This document shows positions 1 to 64,000 of a stretch of DNA of 64,000 bases, piece by piece. Source of the DNA: Octopus sinensis (Eukaryota). The first letter of the stretch is position 1. Every line of letters starts with the position of its first letter. Made by a program: the position numbers and the translations under genes. The notes beneath the pieces are model-generated. The model worked only from the letters and a program-made list of their open reading frames with translations. It was not told the DNA's origin and made no database searches. Location of the stretch: contig NC_043014.1 of the NCBI RefSeq assembly GCF_006345805.1, forward strand, positions 53,010,001 to 53,074,000, in the 5' to 3' direction.

Positions 1-624
1 CCCGTGTACACAACTGCTACTCTGTGAGTATGTGTGCTCCAGCATGGCCACAGTCAAATGACTGAAACAAGAAACACACACACACACACACAAAGTGGTA
101 CTCAACACATTTGGTAGCAGTTATATTATTTAATAGTAAAAGTTTGACTCGGCACCTTATGACTTGTAGGAGTGTACAAGGAGGCCATCTCACCCGATAT
201 CTGCTGAGGTGGGTTTGTCCTATACACCCACAAATTTAAAGTCATGTGGGACTGAGTCAAACTATAAACACACACACACCCACACTTTTCTTGGGAGATT
301 GTTTTAGGTCAGTGTCAGTGTGCAGGTAAACTACTTTTCTGTGTCAGTCTAGTCTGCTTCCTATAATTTAAATCTAATTTTTGAGGTCACCAAATAAACT
401 TAAGATATTCTTTGTTTATTCTCAATTTACAACCAGCTGACTGACGTTGTCAGCGAGTATTTTAAAGTGATTTAAGTTGTGCAGATTTACAAAAAGTGAA
501 AGTGTTAGTCACAGATACCCTTTCACCAGAGTTCATCAACAACAACACCTGGCAGCAATGGCAAGGGTGTCAGCCAACAAATCCTGCAACACACACACAC
601 ACACACACAACTAACACATCATGG

Positions 625-860
625 TTCCCTTAATCGCTAGGGTGTGGCACATTTTTCACACAGCTGTCCTCATCCATTCTCACCACATGACCATACCAGC
701 GTAGTCGTCTCTCTTGCACACCACATCTGATGCTTCTTAGGTCCAACTTTTCTCTCAGGGTACTAACACTCTGTCGAGTATGCACACTGACATTACACAT
801 CCATCGGAGCATGCTGGCTTCATTCCTTGCGACCTTACGCATGTTCTCAGCGAATGTGTA
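625..860 (-). mobile_element. RTE-clade LINE fragment (C-terminus of ORF)
   Basis: ORF 630..842 reads RNEASMLRWMCNVSV...LREKLDLRSIRCGVQERRLRWYGHVVRM, the typical post-RT segment of RTE/BovB-like LINEs. Nearly the same segment occurs at 40940-41100. Confidence 0.85.
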
Positions 861-3800
861 AAATAATAGAGCAAGTTCATATTATCTGTTAAAAATAGAA
901 GCCAAATCCATCTCAAATTAGACCCAATTATCATTTTAAAAACGGGAAGAGCAGGTTAGAATAGTGTGATCCTGGATGCATATTGCCTGATAAAAAGGTG
1001 GAGGGGTTCAAAGTGGAAAGTCTGGTCAAAAGTCTGTCATCACAGTTGACCTACGGCAAAACGACTCAGAAAAAGTGACATAAGAATTTCTATTGGAAAA
1101 ATGCTAAATGAAATCCAATTCAACCGCACCAACCCCCCAGATACTAAACACCCTCCTCCTCCTCCCTCAGTTTGGAGTCAACAAATCACAACAAATAAAC
1201 AAACATAAAACTTTTAAATAAAGAAAAAAAAACATGACCAACCACTGCCTCAGTCATGTGATAAAGGAAATATGTGAGAGATTCCAGCAGGGGGAGCTGC
1301 ATAACAACTCACATCTAGGGGATCAGTTGGAGCTGTGAGTCATGGAATGGTGTTAAGGTGCCCTGACCCCACAAGGGTCCACTTAGGCACCTTAGTACCA
1401 TTCATGTGTGTGTAGCCATTTAACCCCTCTACAACAAGAAAACTGTCCTGGTTCCTTTTCATCAGCCCTTATCTTTCTACTGTAACTCTGCTCATTTGAA
1501 AGGGAATCTTAGTCTTGTGAGCTAATATGGCAATAAAACCATACAGTCTGCAAAGTGATTGGTGTTAAGGGCATCCAACTGTAGAGACCTTTCTCAAGCA
1601 GGCATTGGACCCCATTAAACCATCTAGCCAATGCCAGCTTGGAAGATGTGTAAGAAATAATGATATTAAGAAAAAGTGTGGTACAAGGAGCCGACAAAGG
1701 ACCACACAGAAATACTATGGACATCAACATACTCAATCACTCCCTCATCAGTTACCAACCAAACATCATCACAATTTCGACACCTTCCAAGAATATGGTT
1801 CAGTTTTCGCAGTGTGAGCAACATAAGCTGCTTGAGTATAAATGAGTGGATATGTAAAATGAATGTGAACAACAGCACCTTGAGCAAGTGTCTTCTACCA
1901 CAACTTTGGTTCCATGCAAGTATTGTGCATGAAAATGGGAGGACAGAAATATGCTAAATCTACCCTTAAAAGGTTGAGTCAATCTGAGGCACAGTTTAAC
2001 ATCACCATGTGACTCTGGATTTGCTCTTTTAGCAGAGTGCAGTGTGTTGTAAACATTGAAACAACCTCTACAGCTTGAGGTTTAAAGTCCATAACCTCAT
2101 GTCCGATTCTTTTAGTATAGCAACCCACAAGTCTTAGTTTCTTCCTCCTTCTTCTTTCCCCCATGACACAGAGACCCTGTAAAGGGTCACAAGCTCCTTC
2201 CTTCCACCATCTGTGACTCAGCCAGTTTTCTATCTCAAAATTGTGCTTATGATCTTGAATAGCATCTCATTTATCTCCTTAGAATATTGAAATAATCTTC
2301 TGAGAGAATCGTAAATAAAAAGGAAAAAAAAAAAACAGGTTTCATAAGCCAGGGTAGCAAAGAAAAATATCTAAAAGAAAAAAAATAAAATAAAATCAAC
2401 AAATCATCAAAAAAAAACATTCAAATGTTGCTTTTATCTACTTTGCTTTATTAAAAACACGGCTACTGTGTTTTAATAACCTCAGTAGATAAAGACAAAC
2501 ACACTCTCTCTCTCTCTCATTGTTGTAACTATGGTTACACGCATGACATTTCATTCTGCAGATAGCAATATGTAACTGTAACAAGATATCTGTAAGCTGA
2601 CAGTGAAGCCAATGTCCACATTGGACAATCAGGCTTCTAGAAGGCTACAGTGATATTGTATATCTCATTGTTCAGAGTTCAAAACCTAGGAAGGAAATGG
2701 TCTAATTAATTAACTCAGCCATTTTCCAAGCCATAAAGATGGCCAGGGAAGGTGACAACTGTCTTCCTTCCCAAAAGGCAGCTGATAAAATGAGCATCAT
2801 TGGGACCAATGAGTTGTTATTGTCCCAGTTCAATCCTTATCAAACATATCTAAGGTCTGGCAGTGATATAAGATTTGACTGTTATTTCTAGCAGGCATAG
2901 TAACTGCATAAAGGCTACCTTAGACAGGAGAATTTTTATTTCTATGGGTTAATCAGAAGAAGGTTTGTTTGTACTTGTGACCTTTTACATAGTTGCTGGG
3001 ACCAACAGTGGGGAGACTGAGTCCTGGTTGCAATTTGGAAAAAAGGATTTTGCTAAAAACAGACAAGGAACAGGTGAAGGGGGTTAAACTGGGCAACAAC
3101 TCAAAACAAACTGGTGCAGTCCATCAAATGGGTTTCTAAACAGTTTCTTTCTCCCTAACTTCACTCTCAAAGCTGGAGTTTCTCCAAGATGTCCTGCAGT
3201 GTGGAATGCAGTGCAGAAACGTTTGATGCAAAACCAGTCATCTTCACCAGACAGTCGTTGCAGCAGGTTTATTCTTGGAAAATGCGGATTTCACACACAG
3301 GAATGTCTAATTTGAAGAATGGTATAGACGATTATATCGACCCCAATAAATATACTAGAACTTTGTTTTAGCAACTCTGGGAGGATGAAGGCAAATGGCC
3401 GAGTGGTGAGGGGTTGCACTCGTGATCACAAAACTCATAGTTTTCATTCCTAAATGAATGAGAAAAATGTCTTCGTTTCATGTTGCTCCAATCTACCCAG
3501 CTGTAAACGAGTCACTCTGCAATAGACTGTTCCGGAGAAACTCTGGGATCTCAATCCTGAGTCTTGAAGGACTTGAAGCAGTAATGTTCAAGGGTTGAAG
3601 ATGAGGTCTCACAATCTGATGTCCTTCAAAGCCCAATGTGTCTTCACATGTTGTCTATGAGAAGACACTTCTTCCAAGACTATTTCTGCAGCAATGGGTT
3701 TACACATGTTCAAGTGTATACACATTTTCTATTCAACACTGCTTTGTGCAACTCTGTTTAATCTTGTTTTGTAACTCAACCAGTAACATTATCCTGTTTG

Positions 3801-4489
3801 GTATTGGTTGAGTAATGCAAACCAACCAGTTAACATTCTTAATGTTGTGTCGGTCTGAAATGACCAGTTGATTGTCCACATCTCTTACTGAAGCATGTAA
3901 TGCTGAAGAGAAAAATGAAAATCATGAAACGGTCTACCTTCAGACAGTCTACACCCAGAGTAGAATCCTAGCCCCACTCTTGTTCAACGTCTGCACAAAT
4001 GAGTAACTGGAAAATGATAAAACCATTCTTTTGTTTTACCAAAAGTGGGAAATTTCAATGGCATCAAAACAACCCCATTGGCTGCTTTCCACAGGCTAAA
4101 CTATTACTTACTCTAAAGACAATTGTTTAATTGTTTTGTTCCAACTAAGAAAGAAGGCAATCAAATAACTAATGGTCTGGAACAAAGGTCCAGGAGCATT
4201 GCCAGAATCCCAAATGTTTTGTGATGTTGCTAAATCATGTTATACGTGTGTGTGTGTGTGAATGAGAGAGGGGGAGTGGAAAGCAACAGGGGCTAATTCT
4301 TTATATACTGCCTACTTTCTTATTTAGGGATTTAAGGCCAACAATTTTAAAAGAGTTAGCTGATACCATCAACCCCTTACTTGACTGCCCCCCAAAAACA
4401 GGTCTTCGCAAGCAGAGTTTAGTGTCCAACAGAGAAAATATTCTTTACATGTAGCAGATGTGCAGGTACATTAAACACTAGGAATGTAT

Positions 4490-5385
4490 GGGAAATAGAC
4501 TCCCTCAAATGTCCAGAGGAACCCTTAGAAGTAGTAGACAGTCCCCATTACTTAGGTGAGCTAGCAGTCGTAGAAGTTGTTCTGAAAGCATAGCTGTTAG
4601 AAGAAGAATGGGATGGGCAAAGTTCAGAGAGCTATTACCTTTGTTGGTAACAAAGGGCCTCTCACTCAGAGTGAAAGGCAGATTGTATAATGCCTGTGTA
4701 CGAACAGCTATGCTACATGGCAGTGAGACATGGGCTGTGACTACTGAGGATATGTGAAGACTTGAAAGGAATGAAGCCAGTATGCTCCACTGGATGGGTA
4801 ACGTCATTGTGCATATACAACAGAATGTGAGTGATCTGTGACCAAAACTGAGTACACGAGGTATCAGATGTAGGGTACAATAGGGAAGACTGCATTGGTA
4901 TGACCATGCAATGCATATGAAGACAGTTGCATCAAGTAGTGCCAATTTCTGATTGCGGAAGGAGCAGACCCGGGAAGATGTGGGACAAAGTGGGGAGAAA
5001 GGATCTTCAGAAGTTGTGACTCACAGAGGGGATGACAAAGGATCAGGACTCCCAGTGGTTTGCTGTGCTTGAAAAGACATGTCAAGCTAAGTAAAATCGT
5101 GGTTGCCCTTGCATACAGCCATTGCCCCTCATCAGTCGACTGATCCTAATCTTGTGGACTAATGGGGGCAGGTGCCACATAAAAAGCAGCTGTGTTGGTG
5201 CTGTGTAAAAAAACCCAGAACACTGCATAAAGTGGTTGGTGTTAGGAAGGTCATCCAGCCAAAGGAACCATGCCAAAACTGACCAGCAGAGCCCAGGCAG
5301 CTCTCCAGCCTTGCCAGCTCCTGTCAAACCATCCAACCCATGCCAGCATGGAAAACGGACGTTAAATTATGATGATGATGATATA
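4490..5385 (+). mobile_element. 5'-truncated RTE LINE: degenerate ORF end plus 3' tail ending in (GAT)n
   Basis: 4490-5090 is homologous to 11380-11990 (WAKFRELLPLLVTKGLSLRVKGRLYNACVRTAMLHGSETW). The tail ...ccatccaacccatgccagcatggaaaacggacgttaaattatgatgatgat is shared with the other copies. Confidence 0.85.
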
Positions 5386-5750
5386 GATGACTATTGGAAT
5401 TTAATACTGTTTCTAATGAACAGCAGAAAATTGCCGCCTATAGGGCAGTGTTTCTGAAAGTAATAATAATAATTTCTATTTTTAACAAAAACATTCCCCT
5501 CAGACTAAGAAGGAAAAAAAAACAGCTTCGTTTATCTTCATTGATTTACTGAAAGGAAAATAATAGAACATATAGGCGCTTCTTTTTTTTCTATTATTTT
5601 GGCAGAAGGCCTTAAACTGGAGAGTCAGTGGATTATGTGACCCCGAGCACTTCATCAGGACCAGAAAGTTGCCTTTGGCAAGATCTGAACTCAAAACGAA
5701 GTGCTGTAACTAAAACACACACACACAGCATTTGGAGTGATGCTCTAGGC

Positions 5751-6114
5751 CAGGGGTTCTCAACCATTTTTTATCTATGAACCCCTTTGACTGCTATTCA
5801 TTCTGATGGATCCCCCACTCACCCACCCACACACATTCGATGTTTAGAAACTAGTTTTATAGAAACTTCTTTCAAAATTCTGATTGTGTTTTTCCCATGT
5901 TAACTTGTGTAGGTTGAACTACGTAAAATGTTAGAGAAAGAAACCTAACTGTTTCTTGCAATACATTCTAATAAATACATCCAAAGCAAAATCTTTTCAG
6001 GGGCCCTTAAAACACTGTTGTGGACCCCCAATTTGCTGTTTTGTTGCATGGACCCCAAAAAACCTTATATATAAACCCTCAGGAGCCATATGGAGCCTGG
6101 TTGAGAACCATTTG
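5751..6114. mobile_element. hAT/Charlie-type MITE
   Basis: Starts caggggttctcaacc (5751) and ends ggttgagaaccatttg (6114). Flanked by ctctaggc / gtctagac, resembling the NTCTAGAN 8-bp target typical of Charlie elements. Confidence 0.7.
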
Positions 6115-6810
6115 GTCTAGACACCTGGCCAAGTGGTTAGGATGTTACACTTATGATTGTCAGCTCATGAGTTCAATTCCCAGATCAGGCAGTATGTGTT
6201 CTTGAGCAAAACATTCATTTCACTTAGTTCTAGTGCTGCATGGAGAGTGGCTTGTAAAAGACCAACATTTCCTCTGCATGTTGTGAAAGGGGATAAAAAG
6301 AGGTTGAGGTAGGATGTGTAAAACTCATCAGCAATAACTACCCAGGCAAACCCCTGGGTCGTGGTGCAAAAGGGTCATCTGTCAAGGGTCAAAGGAAATC
6401 GCCAACAAATGATGGATACTGTTACAGTGCATGCTTCCCATATTGCTGCTGCTGCCGCCATCTTCCACCCTCAGTAACAGACTTGAAAGTATTTTCTTTT
6501 AATCTAAAACATGCAAATAGTAAATGACCAGGTGAATAATGAATAAAGATCAAATGATGCCCTGATTGACACTCACATCACAGAAGATTGACCATCATTC
6601 ATTTAGAGCTCTTCAATCACCCTCCACCTCATCCTCCATCTATATATCCTCCTCCTCCTCCTCTCACGGGTGGGATTCCAATTTCTGTTTTCTGCTTCAC
6701 ATTGAACAGAGTTCAAATTCCACTGGGAGCCAGCTGTGATCTTTTGTGTCATTCTCACATCTTAATCCTATCAGAAACAATATTTCATACACACATGCTA
6801 CAACAACAAC

Positions 6811-6880
<70 letters not shown>

Positions 6881-6971
6881 ACATGTTTGTAACACAAGCT
6901 GGAGTTTATTTAAGTTCCATCATTCATACTTAACCAGTTGCTACCCTGACATTCTGGCTTTATGCATCAAA

Positions 6972-7009
<38 letters not shown>

Positions 7010-7272
7010 TTTGCAGTTTCACACCTGTTTTTCCATTAACAGCATGGGTTAGATGAGTCATACTGGGGTAGTTTTTTTCTTCAGCCAGATGTTCTTCCTG
7101 TCACCAACTCTTATTTATTTTCCAACTAATCCTATGTTGTTTTTTGTCTTTCCTTCCATTTGCGTTGAAAGCTGAAACTACCTGACCTTTCTTTGCTACA
7201 CAACCTGAATAAAGAGACAGCTTATTTCTGCTCATATCATGTTAATAACAACTGGAGCATTTACACACACAC

Positions 7273-7332
<60 letters not shown>

Positions 7333-7351
7333 TACATATATATATAAACAC

Positions 7352-7398
<47 letters not shown>

Positions 7399-7399
7399 C

Positions 7400-10300
7400 A
7401 CACACATCATCATCCTCATCGTTTAAGGTCCGCTTTCCATGCTGGCATGGGTTGGATGGTTTGACTGAGGACTGGCAAGCCAGATGGCTGCACCAGGCTC
7501 CAATCTGATCTAGCAGAGTTTCTACAGTTGGATGCCCTTCCCAACGCCAACCACTCTGAGAGTGTAGTGGGTGCTTTTACGTACCAGTCAGGCGGTACTG
7601 GCAATGGCCACGCTCAAATGGTGTTTTTTACATGCCACCTGCACAGGAACCAGTCCAGCGGCACTGGCAACGACCTCGCTCGAATGTTGTTTTTCACGTG
7701 CCACCGGCACAAGAGCCAGTAAAGCGACGCTGGTAATGACCACGCTCAAATGGTGCCTTTTACATGCGACCGGCATGGGAGCCAGTCAGTGGCCCTGGCA
7801 ATGATCACACTTGGATGGTGCTCTTAGCGCTCCACTAGCACGGATGCCAGTCATCAAATTTGATTTCGATTTAACTTGCCTCAACAGGTCTTCGCAAGCA
7901 GAGTTTAGTGTCCAATGAAGGAAAAGTATGCATAAGTGGGCTGGTTACACTCCTGGCATAGGCCATGGGTCATGGTCTCACTTGGCTTGCTGGGTGTTCT
8001 CAAATACAGCATATTTCCAAAGGTCCTGGTCACTAGTCATTGCCTCAGTAAGGCCCAATGTTTAAAGGTCGTGCTTCACCACTTCATCTCAGGTCTTAGG
8101 TCCAACTTTTTTCTCAAGGCACTTGAGTATGCACACTGACATTATACATCCAGTAGAGCATACTGGCCTCATTCCTTGCGAGCTTACACATGTCCTCAGC
8201 AGTCACGGCCTATGTTTCACTGCCATGTAGCATGGCTGTTCGTACACATGCGTCATACAGTCTACCTTTTACTCTGAACGAGAGGCCCTTTGTCACTAAC
8301 AGAGGTAAGAGCTCTCTGAACTTTGCCCAGGCTATTCTTATTCTAGCAGCTACACTTTCAGCACACCCACCCCCGCTACTGATTTGGCCACCTAGGTAAC
8401 GGAAGCTATCAACTACTTCTAGTTTTTCTCCCTGGAATGTGGTGGAAGTTGGTCTCTGCACATTTCCAGTGTTTATTGCTCCTGAACATCTGCCACATAC
8501 AAAATCTATCTTCCCAGTTAGCCTTCCTTTGATATTGTTGCACTTCTTATGTGTCCATAGCTTACACTGGGTACATCTTATAGAGTTTCTACAGATCGAG
8601 CAGGGCCATCTACCTGAAGGGATTTGTGGTTTGCCTGCCTTCCTACTTATTAGGACTTTGGTTTTAGCAAGGTTGACTATAAGGCCCTTCGATTCTAATC
8701 CTTGCTTCCACACCTGAAACTTCTCTTGTTCTGATAGTGACTCAGCAATTAGAGCAAGGTCATCAGCATAGAGGAGCTCCCAGGGGCATCCTGTCTTGAA
8801 TTCCTCTGTTATTGCCTGGAGGACTATGATAAATAGAAGGGGGCTGAGGACTGAACTTTGGTGGACCCCTACCTCTACCCGGAATTCTCCCTGTACTTGT
8901 TGCTAACCCTCACCTTGCTGACAGCGTCCCTGTACATGGCTTGCACAGCTCTCACTAACCATTCATCTAACCCTAGTTTCCGCATTGACCACCAGATAAG
9001 GGATCGAGGGACCCTGTCAAAGGCTTTCTCCATGTCAACAAAAGCCAGGTACAGGGTCTTATCTTTGGCTAGGTATTTCTCCTGCAGCTGTCTTACCAGA
9101 AATATAGCATCAGTGGTGCTTTTCCCTGACATGAATCCAAACTGCATCTCGTCTAAACTGACTCTCTCCCTAATTAGTTGGGCTATGACCCTCTCCGTGA
9201 CCTTCATTACCTGATCCAACAACTTGATACCTCTGTAATTATTTGTATCTTTGTAGCAGTTGACTATTATGCTGCTACACCAGTCATTGGGTATGACTCC
9301 TTCCTGTATCACCTGGTTAACTATACGGGTGACTAGGCTATAGCCAACACCGCTACATATTTTGAGCAACTCTGCGGTAATTCCTGATGGGCCGGGGACT
9401 TTCCCTGCCTTCATACTCTTAATTGCATTATCTACCAAGGTACTGTCAATTCAGATAGCTGGTCCCTCTGTTGGGTCGACATTCGGCAGACTCTATTTCT
9501 CCCATTCATTCTCTTTATTGAGCAACCTTTCATAGTGGCATCTCCAAACCTCTCTCTTTGCAGCCTTGTTTAGTGCAAGTGAACCATCATCCATGCAGAC
9601 ACATTTCTCTCCTACCACATCACGATTCTCTCTCACACTGTTTTGCAACATGAAATACTTCAAGTCTTTGGTCTTCACGGCACAAAACATTGGCAAATTT
9701 TTTCTTATCTGCTTCCCCTCTAGCTAAATAAATGTCTCCTAGCTTCCCTTCTGGCAGTCTGATACAATTCCCTGCTACCACCATTCTTCTAGTCCTTCCA
9801 AGCCTGTTTGTTTTCTCAAGTAGCCCTATCAACCACATTATTCCACCACCACGTTTCCTTCTCGAGCCATGCCTAGCTCATAAGGGCCGGTTTCCCAGTC
9901 TCCTTGACGTATAGGTTCCCCACCTGGATGGGACGCCAGTCCATCACAGGTGAGCTGCTAGATGCAGGAGGAAAGATTGAAAGTTGTGGCGAAAGAGTCA
10001 GCAGAAGTTCACCATTACCTTCTGCCGGAGCCGCGTGGAGCTTAGGTGTTTTGCTCATAAACACACACATTGCCCAGTCTGCGATTCGAACCCTTGACCG
10101 CAAGTCCGCTGCTCTAACCACTAGGCCACGTGCCTCCACACCATCACATTACCTTGGGTCGAGAGGGGACTTTACACCATCCACAGATCTGGTCAGTGGC
10201 TCTCAGCAGGTTGTCCCATAGAAACCTCCAGTTGTCTTCCACATCATGTGATGGTATATCCCCTTCTATTTCGTCAAAGGCTTCAAGTAGTATGCCTCTA

Positions 10301-10450
10301 AATCTCTGTCCATTCGAAGGATCTTTAAGCTTCCAGACCCTTCTCCTCCATGCTGGTCGTCTTCTGGACATCCATTTAGCCCTGATCCTGAAGTTGCTAA
10401 CTACTAGTCTATGTTGAGAGGTACATTCTTCACCTGGGAAGTTTGACACT
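7400..10450 (-). mobile_element. About 3 kb 5'-truncated, frameshifted RTE LINE (endonuclease end, RT, 3' UTR with tandem repeats)
   Basis: ORFs 10144..10449 (QHRLVVSNF, EN end), 8875..9438 (KVPGPSGITAELLK, YRGIKLL, QFGF, AFVDMEKAFDRVPR) and 8210..8713. Also LYADDLAL at about 8755-8780. The 3' tail ends in (GAT)n at about 7405. Confidence 0.93.
9850..10139 (-). mobile_element. tRNA-derived SINE nested inside the RTE LINE
   Basis: The minus strand begins ggaggcacgtggcctagtggttagagc (A box) ... gggttcgaatcgc (B box) and contains gtgatggactggcgtcccatccagg. It interrupts the LINE at the RPKV-WW-NNVVDRA coding stretch. Confidence 0.8.
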
Positions 10451-10739
10451 CAGGAAAGTGAAAAAGTCTTTTATGTTTTGAGCCTATGCTCATCAGCAGA
10501 AAGGAATAAGAGAAAATAAACAGAGAGAGAATATACGCACACACACACGCACACACATGATGGGTTTCTTTCAATTTCTTTCTACCAAATAAATTCACAA
10601 TGCTGTGGTCAGCTGGAGGCTATAGAAAAACACCTGCCCAAGGTGCCATGCAGTGGGACTGAACCCAGAATCATGTGGTTGGGAAGCAAACTTCTCACTT
10701 CTTACCACATATATACAGCCACACACACACACACACACA

Positions 10740-12345
10740 CAAGCAGACAATGAGTGGTGTTTTGGCTTCCATATACTGACATGGAAAAAGCCTTTGACAG
10801 GGTCTCTCAAACCCTTATCTGGTAGTCAATGTGAAAACTAGGGATAGACAAGTGGTTGGTGAGAGTGGTAGAAGCTATGTACAGGGATGCTGTCAATAAG
10901 GTGAGGGTTGGCAACGAGTATAGCAATGAATGCAGGGTACAAATAGGGGTTCATCAAGAATCAATCCTCAGCCCTCTCCTGTTCATCATAGTCCTCCAAG
11001 CAATACCAGAAGAATTTAAGACAGGCTGCCCCTGGGAGATCCTCTATGCCGATGACCTTGTTATCATAGCTGAATCACTTCCAGAGAAGAAATTGCAGGT
11101 GTGGAAGCTGGGTCTAGAATCAAAGGGCCTTAGAGTTAATCTAGCAAAAACCAAAGTCTTAGGAAGTAGGAAAGCAGACAAATCACAAATCCCCTCATGT
11201 AGACGATCCTGCTCAATCTGTAGAAAAGGCATTAGTAGAAACGCATTAAGATGTACCCAGTGTAAGTTATGGACACATAAGAGATGCAGTAATATCAGAG
11301 GAAGATTAACAGAAGAAATAGTTTTTGTGTATGGAAGGTGTACAGGTACAACCAACACTGCAAATGTACAGAAGATAGACTACATCAAATGCCAGGTGGG
11401 TAAGCTAGAGGTAGTTCATAGCTTCTGCTATTTAGGTGACCAAATCACTAGTGAAGGTGGTTGCTCTGATAGCATAGCTGCAACAGTAAGAAGTGGGTGG
11501 GCAAAGTTCAGAGAGCTCCTATCTTTGTTGGTAACAAAGGGCCTCTCCCTTCTGAGTGAAAGGCAGACAGAATGATGCCTGTATGTGAAAAGCTATGCTA
11601 CATGGCATTGAAACAATGGGCTGTGACAGCCGAGGACATGTGTAGACTTGAAAGAAATGAAGTCAGTATGCTTCGTTGGATGTGTAATGTCAGTGTGCAT
11701 TAATGAGAGAGAGTGTAAGCATCTTGAGAGAAAAGTTGGGTATAAGAGGCATCAAATGTGGTGTGCAAGAGATGACTATGTTGGTATGGTCATGTGCTGC
11801 ATTTGGATGAGGACGGCTGTGTAAAGAAGTGCCGATCTTTAACTGTGGAGGGAACCTGTGGTAGAGGTAGACCCAGGAAAACATGGGATGAGGTGGTGAA
11901 GCATGATCTTCGAATGTTGAGCCTCATGGAGGTGATGACAAGTGATAGAGAGCTCTGGCAATATGGGAGAAGACACATCAGGCCAAGTGAAGTTGAGTTG
12001 TGGCTGTACCAGTCATGTGAACAGCAGCCATGTGTCGTGGTCATTGCTAGGGCCATGCAAATGGCACCTGGGAATCCTAGCCATGGTCATTCAGTGCCAG
12101 TGCCGTGTAAATGGCACCCATCCTTGAATTGTAGTTGTGAGCATTGCTGGTGGCATGGCACCCATGCTGGTGGTATGTAAAAGCACCCATTACACTCCTG
12201 CAGTGGTTGGCATTAGGAAGGGCATCCAGCTGTAGAGAGCATGCCAAATCAGACTGGGACCCGGTGCAGCTCTCTGGCTCATCAGCTCCAGCCAAACCGT
12301 CCAACCCATGCCAGCATGGAAAGCAGACGTTAAATGATGATGTTC
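10740..12345 (+). mobile_element. 5'-truncated RTE LINE (RT C-half plus 3' tail)
   Basis: ORF 10856..11575 has GVHQESILSPLLFIIV, ILYADDLVII and WAKFRELL. It continues as frameshifted WMCNV...GRGRPRKTWDEVVKHDLR, and the tail ends ...catggaaagcagacgttaaatgatgat. Confidence 0.92.
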
Positions 12346-13749
12346 CACTCACAGGGAATTGGTCAGCAGCAGTCAACCCCAGATGATAACAGAAGGACCT
12401 TGCCCAGGGTGCAATGCACTGGGATCAAACCTGGAGCTGTTTTAACTGTGCAGCAAACCTTGGAGCCCTACAGCCATGTCTGAGCCTATATTGTGTATTT
12501 GTGTGGGTGTTAAATTAATTTAATTGTTACGCATGTGTCTAAAATTATTCGCTTTGTTTTTGTTTTGAGTTTTTGCTTTCGTTTTTTTTTCTTAATTGTT
12601 AAATTAAAATTATTTTCCATTGCTTTCGTTTCTTTTTTTTTCTTAATTGTTATCCTTAAATTAATTTAACAATTAAGAAAAAAAGAAAACGAAAGGCTAA
12701 AATTTAGGGTTAGGGTTAGTGACAGGATGCTGTGTTTTAGACGCAGCAAATGATTTTAGCTCAATAGAGGCCATTGATTGGTTAAAATTCGAAAAATTAA
12801 ACTACGTTAAACTTACAAATTACAATTTTCTCAAGAAAGCCAAGAGAAAAAAATGTTTTATTTTGACACATTCTACCAGTATACGAAGTTTAAAAGTGTT
12901 TAGTTAACTAGAAATTGTGTTGAAAACTGGCGTTCAAAAGGAAAAGATCCACCATCCCACCTTATTTCATTCTCAGGTAAAGTGTATCTTGGACTACAAA
13001 TTTCAAATCGAAACTTTATATTTTTACGACGTTCAGGTAGGATTTGAGGAAGATTAATAACTGATCCCAGCAGACTGTGACAAGGTAAAAGCACCTACGT
13101 CGGTTTCTTAACATTTAATTATTGGAATGGTGTACCCTTAATTCGGCACGGATCTCTCTGCTTGTATACTCTGGTGCGTGTGTATATACACACACACACA
13201 CAGCGTCTTATCTACACTCTCTGCAGCCCAAATCCTATACATACCACACAATATGGTTGTATAAGTAAATATTCACACAGTGTTGTCTCAATAGTTTGGA
13301 GAAACAGAACAACATTTGCTAAATAAAAACCATAACCAACGTTTCATATATATATATGTATGTATGTATACACGCTCTGCGCGCACGAACGCATGTGTGC
13401 GTTTATGTATGGCACTGTATAGTTAAGAGGCAGGAGGCGACTTATAAATGTAGCAGTTGTTGGTGAGGTCAGGTTTGTTTCATTGACGGACTGATAAACA
13501 AAGAAGTCACGAGATAATATGTAATGTGTACACACAGTGGATGGATACACACACACACACACACACACAAACAAGCATGCAGATAAATAGATAGACGTGT
13601 GTGTGTGTTTACACAGTAGGGGAATAAGAAGGTGGTGGTTTTATATTTAAACAAAACTGTGAGAGTGAGTGAATAAGAGAGAGTGTGTGTGTGTGTGTAG
13701 ATTCTTTTAAACGCATATTCCAATCTGGCTGCGATTCACAATAGAAAAT

Positions 13750-14480
13750 AACAATCCTTTCTGTTATAGGCACAAGGCCCGACATTTTTGGGGCGGTAGA
13801 AGTGGGGAGTCGATTCCATTGACCTCACTGCTCGACTGGTACTTATTTTTTATCGACCATGAAAGGACGAAAAGCACAATCGACTCCGGTGGAATTTGAA
13901 CTCAGACTGTAAGGGTGGATGAAATGTCGTTACGCACCTTTGCCTGGCGTGTTAACAATCCTTCCAGCTCATCGCCAGGTTTTCCCCTCTTATAAGCCTC
14001 GTACATACTCTCTCTTGGCATTTTGCATTTTAGTAAGGACGATACGAAACGTTGATCTATTATCAAATACCGACGACGTTTAAAGCCCGTCCTGAAACTC
14101 ATTTTCAAACCCTGGGAAAATGTATCAATATGCAAATGATGATGCATGGCTTCTATTTTACTTTACAAACACCTTAGACAGGTTTTCAAGCAAATTATCG
14201 CACAGAATCCTAACTTAAACCCTACCAACTCATATTTAGATGATGATATTATTGTATGCAGTAAGGAGATGAACTGGAGAATCGTTAGCGCATCGGACAA
14301 AATGCTTAGCAGCATTTGTTCCGGCCCTAAACTTTCTGAGTTCAAATCTCGCCGAGATCAACTTCACCTTTCAGACTTTCGAGATCGAAAAAATGGAGAA
14401 GCAGTTAAGTATTGGAGTCTATGTAATCCATTAACACCACTCTCCCTAAAATTGCTGGCCTTGTACCAAAATTTGAAGCA
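13750..14480. mobile_element. Two head-to-head tRNA-derived SINE copies (family with cctttcatcctttcggggtcgataaa core)
   Basis: Minus copy at about 13750-13990 and plus copy at about 14275-14480 (B-box-like ctgagttcaaatc). The same family occurs at about 17640-18330, 24330-24500, 39210-39410, 43560-43750, 43860-44040 and 58290-58480. Confidence 0.75.
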
Positions 14481-14964
14481 ATTATTGTCCGCGGTAACTG
14501 ATGAAATTTATGATGGGAATCTCAAAACATGTCCTGTGCTTCGGTCAAAAAGCTCTAACAGAACTCTTTCAGTTAAAGAAGAAAGAAACTACGTTTTGGG
14601 TTAAAACAAACATCAAATTCCTTTGTTTAATCGTTCAAAACCACAAAATAACCCTTTCCTTTTTAAATCGTTCCTTTTTAGATACTTTACCATTCCTCAT
14701 TTAAAAAGAACTTGAAAAAGTTTCCGAATTACTTGTTAATTAAAGTAAAGGATATATTCTCGGTTCTCGATGAAAAGGTGTTGCGTTTTCCATTTCTCAA
14801 GAAATTGTTATAGCTTTCGGAAAAAATCAAAATCGATGCAGAAGAATGCTTGCCTCCACATGTTATTAAAATCACTCCATTTTTGATCAGACCCTCGCAG
14901 TAAAAAAAAATCAACGAGAAAGGGTCCTGGGGTCTTTTTCTCTCAAACTCTTTCTGCTGAGGGT

Positions 14965-15550
14965 TTGCGTGGGGATTTAATCCACATTACAAACCAACAA
15001 ATTGTACTGTTTAGGTTTGATAAATGTCGTAAATACAATATAAAGAATGACAAAATATTGCATTTTCTATTGAGGAGAAAAAGAAATACGGTTGTGATGA
15101 GGTCTTACGTAGAAAGGAGATTTCTGCTCGACCAGATTACAAATTTCTACAAACGTATTCACAGGGAATTATGTCAACTAAGTGTGAGAAAAAACTTGCA
15201 TTATGTAAAGAAAAAACCACATTTCTTTACTACGAGTGTTAGATGTCAGAAAGAGCTACTCTCACTTATTGGAACTCTTGTGAATTCATGTCTGTAAAAG
15301 AATGGTATCTACTGAAACAAAGAACTGTGCAAAGTAAAACCACTCCTTCCAACCGGAGAGGCGAAGCGATCAGACAATATGGAAGTCCGTACTGTTAGCT
15401 TTCAATTCGCGGACTCTCCCAAAATTCTCGTTAGAGAGATGTTCGTTTTTAAGAGCTTCAGTCAATTCCTTCTGCTCTCAATTGTGGCCAATTGAAACTC
15501 TAAACAACAACTTTCTGACGAAACTCTCCAGATGGCGTCTCACTAACCTA
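14965..15550 (+). mobile_element. Possible highly degenerate integrase-type (Ginger/KRBA2-like) transposon relic
   Basis: ORF 14965..15297 has ...KRIHRELCQLSVRKNLHYVKKK...VRCQK, loosely like an integrase Zn-binding HHCC region. Motif-level resemblance only. Confidence 0.2.
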
Positions 15551-16199
15551 CTTGACTAAGTCTTCCTGACTGCCCATATGTACACACACACACGTATGTG
15601 TGGTGAAGCATGTTTTTAAAAACAGCAGACCGATGTGTAAGCACAAAAGGCCAGATACAGTTGTATGAGACAAGGAGCAGGAATTATGGCACCGTTCTAG
15701 AGATCACCTGCCCAACGGATGTGTCTCTTCATAGATTAATGGGAGGGGCAGAGAACTGATTAGAAACATACACCTCTTGTACCCAGGACATAGATTTGCA
15801 TTTGTTTCTATTACCATCGGTGCAATGGGCTCCATAACATCAGGTCTGCATGGAAACCTAGAAATACTTGAATTGCCCAAAAGAGAACAAAATAAACCGA
15901 TTCACATTCTCCAGATATAATCGATTAAAGGAACAGTGAAAATTTGGAATCATTTCAGGCATTCCCTCTTTGAGGTTCCTTAGAGAATATATGCACACAA
16001 TCATATATACATATGTAATGCACATACACGCGCACACACGTACATAAATAGTAATGAAATATACAGACTTGTGTCCTATTGTGACGCACGCATATATCAG
16101 CTAATTCAGGTAACCACAAACCTCGTGAGCTGTTTTGACTTGAACAAAAGGACTTTGTCACTTTGTAAGCGACAGGCTTGGATTTCTTTTAAGATCCCC

Positions 16200-16480
16200 T
16201 AAACACACAGGCGCGCGCATGGAAATGACTTCTCGAAGAAGCTGAACCACTGCAATGGAATAAGTTTTGTGACGTTTTCTCATCATTGCGAAGCGGCCGA
16301 TCCCTCCATGGCCAATCGTTAAGTTCACGGAATCGAGAATCCGTCAACATTCTCAGCCTCAATAACACTTCCATTTTATTCTTCGTTCAACATCAACAAT
16401 TTCTCCAAGAAGGAACATTCTCGTGGGTAACGGCGATAGAGGTTATTCGAATTGCCTCCAACGCCTCCAATGTTCTGTCA
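16200..16480 (-). mobile_element. Possible KRBA2/Ginger-like integrase relic
   Basis: One minus frame reads ILDSVNLTIGHGGIGRFAMMRKRHKTYSIAVVQLL with stops upstream, resembling the H...GHGGrdRm motif of KRBA2-like integrases. Confidence 0.3.
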
Positions 16481-17155
16481 GCTTGTTCAAAGAGATGAAA
16501 CCAATGGCTTCATTTGTGTCTTTGTTGTTGCATTAAATTGAAAATGCGCAGACAGGGCCTGCGTGGCTAAGACGCTTGTTTGGCAACCACGTGGTTTCGG
16601 GTTCGGTCCCACAGCATGACACCATGGGAAGGTACCTGCTACTACAGCGCTAGGCTAACCAATGCCTTGTGAGTGGATTAAGACAGAAGTTGTGCATCCC
16701 CGAATACCACCGCTTAACAACCGGTATTGGTTTGTTTACGCCCCCATAACTCACGGTTTGTCCTAATTTCTGGTCGTAGTTATCTTTTACTAATTCTACA
16801 CTCACTGTTTTTCGGCGGGAGGGAGGGAGGGAGGCAGGTATTATAAATTTCTATCTTTGTTTTAATTAATGTATCACGTAACGAGCGAGTTCTTTCCCCT
16901 ATGTCAATCAGATGTTCAGCAGTAGCATCATTGATTGAATAAAGTCTTTGAATCTATCATAGTTTCTATCAACAGGCCAAAAGACAAAGGAATCAATAGC
17001 AATCTCTTGATCATAGGTCTGTTCAACGAACAGCCGGCCTGGGGCTAAACACCACCACCATTAAAAACCATGGAACTCAGTCCTACCATCATCATTCTAT
17101 GCCATGCCACGGACCGAGTGGCGTGTCTTCGGCATCTTAGGCCTGCGAGACCGTC

Positions 17156-17553
17156 TCGGCGCTACTTTGGTATGCAATCTACGGAGCCAACGTGATTGAT
17201 CTACAAGAATCAAATTCCACTTTAGTATGCGATCTACACGTTTCATTCGTTTATTACGGCTTAAATAAAACATTCTTACAATTTTATACACAAACTTAAA
17301 AACATTAAGATAAAGCAAATTTGAAAGAAGTTTACTAATTTTAGGGGTGAATCGAACGAACATCAGCTGGAAAAGTCAAAGAGAGAGAATTAAAAGTTTT
17401 ATACATTATCAACACTTATGCTTCAAACCGATTCAGGTGTTCTCCTTGTTCTTGATGAGTATAACTTTTCTTGTTGAAGATCACAATATAAAGTGTACAT
17501 CGCATACCAAAGCAGATTCGTGACTCGTAGATCGCATACCAAAGTAGCACCGA
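17156..17553. mobile_element. Non-autonomous DNA element with 28-bp inverted repeats and paired subterminal motifs
   Basis: 17156-17183 tcggcgctactttggtatgcaatctacg pairs with 17526-17553 (26/28). Inner copies of the motif lie at 17217-17237 and, inverted, at 17494-17514. Confidence 0.6.
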
Positions 17554-19179
17554 CTGACCATCCATCCCCACCTCTCCCTCTCTCTCTCTCTCTGGATCTG
17601 AACGCAGACAATTTCTTCCAGAAGGAAAAAAAAAATGATTGATTCCAATACAAAACCGCTACATTATTTACCGATCCCGAAAGGATGAAAAGCTGACCTC
17701 GGTCGGATTTGAACTCAGACCGCAAAACCGGTACGATTTCCGTGAAGCAAGCTATCCGACACTAACAACTCAGCCAACTGGTGGCCAGCGCGTCGAACAA
17801 AATGATTAGTGGCATTTTTTTTCGGGTCTTTATCTTCTGATTTTAAACCCCAACGAGGTCAATCAAGCCTTTCATCTTTCAGGAATCGATAAAATGGACT
17901 ACCAGTCATATGCTTGGGTCGATGTAATCGACTTGCCTCCTTCTCCACCAAAATTGTTGGCCTTGTGTCAAAATTTGAAGATCATTATTGACCGCCAAAT
18001 ACACGTGTGTGTGTGTGTAAAGGCTTGACAAGATAATTTTTTAGCTATGCTCAGGGAGAGGAGTTGAGAGCAAAAGGTTAATCGATAAAATCGACAGTAT
18101 TACTTCGCTGCTACTTTTTATTGAACCCGGAGAGATGAAAGGCAAAGTTGACTTCGGAACGATTTGAACTCATAATAATGATTTCTGATTTAGGCCCAAG
18201 ACCATCGACTTCGTAGGTATGAAAGGCGAAGATGACCTAGGCGGGATTTGAACTCAGAACGTAAAATGGTGGTCTCTAACACAGGCACAAGGTCAAAAAT
18301 TTGAAGGGAGGGGGTTAATCAATTAAACCTACCTCAGCACATGACTGGTATTTACGGCTAAATGATTGATTTCGGTTGCCATGAGGGAAATATTCATTCA
18401 CATTTCTAATGGCGAGATATTGAAATAAAATAAACGGTTCTTCGATGAATGAAAGTGAGAGTTTAAATGTTTGTTTTCTATCGAGGTTTGCGGGGAAGAC
18501 GAACGATGGTTCGAACAACAGATGGGACGCAGAACGTTTTGTCTTAGTATGAATGGAGAAGAGTGGAAAGCATGTGCTGGAATCGATAAAGGAAATGTGA
18601 GTTGGGTGGGGTTACTTAAAAGGTTGCAAAACCACACAGTAAACACTCGTCATGTGTTTGTGGAGGTAATAATTTTGGCTAAAATTTTGCTGCTATGTAA
18701 AATGCTTATTTCATTCTAAACAAAGATCGATAGAACCTGATTTCATGTTATTATATTATTCAAGCAAGTAACTCCAATATGGTCGGTTTTCATTTATTGT
18801 ACCTAAAAACAAGATAGCAGATTGGTAAAATAGCAGAGTGTGTGTGTGTGTGTGTGTGTGTGAACATTAAGACTTCTGTTTTAACAGAAATTCGTGACTG
18901 TGGATCTGAACAAGACATTGCCAAGTAGAATGGCGAGAAAGCAACACGAACACATACGTGTGTGTGTGTACATACACCTGTTTGTATGTATTTGGAAACG
19001 CAGACACCTAAGCATTGGTATGTGGGCGAAGGTAAGGACTACACACGGCCGGTGACTAGGGTTCGGGTTACGCCGAAAATGGGTTGTGTGCGTATCCTTA
19101 ACCTCCGCCGGTATCTGTATAGAAACACACACAACACGCATCCACAGACCTATGTAAATTAGTAATGTGTGCGTGGATG

Positions 19180-19288
19180 CACACACATGCTTGTATATAT
19201 TATGCATATATACACACACACACACAAGCTTATATATATTACGCATATACACACACACAAGTTTGTATAAATTATGCATATATACACA

Positions 19289-19335
<47 letters not shown>

Positions 19336-19410
19336 GCGTGTATATATTATGAATATATACACACACACGCTTGTATATATTATGCATATATACACACACA
19401 CAAACAAGTG
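19180..19410. repeat. Minisatellite of about 35 bp built on a CA/TA microsatellite
   Basis: The unit gcttgtatatattatgcatatatacacacacacaa recurs about 5-6 times, with variable CA and TA lengths. Confidence 0.7.
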
Positions 19411-20597
19411 TGCCTATGCGTGACCAAGAACGGCTTTGAATTAAAGACATAATTAAAACCGATGAAAGATTGATCCCGCAGCTGGATGTAGGCGAGACGG
19501 TAAGCTTAATCCTAGACATGATAGTTAAATAGGAGAGTCTGGAGTAAATATGGCTAAAAAAGATTATCGGAGATGTGAATGGAATTCCTAAGACCAGAGA
19601 AGAAAGGAAAGAGTTAAGGAATGGGTTGGTCGTTTGTGTGGCGTGATGGGGTTTGGAGGAATGAAATAGGGTTTTATTAAAAGGAGGTGTGTCTGTTGAT
19701 TAGGGACAGGCAGAGTGGAATGGATGAATATGCTGAGGCCAGAACAGCCTAAACACACACACAGATGGAAACATTAATAAAAGAAAAACCAAATGGCTAT
19801 AGAAACACAGACATCTGTAGTGATGGGTACAGGCCAGTTCTGAAACAAAAAATAAGACAGCCAAACGAGATAAATCGATATAGAGAGAGGTAGGATGGCG
19901 AGATAGAGACACGTAAAGGCTAACAGATGGGAAGAAGGTAGTCGTAGAGGGGCAAATGTGGAATTGAATGGGAAAAGGGAGAAACCGGCAGATAGATGGA
20001 TAGAAAAGAGGGCCCAGGAGGGTGGATGGAGAGAGGTAGGCAATGGATTAACAGAGGAGAATATAGAGACAGGCGTGCAAAGAGATAAGAAGATAAAATG
20101 AGAGAGAGAGGTCGGCGGAAGACATGTGAACATGTATTTACATAATAGCAAGGAGAATCTAAAGGAATGTCAGAGAGAGAAGAAAAAAGACATATTTGAG
20201 AGGAAAGGGAGAGAATGAGGAGAAAAGGAAACATAAGAAGGAGAGAGTCCGTGGTGGTGGCCATTGATGGACGTCCAGAGATTCATCATATTTGGACGAA
20301 AGGACCAGAAAATGTCCCTTTAACGTATTATTTAATGTGTTAATTATATCACATTTATATATATATATTATGTAGGGAAGGGACTACTATTAAATATTGA
20401 AATATAAATCATAAACGCACATACACACACTCTCTCTCTCTATATATATATATATATACACACATAGAGTGTATATAATATTTTAAAAAAAGATTTACGT
20501 GAGGGCGGGGTACGAAAGGAAGTCTTTCCAATATTTCATAAACATATTTTATTGATGGTAACAGTGTAATCATGTCACATAACTGTTCCACAATTAC

Positions 20598-20658
<61 letters not shown>

Positions 20659-22021
20659 TTATACATAGATACACAGTGTATACATCCTGTGTAAGGTTCT
20701 GTAGCTCTCAGTTTCGGAAGTAAAAACATTTTAGTGTTAAAGAGGAAAGTACATGAGGAGCCTCTGTGTCTGTGTGATATCTGAATACTTGTGTCTGTGT
20801 GATATCTGAATACTTGTGTCGTGTGATATCTGTGCGTATTCTATATATGTAGATATATTCAGTTATGAATATAGATCGTGAGTGTGTGTCGATTTCTGCG
20901 TGTATCAAGTGTGTATATTGTTGCTTCTGTACAGCAATATATTTTGTGTGTGTTGTGAGGTAGAGAAAAGATTAGAGTGGAATGGTGATAACCTTTAACA
21001 CGGAGGCCAGTGACCCCCGGGGCAGGGCAGGGGACAGGATCGCCCTACAACAGAACATGTGGGGTCAGGACAATCCCTTTCTCACACACACATGTGGGAG
21101 AGAAAAGGATTGTCTGTGTGTATGTCCGTCTGTGCATATTTATCACGATTTTATTATTAATTTTACTGACAAACAAATAATAAAGGTTGAGAAACAAAAT
21201 GAAGAACCTACCTTGGTTCGGTGGCGAGGAAGATGAGAGGAGAATTCAGGTAAGATTCGTGTTGTTGATGTTTTTCTCCGTTGAGAGAGAGAAACAAAAA
21301 AAGAAACAACACAAATATTCACAAGTGTATATATTTATACACACACAATAACATATAAATCCTAGAACACAAAAACACAAAACAGAAAAATATCCCAGCT
21401 GGTAACCACAACTATTCTCTGTCCATTGGTGATCTGTATGTAGACATGGATGTGTGTATATATATGTGTGTGTATATGTGTATATGTGAGGGTGTGTATA
21501 ATGCGTAGAAATGTTTTCTAGCAGCTATTTTCAGTAGAGATCTCCATGAGTCGTCGTCGTCGGTCGACCAACGATCCTTCTATTGTGACGGGAGGGGGGG
21601 ATGAGGCATAGTGCGGTGGTGAGTATAGGTTGTTGCTAACAGTGGTGATAGTAGAGGTCTTGGTGGTAGTATTTAAGCGTAGTACTTTGAGATTAGTAGT
21701 ATTAGTAGTAGTGGTGGTGGTAGTAGTGTGAGGTAAGGAACTGTGTTGGTAGTAGGAGTGATCGAAGTCATCGTACTCTTCTCGCAAAGGTGGTGGTAGT
21801 TAGGGGTAGCAGTGGGAGATAAAGAACTATAGTATCCTCGATAGTACTGTGGTGGCGATGGTGGTGGTTGTGGTGGTGGTTTCAATTAATGGGAGGTAAG
21901 AACAACAGTTGGGGGAGGAGGCAATTCGTTGGCCACTCACCGACCGCCTGCTACACAATTTCCTACTCCTCCTGTTACTCTCCATGTACAGCTTGTTTTT
22001 TCTCTCTCGCATTATATATAT

Positions 22022-22088
<67 letters not shown>

Positions 22089-22553
22089 TATATATACATA
22101 TATATATATCTAAATCTAAATCTAAAAGAATGTGTTTTGTGGGACCCGGAGGTGCATCAGCCGATGCCACTCGATCGTTCTGCAAATCTCTCCCTATCGA
22201 ACTGCTTGTATCCATCGATCTGTTTGTGTGCATTACTTTCCATTCTGTTTACATAATTTCCTGGCCCACTTCTCTCTCGTCTTATCCATTCTTCAACTCC
22301 AATCTGCTGCTGCTGCTGCTGTTATTGTTTAGCTCCAGGACGGACCCATGATCAAATGTGTTTTTTTATAATTATTCTATCAGAAACAAAAACGTACCAA
22401 CATCGGTTGGCAAGCGGGGGTGGGGGTGACAAAGACACACACGACGAGCTTCTTTAACTCACAAGGCTTTGGTTAACCCAAAACTATATCAGAAGACATG
22501 GGCCCAAAGTGCCACGCAGTGTGACTGAACCTGGAACCATGTGGTTGGAAAGC

Positions 22554-22650
<97 letters not shown>

Positions 22651-22651
<1 letters not shown>

Positions 22652-22763
22652 GTAGGCACACGAGCGATAAGTACAGGACATCGCCAACGAGTACTTGTAT
22701 ATCTTTTGGTAATTCGTCCTGGGTTGGTCCCTTCCTACTATACTTATCGCTCGTGTGTCTACG
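22651..22763. mobile_element. 113-bp MITE with 23-bp TIRs and TA target site (Tc1/mariner-type)
   Basis: ta|cgtaggcacacgagcgataagta ... tacttatcgctcgtgtgtctacg|ta (22/23 match), located at the end of a (TA)n array. Confidence 0.8.
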
Positions 22764-22855
22764 TAATTTTCAATCGTCGATGATGTCTTGTACTTGATGT
22801 TTATTATATTTATTTATTATCGAGCGCCACGCAGCCTTGTCCACATTAAGTTTTT

Positions 22856-22910
<55 letters not shown>

Positions 22911-24596
22911 CAGGGCAGCGAATCAATGAGCGGTTACTCGGACGGCTGCGACAGTTTCCACTGCAAGACTTGGATCGTCCGATGGTTACGCCTGTGGGAA
23001 ACGCTTGTCCAAGGAGCTGTGTAATAGTATTCAACCCGAATACAGCCCAGTCGAGAAGCGAACTTACTGGCCGCACAGCCATGCCTACGCTTAAAGATTA
23101 AAAGAAAAAAACTTAAACGGCGTAAAAATTTACTTCGGTGGGATTTGAACTCAGAACGTAAAGGGAAGTAAGTCGTTGTGTCCCTGTGCGTAGGACGCTC
23201 CGACTTCGAAATGGATTGGAAGTTTTGAGTTGAAAATTTGGAAAGAAAGACAACAATTAAATTTCAACTGTTTCGTGCGCTTTCCTAAAATACCGACCTT
23301 GTTAATAATAATATATTTCTATTTCTCTTACTGTTACAGCACGATGATATGTTGTTTGTCGTGGATTATCGTAGAATAACCCATCCCAAGGATAGGTTTA
23401 TGGACTCAATGAAGTTTGGAAATTTATTTTAAGGAAGTAAAAAAAAAACAACGAAACACTGAGGAATATGGTCAATAAATTAAAGCAATGCTTCTATGTT
23501 CAGCTCTCTATGCCGACTCCGCCATTTACTTGGATAAATACTTTTTCTTTCTCTGGGATCCATATTTCGATTACCGTCGCTTATTTTAGTTATTAATTTT
23601 ATTTTTATAGAGAGCCTGGAGGAAGGGTCAGCACGTGGCGTTTTTCAGACTCTTCAAGACCAATGAGAAAGACCAAGATGATATTACTGCAGGATCAAGA
23701 CGACCTGGGCTTTTGGACCTGCACACCATAGACTTCTGTCAGTTTTTATTTTATTTATTTTTTCGCTCGTTGAGGTGGGAAGACTGTACCCATACACGGC
23801 TTTTCAGAGAACCTTTGAAACAGGTGGAAGGGAGAGAGAGGGGAGGCGGAAGGAGGAGAGTGTTCTCTGACTAAGATTTTGGTGATGGTTTTGAAAAGGG
23901 TGACGGATTAAGTCTATCCACTGAGTAGACACCGGGAAGATTTGAACTTAGAATTCAAAGGAGAACAAATACCGCAAGACATCCAGTCCTGTTCTTCTGC
24001 CAACAGACCCCACTGGATTGAAACTTTCGTTAATCCCGAAAAGGCAGCATTCGAACTCGCGACAATTACCGGAGACATTCTCTTCGACGTTCCAATCATT
24101 TTATTAATTCACCCCCGCCCTTTGGTTTAATAGGTTGGGGGGTCGATGTTTTAGTCAGGAGAGAAGGCCATGTCCAGACTAGACCGTTTACAGATCCTCC
24201 GAGATGATTGGGAGGAGAAGAGGGGCGAGAGGAAGATGTCCTCGAATCTGAAGCCTGGCTTTGATCGCCCGAAACAAGGTGGGCTTCCCTAAAGGCACAC
24301 AAGATGCCGGATAATGGAGTAAGGCCGACCATCCAAGTAGACCACGGCGGGATCGAACATAGAACGTAAGAGCAGGACACCAAATACCGTGAGGCATCTT
24401 ATCCGACTCCCTAACAGTTCCGGCAATTCCCCACCACGACCACCACGCTGAATTCCTACTTTTTAATCGACCTCGAAAAAATGTCTCCATAAGTCTTAAT
24501 AATGCGGTTAGGAAAACTTTGACCGTCGCACAATCTCTCACTCCTCTCTCTCTTTCTCTCTTTCTTTCTTCTCTCTCTCTCTCTCTCACTCCTCTC

Positions 24597-24661
<65 letters not shown>

Positions 24662-25589
24662 TTCCTCCTTGACTAAAGGCGTCAGCAATTAACAGCTCCA
24701 CATCAAAGTCTGACGATTTATGATTTTCCTCGGAAAACACACAAGTTGTGTTCCGTTACCTTCCGCTGCTTTAGTTACAGTTCACTCTACTAATCCGCTG
24801 GTCTCAAAAGTTTATTCTTTAAGCAGGGACATTAACGCATGCCCACATGCATGAACCATGACTAGGGACCAGCTCTTTTTTACATACCCTCGCTACAGCC
24901 ATCTTTTCTTATTGACCCAATAACTGGGACCTTTGACAGGTACTACCAGCCCCACAAGTTATTGAAATCCTTGGCTGGAGCCTCCCCACCGGATGTACTT
25001 TTAATGTCTTGTCCAGGGCACACACTCTAATATATTAAAATCGAAGATTTTGAATCTACTGTAACGAGTTCGCATTTGTTTGTGGGTAAAATTTCACCCC
25101 CAAACGAGCTGTTCCTCACCTCTACTCTACCTGGTTGTCCGACATGCGAGCGGTGGTAGTCAAATCTCCCTCAATTCCATTCAGATATCTAAATAATATA
25201 TCGACCAGTGGCGTTAGAGGGAGGTCGTAGGTGCCAATGGCGAAGATGCTTTTAGTGTCTCCACCTTAATTAACAGATAATTTTGCGTCCCTTTACATCC
25301 GTACCTGGAGACAACTGCCTCTTCCTCAAGCCTTTTTTGCCCCACCTGTAGCTTATCTGTCCTCTGACCAAAGGCGACAGTCAAGGTTGGTATGCCTTTA
25401 ATCATAGGTCTGCTAAATCAGAGCCGACCTGGGGCTAAACAACAACAACAAGAACCACTTCGTGTGTCAGACACACAATGTTTACTGTAAAGCGACATCA
25501 TGCAGCACACGCACACACACACACACACATGTCTGAGTGAGTGGTGTGTGTGTTTGTCATTTGACTGCTGGAGCACCGCCTTTAATCGA

Positions 25590-25970
25590 GCAAAATCGAC
25601 CCCCAGGACTTATTCTTTGTAAGCCTTGTACTTATTATATCGGTCTCTTTTGCCGAACCGCTAAGTTACGGGACGTAAACACACCAACATCTGTTGTGAA
25701 GAGATGTTTGCGGGGAGAAACACAGATACACACACACATACATACATACATACATACATACATACATACATACATACATAAATACATACATACACACACA
25801 TATATATACATACACACACGATGGGCTTCCTTCAGTTTCCAAATCCACTCACAGGCTTTGGTCGTCCCGAGGCTATAGTAGAAGACACTTGGCCAAGGTG
25901 CCACGCAGTGGGACTGAACCCGGAACCATGTAGTTGGTAAGCAAGCTACTTACCCTACAGCCACTCCTTG
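25590..25970 (-). mobile_element. tRNA-derived SINE with internal microsatellite (most abundant family in the window)
   Basis: Minus strand: head ...accaactacatggttccgggttcagtcccactgcgtggcaccttggccaagtgtcttctactatagcc, internal (TATG)n, tail aaggcggtgctccagcagtcaaatgac. Other copies at about 10550-10720, 16555-16760, 22450-22550, 37130-37470, 42230-42370, 45480-45610, 47670-47980, 56210-56350, 59980-60230, 60930-61285, 61690-61990 and 62970-63140. Confidence 0.85.
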
Positions 25971-27368
25971 TTTATATCCATGTCATTTAACGGTTTGATA
26001 GAATAAGTGGGACACTATAAAATATATACTGGAGTAAATTTGATCGACTAAACTTTTAAAGGCGGTGCTCTAGCATGGCCGTGTCCCAATGATTGGAACT
26101 AGTAAAAGACTAAGAATTGGTATTTAAACATAATTATAAATGATGGAAACTCTCAGCCCTGGGTCCTTCTGAATCCTGATGTTCCAATCGAATTTCGGTT
26201 TTACTAAGATCTTCTCTGTGAAATTTGACTGGTGACCGCCGTTGCTGCTGGCGCCATCTGTGGTTGTTTTCAGCTTCAGAAGCAGAGAGAAAAAGGGTTT
26301 GGTGAAAAAATTGAAGAAGGGAACAAACTTTCCTCACAGCGACAGAATCGCTGAGAGAGAGTTTTAATTTTTTTTTATATACTTATTTTATTATGCGAGT
26401 AGATATTTCTATATAATTCATTCTGATATTGTTTTTTTTTTTTTTAATGCTTTGGTTGTCCTAGTAGCAGACAAATTTATTTTGCCCAAAATTGGGTGTT
26501 TGTCAATGTACCGCAACTTTGGATAAGGGTTAGGTACATGCCCGGGGATCGATGAGAGGTCAAGGATTCCATAAAAGGGTCGATGGTCTAAAAAGTTTGG
26601 GCAACCCTAGATTAGGGTATTGTTTTATTAAAACCAAGGGAAAAACTCCGGATGCTATTTAATATACGTTTAACATGTGTTGGTTGAAGTTCTGATCAGG
26701 AAGAATCACGTTGCATCTTTTATCAAGAATCAATAAATGTTCCTTTGACATTTACCTCGGCGTTTGCGATTTTCTCTTCCTTTTTAAAAATTTCTATTTT
26801 ATTCCAGTGACAGGAATTGCTGGCAGAAATCTTTCTCCTTGCGGCTTGCCTTTCATGGAAAATGAGAATGCAGAAAAGGAACTTTTAGTGACATTTTCCA
26901 TCGCAAAGATCGATAGTTTTGAAGTAAAGTACATCCAATCTGCTCAATTTCCTTCGCTTCCCAGATTTAACTGTTTAAAGAAGTTCCAGTCATTCAATTG
27001 TATCTTGCTTTAAAAAAAACACAAAGAAAACAGATGGTCAAGATTGAATTTACGTTTGAGAACTACCAAGGGCTATCCAGCACACTTTGGTTTTGGCATC
27101 GGAAAAAAGATCTGCTATCGAATCTTTATCTGGGACCTTGGTGAACAGTTTGAAGAATTATTTAATATTATAAGGATCGGATTATGTGGCATCATTTTCA
27201 AGATAATCCTTGCCTAAACACACACACACACACACACACAATTTTACATTGGCAGCAAGGTTAGATTTGGTTCGTGAGTGCCGTGTTATGGCAGCGAAAC
27301 AGAGGAAGCGTCGATTTAGATTGAATTTTTCCTTTATTACATAACATTGCGAATAGTTGCTATATTAA

Positions 27369-27399
<31 letters not shown>

Positions 27400-27401
27400 C
27401 A

Positions 27402-27499
<98 letters not shown>

Positions 27500-27693
27500 T
27501 TATATTTTATGCCGACACCATCCTGCCATACACAGTAGCGATATGTACATATAACACAGTAACGTATTATGTAACCTGATGAGGCTTCTTCTGCACTGTG
27601 CAGTGCATTCGATTCCATTATATCGTTCCCCACCCACGAGGGAACAGTGCAGACGTGAGCCGACACGTAGACTCTGTCTTCCCTATTAATTAT

Positions 27694-27729
<36 letters not shown>

Positions 27730-27765
27730 TAATGCAATAATGTTATATATATATACATATATATA

Positions 27766-29029
27766 CAGGGTGTTCCCCCCAAAAAATTTATACACTTGAG
27801 CAGCTGATAATTCAATTGATGTGTTTATTTATTTTTTTCCAGATGAAACCCAATGGAATTAATGATGGCAGATAAACTAAGCTTTGAACAAAGGAAATTC
27901 ACTCTGAAATGCTACTGGAAGTGTGAAAACGTAGTTGAAGTGCAAAGAGAGTTTAGGAGGGAGTTTCAAGCAAATCCACCAACGCGACTAACCGTCACTC
28001 GAATTAGAGATAAGTTTGAAGCCGATGGAACTGTTCAGAATGTTCATGAGAAGCATTCCAGAAGACCAAGAACAACAACAATCCCCTCAAACCAAGAAGG
28101 AGTATTGGAAAGGAATCACCAAAGTCCAAGAAAATCTGTGCAGCAAGAGAGTCGTGAGGCAGGTATTTCAAAATCTTCTGTCCAACGCATTTTGAAGCGT
28201 TGTCAATGGAAAAGTTACCTTCCAAGATTAGTCCATGCTATTAATGACGATGGTCCAGACCGAAGAGTGCAGTATTGTGAGTGGTGCTTGGTGCGATATG
28301 TAGAAGAAGCACATTTACCAAAAAAGATTGTGTGGAGGGATGAGGCCACATTCAAATTAAATGGTTCAATTAACCGCCACAATTGCACCTACTGGGGATC
28401 TGAAAATCCGCATGTTATGGTGGAACAACATGTTAATTTACCAGGAGTTACAGTGTGGTGTGGCTTATCATCAAGAGGATTAACTGGGCCATTCTTTTTT
28501 TATGCTACTCTACTTGCTCCCGTTTACTTGAACTTGCTGCAACAGTCTCTCATGCCAAGCTTTAGAGAAGACTTTGAAGATGAGGAGTTTTATTCTCAGC
28601 AAGATGGGGCACCCCCACACTACCATCGCGATGTTAGATCCTTCCTTGATGAGATCTTGCCAAACGAAGGGGTTTCATTTATTACCTGCCGTGTTCACCT
28701 GACCTCACACCACTAGACTTTTTGTGTTATGGGGATACCTAAAAGACAAAGTCTACGTTATGAAACCTGCAACAGTCACTCATTTCAGAGCAACCATTGA
28801 ACGAGAATGCATACAAATACCAAACGAATTGTTTCGTGATGTTTACGATTCTATTGCTTCACTTTGTCAGCAGTGCCTGGACCAGAATGGACGTCAGCTT
28901 GAAAACAGGCTGACAAAACAATAAATTAAGGTCTGTAGATTCTATAAAATTTCGAAAATTAAATGTATTTTAATAAACACCTACTTTACAATTATATAAA
29001 GTGTGTATACATTTTGGGGGGACACCCTG
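27766..29029 (+). mobile_element. Near full-length Tc1/mariner DNA transposon, rosa-like (DD41D inferred), transposase frameshifted near the C-terminus
   Basis: TIRs cagggtgttccccccaaaaaatttatacac (27766) and gtgtatacattttggggggacaccctg (ends 29029), with TA on both sides inside (TA)n. ORF 27853..28716 ([20 protein letters not shown]) is followed by an out-of-frame SPDLTPLDF and then ORF 28724..28924 (LWGYLKDKVY). Confidence 0.93.
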
Positions 29030-29891
29030 TATATATATATATATATATATATATAATACTTTGCATTGAATAATTCCGAGTTAATAGAAGATTCTTGGTT
29101 ACATACTTGCTGTGATATTAAAAGCAAACTGAAACTTTAACCAAATACAAACGAAAGATCAAACAACAAGAACGTGTAAAGACTTGGTTGGTATTTATTT
29201 AATTTAGAATTATTTTGGCCTTATAAAGTTCATTGTGAACTTCGCCCTTTTTTTTTTTAACAACAATCGGAGGGCGAACCGCTGTCGCCACTTTCACGTA
29301 GCTTTGCCACAATTTTCTTGTTTCCACCAGTTTTCAGCAGAAATTCAATAAGAAGAAGAACGATAACTCTTTAGTAAGGTAGACCAAGGGAGATAACTAT
29401 TCCTTGTCCTCACAAAAGTAAATGGAGAAGATATTTTCTTAGACTCAATGGATGGAGGTTAAATATAATTTATGGGAGGCGACAGAATGATTTCACCTCT
29501 CCTTATATATTCTTCTTCCTCTTTTTTCATTTTTCCTATTTCTGTTTTATTGTGTTTTTATTTTATTTATTCTTTTCCACATTCCTCTATCAGCCATTGT
29601 ATTCCACTCTGATACGGGAATTTAAATAAATAAAATAGAATAAAATAATAATAATGATAATAAAAGTACAAAATCACAGTCGATATCTGCATACACCTTC
29701 TGAATATCCGAAAAGGTATATATTGGAGGGAAATCAATATTAAATCTATGCTGCTTTCCAATTAATGGTTGTTCGAGAACAAAATTTGCTTCGTGGCTGC
29801 AAACCCAGGTCCAAAATGTTTTTACAAACAAGGTTGATTTTACTTTTCAATCTTAATATCAAAGCAAACACAGGAACAGTAATATCTTTTA

Positions 29892-29943
<52 letters not shown>

Positions 29944-29949
29944 GATGGA

Positions 29950-31200
29950 AAAGTAATGCATCAAGTGATTCCAAAGTTTTTTTTTTTTATCCTCGCTCAT
30001 TTTGGCGATGAAGTTCTCCAAGAGGATGTCCAAAATTGTTTTCATTGCACAAAGTGTCTTATGTCGATGCGTTACAGCAGAGTGTGTCAGGCGATGTTGC
30101 ATCATTGTGCTACGGAGTCAGGTCTTCAAACGGCAAAGTCTGCTGAACACAGGCTCGCAACATAATGCAGCAGACACAGGCTCGCAACATGATGCAGCAG
30201 ACACAGGCTCGCAAGATGATGCAGCAGACACAGTCTGGCAACATGATGACATTTTCATCACAACTAATGGTCCATAGCGTTTTCAGAAGAATGGGGACAT
30301 TGGTAAGCAAAGCCCAATGCCTCAGTGACCATGACAACCGTAGATCAAACATCTTGGCGGTCAAGTTCCAAGGAGTGGTTTCCACAGTGTACAAAATATG
30401 TACCAGAAAACATGTTTTTTAATTTCTTCTGTAAGTCTGAAATGTTTCTCCTCATGGTACATGCACCGTCAAAGGCAAACGCAGCATAATTTTGAGCCCA
30501 GCTCAATGTTTGGGCAACAAAAGCATCCAGGATCACCATAATCAGCGTCTCCGAAGTGTGCTCAGGAGAAAATCTAAATGGACAACCTGGTTTTCAGAAA
30601 CATAATGACAATAATTGATTCTTGTTCCATGCCAGAGCAATCACATATATTAATACCAATAAACATGGAATCTTCCAACCTTTTTTCTGATCTCGTTTAG
30701 GGAGTTATGACCATACGCCTCTAGGATTTCATTTGTATGATACCAGAAAGGACATTCATTCATCATTTAATCCGCGGACTTTCTTCTGCACCATTTTCTT
30801 CAGCGAGTTCTTTTATGAGATTTACAAAGTTTCCTCTGACATTTGTTAAATTTCTCTTCAAAGATGGATCTAGTCATTTCTTTTATCTTTCACCAAGGAT
30901 ATTCCTGAATCTTTCAACAATGGAACTGCAAACTTCAGTTCTTTTACTAAGGATTTCCTCAGCTCTCTAATCATGGAAGTGCTAACTACTTTTATCTTTC
31001 GCTAAGTATGTTCTTTTATTCTTCCATGAACTGGTAACCACTGATATCCTTTATTAATGATATTCCGTAATTCTTGCTTTTTACAAAGACGGAATTTATT
31101 GATTTATATGGAAATCTTTGCTCGATAACAAATGATCCACGTGCTGAGCTTTTCTTGAAACAACTATAATAAACTTTACGCCAGAATGTAAAAATGAACA
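29950..31200 (-). mobile_element. Degenerate hAT transposase relic (ZMYM1/ZNF862-like, DUF4371 region)
   Basis: Minus frames give VRGNFVNLIKELAE (about 30800) and AFAFDGACTMRRNISDLQKKLKNMFSGTYFVHCGNHSLEL (30345..30539), matching the DGA..M.G..GV...L.....Y.HC..H.L.L motif. Many stops. Confidence 0.7.
30146..30250 (+). repeat. 27-bp minisatellite, about 4 copies, within the hAT relic
   Basis: Unit gacacaggctcgcaacatgatgcagca starts at 30146, 30173, 30200 and 30227. Confidence 0.9.
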
Positions 31201-31598
31201 AGACAAATGAAAATATACAAAATAAAGCAATTGCCTTCGTATCATGATTTCGTTGTTAACACTTGCAAAATGCAAAATGCAAATATCTGCAACTCTTCAG
31301 CGTCGTCTGTCGCATTACAAAACATATTTCACAAAACTAAACACAGAAACGTTCACCCGAAAGAAAACGCCTTTTTACATTCTGGCGTTTTTGCTGAGAT
31401 ATTTTCTTGAGACACACTCTTCGTGGTAAAGCGATTTGACGTCTATCTTTAGCATATTAGGAATCCACTTTAGTGGTCATTTCTCTTATTAATTGTTATA
31501 TAATTTTTAAATCTTCGGATTTTTAAAAATATGCTAGACCAATAGTTTAAATTGATGGTAATTGACTGATATCAATTTCTACCCTCATTAATTAATTT

Positions 31599-31630
<32 letters not shown>

Positions 31631-32170
31631 TGTATGTATGTATGTATGTATGTATGTATGTATGTATGTATGTATGTATGTATGTATGTATGTGTGTGTG
31701 TATGTGTGTATGTGTGTATGTATGTGTGTATGTGTGTATGTGTGTGTGTGTATGTGTGTATGTGTGTATGTATGTATGTATGTATGTGTGTATGCATGCA
31801 TGTATGTATGTATGTATGTGTGTGTATGTGTGTATGTGTGTATGTATGTGTGTATGTATGTATGTATGTATGTATGTATGTATGCGTGTATGCATGTATG
31901 TATGTATGTATGTGTGTATGTATGTATGTATGTGTGGATGCATGTATGTATGTATGTATATATGTGTGGATGCATGTATGTATGTATGTATGTTTCGTAT
32001 GTATGTATGTATGTTTTGTATGTATGTATGTATGTATGTATGTATGTATGTATGTATGTATGTATGTATGTGTGTATGCATGTATGTATGTATGTATGTA
32101 TGTATGTGCGTATGCATGTATGTATGTATGTATGTATGTGTGTATGTATGTATGTATGTGTGTATGTATA
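31599..32170. repeat. Large (TATG)n/(TG)n microsatellite of about 570 bp
   Basis: Direct reading; it is the source of the 180-220 aa MYVC/HTYI ORFs in the track. Confidence 0.98.
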
Positions 32171-32305
32171 TACGAGTGAGTAGAAAAACGAAAGAAAGGT
32201 ACTCAACACATTTATTGGGAGTTACATGTATATACCGAAAGAGTTTGATTCAGACTCCTTGGTACTCTGAGTTTTAAGTGTGTGACTAGCCTTCGGCCAC
32301 TGGGG

Positions 32306-32389
<84 letters not shown>

Positions 32390-32460
32390 CCTTATCTACC
32401 TACCTACCTACCTACCTACTTACCTATCAATCTATCTATCTGTCTGTCTGTCTGTCTATA
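32306..32460. repeat. Compound (TCTA)n-(CCTA)n-(TCTG)n microsatellite
   Basis: Direct reading. Confidence 0.95.
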
Positions 32461-33672
32461 TATATACACAAAATATGGAGGTTTAGTTCAGAGGTGATCT
32501 AAACGATTAGGTACGCTAGGTAATTGGTTGCAACGGATTACTGGGGATCCAAGGTTATAACCGAGACAGTAGTTATGGAGCCATTGCAGATTTCCGATGC
32601 AGCGGATATATAATTGTTAAAGAGGACAACAAATGTTAAGGCAAAGCAAACTTCTCAAGTCGTATACAATATTATTAAAGGAAGAAATTCAAAATCTTAC
32701 AGCTGTTTCTGGGGTGTCCCCGAGTATAGGCTATTCGGTCATCAGAGACAAATAGGGGGGGGGGGGGGTAAGGAAAATGAGAATGGCATATATTAATGAG
32801 ATAATGACATAGAGGAAGAGAGTAAAAGAAAGAAGAAAAAAGAAGCATAAAAGTTCATGGTTCAACTTTCCGAAGTTATAGAAACCAAAGCATGAGTCTG
32901 TAGGTTCAATCCTGCGTAGATCCATGAGCGTAAGTCCTTAGGTGCAGTCCTTCGTGTATCTATGTTCAATAACCATTCGGTTATTGAACGTTGATATGTT
33001 CGCATCTGAACTAAAGCATCCTCAACATTAAAATTCAAATTGCATCTATTTATAATTTTAATTTTAATGTTGATGATGATTTACTTCAGTAATATATTTT
33101 TCTATGGATTTGGGGGGTGGGTTTCATATTATATATTTTAGTTCTTTATTCTTGTTTTCTAATCCTGGGAAAGGTAAGTAGGGAGAGCAATATTGAATTT
33201 TGCACCCTCACAAAATTAAAAGGGAGTGCAAGTGCACCCTTTGTTCTCGGGACCTTGTCTGTGTCTAGGGTACAGGCATATCTGTGTGGTTAAGAGACTT
33301 GCTATTCAGTTACCTTTTACCGGAACGAGTTCTTACAACGCAAATCCTGCGGAAATAGAAACGTCTTCAACACAAATCTTAAGAACGGAATTGGTCAGAC
33401 ATAAACTGTTGGAATCAATCGATTTCCACAGCTTATGTTGTCCGTATTTTAGGCTGGTAATCTAAATCCACCCGGTTTAAAACCAGAATCTGGCCATTGC
33501 GTGTCTTTAGCAGAGTCCGGCCTCTGCTGTGAGCTTTCGAATCAGTTCTCTGGATCGAGGATAACTCATATTTTATTCTCGTACCAACATGTACAATTTC
33601 AATGAACAATATCAGTTACTAAAGAAGTTGGACTAATTTACGAGTTGCTTCCAGTGGAATCTTCGCACGCGC

Positions 33673-33703
<31 letters not shown>

Positions 33704-34795
33704 TGCGTGTGTGTGTGTGTGTGTTGTGTGTGTGTGTGTGTGTGTGTGCGTGTGTGTGTGTGTCTAAATGTCTAAATGTATATATGTCACTCTCTGAGTA
33801 TACATGCACGTAGTCACATACATTGAACCGCAAAAGAAAAGCGAGCTATAGAGTCTGTCCTTCACACTTGACCCAACTGACCTTTCAGAATATGGTTGCT
33901 GGGGTGAAGGGGGCGGCTGCCCCTGCATCCAGTTGGTACTTATTGTAGATGAGTAGATGTGGACAACATGAAACGAAGTGCTTTGTTCAAGAATACAATA
34001 CAAAGTATGGCCCAGGAATTGAAACCACGATCTTCTGATTGGGAACTGAACGCTCTAACCACAAAGCCAGGCAACAACCCAGAGATAGAACACACAGTCG
34101 AACAAGAAGTCCCTGTGTGATCGACCAAACCACTAGAAAGAGCAACTAAAATCTCCCTCAAATCAAACCCTTCTGTCTAAAGAAACCGAAACGCTACATG
34201 GGATCACATGACCTTGGGTACATGATACCTAGAAGAAAGAATAACAACAGCACTGCTATGGTTAGAATAATCCGATATCTGCTCACACAGTAACAAGGAA
34301 GTGTCTATTAGAAAACAGTCCTGGATTTACTATATCCGAAAAAAAAAAACTCCGCCGCATGGTCATGTGTGGAGCGCCTTTTGTTAATAGATCTGCTCGA
34401 TTAGGGTTGTTCTGGCGTTGATTGCAAAATTTTACTGCTTCAAGATATATAACCTACAGTTACCTCCCTTTAAACGTTTATATTTTTGATGCTTTTTTTT
34501 CGATTTAAAACATTTTTCATTCACTATTTTTCGTTCTTCCTTTCTTTCAGTCATTCGTATTTCCTTCCTTCTTCCTCTCACCTTTCTTTTCTTTTTCATC
34601 TATCGTTCATCTCTTTTATATTTTAAAAAGTGTTCCTATTGTTGTAGAGTCCGCTCGAACGGACAGCCAGTGGCTACAAATATTACTTGTCAGTACAACT
34701 ACTGCGTTGATCTCTTAGATTTTAGAACTAGCATTTTTGCTTGTTACACACACACACACACAAGATATATATTATATTATATATATATATATATA

Positions 34796-34837
<42 letters not shown>

Positions 34838-34894
34838 GTGTTGTATATATATATATATATGTGCGTGTGTGTGTATACATATATATATTTATAT

Positions 34895-35600
34895 ATATAG
34901 CTAATGTAGGATAAAAAATCTTTTCGAGAAAAAAAGCATTTTTCGTCTAATTAGGGAGCTGGAGGTGAACTTGTAGTGCTGAAGATGGGCGCCACGTTGT
35001 TGGTTGGGTAATTTCAGCTGGGTTGCCTCGTTGAGCTGGTGTATTTGCTGAACGTAAAGCTCTGCATAGATAGTGAGGTTGTTTTCAAGTATTTCGTAGT
35101 GGATCGTGCCAAACACAGATCCTTGTCTCGCATGGATGCAGATCTTGGCTCGAGGTGTTATTTGCATGTTGAAATCCAGCTATTCTTTCCTCTGCTTCAT
35201 ATTGACGTAAATACACCATTTTTCATCGTCGGCCAAGACGCTGTAAAAGAATCTTTGAGTTCGCGACCAACCTGGTATCGAACGAGCAAACTGTCGACGA
35301 TAGAAGAGCGCTGAGATTTTGTTCTCTCGTTCAGAGCGTGTGGCAGCCATGTACCGAGTTTATGGACGTTGCCCATCGATTGAAGCTGATGGGTGACAGT
35401 GTCATGGGAGCATTCCATCTTTTAGGCCAATTCCGAGTGAATTGATGAAGATCTTCATTGATTGAGCCGGTTCAATCGATCCTCATTCAACTGAACAGGA
35501 TGGTTGGAACATGAAAAGGTTGAGGGATCGAATTTTTTGAATTGGGAAAACCATTTCTGTGCAGTCCTTTAGCAACCTTCTCTGTACACAACACAAATGT
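34895..35600 (-). mobile_element. Degenerate mariner (Mos1/Hsmar-like) transposase fragment
   Basis: Minus frames give QKWFSQFKK (HTH), MGNVHKLGTWLPHALNERTKSQR (WVPHEL motif) and GTIHYEILENNLTIYAELYVQQIHQLNEA...LQH. Frameshifted. Confidence 0.85.
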
Positions 35601-35719
35601 TTTGGGAAGTTTTGCAGGAGTCTAAGCAGGCGTCCAGAATGCTTTTTTCTCTTCGACTCGGCACTCGATCGTCATACATCTGAAAAAGAGATAAAATTTC
35701 TTTGATTTTCAAAACCATA

Positions 35720-35819
35720 NNNNNNNNNNNNNNNNNNNNNNNNNNNNNNNNNNNNNNNNNNNNNNNNNNNNNNNNNNNNNNNNNNNNNNNNNNNNNNNNN
35801 NNNNNNNNNNNNNNNNNNN
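35720..35819. other. Assembly gap (100 N)
   Basis: Run of 100 n, flanked by simple repeats on the right. Confidence 1.
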
Positions 35820-35869
35820 TCGATATGTAAATATATATGTATCTCTATACGTATATATATCCCTATATC

Positions 35870-35903
<34 letters not shown>

Positions 35904-35928
35904 GATGATTCTCTAGATGATAGATAGT

Positions 35929-35961
<33 letters not shown>

Positions 35962-36039
35962 TACATACATACAATACATACATACTACATACATACATAC
36001 CATACTACATACATACATACATACATACATACATCATAT

Positions 36040-36570
36040 ATGTGCAGAATATAAGCTACTGGAAAGACTCAAGAGATTAAAACTCTATTCCTTGGAGCGT
36101 AGGCGAGAAAGATATGCCTAATAATACATCTGGAAGATCCTGGAGGGCTTGTCCCAAACTTTGGCATCGAGAGTTACACAAATGCCAGAACTGGGCGCCA
36201 CTGCGTGGTGCCTAGGACTCCAAATTTGCCATCAAGATGTAGGACAAGATACTGTGATAGCCTGGGCTTCCAAAGCCCACAGCTCTTCAATATCCTCCCG
36301 AAGAACCTAAGAGACCTGCATGGGATGGATGCAGATGTCTTTAAAATGAAACTGGATCTCTTCCTGTCAGGTGTCCCAGATGAACCAACTTCACGGCAGG
36401 AGGTGCAGAAGAGGGCAGCTGCATCGAACTCTCTCATGCACCAAATGGCAGTTGCTAAAAAGCATTCGTGAAGTAAAACCATGTAGCAACACCAAATGGC
36501 GGTGCCCCAGCATGGCCGCAGCTCGTGAGCTGAAACTGGAATCAATCAATCAATCAATCAATCAATCATA
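36040..36570 (+). mobile_element. 3' end of a CR1/L2-group LINE with 3' UTR and (AATC)n tail
   Basis: Frameshifted SYWERLKRLKLYSLERRRERY..IWKILEG, then ORF 36205..36471 (QLFNILPKNLRD...FKMKLDLFLSGVPDEP...RAAASNSL). The tail is (aatc)n at about 36540-36567. Confidence 0.85.
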
Positions 36571-37578
36571 TATGCATATATATATACATATGCATATATA
36601 TATTATACATATATATATATGCATATATATATATACATATATCTATATACGCATATATATATATACACGCATATATATATATATATTATATATATATATA
36701 TCTTATATATATATATATATAGCATATATACGTAATACAAGAGAGTTACACTATGTGGTCGACTCTAGCGCTAAAAAGATCCGCAATTTTCTCACCTTAT
36801 TAGTCGATTATTTACATTCTATATACATATATATATACACATATATATATATACATACATGTATATACATACATATATAATATATGCATACATATATACA
36901 TATATATACAATATATACAATATATATATACATATATATATACATATATACACCTATATATATATACATATTATATATATACTACCTATAATATATATAT
37001 TCATACATACATACTCTATATTCTACATACATACATACATATACATATATATATATATATTCATACATACATATTATAATATATATATTCATCCATACAT
37101 ATATATATATATATATACTCTTTACTCTTTACACTTTTACTTGTTTCATCATTTGACTGCGGCCATGCTGGAGCACCACTTTTAGTACTTATTCTATCGG
37201 CTCTCTTTGCCGAACCGCTAAGTGACGGGGACGTAACACACCAGCATCGGTTGTCAGTATGCTAGGGGGACAAACACAGACACACAAACCACAACACACA
37301 TATACATATATATACATATATACGACAGGCTTCTTTCAGTTTCCGTCTACCAAATCCACTCACAAGGCATTGGTCGGCCGGGGCTATAGCAGAAGCACTT
37401 GCCCAAGATGCCACGCAGTGGGACTGAACCCGCAACCGTGTGGTTGGTAGCAAGCTACTTACCACACAGATATATATATATTCATACATACATATATATA
37501 TATATGTAATATATATATATATTATATATATATATATACATATATATATAATATATATATATACATATATATATTCAT

Positions 37579-37612
<34 letters not shown>

Positions 37613-37649
37613 ATTAGGAATATATATACATGTATATAATATATATATA
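36568..37649. repeat. Degenerate (TA)/(TACA) arrays surrounding a SINE copy
   Basis: TA-rich arrays at 36568-37115 and 37468-37649, with a minus-strand SINE at 37130-37470. Confidence 0.9.
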
Positions 37650-37838
37650 CAGAGTTATCCCTCGACTAATGCGTGTGTTGCGCCCCCACCCCCGCGATAG
37701 ATGAAAATCTACGAATTATTATTTTAATAATTTGTATATATTTTATTGTAAATGCAAAACAACATGATGTAAGCTTAAATAATAAACCGCGATAGGTGAG
37801 CCGCAATAGATGAACCGCGATATGGCAAGGGTTTACTG
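37650..37838. mobile_element. Tigger/pogo-like MITE with TA target site
   Basis: ta|cagagttatccctcgactaatgcg ... cgcgatatggcaagggtttactg|ta. The right end fits the Tigger-type TIR; ccgcgata repeats internally. Confidence 0.65.
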
Positions 37839-40379
37839 TATATGCTTGGACCGCTGAAGTCTACAAGTTTTTTTCTTCTCTCTCTGTTTATTTTCTTTTT
37901 TGAAGAGCTTAGGTTTGAAACGTCAAAGACTTTTTCATTTTCCCGGGCCTCAAACTAATACACTTGGTTGCTGTTCATACACCTGTCTTCGTCTTTTCTT
38001 TTTCTGTGAATTTTAATTATGTGTGTGTGTGTGCTCGCGCGCGCGTGCGTGTATGCATAATGTGGTCGCACGAATCTGAGATGTAATAATAAATCAACTC
38101 TGGTAAGAATCCTCTTGGAATAGTTACTGGACAGATCTTGACCAGTTCTGAATCAAAATTGTAATTCCAATGGAACAGAGCTTAGCATCGCAAAAGGCGT
38201 TTATATATAATGCCTGGTGTGCGTGTGAACACAAACATGAATAGGCATATCAATGTATAAGGATGTGTATATGTTTCAAAATAAACCCGTATGAGTGTGT
38301 TTGTGGGTGTGTATATCTGTGCATATCCAGATAAAAATATTTATAAACTTTACGGACACAAAGAGATCCCTACAGTAAATCCAGTGAGATATACCTCCTC
38401 GTTGTGGATGAAATCACCTTATGTAGGCATGTAATGAATTCCTTACATGTCTACCTAACATGTAAATCTGTAATTCCTATTAGCAAATGAAACACGTGTA
38501 ATGGAGAATAAATAATACCAAAAAAATTTCCAGTTTCCTTTTATGTTGTATCCAACACACACGAAAGTATGGACTAAGAGAAGTATGCTCTTCTTTTTCC
38601 TCGTCATAACGAGTAGCACCGTCTGAGCGAAAGTGAAGTCCACTGCAGCGTGGCTGGAGTCTGTGACGCTGGTGTGTGTAGTGTGAGAGGATTACGAATC
38701 AAGAAAAGGTAGAATAAAAAATACGCTAGAATTGTTATGTTCATGTATTTTCAGATAGATGCTGCCGTTTCTTTTTCCTGTGTTGTTACAATTGATTAAA
38801 ATACTCGAGTCCAGTGCCCCAGCTTGGCCGCAGTTCAATGACTGCTACTACTTAAGAATCGATGGAAAAAAATTCTTCCAAGGGAGATCACTCTAAATTA
38901 TTTTAGGCTTTAATGAATAAGTTACTTCCCTTGAAAAACTTGAGCCGAGACTTTAAGATGGAAAGTCTCGGCCAATATTTACAGAAACAGTCTACCTTGA
39001 GCTAACTTATCTAATGTGACCTTTTTGATAATGACCGTTTGGCTGCTTTTTTAGGAGCTCTTTTGTCAACGCATAACATACTTTCAAACATAGTGAACAC
39101 GATGTGAAGTTTTAATTCCCCCCCCCATCCGAACTGAATGAAATCAACTACTACTACTACTTCTACTACTACTACTACTACTACTACTACTGTCAGTTCG
39201 CAAGTAGAATCGTCAGAACACAGCACAAAATATCTGTTAGCATTTCGTGTCTTCACAGTCTGGGTTTCAATTCCGTCGATATCGACTTTGTCTTTCTTCC
39301 TTTCGGGATTAATAAAATAAAAACCTGTTGTCCAGTGAGGGCGACTGACCCCACCCCGACCCCCCCCCCCAAACTTTCAGCCCTTGTGCCTATAGTAAAA
39401 AAAAAAAGAATTTTTATTGGATTTCCAATTTAGGCAAAAGACTATCGATTTTGATGGGAGGGGATGGGTACTTATTTCATCCACCCCGAAAGGATGCTTG
39501 GGCAACTTGACTTAAAGTTCTGATCCTTAACTTTCTGGGTTCAAATCCTGCCGAAGTGAACTTGCCTTCGGGGTCGATGAAGTACCAGCTAAATACTAGC
39601 GTTCGATTCCAATCTCTGGAAGAAACTGCGGCGGGCGGACCAACAGAACTCGAGGGAGATCTTACGTTACGACTGCGATGACAACTTCTTTAGCAGTTGA
39701 GAGCCAAGACTGGTTTGTATTTTACGTAATATATATACATATATATTTCTGATATATATGTATTATATATTTATGTCAATAACGAAAACTAGCTTCATTA
39801 GACTCGTACTTTAATATTAGGTCGTAGTCCATCAGACGCCCTCTTTGCAGCATTTAAACAAGTGTTTCATGAATCTCAACATTAATTCCTACATAGAATG
39901 TGTGAAGAAATACTTTACAGGGTTGGACACAATAATAGCAGAATCTGGTTATACGGAAGTTTTTTGTTTTTTTTTATGCGTTATTCGTTCACCTTTAGCA
40001 TCACTCTCAGCTTTAATTGAATCGAGGAATCGACTTGTACAGGTTCTAAACGGTTGTGAGGGGAATTCGGAGCCATTCTTCAAAAAATATCTGGATTTAT
40101 GGCCAAAGGAAGTGGTTTTCACTTCCTGCTCCAAAATGCACCATAAATGTTCGATTATATTGGGGCAAGCTGAAGGGAATCCAAGTGATCGGCTGTTTTG
40201 CCGTCTTTGAACTAATTTGGAATAGTATTAACTGCGTGAATCGGCGACATTATCGCCCTGGAAGATGGCGCTCACATCAGGGAGCAATGTTTATACCATA
40301 CGAGTACGATGGTGAGCCAAAACACTCAGTTTTTGGTGTTAATTCTGCCATGTAGAACAACTGAAATAGCTGCCTAAAT

Positions 40380-40730
40380 CACCCATGCTTCTCGGTTGGG
40401 GCCAAAGTGTCGAAACTCCTTCGGTCTGTCTTTAGACAAATTTGGCCCGAATTGGAGAATTTCATCCAAGATGACATTGTTGCGTTTAGCTTTTGACCAC
40501 TTTTGTTAAATGGGGGAAATGGTGTGCAGACTCTCAATATTGATGGGAGATGGAAGAGGTTTACCACTTGCAGGCTTCTCATGGAAGCCACTCGCAAAAA
40601 GAAAGGATACGGTGTATAGTGTAGTCCCAGATAGCCAGTGCCTATAATTCGGTAAACAGAAACTGTTTGTGCGTAAGAGTGATACATGGATACATTTATC
40701 TAAGTTCATATTGACCCCCATTTAAAAACC
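40380..40730 (-). mobile_element. Old CR1/L2/Jockey-group LINE RT C-terminal remnant
   Basis: Minus frames: GVNMNLDKCIHVS...YRHWLSGTTLYTV (like W...FN.DKC...Y.L.G..L..V) and KSGQKLNATM...LKT (like K..A.lg...R). Heavily degraded. Confidence 0.45.
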
Positions 40731-40934
40731 AATTGGAATACCCTTGCATTGATCACTCCTTCAAACTAAAACTGACCCCAGGTAACAGACCCCCCATCTG
40801 ATGAAGACTGATGAAGATCGATCTCAATTAAGCCATAAAACGGTGTAGAATGCATCGTGGGTTAACAAGTGATTCCTTTAGAATTTCTCCACATGCAAAA
40901 ATATGTTTAGGGTTTGGGGGGTCTTTTATATCAG

Positions 40935-41905
40935 ATACCATAAGCTCGCTAGAAATGAAGCCAGTATGCTCCGATGGATGTGTAATGCCGGTACTCACAC
41001 TCGGCAGAGTGTAAGTACCTTGAGAGAAAAGCTGGACCTAAGAAGCAGTTGTGGTGTGCAAGAGAGACGTTTGCGCTGGTATGGTCATGTGGCGAGAATG
41101 GATGAAATAGTTGTGTGAAAAAAAGTCCACACCCCTAGCAGTTGAGGGAACCTGTGGAAGAGGCAGACCCAGGAAAACCTGGGACGAGGTGGTGAAGCAC
41201 GACCTTCGAACTTTAGGTCTCACTGAGGAAATGACTAGAGACCGAGACCTCTGGAAGTGTGCTGTGCGCGAGAAGACCCGGCAGGACAAGTGAGTCCATA
41301 ACCCATGGCCTTCTACATGGGATGGAGCCAGCCTACGTATGCATACCTTCCCTTCTTGGGACAACAAAACTCTACTTGTGAAGACGTGATGAGGCAAGTG
41401 AGGATCAGAATCGAAATCGATCAATGGAAATTGCGGATGTGCTACCAGTGCCGTGGCATGTCAAAACTCTGCTTGTGAAGACCCGTTGAGGCAATTGACG
41501 ATCAGAATCGAAATCGATCAATGGAAATCGATCAATGGAATTGCAGAATGTGTTACCAGTGCCGGTGGCATGTAAGAGAACTTTCCGTTTCGCGACCGTT
41601 GCCAGCACCGCCCCGTTTCGTGTCCGTTGCCAGCCTCGCCTCGCCCTCGTGCCGGTGGCACATAAAAAGCACCATCCGTTCGTGGCCGTTTGCCAGCTCT
41701 GTCTGGCACCAGTGCGGGTGGCACGTAAAAAGCACCCACTACACTCACGGAGTGGTTGGCGTTAGGAGGGCATCCAGCCGTAGAAACACTGCCAGATTTG
41801 ACTGGGCCTGATGACCTTCTGGCTTCACAGACCCCAGTAGAACCGTCCAACCCATGCTAGCATGGAAAACGGACGCTAAACGATGATGATGATGATGATG
41901 ATGAC
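40935..41905 (+). mobile_element. RTE LINE 3' fragment with full 3' UTR
   Basis: KLARNEASMLRWMCN...RRLRWYGH, GTCGRGRPRKTWDEVVKHDLR. The UTR has an internal duplication of about 96 bp (41367-41462 vs 41463-41575) and ends in (GAT)n at about 41903. Confidence 0.9.
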
Positions 41906-44059
41906 CATAAGCTAACAAGAGAACATCCATGTGGTTACTCAGTTGGTTAGAAATAGCAGCCAAATCTCCCTCATAACCCATCATTATCGGCTTGATATCC
42001 ACTTTATTATGCTAGCATGGATCAGACAGAATTTAAGGCAGATTTTCTACAGCCAGAGCCCCTTTGTATTGTGAACCCTCAACTGTTTCTAAGCAAGGTA
42101 ATGTTTCCTAATGGCCGAACAGGTTTCGTAGGAAGATTGGAATAATGACCATCACGTGTGTAAAAGAGACGCTCGTTACCAATTATCACGTGACCCCTAG
42201 ACAAGGTGATAGAATCACACATACAACTGGCCCCTTTCAGTTTCAAATTCACTTACATGCCGTTCTTTTGTAGAGAATTATAGTAGACATCTTGTCGAAG
42301 GTGTCTCACAGAGGGATCGAACCCAGAACCATGCAGTTAGGAAGTGAACTTTCTAACACAGCCATGCCTTTACCATGACCCTACCCTAAAGAAAATTGGA
42401 AACCGGTAAGATATAGAGGATGTCTGCAATGCTGGTGGAATCCTAAACTACATCTTGGTTGGTGTTAAAAGTGATTGGTGACGAGTACAATTCAGACTAT
42501 TAAAAAAAAAGGGGGGGGCAACAAAACGGTCAGCTGTCTGTTGTAGGGTCACAATGTTGCAGGAAATGATGAACTGGAGCTGGCCCCAACCAATCCATAC
42601 TCACTGCAACAAGCTCCATTCCCCCACCCACCGACTTGAAATGATGACAAAATGTCTATTTAAACCTTCTGGTTCTAACCTGTCTGACACCGACAACCGA
42701 TTCTATGCTATAAAACTTCCTGCTTAAAATTATCTTGATTACAATCTTCCATTAAAGTTCCATGTCAATTTATATTCCAAGCACCAGCTTAATGACAAAA
42801 GTTATTCTGCCAAATTCCCTTTTAAATTTTCAGAATCAATTTAAACAAAGGAATCACTAAAAGATTCAAAGAAACATCTTATAAGAAAATACTCTTCAAA
42901 TCGTTTCTCTTAATTCTTGTACTACAAACACTATCAATTAATCTTTCATTTTACTTTTATTTTAAAGTCAGTCATGAGGGGAGAGGTTTTGCCCATATCC
43001 TGAAGACTTCACAGCCAACACCAAACACTGCAACGTATTCAATGAAAAACTTCAAATTTTGCAACAAATGGCATTTTTAAAGTCTTTTACTCAGATTTCT
43101 CAAATGTCCCCATCCTCCAGTCTTAATGTCCTTTCCACCACATTTTACATTAATCAGCCAACCACCAAATAAGGACTCCTTCCGTGACTAGCAAAACCAT
43201 CTCACTCCCCCTCCTGGCAATCTACCCAATTGTAGGGTCCCTCCCTTCCTTACTAATCTGGTCTTCTTCACCCCCATGCTTGCTCTGGACCTTTCTCTCA
43301 TACTCCTATTTTCTAGCATAAGGCTATCACCTCTGTTCAGGTTCGAAGTCTTGCAAGCCACATGACAACCTCATTAGTGTTGATTGCAGGAAAGAAAGTA
43401 CCCAGGACCCATGGTTGGCATTGCGAAAGGCCATAGAAACCATGCCTTAGCAGACACCGTCACATGATGCAATCCTTGAGCCCAGTGGACCCTATCAAAC
43501 CGTCCAACCCATGGCAGCAAGGAACAAGCAAGTTAAGTGATTATTAGACCAGGGAGTTGGCGGAATTGTTAGCAAACCAAACAAGAACTATAGAAACATT
43601 TTGTCTGTCTTTGTATTCTAAATTCAAATTGCTGAGGTCGACTTTGCCTTTCCTCCTTTTAGGGTCAATATCAGTCGAGCACTAGGGTCAATGCAATCGA
43701 CTAGACCGTCACCTTACCCTCCAAAATATCAGTCCTTGTTCCTATACTCATCATCATTTAACATCCACCCTCCATGCTGGCACAGGGTGGATGGTTTGAC
43801 ATGAAGCTATCCAGACCCCCAACTGTTTGTTGTGAGATGAGAATTATTAAAAAGGGGCTGAACTGGCTGATTTGTTAGAACTTTGGACAAAATGCATTTC
43901 TTTCAGCCCTTGGCATTCTCAGCTCAAATTCCACCAACCATGACTGTAGTCTACTGACCACAAAAGGGTGAAAGATAAAGCATCAGTTGAATGCTGGGGT
44001 CGTAACTGATTTTCCCACCTCTCTCAAAATTATTATTAGTGAAATTTAATAAAAATAGA

Positions 44060-44797
44060 AACAAGAAGAAAAAGTTTGATAAGTTTATTTCAAAAAAAGT
44101 TGGAAAATGGAATTAAAGAAAAAAAAGAAACAGAAATTAGCTTTTAATTTGTAAGTCGTTTAATTTTCTTGATTTATTTTCTATGAAAACTGCAGCAAAA
44201 AGTGAAAGAATGAAAAGTTTGTTTCTTAAAAATAATTAAAAAAAAAAGGCACCAGATGGTTTGAAGAGAAAATAATTTTGTTTTGTTTAACGAAAGCAAG
44301 TTACGTTGTGTTTGTTCGTGATTAACAACCACTGGAAGGCAATAATTCCATTTCTTGTCACATTTGCAGATATTAAATTATGATAGAAAAATAATAATAC
44401 ACAGACAAAGGTATTTGTCAGGTAAATTAAAGAGATTTTGTTGAAATAAACCAGCAAAAATCAGAAAAGAAAGAAATACAGAAATAAAAGACGAATTTCG
44501 TTGAAGTGTGAGAGGAAAAAAAAGATGTAATGACATGCAGAGAGAGAAGAGAAGAAGATTTAAGATGGGGCTAGAATAAGAACTAATTATAATTAAAATA
44601 ATGAGGAGGAGGAGGAGGCAAGAAAGCAATGGCTAGCAATAATAAAAAAAAAAAAGTTTCCCCACCCCCCTACTTCATCTTCTGAAGAATTCATCCTTAA
44701 TGTGGAAGGTTAAGGTGTCTCGAGAAATTCTCTCAAAAGATTTGCCAACCCAGAGAAGAAGAAGAAAGAGAAATAAAATGTGAAGAAGCCAGCCATC
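44060..44797 (-). promoter_or_regulatory. Probable 3' UTR of the thymosin gene with candidate polyadenylation signals
   Basis: U-rich on the minus strand and free of obvious repeats. AATAAA on the minus strand at 44089-44084 and 44178-44173; a SINE begins just beyond (about 44040). The exact 3' end is unknown. Confidence 0.5.
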
Positions 44798-44826
44798 TTA
44801 AGCAGAGCCTTTTTCTTGAGCAATAT
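44798..44826 (-). CDS. Beta-thymosin repeat gene, terminal coding exon
   Basis: Acceptor ctattttcttttcag|. Encodes (D)IAQEKGSA-stop (TAA at 44800-44798), completing the C-terminal helix of repeat 4, and is followed by U-rich UTR-like sequence. Confidence 0.9.
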
Positions 44827-47800
44827 CTGAAAAGAAAATAGAAAGTTTATAGAAAACGGAAGAAATTTCACAAACAAATAAAACAATAAACTGACGCCAG
44901 ATAAAAACACACCATTTTGTCTTTATAAAAAAAATAATCCAAGTTTTTCCACCCCCACCCACCAGAATGGTTTCTGTAATAAGTGGAATACAGCTGCTAT
45001 TTCTAGCAAGAGACAACTATTTCTCTATGGATTCCTGCCATCCTGAGGAGGCTTTCCACAGCAAACTTGTTCTGCTTTTCCCCCAAAAAGCACCACCATG
45101 GGCCGCAAACTCTTTCCTTGCTTTATTACTTTTTTGAACTTCTGATACTACAACAGTCACAAGTTTTCTCAGGTCCCAGTTAGACAAACCCTAGCCCGAC
45201 CCCTCTTCCTGATTTCTTCACTGTTTGGGGCTGGGGGTCCTTTCTGACCGCTCAGGACATTCAGTGCTTAACAAGAAGGTACGCAAACACACACGCACAT
45301 CCAAACTCGTCCGTTTTACAGCCAGATGCCTTTCCTCCTACTAACCCTTCCCTTATTTGAGTGAGGGATCGCATTACACACAGCTTCAAAGGGACAAAGA
45401 GCCAAAAACAATTTGTTGACAACAACACACAACACTTTTATACAAACAAATGCAGAAAAAAAACACCCAAACACATGAAAGTCTTCTTTCGGTTTTGCCG
45501 ACCAAATCCACTCCAAAGGGCTTGGTCGGCCCAGGGCTATAGCAGAGAACTCTTGTTCGCGGTGGGATTGAGCCTGTAACCATGTGGTTGGAAAGTGACC
45601 CTTGGCAACCGTACAGCTATGCTTAACACCTTATTCCAGTTCTAAATCGATTTCATTCGTCGATCCATTTGCTGACACAGAGCTTCAGAGTTGCCTCCCC
45701 TCGCTCTTTAATCTTTCTCACAACACGTGACACTGACTAATGACGGGTTTTCTTTTTCTTTATTGAATAAGAGAAATGTATCGGCACCGATTATTAAAAT
45801 CAGTTTGTGCCCAAGAAAAGGAAGAAAAAAAAACTGTCAGCTGCAAAAATGCCAAACAACTTTCACTTGTCAAACAAACTGAACGAAAAACCAAAAAAAA
45901 ACCCGAACTCACCGGCCTTGGTTGGCAAAACGGTTTTCTCACAAGTCTTTGTGCATTTCAACTCAGTTTTGTCAAACTTGTTGATGGAATTCTTCAGTTC
46001 TTGCTCAGTTTTTTCTTGTTTAATTGCTAAAGAAAAATTTCAGATCATTAAAGTATCTCCACGTAAACACAAACTGTGAACAGCAAAACATACAAGAAAT
46101 ATCAGTTTCTAATATAAACAGATTTCACTTTAAAAACCAGTAAAGTGCCATTTTATCATCGGAGTCCATCTGGCATCTACTTTCCGACAGCCGGATGCCC
46201 TTCCTGTCACCAACCTTCACTCGTTTCCAAGCAAGGTAACAGGTTTCTCCCAGGACCAGATAGGTTTCCACAACAGATTGCAAACACTGCAATTCTATGA
46301 AGGCGATGTCTCTTTACAATTAGCAAACGACAAGACAACACACAGATGTATATCTTGCTTGGAAACAAGGGTTGGCAACAGGAAAGGCATCCAGCAAGAG
46401 AAATCCTGTCTCACTGAATCCCATCTGACCCATTCAAGCACGGAAAAACAGAATGATAATAACAGGGTATGGTTGAAGGAATGTGTGCCTGCTTGTTATG
46501 AGATCCTGGGATGGTTTGAAATGAATGCCACCATCAGATGATGATACTCATATCCAGACTTCTATGAAAAACAGGTTTGGGCATAGGAAAGTAATGATGA
46601 TGATAACTATAAGCAATCACTTACTGTCTTTGTCTGGAAGCGGGTTCTTCTCCTCCACTTCAGCATGTTTTAGTTGGTTCTTATCAAAATCGTTAATATT
46701 GCTTCGTAGTTTTTGTTCCGTCTTCTCTTGGTCGATTTCTAAATGTAAAGAAAAAAATTAAAATTAGAAAAGAAAAACAGAAACCAAGTCACTTTGGAGG
46801 GGGGGGGGAGTCTATTTACAAACACAGAAACAAAAAACACTTTTTTTCTAGATTCCATTCAGTTTATTTGAATTCATCAAAATATTTTAATATCTTTTTC
46901 AAAATATAAGTTCCTTTGTCATATTTGTTCTGGAGAGGTGGGGGGGAGGGCCCATTTGGGTGGAAACTGCAGAAAGTGGACGACTGCCAAAGTCAGTCAT
47001 TTCAAAATTTCATATTCAACCCAAACAACAGACAAAAGCATTTTGTTAAGTACCAAAGCCTTTTGTTGTCTAATTATGACTCGGCCACGACAAACACTGA
47101 AACTCTTTATGACAGAAGCTGTTGGCCGCTTCTTGTTATGTTTTGGCACAAATTATTTATTCACACCTACATTCTACAAGAACTGGCTTCTTTACAGACT
47201 TGGAAACTTGGAAACTTGTTTAAAAACAAAACAGCAAACAAGAAAAGCTGAGAGAGGAGGGGGGGGGGTGAATGACTAAGTACAACAATACAATTGTTTT
47301 AATTGCTTATGCAACCATTATCGTTAGTAAAACAGTCAAAGTGTGGCAAAAATAAATTTAATTCTTTCTCATTAAGAATTAATCCGTGATGAAAGATTTC
47401 TGACAATTAACTGGAAGATAACAGAGTCCAAGAAAAATCTGTGGTGATGGTCAGCAACCACAAAAAATTGACTTAGTTTTGTAAATTTCGATAAAGTTGT
47501 ATGGAATGGAGAGAATCTTTATTTCCAAGAAATGATTTTAGTCAGAAAGGATGTTTTTATGAAAGAAATTCTCCATCAAAGAAAAACTTCAACAGATTTG
47601 AAGTAAATTATTTTCACAAGAATTTAGAAAGTCATAAGTAAATAAAACTTAAAAGTTTAGAAAATTGGGCCCAGGTGTGGCTGAGTATACCTGCCAACCA
47701 CATGGTTCCAGGCTCAGTTCCACTGAGTGACACCTTGGGCAAGTGTCTTCTACTATAACCTTGTGAGTAGAATTGGTAGATGGAAACTGAAAGAAGCCTG

Positions 47801-50621
47801 TCACGTGTGTGCATGCACCCCCCCCCCCCCCACTGCTTGACAACTGGTGTTGATGCGTTTGTCCCCATAACTTAGGTTTTTTGAAGCCTGGTACTTTATC
47901 AGTCTCTTGCCAAATTGCTAAGTGCTGGGGTCAGTAGGTGCTCCAGCATGGCCAGCACAGTCTAATGACAAACAAGAGACAGAAAAGATGAAAGATCTTA
48001 GAATTTTTGCTGGCAAAAAGAAAAGGCTTCTAAAATGGAGGACATTTGAAGTGTTGCTATGGTGATCTGAAAACCCACCAAAATTTCTGTTGCAAACACC
48101 AGGCAAATAATGTCAAGGCTAATTTGATGAAGTTCTTTGTTATTTTCAAAATTAATTACAACAAAGTTTATTCCAACAGAAATGTGGTAAGAGCCATTTT
48201 TGCGGCTGAACTGGACAAAGCCATTCCTAAAGCTGTCTTGGTACATGAACAATAAGAACAGAAACAAATGACTGCTTTGTTGACAAAGCTACAACGCCAT
48301 GGACAATGCAAATGTCTTTGAATGGTTAATAAGAAGGTAAATCATCCTTTCATGAATTTAGTAGAGAAAAATCTTCACAAAAATCTGTTTCCACATCAAA
48401 TACAGACTCACCTTTCTGTCACCTGAAAATGAAATTTACAAGATTCACTGGCAAAGTGCAAGAGATTCCCAAAGAATTTGTATTTGGAGAAAGTTTACAA
48501 GAATCACATTAAATGTTGATTGACCTGAAAGGAAATACTAAATCTATTGAGGTTTTCAGGACAAACCCACCACAAGTGCACAATAAAGGGCAAAATGTGT
48601 TCCAAATAACCATGCTGCAGATTTAGGGAAATCTGCAAATGTGCACACACATGTGTGAATAATGCACTCAATTGTGCAGTTTGTGTGCATAATGTTGGTA
48701 TAAATCTACATTGACAAAAACAGGCAAACATTCAACCAGAGAAATCTCCCTTAGGCCAAACGTCATTCTACTATTTAAGACCCAACCAATGTCTAATAAT
48801 AGGGACCAGGCAATTCAACTTGGCCGGTCGAATAATTACAATACAAAATAGTCTGCAAAAGATTAATCTTTTTCTCAAATTCAATAGCTTGTCCTTTTAA
48901 CTATATTAACCGTTCTGATACCCACTGAAGTCCACCCGGTTCTAAGATACACACTGCCTGTTTTTAAATTAATTTAATTCTAGGTTGATGTTTAGAATAT
49001 AAATTTAATATGGTTTTACTAAATCATTCGTTATTTCTAAAATAGATCTCATGAGCCAAAACCTTACATAAACCAATAAGTCAAAACACTACCAGAATTT
49101 TCTTCTACAGTGGATAGATGTGCAAGTCAGAAAAACTATGCATTAAAAGTTCATAATTTATCATTTTTTTTTTTTATAGAAATCATTCCGGAACCAATCT
49201 TCTCTAAACCTTCTCAAAACCTATCTTCATTTGTAACTCATTAAGTTATACATCTAGTTAATTAGCTTCCAATTATAGGAAGGCGATAACATTCTCACAT
49301 CAAACTTTAAAATGTTTTTTTTTAACTCTTAAGTAAATTTCAGGAGTTATAACTTCATATTCTCAAGAAATCAATTATATTTGGATAAAAACAGAATTAT
49401 ATGACAGATGTTTTGTAATTTAGACATAAAACAAAACAACAAAAGCAGCTTTAAAGGAGAAAATGGCTTTTTGAGATTTAGACAAGTTTTTAGGGTGAAG
49501 GGTTTGAGGACAGATTAAAATTTGTGTGACTTATTAAGACCAAGAAATACAACAAACGAAGATTCATCAAATATTTAAAAGGGTCCAGTTTGATGTAACA
49601 AAATACAATTAAATATAAATTAATCACATTTACAAAATTAAATCAATTTAAATCTACAAAATTAAATCAATTTTGTGATGGAAGGAGGATAAGAGTACAT
49701 CTTTAGTGGGTGGGGGTACATATTTCTGCAGGGAAAGGAAATGTTCTGCTCCAGAGTTTGGCGTTCTAGAAAAAAAAAGGAGAAAAAAAAGAAAAGAAAA
49801 AAAAACAGAAAAAAAGAAATCTCTAAAAGCTGTTAGTAACAACTTGAGTTAGTTTGAACGAAAACTATAAGCAACCGTTTAAGTATGAACAAACACAAAA
49901 AAGGGACCAGATTGGAAGGAGAGCCTGGTTTATTGATCGATTCATTCACCCTGTATACCCACCCACCCACCCAAGCTGACAACACTAAACCTACTTTTGA
50001 TACAATGTATAACAAAAGTCTGTCTCTGCATTCACAAACAAGGACAGCAGTCAATGTTAAGAATGACTATCACACACACACACACACACACACGGTAACA
50101 AGGAACTAGAGTCAGCAATGGTTTGAAGTCGACCCCTGAAGACTTCATATTACAACCATATGTGTGTGTTTTATATACAACACCACACATCTTGTTATAT
50201 CAATTCGCAAAAGAGATGATGATTAAATGATACAAAAATGTTGAGGCAGGGGGCAAGAGAAGATCCCTCTCACTCAGCATTTCGGGCTGCCACCCCCTTA
50301 ACACCCAGGCCACATTCCTAGCACCACCACCCCACCAACCAACCCTCACAAACACAGACCCCTTTCTGAAGCAAATCCAAAGCAACTGGATTTCACAAAT
50401 AAAACTTAACCTAATGAACCCCTTATTTTGTCGTTTTTACATGAATCGCGACCCCATTATCGCCCCACTTCTCTTCAAGGTCACCTTGGAACTTTCCACT
50501 GTCCCTAGTGGGGGCAATACCATCCACTTTGGGAACCATTGCCTAACTCATGCCAAAAAGAGAAAATGTCAACTTGTAGACATAAATACAAAAAGGAGAC
50601 AAAAAGATTAGCCTTCTTATG

Positions 50622-50672
<51 letters not shown>

Positions 50673-53600
50673 TTGTGTTTGTGTTTGTGTTTGTGTGTGT
50701 GTGTGTGTGTTTGTGTGTTTGTGTGTTTGTGTGTTTGTGTGTTTGTGTGTTTGTGTGTTTGTGTGTTTGTGTGTTTGTGTGTGTGTAAAATCACGAACAA
50801 TGAGCATCAAAATGATTACTTTCACATATTTTTGATACAACCCATGCCAGCATGGAAAGCGGACATTAAACGATGATGATGATTCTGGAAGACCTGAATG
50901 TGTCCAGAAGACACAAGGGACTCTGAAACACCTCTGTTTCAACATTGCTGTCTTCTCAGGCAAAGGAGACCCCAAACTAATGGCTAACAAGAGCTCAGGG
51001 CTCCTGTTTGCTGATGCGTGTCTGATGTGAAATGGTGAAAGCCAGTTGCTGTTACATACTGAAAAGTCTCTTAGTAAGCTGTTAGTAACTAGAAACACAC
51101 AAGTTTAGTAATTAGAAAAATACCAACTCAAAGCTAAGGTTAGTAAGAAACACTGAGGGTTATTCAGCAACATTTTAAGCACAAAAACAAATCTATTCAG
51201 TTATTTGTTTGTCCACCCAACTGCATGAAGCATGGTTAAGACTTTCTGCCCATGACCAACCTGTCTTGTCAGGTAAGCTTATTTTCTCTTGGGTTTCAGT
51301 TGGGTTAAGTTTTGCTTTGTCAAAACTACCGATGGAGCTGCGCAACTCTTGCTCACTTTTCTCTTTGACAATATCTAAGGAAAAAAGACAACAATAAAAA
51401 CAAAAAATAGAAAAACAAAGACATCTGAGAAAGGATTGCTGGTGGCAGTGACTGAAGGAACCAAAAGATTAAAGAATGATGGGAGGCAAAAACTGACAAT
51501 GAAAGTCATTATTCTCATCACTCAAATTATTACTCATCACTTTTAAGCACAATTAAAAACACAAATCTATTCAGTTGTTGGTCGACCCAATTGCATGAAA
51601 CATGCCTCAGCACATGGTTAAGTCTTTCTGCCCATGACCAACATGTCTTGTCAACAGATAAGGCTATTTTCCAGTCATATCTTTCTGCAGATTATTTCTT
51701 AAATTGAAATCGTTTTTTTTTTTTCCAATTTTTAGAAAAGAATCTACAAAAAGCATTTGGTTGAAACCTGGTGGATCAGCAGCAAAAGAAATAAATTGGT
51801 CAGGGTCAGCAAGTTTCTCAGCCAAAAGCAAGTGCTACTTGGTCAAGCAGTGAGGGCTGGGGACATTGCAGGACTGATTATCAGTCAGGGTTTACTGGAA
51901 TTAAGAGGATTATCTGCTTGAATTAAGGGGATTATCTGCCAGTCAGATTCCTTGAATGACAATCTCTACATGGTCATCCATACTTGCTAAAAATAGCAGT
52001 CAAATCTTCCAACTCACACCATCCACCAAACATTAAGTTCACAGCTGAATGATTGTGGTTGGTCAACATGGCCAACGCAGCCTGTGGTCATTCAAAATGC
52101 TAGAAATAGCAGCTGCAAATCTCCATTAAATCATATTCTGCTATCTTAAAAAAGACAAGGACACGTTGGAAAATGTAGACTTATATGTCTGTAAAGAAGT
52201 GAAAGTCATGGCTGGATTGTCTAGTCAGTATAGTTAACTCCTGATAGACTTAGAAATGAATAAAGATGAAGTCTTCAAATGATATTTCACAACTTAAAGG
52301 GTTATGGAGGCTCCCTGTTATATGGGGGGGGGGGGTTAAAAGAAACATGATAAGCCCCAGGTGAACTTTGATTGAATAAGCCTAGGATCAAAGCAACCCG
52401 ACCATGACCTTCCCATCATTTCTAGGAATATCTAGAACTAGATCATCTAACGGCTCCAATATTGTTCGATTTGAGGAGAGATTTGACTTATTTCTTTGAG
52501 GTGAAAACTTTAAGAAATCTGAATCAAGAATTTTATTTTCGTTCTGGGAATAAACCAGAGAAGCACTCAAGACCGGGTTTCCTGTGGCTCTGGAATCCAT
52601 TCTACATGGAGAAAACAAGGAAATTAATGGACGACTTGGTCAGTTGCCAAAGTATTGCAGCTACAGAATTGTCAACCAGTGAAAATGTATCCGGTTATAA
52701 ATCTGACCAATGTGCTTGTCACCATGACAACAGTGAAGCTGACGGATGCAGACAAAACCCGTGTTTTGTTTGTCTTCAAGGTTTTAATGTCTCCTCTTTA
52801 AAAAAAAAGACACTTCATTGCATAATTATTTCTATAAATAGTTTCTACATCAAACACACGATGAAGCAGTTCTGCTGTGACCACAAGAAAGGAGCCTCTA
52901 TAACATGGCTTCATGCTAGAAATAGTCAGCTATCTCTCCTTCAAATTAGTCTCATCATAAAAAGGAAGCTCGAGTTGTGATTATGTGGCCCTTAATAGAG
53001 AATAGGGTTGTTTGATGATGGTTAATCTGGGACTAAAACAACAGCTATGATCCCTTAAGGTGGTTACTCAAATGGCCTATAATAGCACCCAAATCTCCCT
53101 CAAAATACTCTCCTACAGCCTTGAGAAAATTGAAGACCACAGCCTTACACACACGTGAGAAAGAGAGAGAGAGAGAAACAAAAAGCAGGATCATAACTGC
53201 AACAGCTGATGAGATCAGCTTTAAGGAAGTTAACCTAGGGTTAAACAAAAGCAACAGTATGGTAGTGTTGGCAAGGATATTCAGCTTGCCCCTCCATGGC
53301 CACTCCATTTGCTAAGCTGCCATTTCCAGGGAGGCAAAGAGGGAATAGAATCAGCAAAGACTAAAATGTCATCCAAAGTCTTCTGTCCACCATTGAAAGA
53401 ATTCCACATCTTTTTGACAATCTCATCCATTTGCATTTTGGTGAGGCAAAATTAAATCATTTCTCTGGGATTTTTCTTGCAGTTTATGGCCAGAATTGTT
53501 ACAGCAGACAAAGTATTTTGTACTAATGGTTTTGTTTGCCTACATGTGAGTTCAAATCCAGTTGGGGTCAATGAAATAAAAATACCAATCTGTTTATTAC

Positions 53601-54311
53601 CAGAGTCAAGTTTATACCCCTCCCCTCAAATGTAGTCTGGTTCTTTGTGTTTTTTGGCTTTGAATGCCAGAAGAATGAAAAGCCAAGTTGACTTCAGTGG
53701 GATTCAAGGGTTTAAAAAAAAAAGAAAGAAAAAGGACCATTCAAGAGATTAATAAAATCAATGTCCTCCCACCCCTCCAAAACGTGGGTATGACCCTTGC
53801 CAGACCCCTGTTTCTGCTCTTCAACCGAGGAAGGATACAGTTTCTAGCGTCCTAGGCAAAGTAACTTGACTTTAAGGACCAGATTTCATTTTCCCATCAT
53901 GCAGTGGGCAGAAGTCCCAACCAAACAAGGACATCTGCCAGTCAGGCATTCGAAAGACAGCAAAAGAGGGACCAGGCTTACAAAAGAAAAAAAGAGAAAA
54001 TGGGGCCAATTTGTTTGGTTAAGTCCGTTTCAAGGCACTGCTCCAGCATGGCTGTAATCCAATGACTGAAACAAGTGAAAGAGTAAAAGAAAACCATTCA
54101 TTTCCCTCCCCCCCCCACCTCCCCACAGCCATTCCACTTTTCAGACCCTTAAAAAGATAAAAGAGAAAAAAAGGGGGGTGGGTTAATTTTTACCAGTTTT
54201 CGTCGGAAGAGCAGTCTTCTCCTGAACGTCGATGTGTTGCAGGTCGTCCTTCTTGGTGGTTTTGATTTCATCCAAGAATGGTCGGGGAGCAGTAGTGGTG
54301 GTGGTGGTCAT
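44798..54311 (-). CDS. Multi-repeat beta-thymosin (four beta-thymosin/WH2 repeats; ciboulot/tetrathymosin/Csp24-like), spliced CDS, 162 aa
   Basis: Manual splice on the minus strand: join(54311..54194, 51374..51261, 46738..46625, 46026..45913, 44826..44798) = 118+114+114+114+29 = 489 nt. All introns are GT-AG and the frame is open to TAA. Protein: MTTTTTTAPRPFLDEIKTTKKDDLQHIDVQEKTALPTKT DIVKEKSEQELRSSIGSFDKAKLNPTETQEKISLPDKT EIDQEKTEQKLRSNINDFDKNQLKHAEVEEKNPLPDKD TIKQEKTEQELKNSINKFDKTELKCTKTCEKTVLPTKA DIAQEKGSA. It matches the beta-thymosin pattern FDKxxLKxTETxEKNPLPxKExIxQEK four times. Confidence 0.93.
45913..46026 (-). CDS. Beta-thymosin repeat gene, coding exon 4 (114 nt, phase 1-1)
   Basis: Acceptor tttttctttag|, donor |gtgagt. 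Encodes (T)IKQEKTEQELKNSINKFDKTELKCTKTCEKTVLPTKA. Confidence 0.94.
46625..46738 (-). CDS. Beta-thymosin repeat gene, coding exon 3 (114 nt, phase 1-1)
   Basis: Acceptor tttttttctttacatttag|, donor |gtaagt. Encodes (E)IDQEKTEQKLRSNINDFDKNQLKHAEVEEKNPLPDKD. Confidence 0.95.
48040..48560 (+). mobile_element. Possible old hAT/BED-type transposase relic in thymosin intron 2
   Basis: Broken frames FVDKA, NVFEWL, NHPFMNLVEK and QEIPKEFVF resemble the W.....n.Pf..vE ... eLP..F region of hAT transposases. Recognised from memory of motifs only. Confidence 0.3.
50628..50786. repeat. (GT)n/(GTGTTT)n microsatellite in thymosin intron 2
   Basis: Direct reading. Other large simple repeats: (GA)n 6813-6879, (TA)n 7276-7390, 22016-22109 and 22555-22650, (CT)n 24535-24658, (TACA)(TA)n 27370-27496, (ATT)n 29892-29941, (CTA)n 39147-39190, (GT)n 61272-61430. 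Confidence 0.95.
51261..51374 (-). CDS. Beta-thymosin repeat gene, coding exon 2 (114 nt, phase 1-1)
   Basis: Acceptor gtcttttttccttag|, donor |gttggt. Encodes (D)IVKEKSEQELRSSIGSFDKAKLNPTETQEKISLPDKT. Confidence 0.92.
54194..54311 (-). CDS. Beta-thymosin repeat gene, first coding exon (ATG at 54311; repeat 1)
   Basis: Acceptor tttatatttgaag| (exon starts 54328), 17 nt of 5' UTR, then ATG. Encodes MTTTTTTAPRPFLDEIKTTKKDDLQHIDVQEKTALPTKT+g; donor |gtaaaa. An upstream non-coding exon is implied but was not located. Confidence 0.88.
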
Positions 54312-55349
54312 CTTGGAATTTAAAAGGCCTTCAAATATAAAAAGACATTAATTACCAAAGTTCATTAGTTAATACGATTATCGTTTGTTACTCATTTAAA
54401 TATCTTCCAGCTGCATGGGACTTGTGGCTGCAAGCATCATGGGAAAAAGAAGGGAATTGTTTATTTAGAAAAAAGAAATTAGTAAAAATAAAAAGATTGT
54501 TTAGAAGAGAGGAAATGAGAAAAGCAGAGCTAAAAGAAAAAACAAAAAAAGGGAATCATTTGGAAAAGAAGAATTTTTAATTAATGATGAAGAGGAGGAC
54601 AGTGTTATCAAATGCAGATGGACAGGAGCAAAATTATACTTGGCAAGATTACTGCCGCCAATACCTTTTCCAACAAGTAAGGTGTGGTTGAAGGGAATTT
54701 TAGCTGCTATTTCTAATATGCTGTGGGCATATGGCGTGGTGGTTAAGAGTGCAGGCTACTAACCCCAAGATTTCGAGTTCAATTCCAAAAACTGTTGGAA
54801 TGTATTTGTGTTGAGAAAGATTAAGAGGAATCTTAGGTATCATCAGTGTTTTACATCCACTTTACCCTGCTGGCATGGGTTGGAAGTTTTACAAAACACT
54901 TCAGTCAAATTCCCAACCTCCCACCAACACTCAGCTTCCTCTTCCAGGAATGCAACGTATTTGGAATCTGACACAACTGGAACAAACAAATGAAATATTT
55001 CATCCAAAAGAATTTAAACCAAATTTTTTTCTTTTTTTTACCTTGTTTAAAAAGCTGAATTTTCAAGTCACCTGACCTGCTAAAAATTAGCCAAAATCTC
55101 CCTCAAACCGTTTCCAATAACAATAAAAAGCAAATGGATGCATTGAATAAGGTAATTAAGGAAATATTGTGAGGAAATAACATAGGATTGTCATGGTTGG
55201 AATGATTTAATCATAAGTCCTTACAAAGTTAAAAGTAGGTCAGCTTCACCAGAAATGATCAACTAAATTTCCTATCAAGCGGGACACCTTCAACTACCAC
55301 ACAAACACACCTCTTCCTCTGCAAATGCACAAATATATGAAGAGGTGCC

Positions 55350-55830
55350 TCATCAGCATCATCGTCGTCATCATTGTTTAACGTCTGCTTTCCATGCTGG
55401 CATGGGTTGGACGGTTTGACTGAGGAGTGGCGAGCCAGATGGCTGCACCAGGCTCCAATCAGATCTGGCAGAGTTTCTACAGCTAGATGCCCTTCCTAAT
55501 GCCAACCACTCCGAGAGTGTAGTGGGTGCTTTTATGTGCCACCGACACGAGGCCCAGCCAAGCGGTACTGGCAATGGCCATGCTCAAATGGTGTTTTTTA
55601 AGTGCCACCTGCACAGGAGCCAGTCCAGTGACATTGGCAACGACCTTGCTCGAATGTTGTTTTTCATGTGCCACCAGCACAAGTGCCAGTAAGGCAGGTA
55701 ATGATTGCACTCGAATGGTGCTTTTTGCATGCCACCGGCATGGGAGCCAGTCAGCAGCCCTGGCAACAATCACGCTCAGATGGTGCTCTTAACGTTCCAC
55801 CAGCACAGATGCCAGTCAGGCGGTGCTGTC
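55350..55830 (-). mobile_element. RTE LINE 3' tail only (no ORF), carrying the tandem array of about 63 bp units
   Basis: Colinear with 7400-7850 (catcatc...tttaacgtctgctttccatgctggcatggg..., then gccagtca...gtgccacc(g/a)gcac units). Confidence 0.85.
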
Positions 55831-56559
55831 ATCAGCCACAACTTAAGATAAACATTTCATATTGCCAAGAATTTCCAATAAAAAAAAATAAATCTAAAAC
55901 CTCAGCCACCATCACAGATTGTTAAGCTTTCTTAAAAGATAGAATTGTTTAGAATTACGTGGAAGGAAAAGAAATTTCATATACAGATTTACAAGATTAT
56001 CTCTGTAAGAATATTTATTTGGTTGGCACCAAATTTCATTTTCAAACTTAACAAAGAGTTCTTTCTTGTCTGACAGCATCAAAATAGACAACGACTGCAA
56101 CATGATACCCTAACCCTCCTCAAAGAATTTCTTTTTAAATAGTTTTTCACACCCACACATTTTCTCTCAGAATTTTTGCATCTGTTTTTTCAAGACTGTA
56201 TAGTGAAAGGTATGGCTGTGTGGTCAAGAAGTTTGCTTCCCAACAATGTGGTCTTGGGTTCAATTCTACTGCACAGCACCTAGGCAAGTGTCTTCTATAG
56301 CCCCAAACTACCAAATCCACTTGTGAGTGGATTTTGGTAGATGGAAACTGGCAGAATCCTGTACTCTCATCCAGACATCCCAGAAATGGTGTCAATAAGC
56401 ACCATTCATACTTACAAGTGATGTTTGTCAACAAACATTCCATGAAAAACATGTCTGTCCATGGGGAAACAAGCAAAACAGGTGAAGAATGGGAACAGGA
56501 AGGACACCTGGCCTTAACTTGCTCCAGCTGAGCCACATGGTCATTAAATGATGATCTAT

Positions 56560-57060
56560 CGCTAGTACAAGTCCTCTTCAACAGCTTTTCAGCATTTATC
56601 CCATTTTTTTGTAAGGTTTTAGCATCCCAAGACCAGCTTTTACCATTTTGATCTCTTCTTTGGTCTTCCCCATCTACTTGAATCCCCTGCTATTTTCTTA
56701 CCCAACTTTCAGCATCCACAACCAACAAACTACCCCCCTTCAACACATCCAGATCTTCTTCTCCCAAACTCAGAAGCACTTCACATACAAATCTTGCTGA
56801 ACACCACCACAGCTTCATTTATTTTCTCTTTGTTCATATCCTTCAGGATTCACTGGTTAATGCCTGATGATCAGATGAGACCAGGCTTCACACACAAGCA
56901 TCATAAAACTGTTTTTCCATGCAGATCAAACCCTCTGTTACCCTCAAAGCCAAAAAGCTCCCTCTACTTTCTCAAGCTTCTTATTCAGACTATATGATCC
57001 CTTCAGAGCACTCTTCCATCTTGTATATCATCATCACCTTTTAACTTCCATCTTCCTAGC
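56560..57060 (-). mobile_element. Old RTE LINE remnant
   Basis: The minus strand contains ttttatgatgcttgtgtgtgaagc (LYDACV-like) and ggggaagaccaaagaag (GRPK-like) in the RTE order. Confidence 0.45.
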
Positions 57061-58254
57061 TAATATGCATTGGACAATCAGAGAGGATCCAATGGCCCCA
57101 AGGACTGCATCAGACTCCATTTGTCTGGATGAGAATCTGATGTAGACAGGGCTGCACCAACAACCAATAGGTACTCTTTAGCTGAGCAGATTCTGGAGTA
57201 ACATAAAATGAAAAGCCTTGCTCAATGATGCAATGGGATACTCAGTCCAGAAATTAACTTAATGATTTATAAACTGAACGCAATCACGGTGATGTGTTGA
57301 GAGAGAGATAAGAGTACAAGGAAGCTGTCTTCATTTTATTCTGTTAATCTAACATTCCACTATATCCGTGTGCATTTGTCAACAAAACTCAGTCTATGAG
57401 AAGATCCTGTTTTAAACATCAAAATATACTTTAGTAACTGAATTTCAAGGAGAGAGAGAGAGAGATTATTTAAATACAGTTTACAGAGACTGGATTTTCC
57501 TTTAAGGCTTATTTGTTTCCACTCTTTGAAAACATTTCAGGACCACATTAATTGCGAAACTCTTGTGATTACCTTCAATGAGTCAGGCCTACAAGAGCCT
57601 TGCTCAATCTACTAGAAATAGCAACCAAACCTCTCTCAGATCACACTATATTCTTTAAAAATATGTATTGTACATTGGAGAATGTAACTGTAGATAAAAG
57701 GACTCAATAATCACAACTGGAATATCATTTTCTAGGGGTCAACTAGATTAGAGCTGATCTGGAACTAAAGTGTTCTGGTATTTTTCTTTTTTAATTCATC
57801 AGAAAATAAAATAGAATACAACTGGTCTGTTTACCATTATTAAAGCTGCTGAGAGATCCACATTGGTGCTGGAAATGGCAACCAAATTTCATCTCAGATC
57901 TCATTATTATGGGGAAAAAAACCCAGCTTGAATACACTGGATGTCATCTCTAATATTAAAAACAGGATGGTCACAAATGGACTGCCTTTGATCATAAGTC
58001 TAAGTCCAGCCTGAACAAACACCACCACCACCACTACCACTGCTAATCTTCAAAAATATTTCATCCAAAGTCAGTCAATGCTTAAAATTCTGATGGAAAC
58101 CATTTTCTCTAACCCCTCCCCCCACCCCCGACCTTTAAAAACAATTATATTTGAGATTTCTGTTTTGTCCTAAATATTAACTGAGGTCACTTAACATATT
58201 TAATCTATGACTCATTAAATATGTTAACTCAGACAAATAGCGAAGGGGGGTGTC

Positions 58255-58292
<38 letters not shown>

Positions 58293-59158
58293 TACTTTCT
58301 ACTGTAGGCACAAGGCCCGAAATTTTGGGGGAGGGGGCCAGTCAATTAGATTGACCCCGGTATGCAACTGGTACTTTATCAACCTCGAAAGGATGAAAGG
58401 CAAAGTTGACAACAGAAGATGAAGTACTGCTAAGTATTTTGCCTTGCATGCTAACGTTTCTGCCAGCTTGCCGCCTTTATTTATATATATATATATCGTT
58501 GTCTAGGGAGGGTCATTATGCTAATAAATAAACACACACACACGTTGGTTCAATACCATTTCTTTATTTTACAGACTGATGGTTTGTTTGATGTGCTGAT
58601 TGAACAATTAATCAGTCGCTAATTTTCTGTCAGTCCTTTTGTTGCAAATTCAAAACCTCATCAATGATCTGCCCTCATAAACTAACTATTTCACACACAC
58701 ACACATTTTTGCAAATTCACTTAGAATTTACTTAAATATACAAGACTAAAAGAAATTTAGAGGTGCCATTTGCATGATCCTGATGTGGAAATAATTCCTT
58801 AGAGTGTAGATCGAAACTGAATTCAATATTTTGAGTACAAATTACTCTGGAATCAGCTTCTCTCCAAATGAACTTCAGGTCAGTTGCCAATGAGAAATTA
58901 GGGACCAAATAATGATGAAGGGCAGAATTCCTGGCACAAGGGATAAAATAGCTTGCAGTAGTTCATCACATCAGCAGTTCAAATCCACCCCCCAAGGTAC
59001 ACAGTGTCAGTTTAAACTTGTTAGTCATCATATTTCTGTTGAAATATGGAGTCTTCTTTAGAAAATAATGAACTCATTATTAAGTGATAAGAGCACCACT
59101 TGAAAGTCAGAGTAACCTCAATAGAATTCATTTTGTGATAAGCAGACTAAGATCTTAC

Positions 59159-59815
59159 ATCTTTTCTGTTTAGCTGCACCTGTAGAAATTTTCAAGTTTT
59201 GTGAAAATTTTTTAATTTGGTGGATTAATGTAATTTTCCATGCTGAATCTCAAGTAATAATTCACTTTTTCTAGAAAGTTTTTTAAAAAAGTTACAAACG
59301 GTTTAAATTTTGATCATTTTTACAGAGTCAGAAAACAGGATTTGAAAGCTTATTTTATGCGGGACTTCATATTGTCAAATGAAAAATTGGTGGAATTCTG
59401 CTTCAACACGCATAACCACTTGGAACTCTTATTTTTTGGAATTTTCAAAACAATTTTTGTAAATTTGTAGTCTACACACGGGAATTCATACAATTATGCA
59501 AAAAAAAGTTCCAATTGATTTTAGTATGTCTCATGACCACCTCATGATCCATATTTTAAGCATTTAATAAGCAAAAAATGACCATGTGGATAAGCAGCTT
59601 GGTGATAACAGCGTGGCTTCTTAGAGGCTTTCAAATGGCTAAAATTACCCAAAATTTGCAAACTTTAAAAGTTATTAACCCTTTATTTATTGATTTATGG
59701 TGAAAATGAATTTGTGTCAATGATTATCATACAAAACTACACCAATACACCAAATATGAAATCAACTGGAACAAAATTTGAAGAAATTGAAAAGTGGCAG
59801 CCGAACAGAAAAGAT
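59159..59815. mobile_element. Non-autonomous DNA transposon of about 650 bp with 22-bp TIRs
   Basis: atcttttctgtttagctgcacc (59159-59180) matches the reverse complement of gtggcagccgaacagaaaagat (59794-59815), with an AT-rich non-coding interior. No TSD was identified. Confidence 0.55.
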
Positions 59816-60022
59816 CCCAAAAGTTAATTTGAGGCTCCATCATCTCCCACTAACACCTGGAAAGGGCCAGGGGCACTGTCCCACCATACCCACATCATTT
59901 AACAGATAAGAAAAAAATACATTCAATAAGTTCACTCTACAAATGCAGGTTTCAGGTTGTGTGTGGCAAGTTGACCAATGACTTGAGTGAATTTGGTAGA
60001 TGGAAACTGTGTGGAAGCCAGT

Positions 60023-60056
<34 letters not shown>

Positions 60057-60396
60057 ACCCTCACCGTCACTTGACAGCCAGTGTTGGTTTGTTTACATTA
60101 CTATAACTTAGTGGTTCAGCAAAAGAGATTGATAGAATAAGTAATAAGTAAAAAGTACTGGTATTGACTAAACACTTCAAGAGGGGGTGCTCCAGCATGG
60201 TCGCAATCCAATGACTGAAACAAGTAAAAGATTAAAAATCCAGGGAAAGAACAGCATGATAGAAAAAGAAAAAAAAAAGGAGTGGTTTAATGAGAGGAGG
60301 GGGAAGTGGTGGTGAGAGATTGTTATTTAAGGATGGGCAAAACAATAACAAAAGTCTCTCTCCTCTTCCTCCCACTTCCTCAGTGAATGTAAGTGC

Positions 60397-60612
<216 letters not shown>

Positions 60613-60902
60613 GAACCAACCAACTTCACTAGAAACTTCTATTTTCCACACAGGATGTTGTGTGTTGGGTGGGAGTGGATTTAAGCTGATAGAATTGAGA
60701 TAAGGAGAGAAAGAGAGAAAAGTTAATGGAGCAGTGGTGGTGGCCACAGGAGGGGGGGGGCGGAGAGGGGGGGGGAAGAGTTAAAGTTTTTTTTAAAATC
60801 TACTTTTATAATCAGAAGAATCTTTGTGTTGGTTTACATCTCTCCTTTGGCAATGAAGGCCATGGATGGAGGGGGGGAGACATGCTTTGCCTCCGGCTTC
60901 AG

Positions 60903-60942
<40 letters not shown>

Positions 60943-61287
60943 TTACTTGTTTCATTAGACTGTGGCCAAGCTGGAGCACTACCTTGAGGAATCTTCAGTC
61001 GAATGAATCAAACCCGACAAACCTTATTTTTTAAACGTGGGACTTGTTCACTTTCGCCAAATCTTTAAGTTATGGGGGGGAGGTCAACATCAGTTGTCGA
61101 GCAATGGTAGAGGACACAGATACACACACACACAGTAGGCTTCTTTCAGTTTCCATCAACCAAATCCACTTGTAAGGTCTTGGTTGACCTGAGGTTATAG
61201 TAGTAGATTCTTGCTCAAGATGCCAGGCAGTGGGACTGAACCCGGAGCCATGTGGTTGAGAAGCAAGCTTGTTACCACACAGCTACA

Positions 61288-61408
<121 letters not shown>

Positions 61409-62001
61409 TATGTATGTGTGTGTGTGTGTATCTAAGTATATGAACAGAGGCAGTAATTGTTTGAATTTTGTGAGCTGTGTTGAAATATTCTCATCATATT
61501 CCCAAAATATCACATTAACTTTGATCCACTGAGTGGGCCCCATGGACACGTGTCTTCTGCTACAGCCTCACCAGTGACTTTGGAGTGAATTTGGCAAAAG
61601 GAGATTGTGTGGAAGCCTGAAACTGTGTGTGTGAATATATTCTTTTACTCGTTTCAATCCTCTGACGGCGACCATTGAAGAGTTTTAGTCGAAATTGAAA
61701 AATTTTTTAAGCTCAATACTTATTCTATTGGTCTCTTTTTGCTGAACTGCTAAGTTACAGGGACATATACCAACACTGGTTTGTCAAGCAGTGATGGGAT
61801 GGCAAACACAAAGGCACACACACACATGTATGTATGTACACCACAGGTTTCTTTCAGTTTCCATTTACCAAATCCACTCACAAGGCTTTGGTTGGCCCAA
61901 GGCTAAAGTTGCCTAAGGTGCCACACAGTGGGACTGAACCTGGAAGTATGTGGTTGGGGAGCAAGATTCTTACCACACAGCCACTACTGCATCTCTCTCT
62001 C

Positions 62002-62045
<44 letters not shown>

Positions 62046-64000
62046 ATGTGGCTGTGTGTGCGTTGTCCCCACCACTGCTGGGCAACCAGTGTTGGTTTGC
62101 TTACATCCTTATAACTTAGCAGTTTCACAAAGAAGAACAACAGACTAAGTACGAAACTTAAGTCCTGGGGTTGAGTTGACTCAACCCTTGAAGGCATTGC
62201 TCCAGTATGACCGCAATCCAATGATGACTGAAACAACTAAACGATTATTCTCAAAACCATGTGGTATGTTTCACGAGAAACATGGTAAAGGATGGATTTG
62301 GGTGAAAGAAGGAGTGTAGCACACACACACACACACCCGTCCCTTGAAGGGTGTGGTCCGCATCAGAAATTTCGTTTGCCAGAAACGGCAGAAAGTCGAG
62401 TAGAAGCCTTTGAGGTGTTCAGTTACATCTTAAAGTTCAAATTTCACTCAACAAAGGGAGTTAATCCATTTCGCTGAGATGGATTAACTCTTTGCATCAC
62501 AGACGTGGGGGGGGGCAGCGTATTCACAGACGGGTTCGTTACCCACACTTTCTACTTTAAAGGGATCCCAATAAAAACCCTTCATTATCTCTTCCAAATA
62601 TCATCTTAATGATAAATTTATTTCACCAATTTTTTCTTTATTTTTGAAATTAACGAAAGCACAGGCCACACAATTCAGTTGTATTCACCAAAGTAGCGGT
62701 CGAAGGGCTGGACAGCGATCGGCCCCAACGTCCAACACCACAATGTCCCCTTTTACTAGAAACTTAAACCCAATGGCTCAGTTATGAGGACAGAAACTGA
62801 CCGTGGTGGTCAAGCAGGCTGGCAACCGATCTGATCTCACACACACACAATGTTGCTTCAGCCAATTATTAATAAAAACACCCAGAAGACATTTCTTTTA
62901 TGTTTTTCTTTGTTTGCCTCACCATGCGTGTGTGGAGAGAGAGAGAGAGAGACACACACACAGACAGGCATAGAAACACACCTGACAGGCTTCCAGTTTC
63001 TTTCTATTTACCAAATTCACTCCCAAGGGATTGGTTTCACCCAGGGTCCATACATTAGAACACACTTGCCCAAAGAGCTGTGCAGGACTGAACCCAAAAC
63101 CAGATTATTGCAAAGCAAACTTCTTAACCACACACCCACACAATTATTTGAATTTCTGGGGGTTTTTTTAAAGACATGTCTGAAAAGAGTGTTTTCTCTG
63201 GGCCCCTTCCATCTCCTGATATTAGCAAAACACCTCCCAACACCACTGCTACTATGACTAGAGAAACTGGTTCTGTCAGCAAAACCAAAACATTTTGAGA
63301 GTGAAATCTGGTTTTTGTTTGAATATGTATTTTTGACATCCACCTCCGTAAAAAACAATCCACCCTCACAATAATTAACTAACTGTAGAAAAACCAACTA
63401 CTTGGGGGGGGGGGGGGAGTGCATTAATAAAACACTTTACACAAACCAAATAAGAAACATGACTCAATAAGTTTAGTCTCGATGTGGCTACTTAGAGCTA
63501 GAAACAGCAGCCAAACCTCTCAAATCACACCAACTATCTAAAATTCCAAGCAGGACACACTGTACTCTCGTATAGAGCCACTAAAAACAAGAGGGTCTTC
63601 AATGATACACATCTCTGCTTGATCAACACCAACTTGAGGTCCCTTAAAAATAGGCAGGGCACAACAATGGCAAAAAATAATGCCTCTGAGATTAAGTTTC
63701 CTCTGTCAGGTTCCAACTATATTTCCAGCCTGAGAGTTCTTGAGACTCATTCTTTCACAGACGTCCCCCCCACACACCCACCCTCAATTCTTTTGATTTC
63801 ACAAAGTAGCATAATCCAAAGGACCACACCCTAACCTTTGGCTCCATTTTATTCATCAAGAGACTCTCTACAGGCTGCCTCAGCCTGCTAGAAATAGCAG
63901 GTTATCACTTCTGATCAGCCTCACACTGCTTCTACAAACCTCTTTGTTTAATGTGATCTAAACTTAAATCTTCCATCAAAATTTCATTCCAAGTTATGAT

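What the first reader, a model, noticed from the sequence alone, without database searches (positions are those of the whole stretch)
44798..54311. Hidden four-repeat beta-thymosin gene built from equal-length, same-phase exons
Seen: five short exons, too short to appear as ORFs in the track, splice into a 162-aa protein with four beta-thymosin/WH2 repeats. The three internal exons are each 114 nt and phase 1-1. Known: multi-repeat thymosins (Drosophila ciboulot, C. elegans TTH-1, Hermissenda Csp24) act on actin assembly differently from single-repeat sequestering Tb4, and Csp24 was linked to conditioning in a mollusc. Inference: any combination of exons 2-4 can be skipped in frame, giving 1- to 4-repeat isoforms that could tune G-actin sequestration versus filament growth, for example in cephalopod neurons.
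Basis: partly seen in the sequence, partly recalled or inferred. Interest (0 to 1): 0.75.

Follow-up and report, generated by a model that had tools for sequence, protein, structure and literature searches.

The report
Octopus four-repeat beta-thymosin gene
The window holds a real, intact octopus gene for a small actin-binding protein with four beta-thymosin repeats, but building such a gene from equal 114-base skippable exons is already documented in insects and crustaceans, so it is a new member of a known kind.

Summary
Five minus-strand exons (118, 114, 114, 114 and 29 nt), all with AG/GT borders and phase-1 introns, splice into a 162-aa protein. It has four Pfam Thymosin repeats (E = 4.6e-37), and each repeat alone passes Pfam's cut-off. 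A profile built only from other species' proteins finds exactly these four exons in the window and nothing else. The window is Octopus sinensis chromosome CM016876.1. Exon 1, its donor site and a TATA-bearing promoter block are conserved in a related genome, with mostly synonymous change. The gene is therefore real and under selection.

All eight exon-skipping products stay in frame, but no transcript data could be reached, so real isoforms remain untested.

The architecture is not new. Termite, cockroach and silkworm thymosin genes have the same 114-bp repeat exons with proven exon skipping. Crayfish makes one- to five-repeat forms. The sequestering-versus-assembly isoform idea was published for termite in 2010.

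The one mildly new point is that no orthologue from any annotated cephalopod appeared in the protein collections, although Octopus vulgaris and O. bimaculoides proteins are held there. The gene may be missing from octopus catalogues.

Verdict: real, ordinary, low-to-moderate interest.

The parts
54194..54311 (-). Exon 1 coding part (118 nt). It holds the ATG, a Thr run, and repeat 1's N-terminal helix, LQHI motif and linker (MTTTTTTAPRPFLDEIKTTKKDDLQHIDVQEKTALPTKT + G of the split codon).
   Evidence: There is an in-frame TAA 13 codons upstream of the ATG. Orthologous exon in L001-L003: 10 synonymous versus 6 non-synonymous codon changes, an in-frame 6-nt indel and a conserved GGTAAAAAT donor.
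51261..51374 (-). Exon 2, 114 nt, phase 1-1. It holds the C-terminal helix of repeat 1 (IVKEK) plus repeat 2's helix, LNPT motif and linker.
   Evidence: Acceptor ttttttccttag, donor GTTGGT.
46625..46738 (-). Exon 3, 114 nt, phase 1-1. It holds the C-terminal helix of repeat 2 (IDQEK) plus repeat 3 with the canonical LKHA motif and EEKNPLPDKD linker.
   Evidence: 46.7 bits, the best repeat. It aligns to Tβ4/ciboulot chimeras solved on actin. Donor GTAAGT.
45913..46026 (-). Exon 4, 114 nt, phase 1-1. It holds the C-terminal helix of repeat 3 (IKQEK) plus repeat 4, whose motif LKCTKTCEK contains two cysteines.
   Evidence: Donor GTGAGT.
44798..44826 (-). Exon 5 coding part: 26 nt plus TAA. It holds the C-terminal helix of the last repeat ((D)IAQEKGSA*).
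   Evidence: It has the same 26-nt coding length as the last exon reported for the cockroach gene (PMC6801668).
54351..54432 (-). Putative core promoter and start of the 5' UTR. This conserved block includes a TATA-like TATTTAAA at 54403-54396, about 92 nt upstream of the ATG.
   Evidence: The block is 88% identical to L001, against 71-73% in the flanking upstream and intron sequence. The promoter function itself is inferred.
44050..44797 (-). Putative 3' UTR with poly(A) signals: AATAAA at 44178-44173 and 44089-44084, and ATTAAA at 44164, 44148 and 44050.
   Evidence: The assignment is inferred, with no transcript evidence.

Best explanation
This is the Octopus sinensis gene for a multirepeat beta-thymosin, of the ciboulot / tetrathymosin / Csp24 kind. 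It lies on the minus strand at CM016876.1:53,054,798-53,064,311. The product is a 162-aa, cysteine-poor and probably disordered protein with four beta-thymosin/WH2 repeats that bind actin monomers.

Shown: the intact spliced ORF, four Pfam-grade repeats, canonical splice sites, purifying selection on exon 1, a conserved TATA-bearing promoter block, and no further repeat exons.

Also shown: each intron sits inside a repeat, in phase 1, between the linker (..EKxxLPxKx) and the C-terminal helix (xIxQEK). Each 114-nt exon therefore carries the tail helix of one repeat and the head (helix, LKKT-type motif, linker) of the next. Joining any two exons rebuilds a complete repeat. This makes all eight skipping products in frame and domain-complete.

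Inferred from family knowledge: the protein binds G-actin through each head helix and motif. Like ciboulot and tetrathymosin, it feeds monomers to barbed ends rather than only sequestering them.

Inferred by analogy with termite, cockroach, silkworm, crayfish and thrips: at least one of exons 2-4 is skipped in some tissues, giving three-repeat or shorter isoforms.
For: - Gene model and frame.
- Pfam Thymosin with four stretches at E = 4.6e-37; each repeat alone is above the cut-off.
- Solved Tβ4/ciboulot-actin structures are the best PDB sequence matches.
- The alignment with human Tβ4 keeps I9, K14, L17, E24, K25, L28, P29, K31, I34, E37 and K38 in all four repeats.
- An independent profile finds exactly four hits, well above the shuffles.
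- Exon 1 orthologue in a related genome: 10 synonymous versus 6 non-synonymous codon changes, an in-frame indel, a conserved donor, and a promoter block at 88% against flanks at 71-73%.
- The three internal exons are only 20/37 identical to each other at the protein level, and each is at least as similar to a repeat in another species. Their introns do not align. The repeats are therefore old and individually maintained.
- The same 114-nt phase-1 AG..GT repeat exons occur three times on an unrelated genomic contig, L006.
- Published precedents for 114-bp exons and exon skipping: PMC2896938, PMC6801668, PMC4608725 and PMC3614969.
- NCBI's thrips isoforms X2 and X5 differ by exactly 38 aa.
Against: - There is no transcript or protein evidence for this octopus gene. 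None of the eight isoform sequences is in the collection, and no cephalopod orthologue protein was returned.
- Only repeat 3 has a canonical motif (LKHA). Repeats 1, 2 and 4 read LQHI, LNPT and LKCT, so the number of actin monomers bound may be below four.
- All four donors match the splice-donor consensus (recalled, CAG|GTAAGT) at 6-8 of 9 positions by eye (sites). The sequence gives no hint of which exon, if any, is alternative.
- C. elegans tetrathymosin is an example of a four-repeat form studied as one protein.
Confidence: 0.85

Rival explanations
1. The gene is real but constitutively spliced. Only the four-repeat 162-aa protein is made, and the equal-length same-phase exons are just the inherited footprint of exon duplication.
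For: No isoform sequence was found in any collection. All splice sites look normal, with none markedly weak. Symmetrical exons are the expected by-product of tandem exon duplication, whether or not skipping is used.
Against: Every arthropod gene with this architecture that has been examined yields skipped isoforms. The thrips X2 and X5 isoforms differ by one 38-aa unit. Hermissenda has 4- and 5-repeat forms, Csp24/29, as cited in PMC2896938.
Confidence: 0.3
2. This is the first reader's strong version: fully combinatorial splicing. All subsets of exons 2-4 are used, and one- to four-repeat isoforms tune sequestration against filament growth in neurons.
For: All eight products are in frame and stop-free, and each rebuilds whole repeats. 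Crayfish expresses one-, two-, three- and five-repeat forms, with the one-repeat form dominant in brain (PMC3614969).
Against: The published cases use a few isoforms, not all combinations. The octopus one-repeat product would carry the weakest repeat, with LQHI and 27.5 bits. There are no expression data.
Confidence: 0.12
3. It is a decaying or silent gene copy (pseudogene), or a chance assembly of thymosin-like ORF fragments.
For: It is absent from the annotated cephalopod protein sets reachable here.
Against: The 162-codon frame runs intact across eight canonical splice sites. Four Pfam-grade repeats are present. The shuffle control reaches 12 bits at most, against 18-51 bits observed. Exon 1 changes mostly synonymously, and the promoter block is conserved.
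Confidence: 0.03

Closest known systems
Termite HsjCib (Hodotermopsis sjostedti ciboulot homologue; PMC2896938)
   Same: It is a multirepeat beta-thymosin/WH2 protein from a single gene. Its internal exons are each 114 bp (38 aa), with exon junctions in the middle of the repeat, so that spliced halves form a whole domain. Exon skipping gives 5-, 4- and 3-repeat isoforms, predicted to differ between sequestering and assembly-promoting.
   Different: It has five repeats rather than four and comes from an insect. Its isoforms are shown by cDNA, northern and western analysis, whereas nothing is shown for octopus.
Cockroach Pa-THY and silkworm BmTHY genes (PMC6801668, PMC4608725)
   Same: Exon plan: cockroach 139 / 114 x4 / 26 bp and silkworm 145 / 114 / 114 / 140 bp. 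The last coding exon of 26 nt is identical in length to the octopus one. Skipping of 114-bp exons is demonstrated.
   Different: The repeat numbers differ (5 and 3). These are arthropods, studied for wound healing and immunity rather than for neurons.
Crayfish Pl-beta-thymosin 1-5 (PMC3614969)
   Same: One gene is inferred to give one- to five-repeat proteins by alternative splicing. The one-repeat form joins the first and last exons and dominates in brain, haematopoietic tissue and haemocytes. It also has an LKHA-type motif in an internal repeat.
   Different: The crayfish first repeat has a canonical LKKT, whereas octopus has LQHI. Crayfish also uses an alternative terminal exon.
Drosophila ciboulot, C. 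elegans tetrathymosin beta, Hermissenda Csp24/Csp29
   Same: They are multirepeat beta-thymosins with 3, 4 and 4/5 repeats (listed in PMC2896938). The best PDB sequence matches are ciboulot/Tβ4 constructs. Csp24 is the molluscan four-repeat member.
   Different: No sequence of Csp24 or tetrathymosin was compared here, so orthology to Csp24 is untested. The link to learning rests on the Hermissenda literature (own knowledge), not on anything in this window.
Vertebrate thymosin beta-4
   Same: It has the same repeat unit. The octopus repeats are 35-50% identical to it, and 11 positions are invariant across Tβ4 and all four repeats. The predicted exon 1 + exon 5 product (48 aa) has the size and layout of Tβ4.
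   Different: Tβ4 has a single repeat with a canonical LKKT and acts as a sequestering protein. The octopus gene has four repeats and lacks LKKT in repeat 1.

Membership tests
Beta-thymosin family (Pfam PF01290 Thymosin) | Match to the family profile above the curated cut-off | tested here: met
   The whole protein scores 125.9 bits, E = 4.6e-37, in 4 stretches. Each repeat alone scores 27.5, 40.5, 46.7 and 42.7 bits against a cut-off of 24.8.
Beta-thymosin family (Pfam PF01290 Thymosin) | Central LKKT-type actin-binding motif (LKKT, LKHA, LKHT, LKNA) in each repeat | tested here: inconclusive
   The motifs are LKHA in repeat 3, LKCT in repeat 4, LNPT in repeat 2 and LQHI in repeat 1. The leucine is invariant, but the basic residues are kept fully only in repeat 3. 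LQHI is conserved in the related genome (P0008).
Beta-thymosin family (Pfam PF01290 Thymosin) | Head helix with spaced hydrophobic residues, an xxEKxxLP linker, and an xIxxEK tail helix | tested here: met
   Columns I9, L17, E24, K25, L28, P29, K31, I34, E37 and K38 (Tβ4 numbering) are invariant in all four repeats and Tβ4.
Beta-thymosin family (Pfam PF01290 Thymosin) | Binds monomeric actin | not testable with these tools
   This needs recombinant protein and actin-binding or polymerisation assays.
Invertebrate multirepeat beta-thymosin genes with modular exons (HsjCib / Pa-THY / BmTHY type) | Two or more tandem repeats in one polypeptide | tested here: met
   There are four repeats.
Invertebrate multirepeat beta-thymosin genes with modular exons (HsjCib / Pa-THY / BmTHY type) | Internal repeat exons of 114 nt, with introns inside the repeat and in the same phase | tested here: met
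   There are three 114-nt phase 1-1 exons and a final coding exon of 26 nt, matching the published 114-bp and 26-bp exons. The same design is seen on contig L006.
Invertebrate multirepeat beta-thymosin genes with modular exons (HsjCib / Pa-THY / BmTHY type) | Exon-skipping isoforms with fewer repeats are actually expressed | not testable with these tools
   All skips are in frame, but no isoform sequence is in the collection and no octopus transcript data were reachable.
Csp24 orthologue (Hermissenda conditioned-stimulus-pathway phosphoprotein) | Sequence orthology to Csp24, and phosphorylation linked to conditioning | not tested
   No Csp24 sequence was retrieved. Only the repeat number (4) and the phylum agree (for the repeat count).

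The most novel reading that the evidence does not exclude
An abundant actin regulator is missing from current octopus gene catalogues because its exons are too small for gene finders, so expression atlases built on those catalogues are blind to it. In octopus it would be spliced combinatorially by tissue. Its unusual repeat 4, with two cysteines inside the actin-contact motif (LKCTKTCEK), would add redox control of actin binding that is not known for beta-thymosins.
Probability: 0.08. Interest if true: 0.5.

Novelty: new member of a known kind. Interest (0 to 1): 0.25.

Why it matters
Scientifically it adds a cephalopod member to a well-described family. It shows that the 114-nt phase-1 repeat-exon design, down to the 26-nt last coding exon, is shared between insects and a mollusc. 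The design therefore probably predates their common ancestor.

Practically, the gene appears to be absent from the annotated octopus protein sets I could reach. If that holds in the current RefSeq and community annotations, a probably highly expressed cytoskeletal gene is being missed in octopus transcriptome and single-cell studies, and it is easy to add.

The isoform question is cheap to answer with existing public Iso-Seq and RNA-seq data. It does not open a long-standing problem.

Tried and rejected
I used the exon-1 read-through ORF instead. It found one orthologue (P0008) and three distant or unrelated repeat proteins.
- An exact look-up of all eight isoforms found none.
- The look-up of encoding contigs found nothing on record for the 42-aa exon-1 ORF or for the thrips protein P0001, so I could not check the thrips exon sizes on DNA.
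- Searching the papers for the SRA run prefix, to name the species behind P0008, gave only an unrelated hit. That species stays unknown.
- The word 'thymosin' is absent from the held supplementary files of the octopus brain cell atlas. This is consistent with the gene being unannotated, but it is not proof.
- The Lymnaea neurite beta-thymosin paper (PMC6674307) is not held.
- The multi-term cephalopod literature search was swamped by unrelated papers.
- I looked for extra or decayed repeat exons in the introns and elsewhere in the window and found none.
- I looked for recent duplication among exons 2-4 and rejected it: the exon DNA is only loosely alike and the introns are unalignable.
- I looked for RNA genes and tRNAs in the window and found none.
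- I considered using splice-site strength to predict the alternative exon and rejected it, because all four donors match the recalled consensus at 6-8 of 9 positions.
- I did not predict a structure, because the family is intrinsically disordered off actin.
Full report
**What is there**

- 54311-54194 (118 nt, starting at the ATG)
- 51374-51261 (114 nt)
- 46738-46625 (114 nt)
- 46026-45913 (114 nt)
- 44826-44798 (26 nt plus TAA)

Each acceptor is a pyrimidine tract ending in AG. Each donor begins with GT: GTAAAA, GTTGGT, GTAAGT and GTGAGT. The joined CDS is 489 nt and encodes 162 aa. Exon 1 ends one base into a codon, and each internal exon is 2 + 111 + 1 nt. An in-frame TAA lies 13 codons upstream of the ATG. 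AATAAA signals lie 620 and 709 nt after the stop.

**Is it more than chance?**

- Pfam Thymosin (PF01290) matches four stretches at E = 4.6e-37.
- Each repeat submitted alone passes the curated cut-off, at 27.5, 40.5, 46.7 and 42.7 bits against 24.8.
- To avoid circularity I built a profile from 35 repeats cut from proteins of other species and scanned all stop-to-stop ORFs of the window. The four exons score 51, 49, 42 and 18 bits. The next hit scores 6 bits, and the best hit in 20 block-shuffled windows was 12 bits.
- The same scan shows there are no extra or decayed repeat exons in the introns or elsewhere in the 64 kb.

**Where the window comes from**

An intact 287-aa transposase ORF at 27853-28716 is on record at CM016876.1:53,037,853-53,038,716 of assembly GCA_006345805.1. 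The O. vulgaris genome paper names this assembly as Octopus sinensis. The offset places the gene at CM016876.1:53,054,798-53,064,311 on the minus strand.

**Evidence that the gene is alive**

The only orthologue found in the protein collections is P0008. It is an ORF call on short genomic contigs from three sequencing runs (L001-L003) that reads from the same ATG through exon 1 into the intron.

The DNA of L001 aligns to the window across about 900 bp.
- In exon 1 there are 10 synonymous and 6 non-synonymous codon differences, plus an in-frame 6-nt indel in the Thr run. The donor GGTAAAAAT is kept.
- An 82-nt block upstream (54432-54351) is 88% identical, against 71-73% for the surrounding upstream and intron sequence. 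It contains TATTTAAA about 92 nt before the ATG.

This pattern indicates purifying selection on a transcribed, translated first exon with its own promoter. The promoter and UTR assignments are inferences.

**Anatomy and how it would work**

Each intron falls between the linker (..EKxxLPxKx) and the tail helix (xIxQEK) of a repeat. An internal exon is therefore not one repeat. It is the tail helix of repeat n plus the head helix, LKKT-type motif and linker of repeat n+1. Any exon-exon join rebuilds a complete repeat. I generated all eight products of skipping exons 2-4 (48, 86 x3, 124 x3 and 162 aa), and all are in frame with a single terminal stop.

Aligned with human thymosin beta-4, the four repeats are 35, 50, 48 and 44% identical. 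Eleven positions are invariant across Tβ4 and all four repeats: I9, K14, L17, E24, K25, L28, P29, K31, I34, E37 and K38.

The best matches among solved structures are thymosin beta-4/ciboulot chimeras, thymosin beta-9, ciboulot and an actin-thymosin fusion.

The central motif is canonical only in repeat 3 (LKHA). Repeat 4 has LKCT followed by a second cysteine (LKCTKTCEK), repeat 2 has LNPT and repeat 1 has LQHI. The related genome also has LQHI.

From established knowledge of the family (own knowledge: ciboulot, tetrathymosin, Tβ4), the likely function is binding of actin monomers, with delivery to barbed ends rather than pure sequestration. The degenerate motifs mean the stoichiometry may be lower than four.

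**Age of the repeats**

- Exons 2-4 are only 20/37 identical to one another at the protein level.
- Each is as close or closer to a repeat in another species, at 24-25/37 to L006 or P0002 repeats.
- Their flanking introns do not align.

The duplication is therefore ancient, and the repeats have kept separate identities.

**Comparison with what is known**

This is where the finding loses novelty.
- Termite HsjCib has exons 2-5 of 114 bp each, junctions in the middle of the WH2 domain so that spliced halves form a whole domain, isoforms with 5, 4 and 3 repeats, and a prediction that isoforms differ between sequestering and assembly-promoting (PMC2896938).
- The cockroach gene has exons of 139, 114 x4 and 26 bp, with three skip isoforms (PMC6801668).
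- The silkworm gene has exons of 145, 114, 114 and 140 bp, with one skip isoform (PMC4608725).
- Crayfish cDNAs give one- to five-repeat forms. The one-repeat form joins the first and last exons and dominates in brain and blood-forming tissue (PMC3614969).

My own results add three points.
- Thrips isoforms X2 and X5, as named by NCBI, differ by exactly one 38-aa unit.
- An unrelated genomic contig of unknown species (L006) carries three consecutive 114-nt AG..GT phase-1 repeat exons.
- The octopus last coding exon, at 26 nt, equals the cockroach one.

In molluscs, Hermissenda Csp24/29 with 4/5 repeats (cited) and a 41-aa single-repeat pearl-oyster form (PMC12108687) are on record. MolluscDB lists a beta-thymosin orthogroup with 23 sequences in 21 of its mollusc datasets (PMC8059625).

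**Is it 'hidden'?**

- The full-length search returned no cephalopod protein other than the P0008 ORF call.
- None of the eight isoform sequences is in the collection.
- An exhaustive search with exon 1 found only P0008 as an orthologue. Its next hit is a multi-repeat hypothetical protein of the gastropod Batillaria.
- As a positive control, the transposase ORF retrieved annotated proteins of Octopus vulgaris (99% identical) and O. bimaculoides. Annotated octopus proteomes are therefore held in the collection.
- The word 'thymosin' is also absent from the held supplementary files of the octopus brain atlas.

Together this suggests, but does not prove, that the gene is missing from current octopus gene sets.

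**What remains untested**

Whether any skipped isoform exists in octopus could not be addressed, because no octopus transcript data are reachable with these tools. By eye, the four donors match the splice-donor consensus (recalled, CAG|GTAAGT) at 6-8 of 9 positions, so the sequence does not point to a particular alternative exon.

On the precedent of every examined arthropod gene of this design, I put about 0.6 on at least one skip isoform. I put about 0.1 on truly combinatorial use. The predicted one-repeat product carries the weakest repeat (LQHI), which argues against a simple Tβ4-like sequestering role for it.

**Surroundings**

The rest of the window is repeat-rich.
- Reverse-transcriptase fragments with a PHD-like finger at 8.2-12.2 kb on both strands.
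- A DUF4817/Tc1-like transposase at 27.9-28.7 kb.
- Long microsatellites.
- A 100-N gap at 35720-35819.
- No Rfam family and no tRNA.

No other cellular gene was recognised, though genes with tiny exons could escape my ORF-based look.

**Verdict**

The splicing inference is plausible but untested, and it is already standard for this family. It is a new member of a known kind, with a possible annotation gap as the only practical news. Interest 0.25.

Noticed in passing
window 27853-28716 (+): An intact 287-aa ORF of a DUF4817/Tc1-like transposase. It is 99% identical to an annotated 'hypothetical predicted protein' of Octopus vulgaris. It is also 69-76% identical to 353-aa transposases from a sea spider (Pycnogonum litorale) and unnamed environmental contigs, and 61% to a horseshoe crab protein. 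It looks like a widely shared, possibly horizontally spread, element, and the copy here is shorter than the 353-aa family length.
   Followed up: partly
window 45913-46026 (-), repeat 4: There are two cysteines inside the actin-contact motif (LKCTKTCEK, a C-x3-C spacing), where other repeats have LKH/K-T-E-T-Q-EK. Cysteine is rare in this family. Whether these cysteines are conserved in other cephalopods could not be checked.
   Followed up: no
window 54194-54311 (-), repeat 1; protein P0019: The head of repeat 1 (PRPFLDEIKTTKKDDL) resembles the classical WH2 repeats of an unnamed 464-aa protein (PRSFLDEIAAFKKDSLKP, four copies) found by the exhaustive search. The LQHI motif replacing LKKT is conserved in the related genome.
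   Followed up: partly
window 54351-54432 (-): An 82-nt block upstream of the ATG is 88% identical to the related genome, against about 71-73% in the flanks. It contains TATTTAAA and is probably the core promoter and transcription start.
   Followed up: partly
L006:191-304, 1160-1273, 2743-2856: A 3-kb genomic contig from run ERR13986128 (species unknown) carries three consecutive thymosin repeat exons. Each is exactly 114 nt, bounded by AG and GT, and in phase 1. The middle one shares IVKEK...SF...EKISLP with octopus exon 2.
   Followed up: partly
window 8210-12180, both strands: Fragments of a non-LTR retrotransposon: a reverse-transcriptase domain followed by a PHD/C1-like zinc finger. They are present in two copies in opposite orientation, at 8210-9438 (-) and 10856-12180 (+).
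   Followed up: no
window 31572-32277, 60232-60747, 50628-50786, 35720-35819: Long microsatellite arrays give spurious ORFs of 170-220 aa in several frames. There is also a 100-N assembly gap at 35720-35819.
   Followed up: no
L004 (Tara Oceans run ERR1712121), protein P0002: A 1449-nt contig, most likely a transcript, encodes a 121-aa three-repeat thymosin that is 58% identical to the octopus protein and ends in ..ADIEKEKSGA. It is the closest full-length relative found. The organism is unknown.
   Followed up: partly
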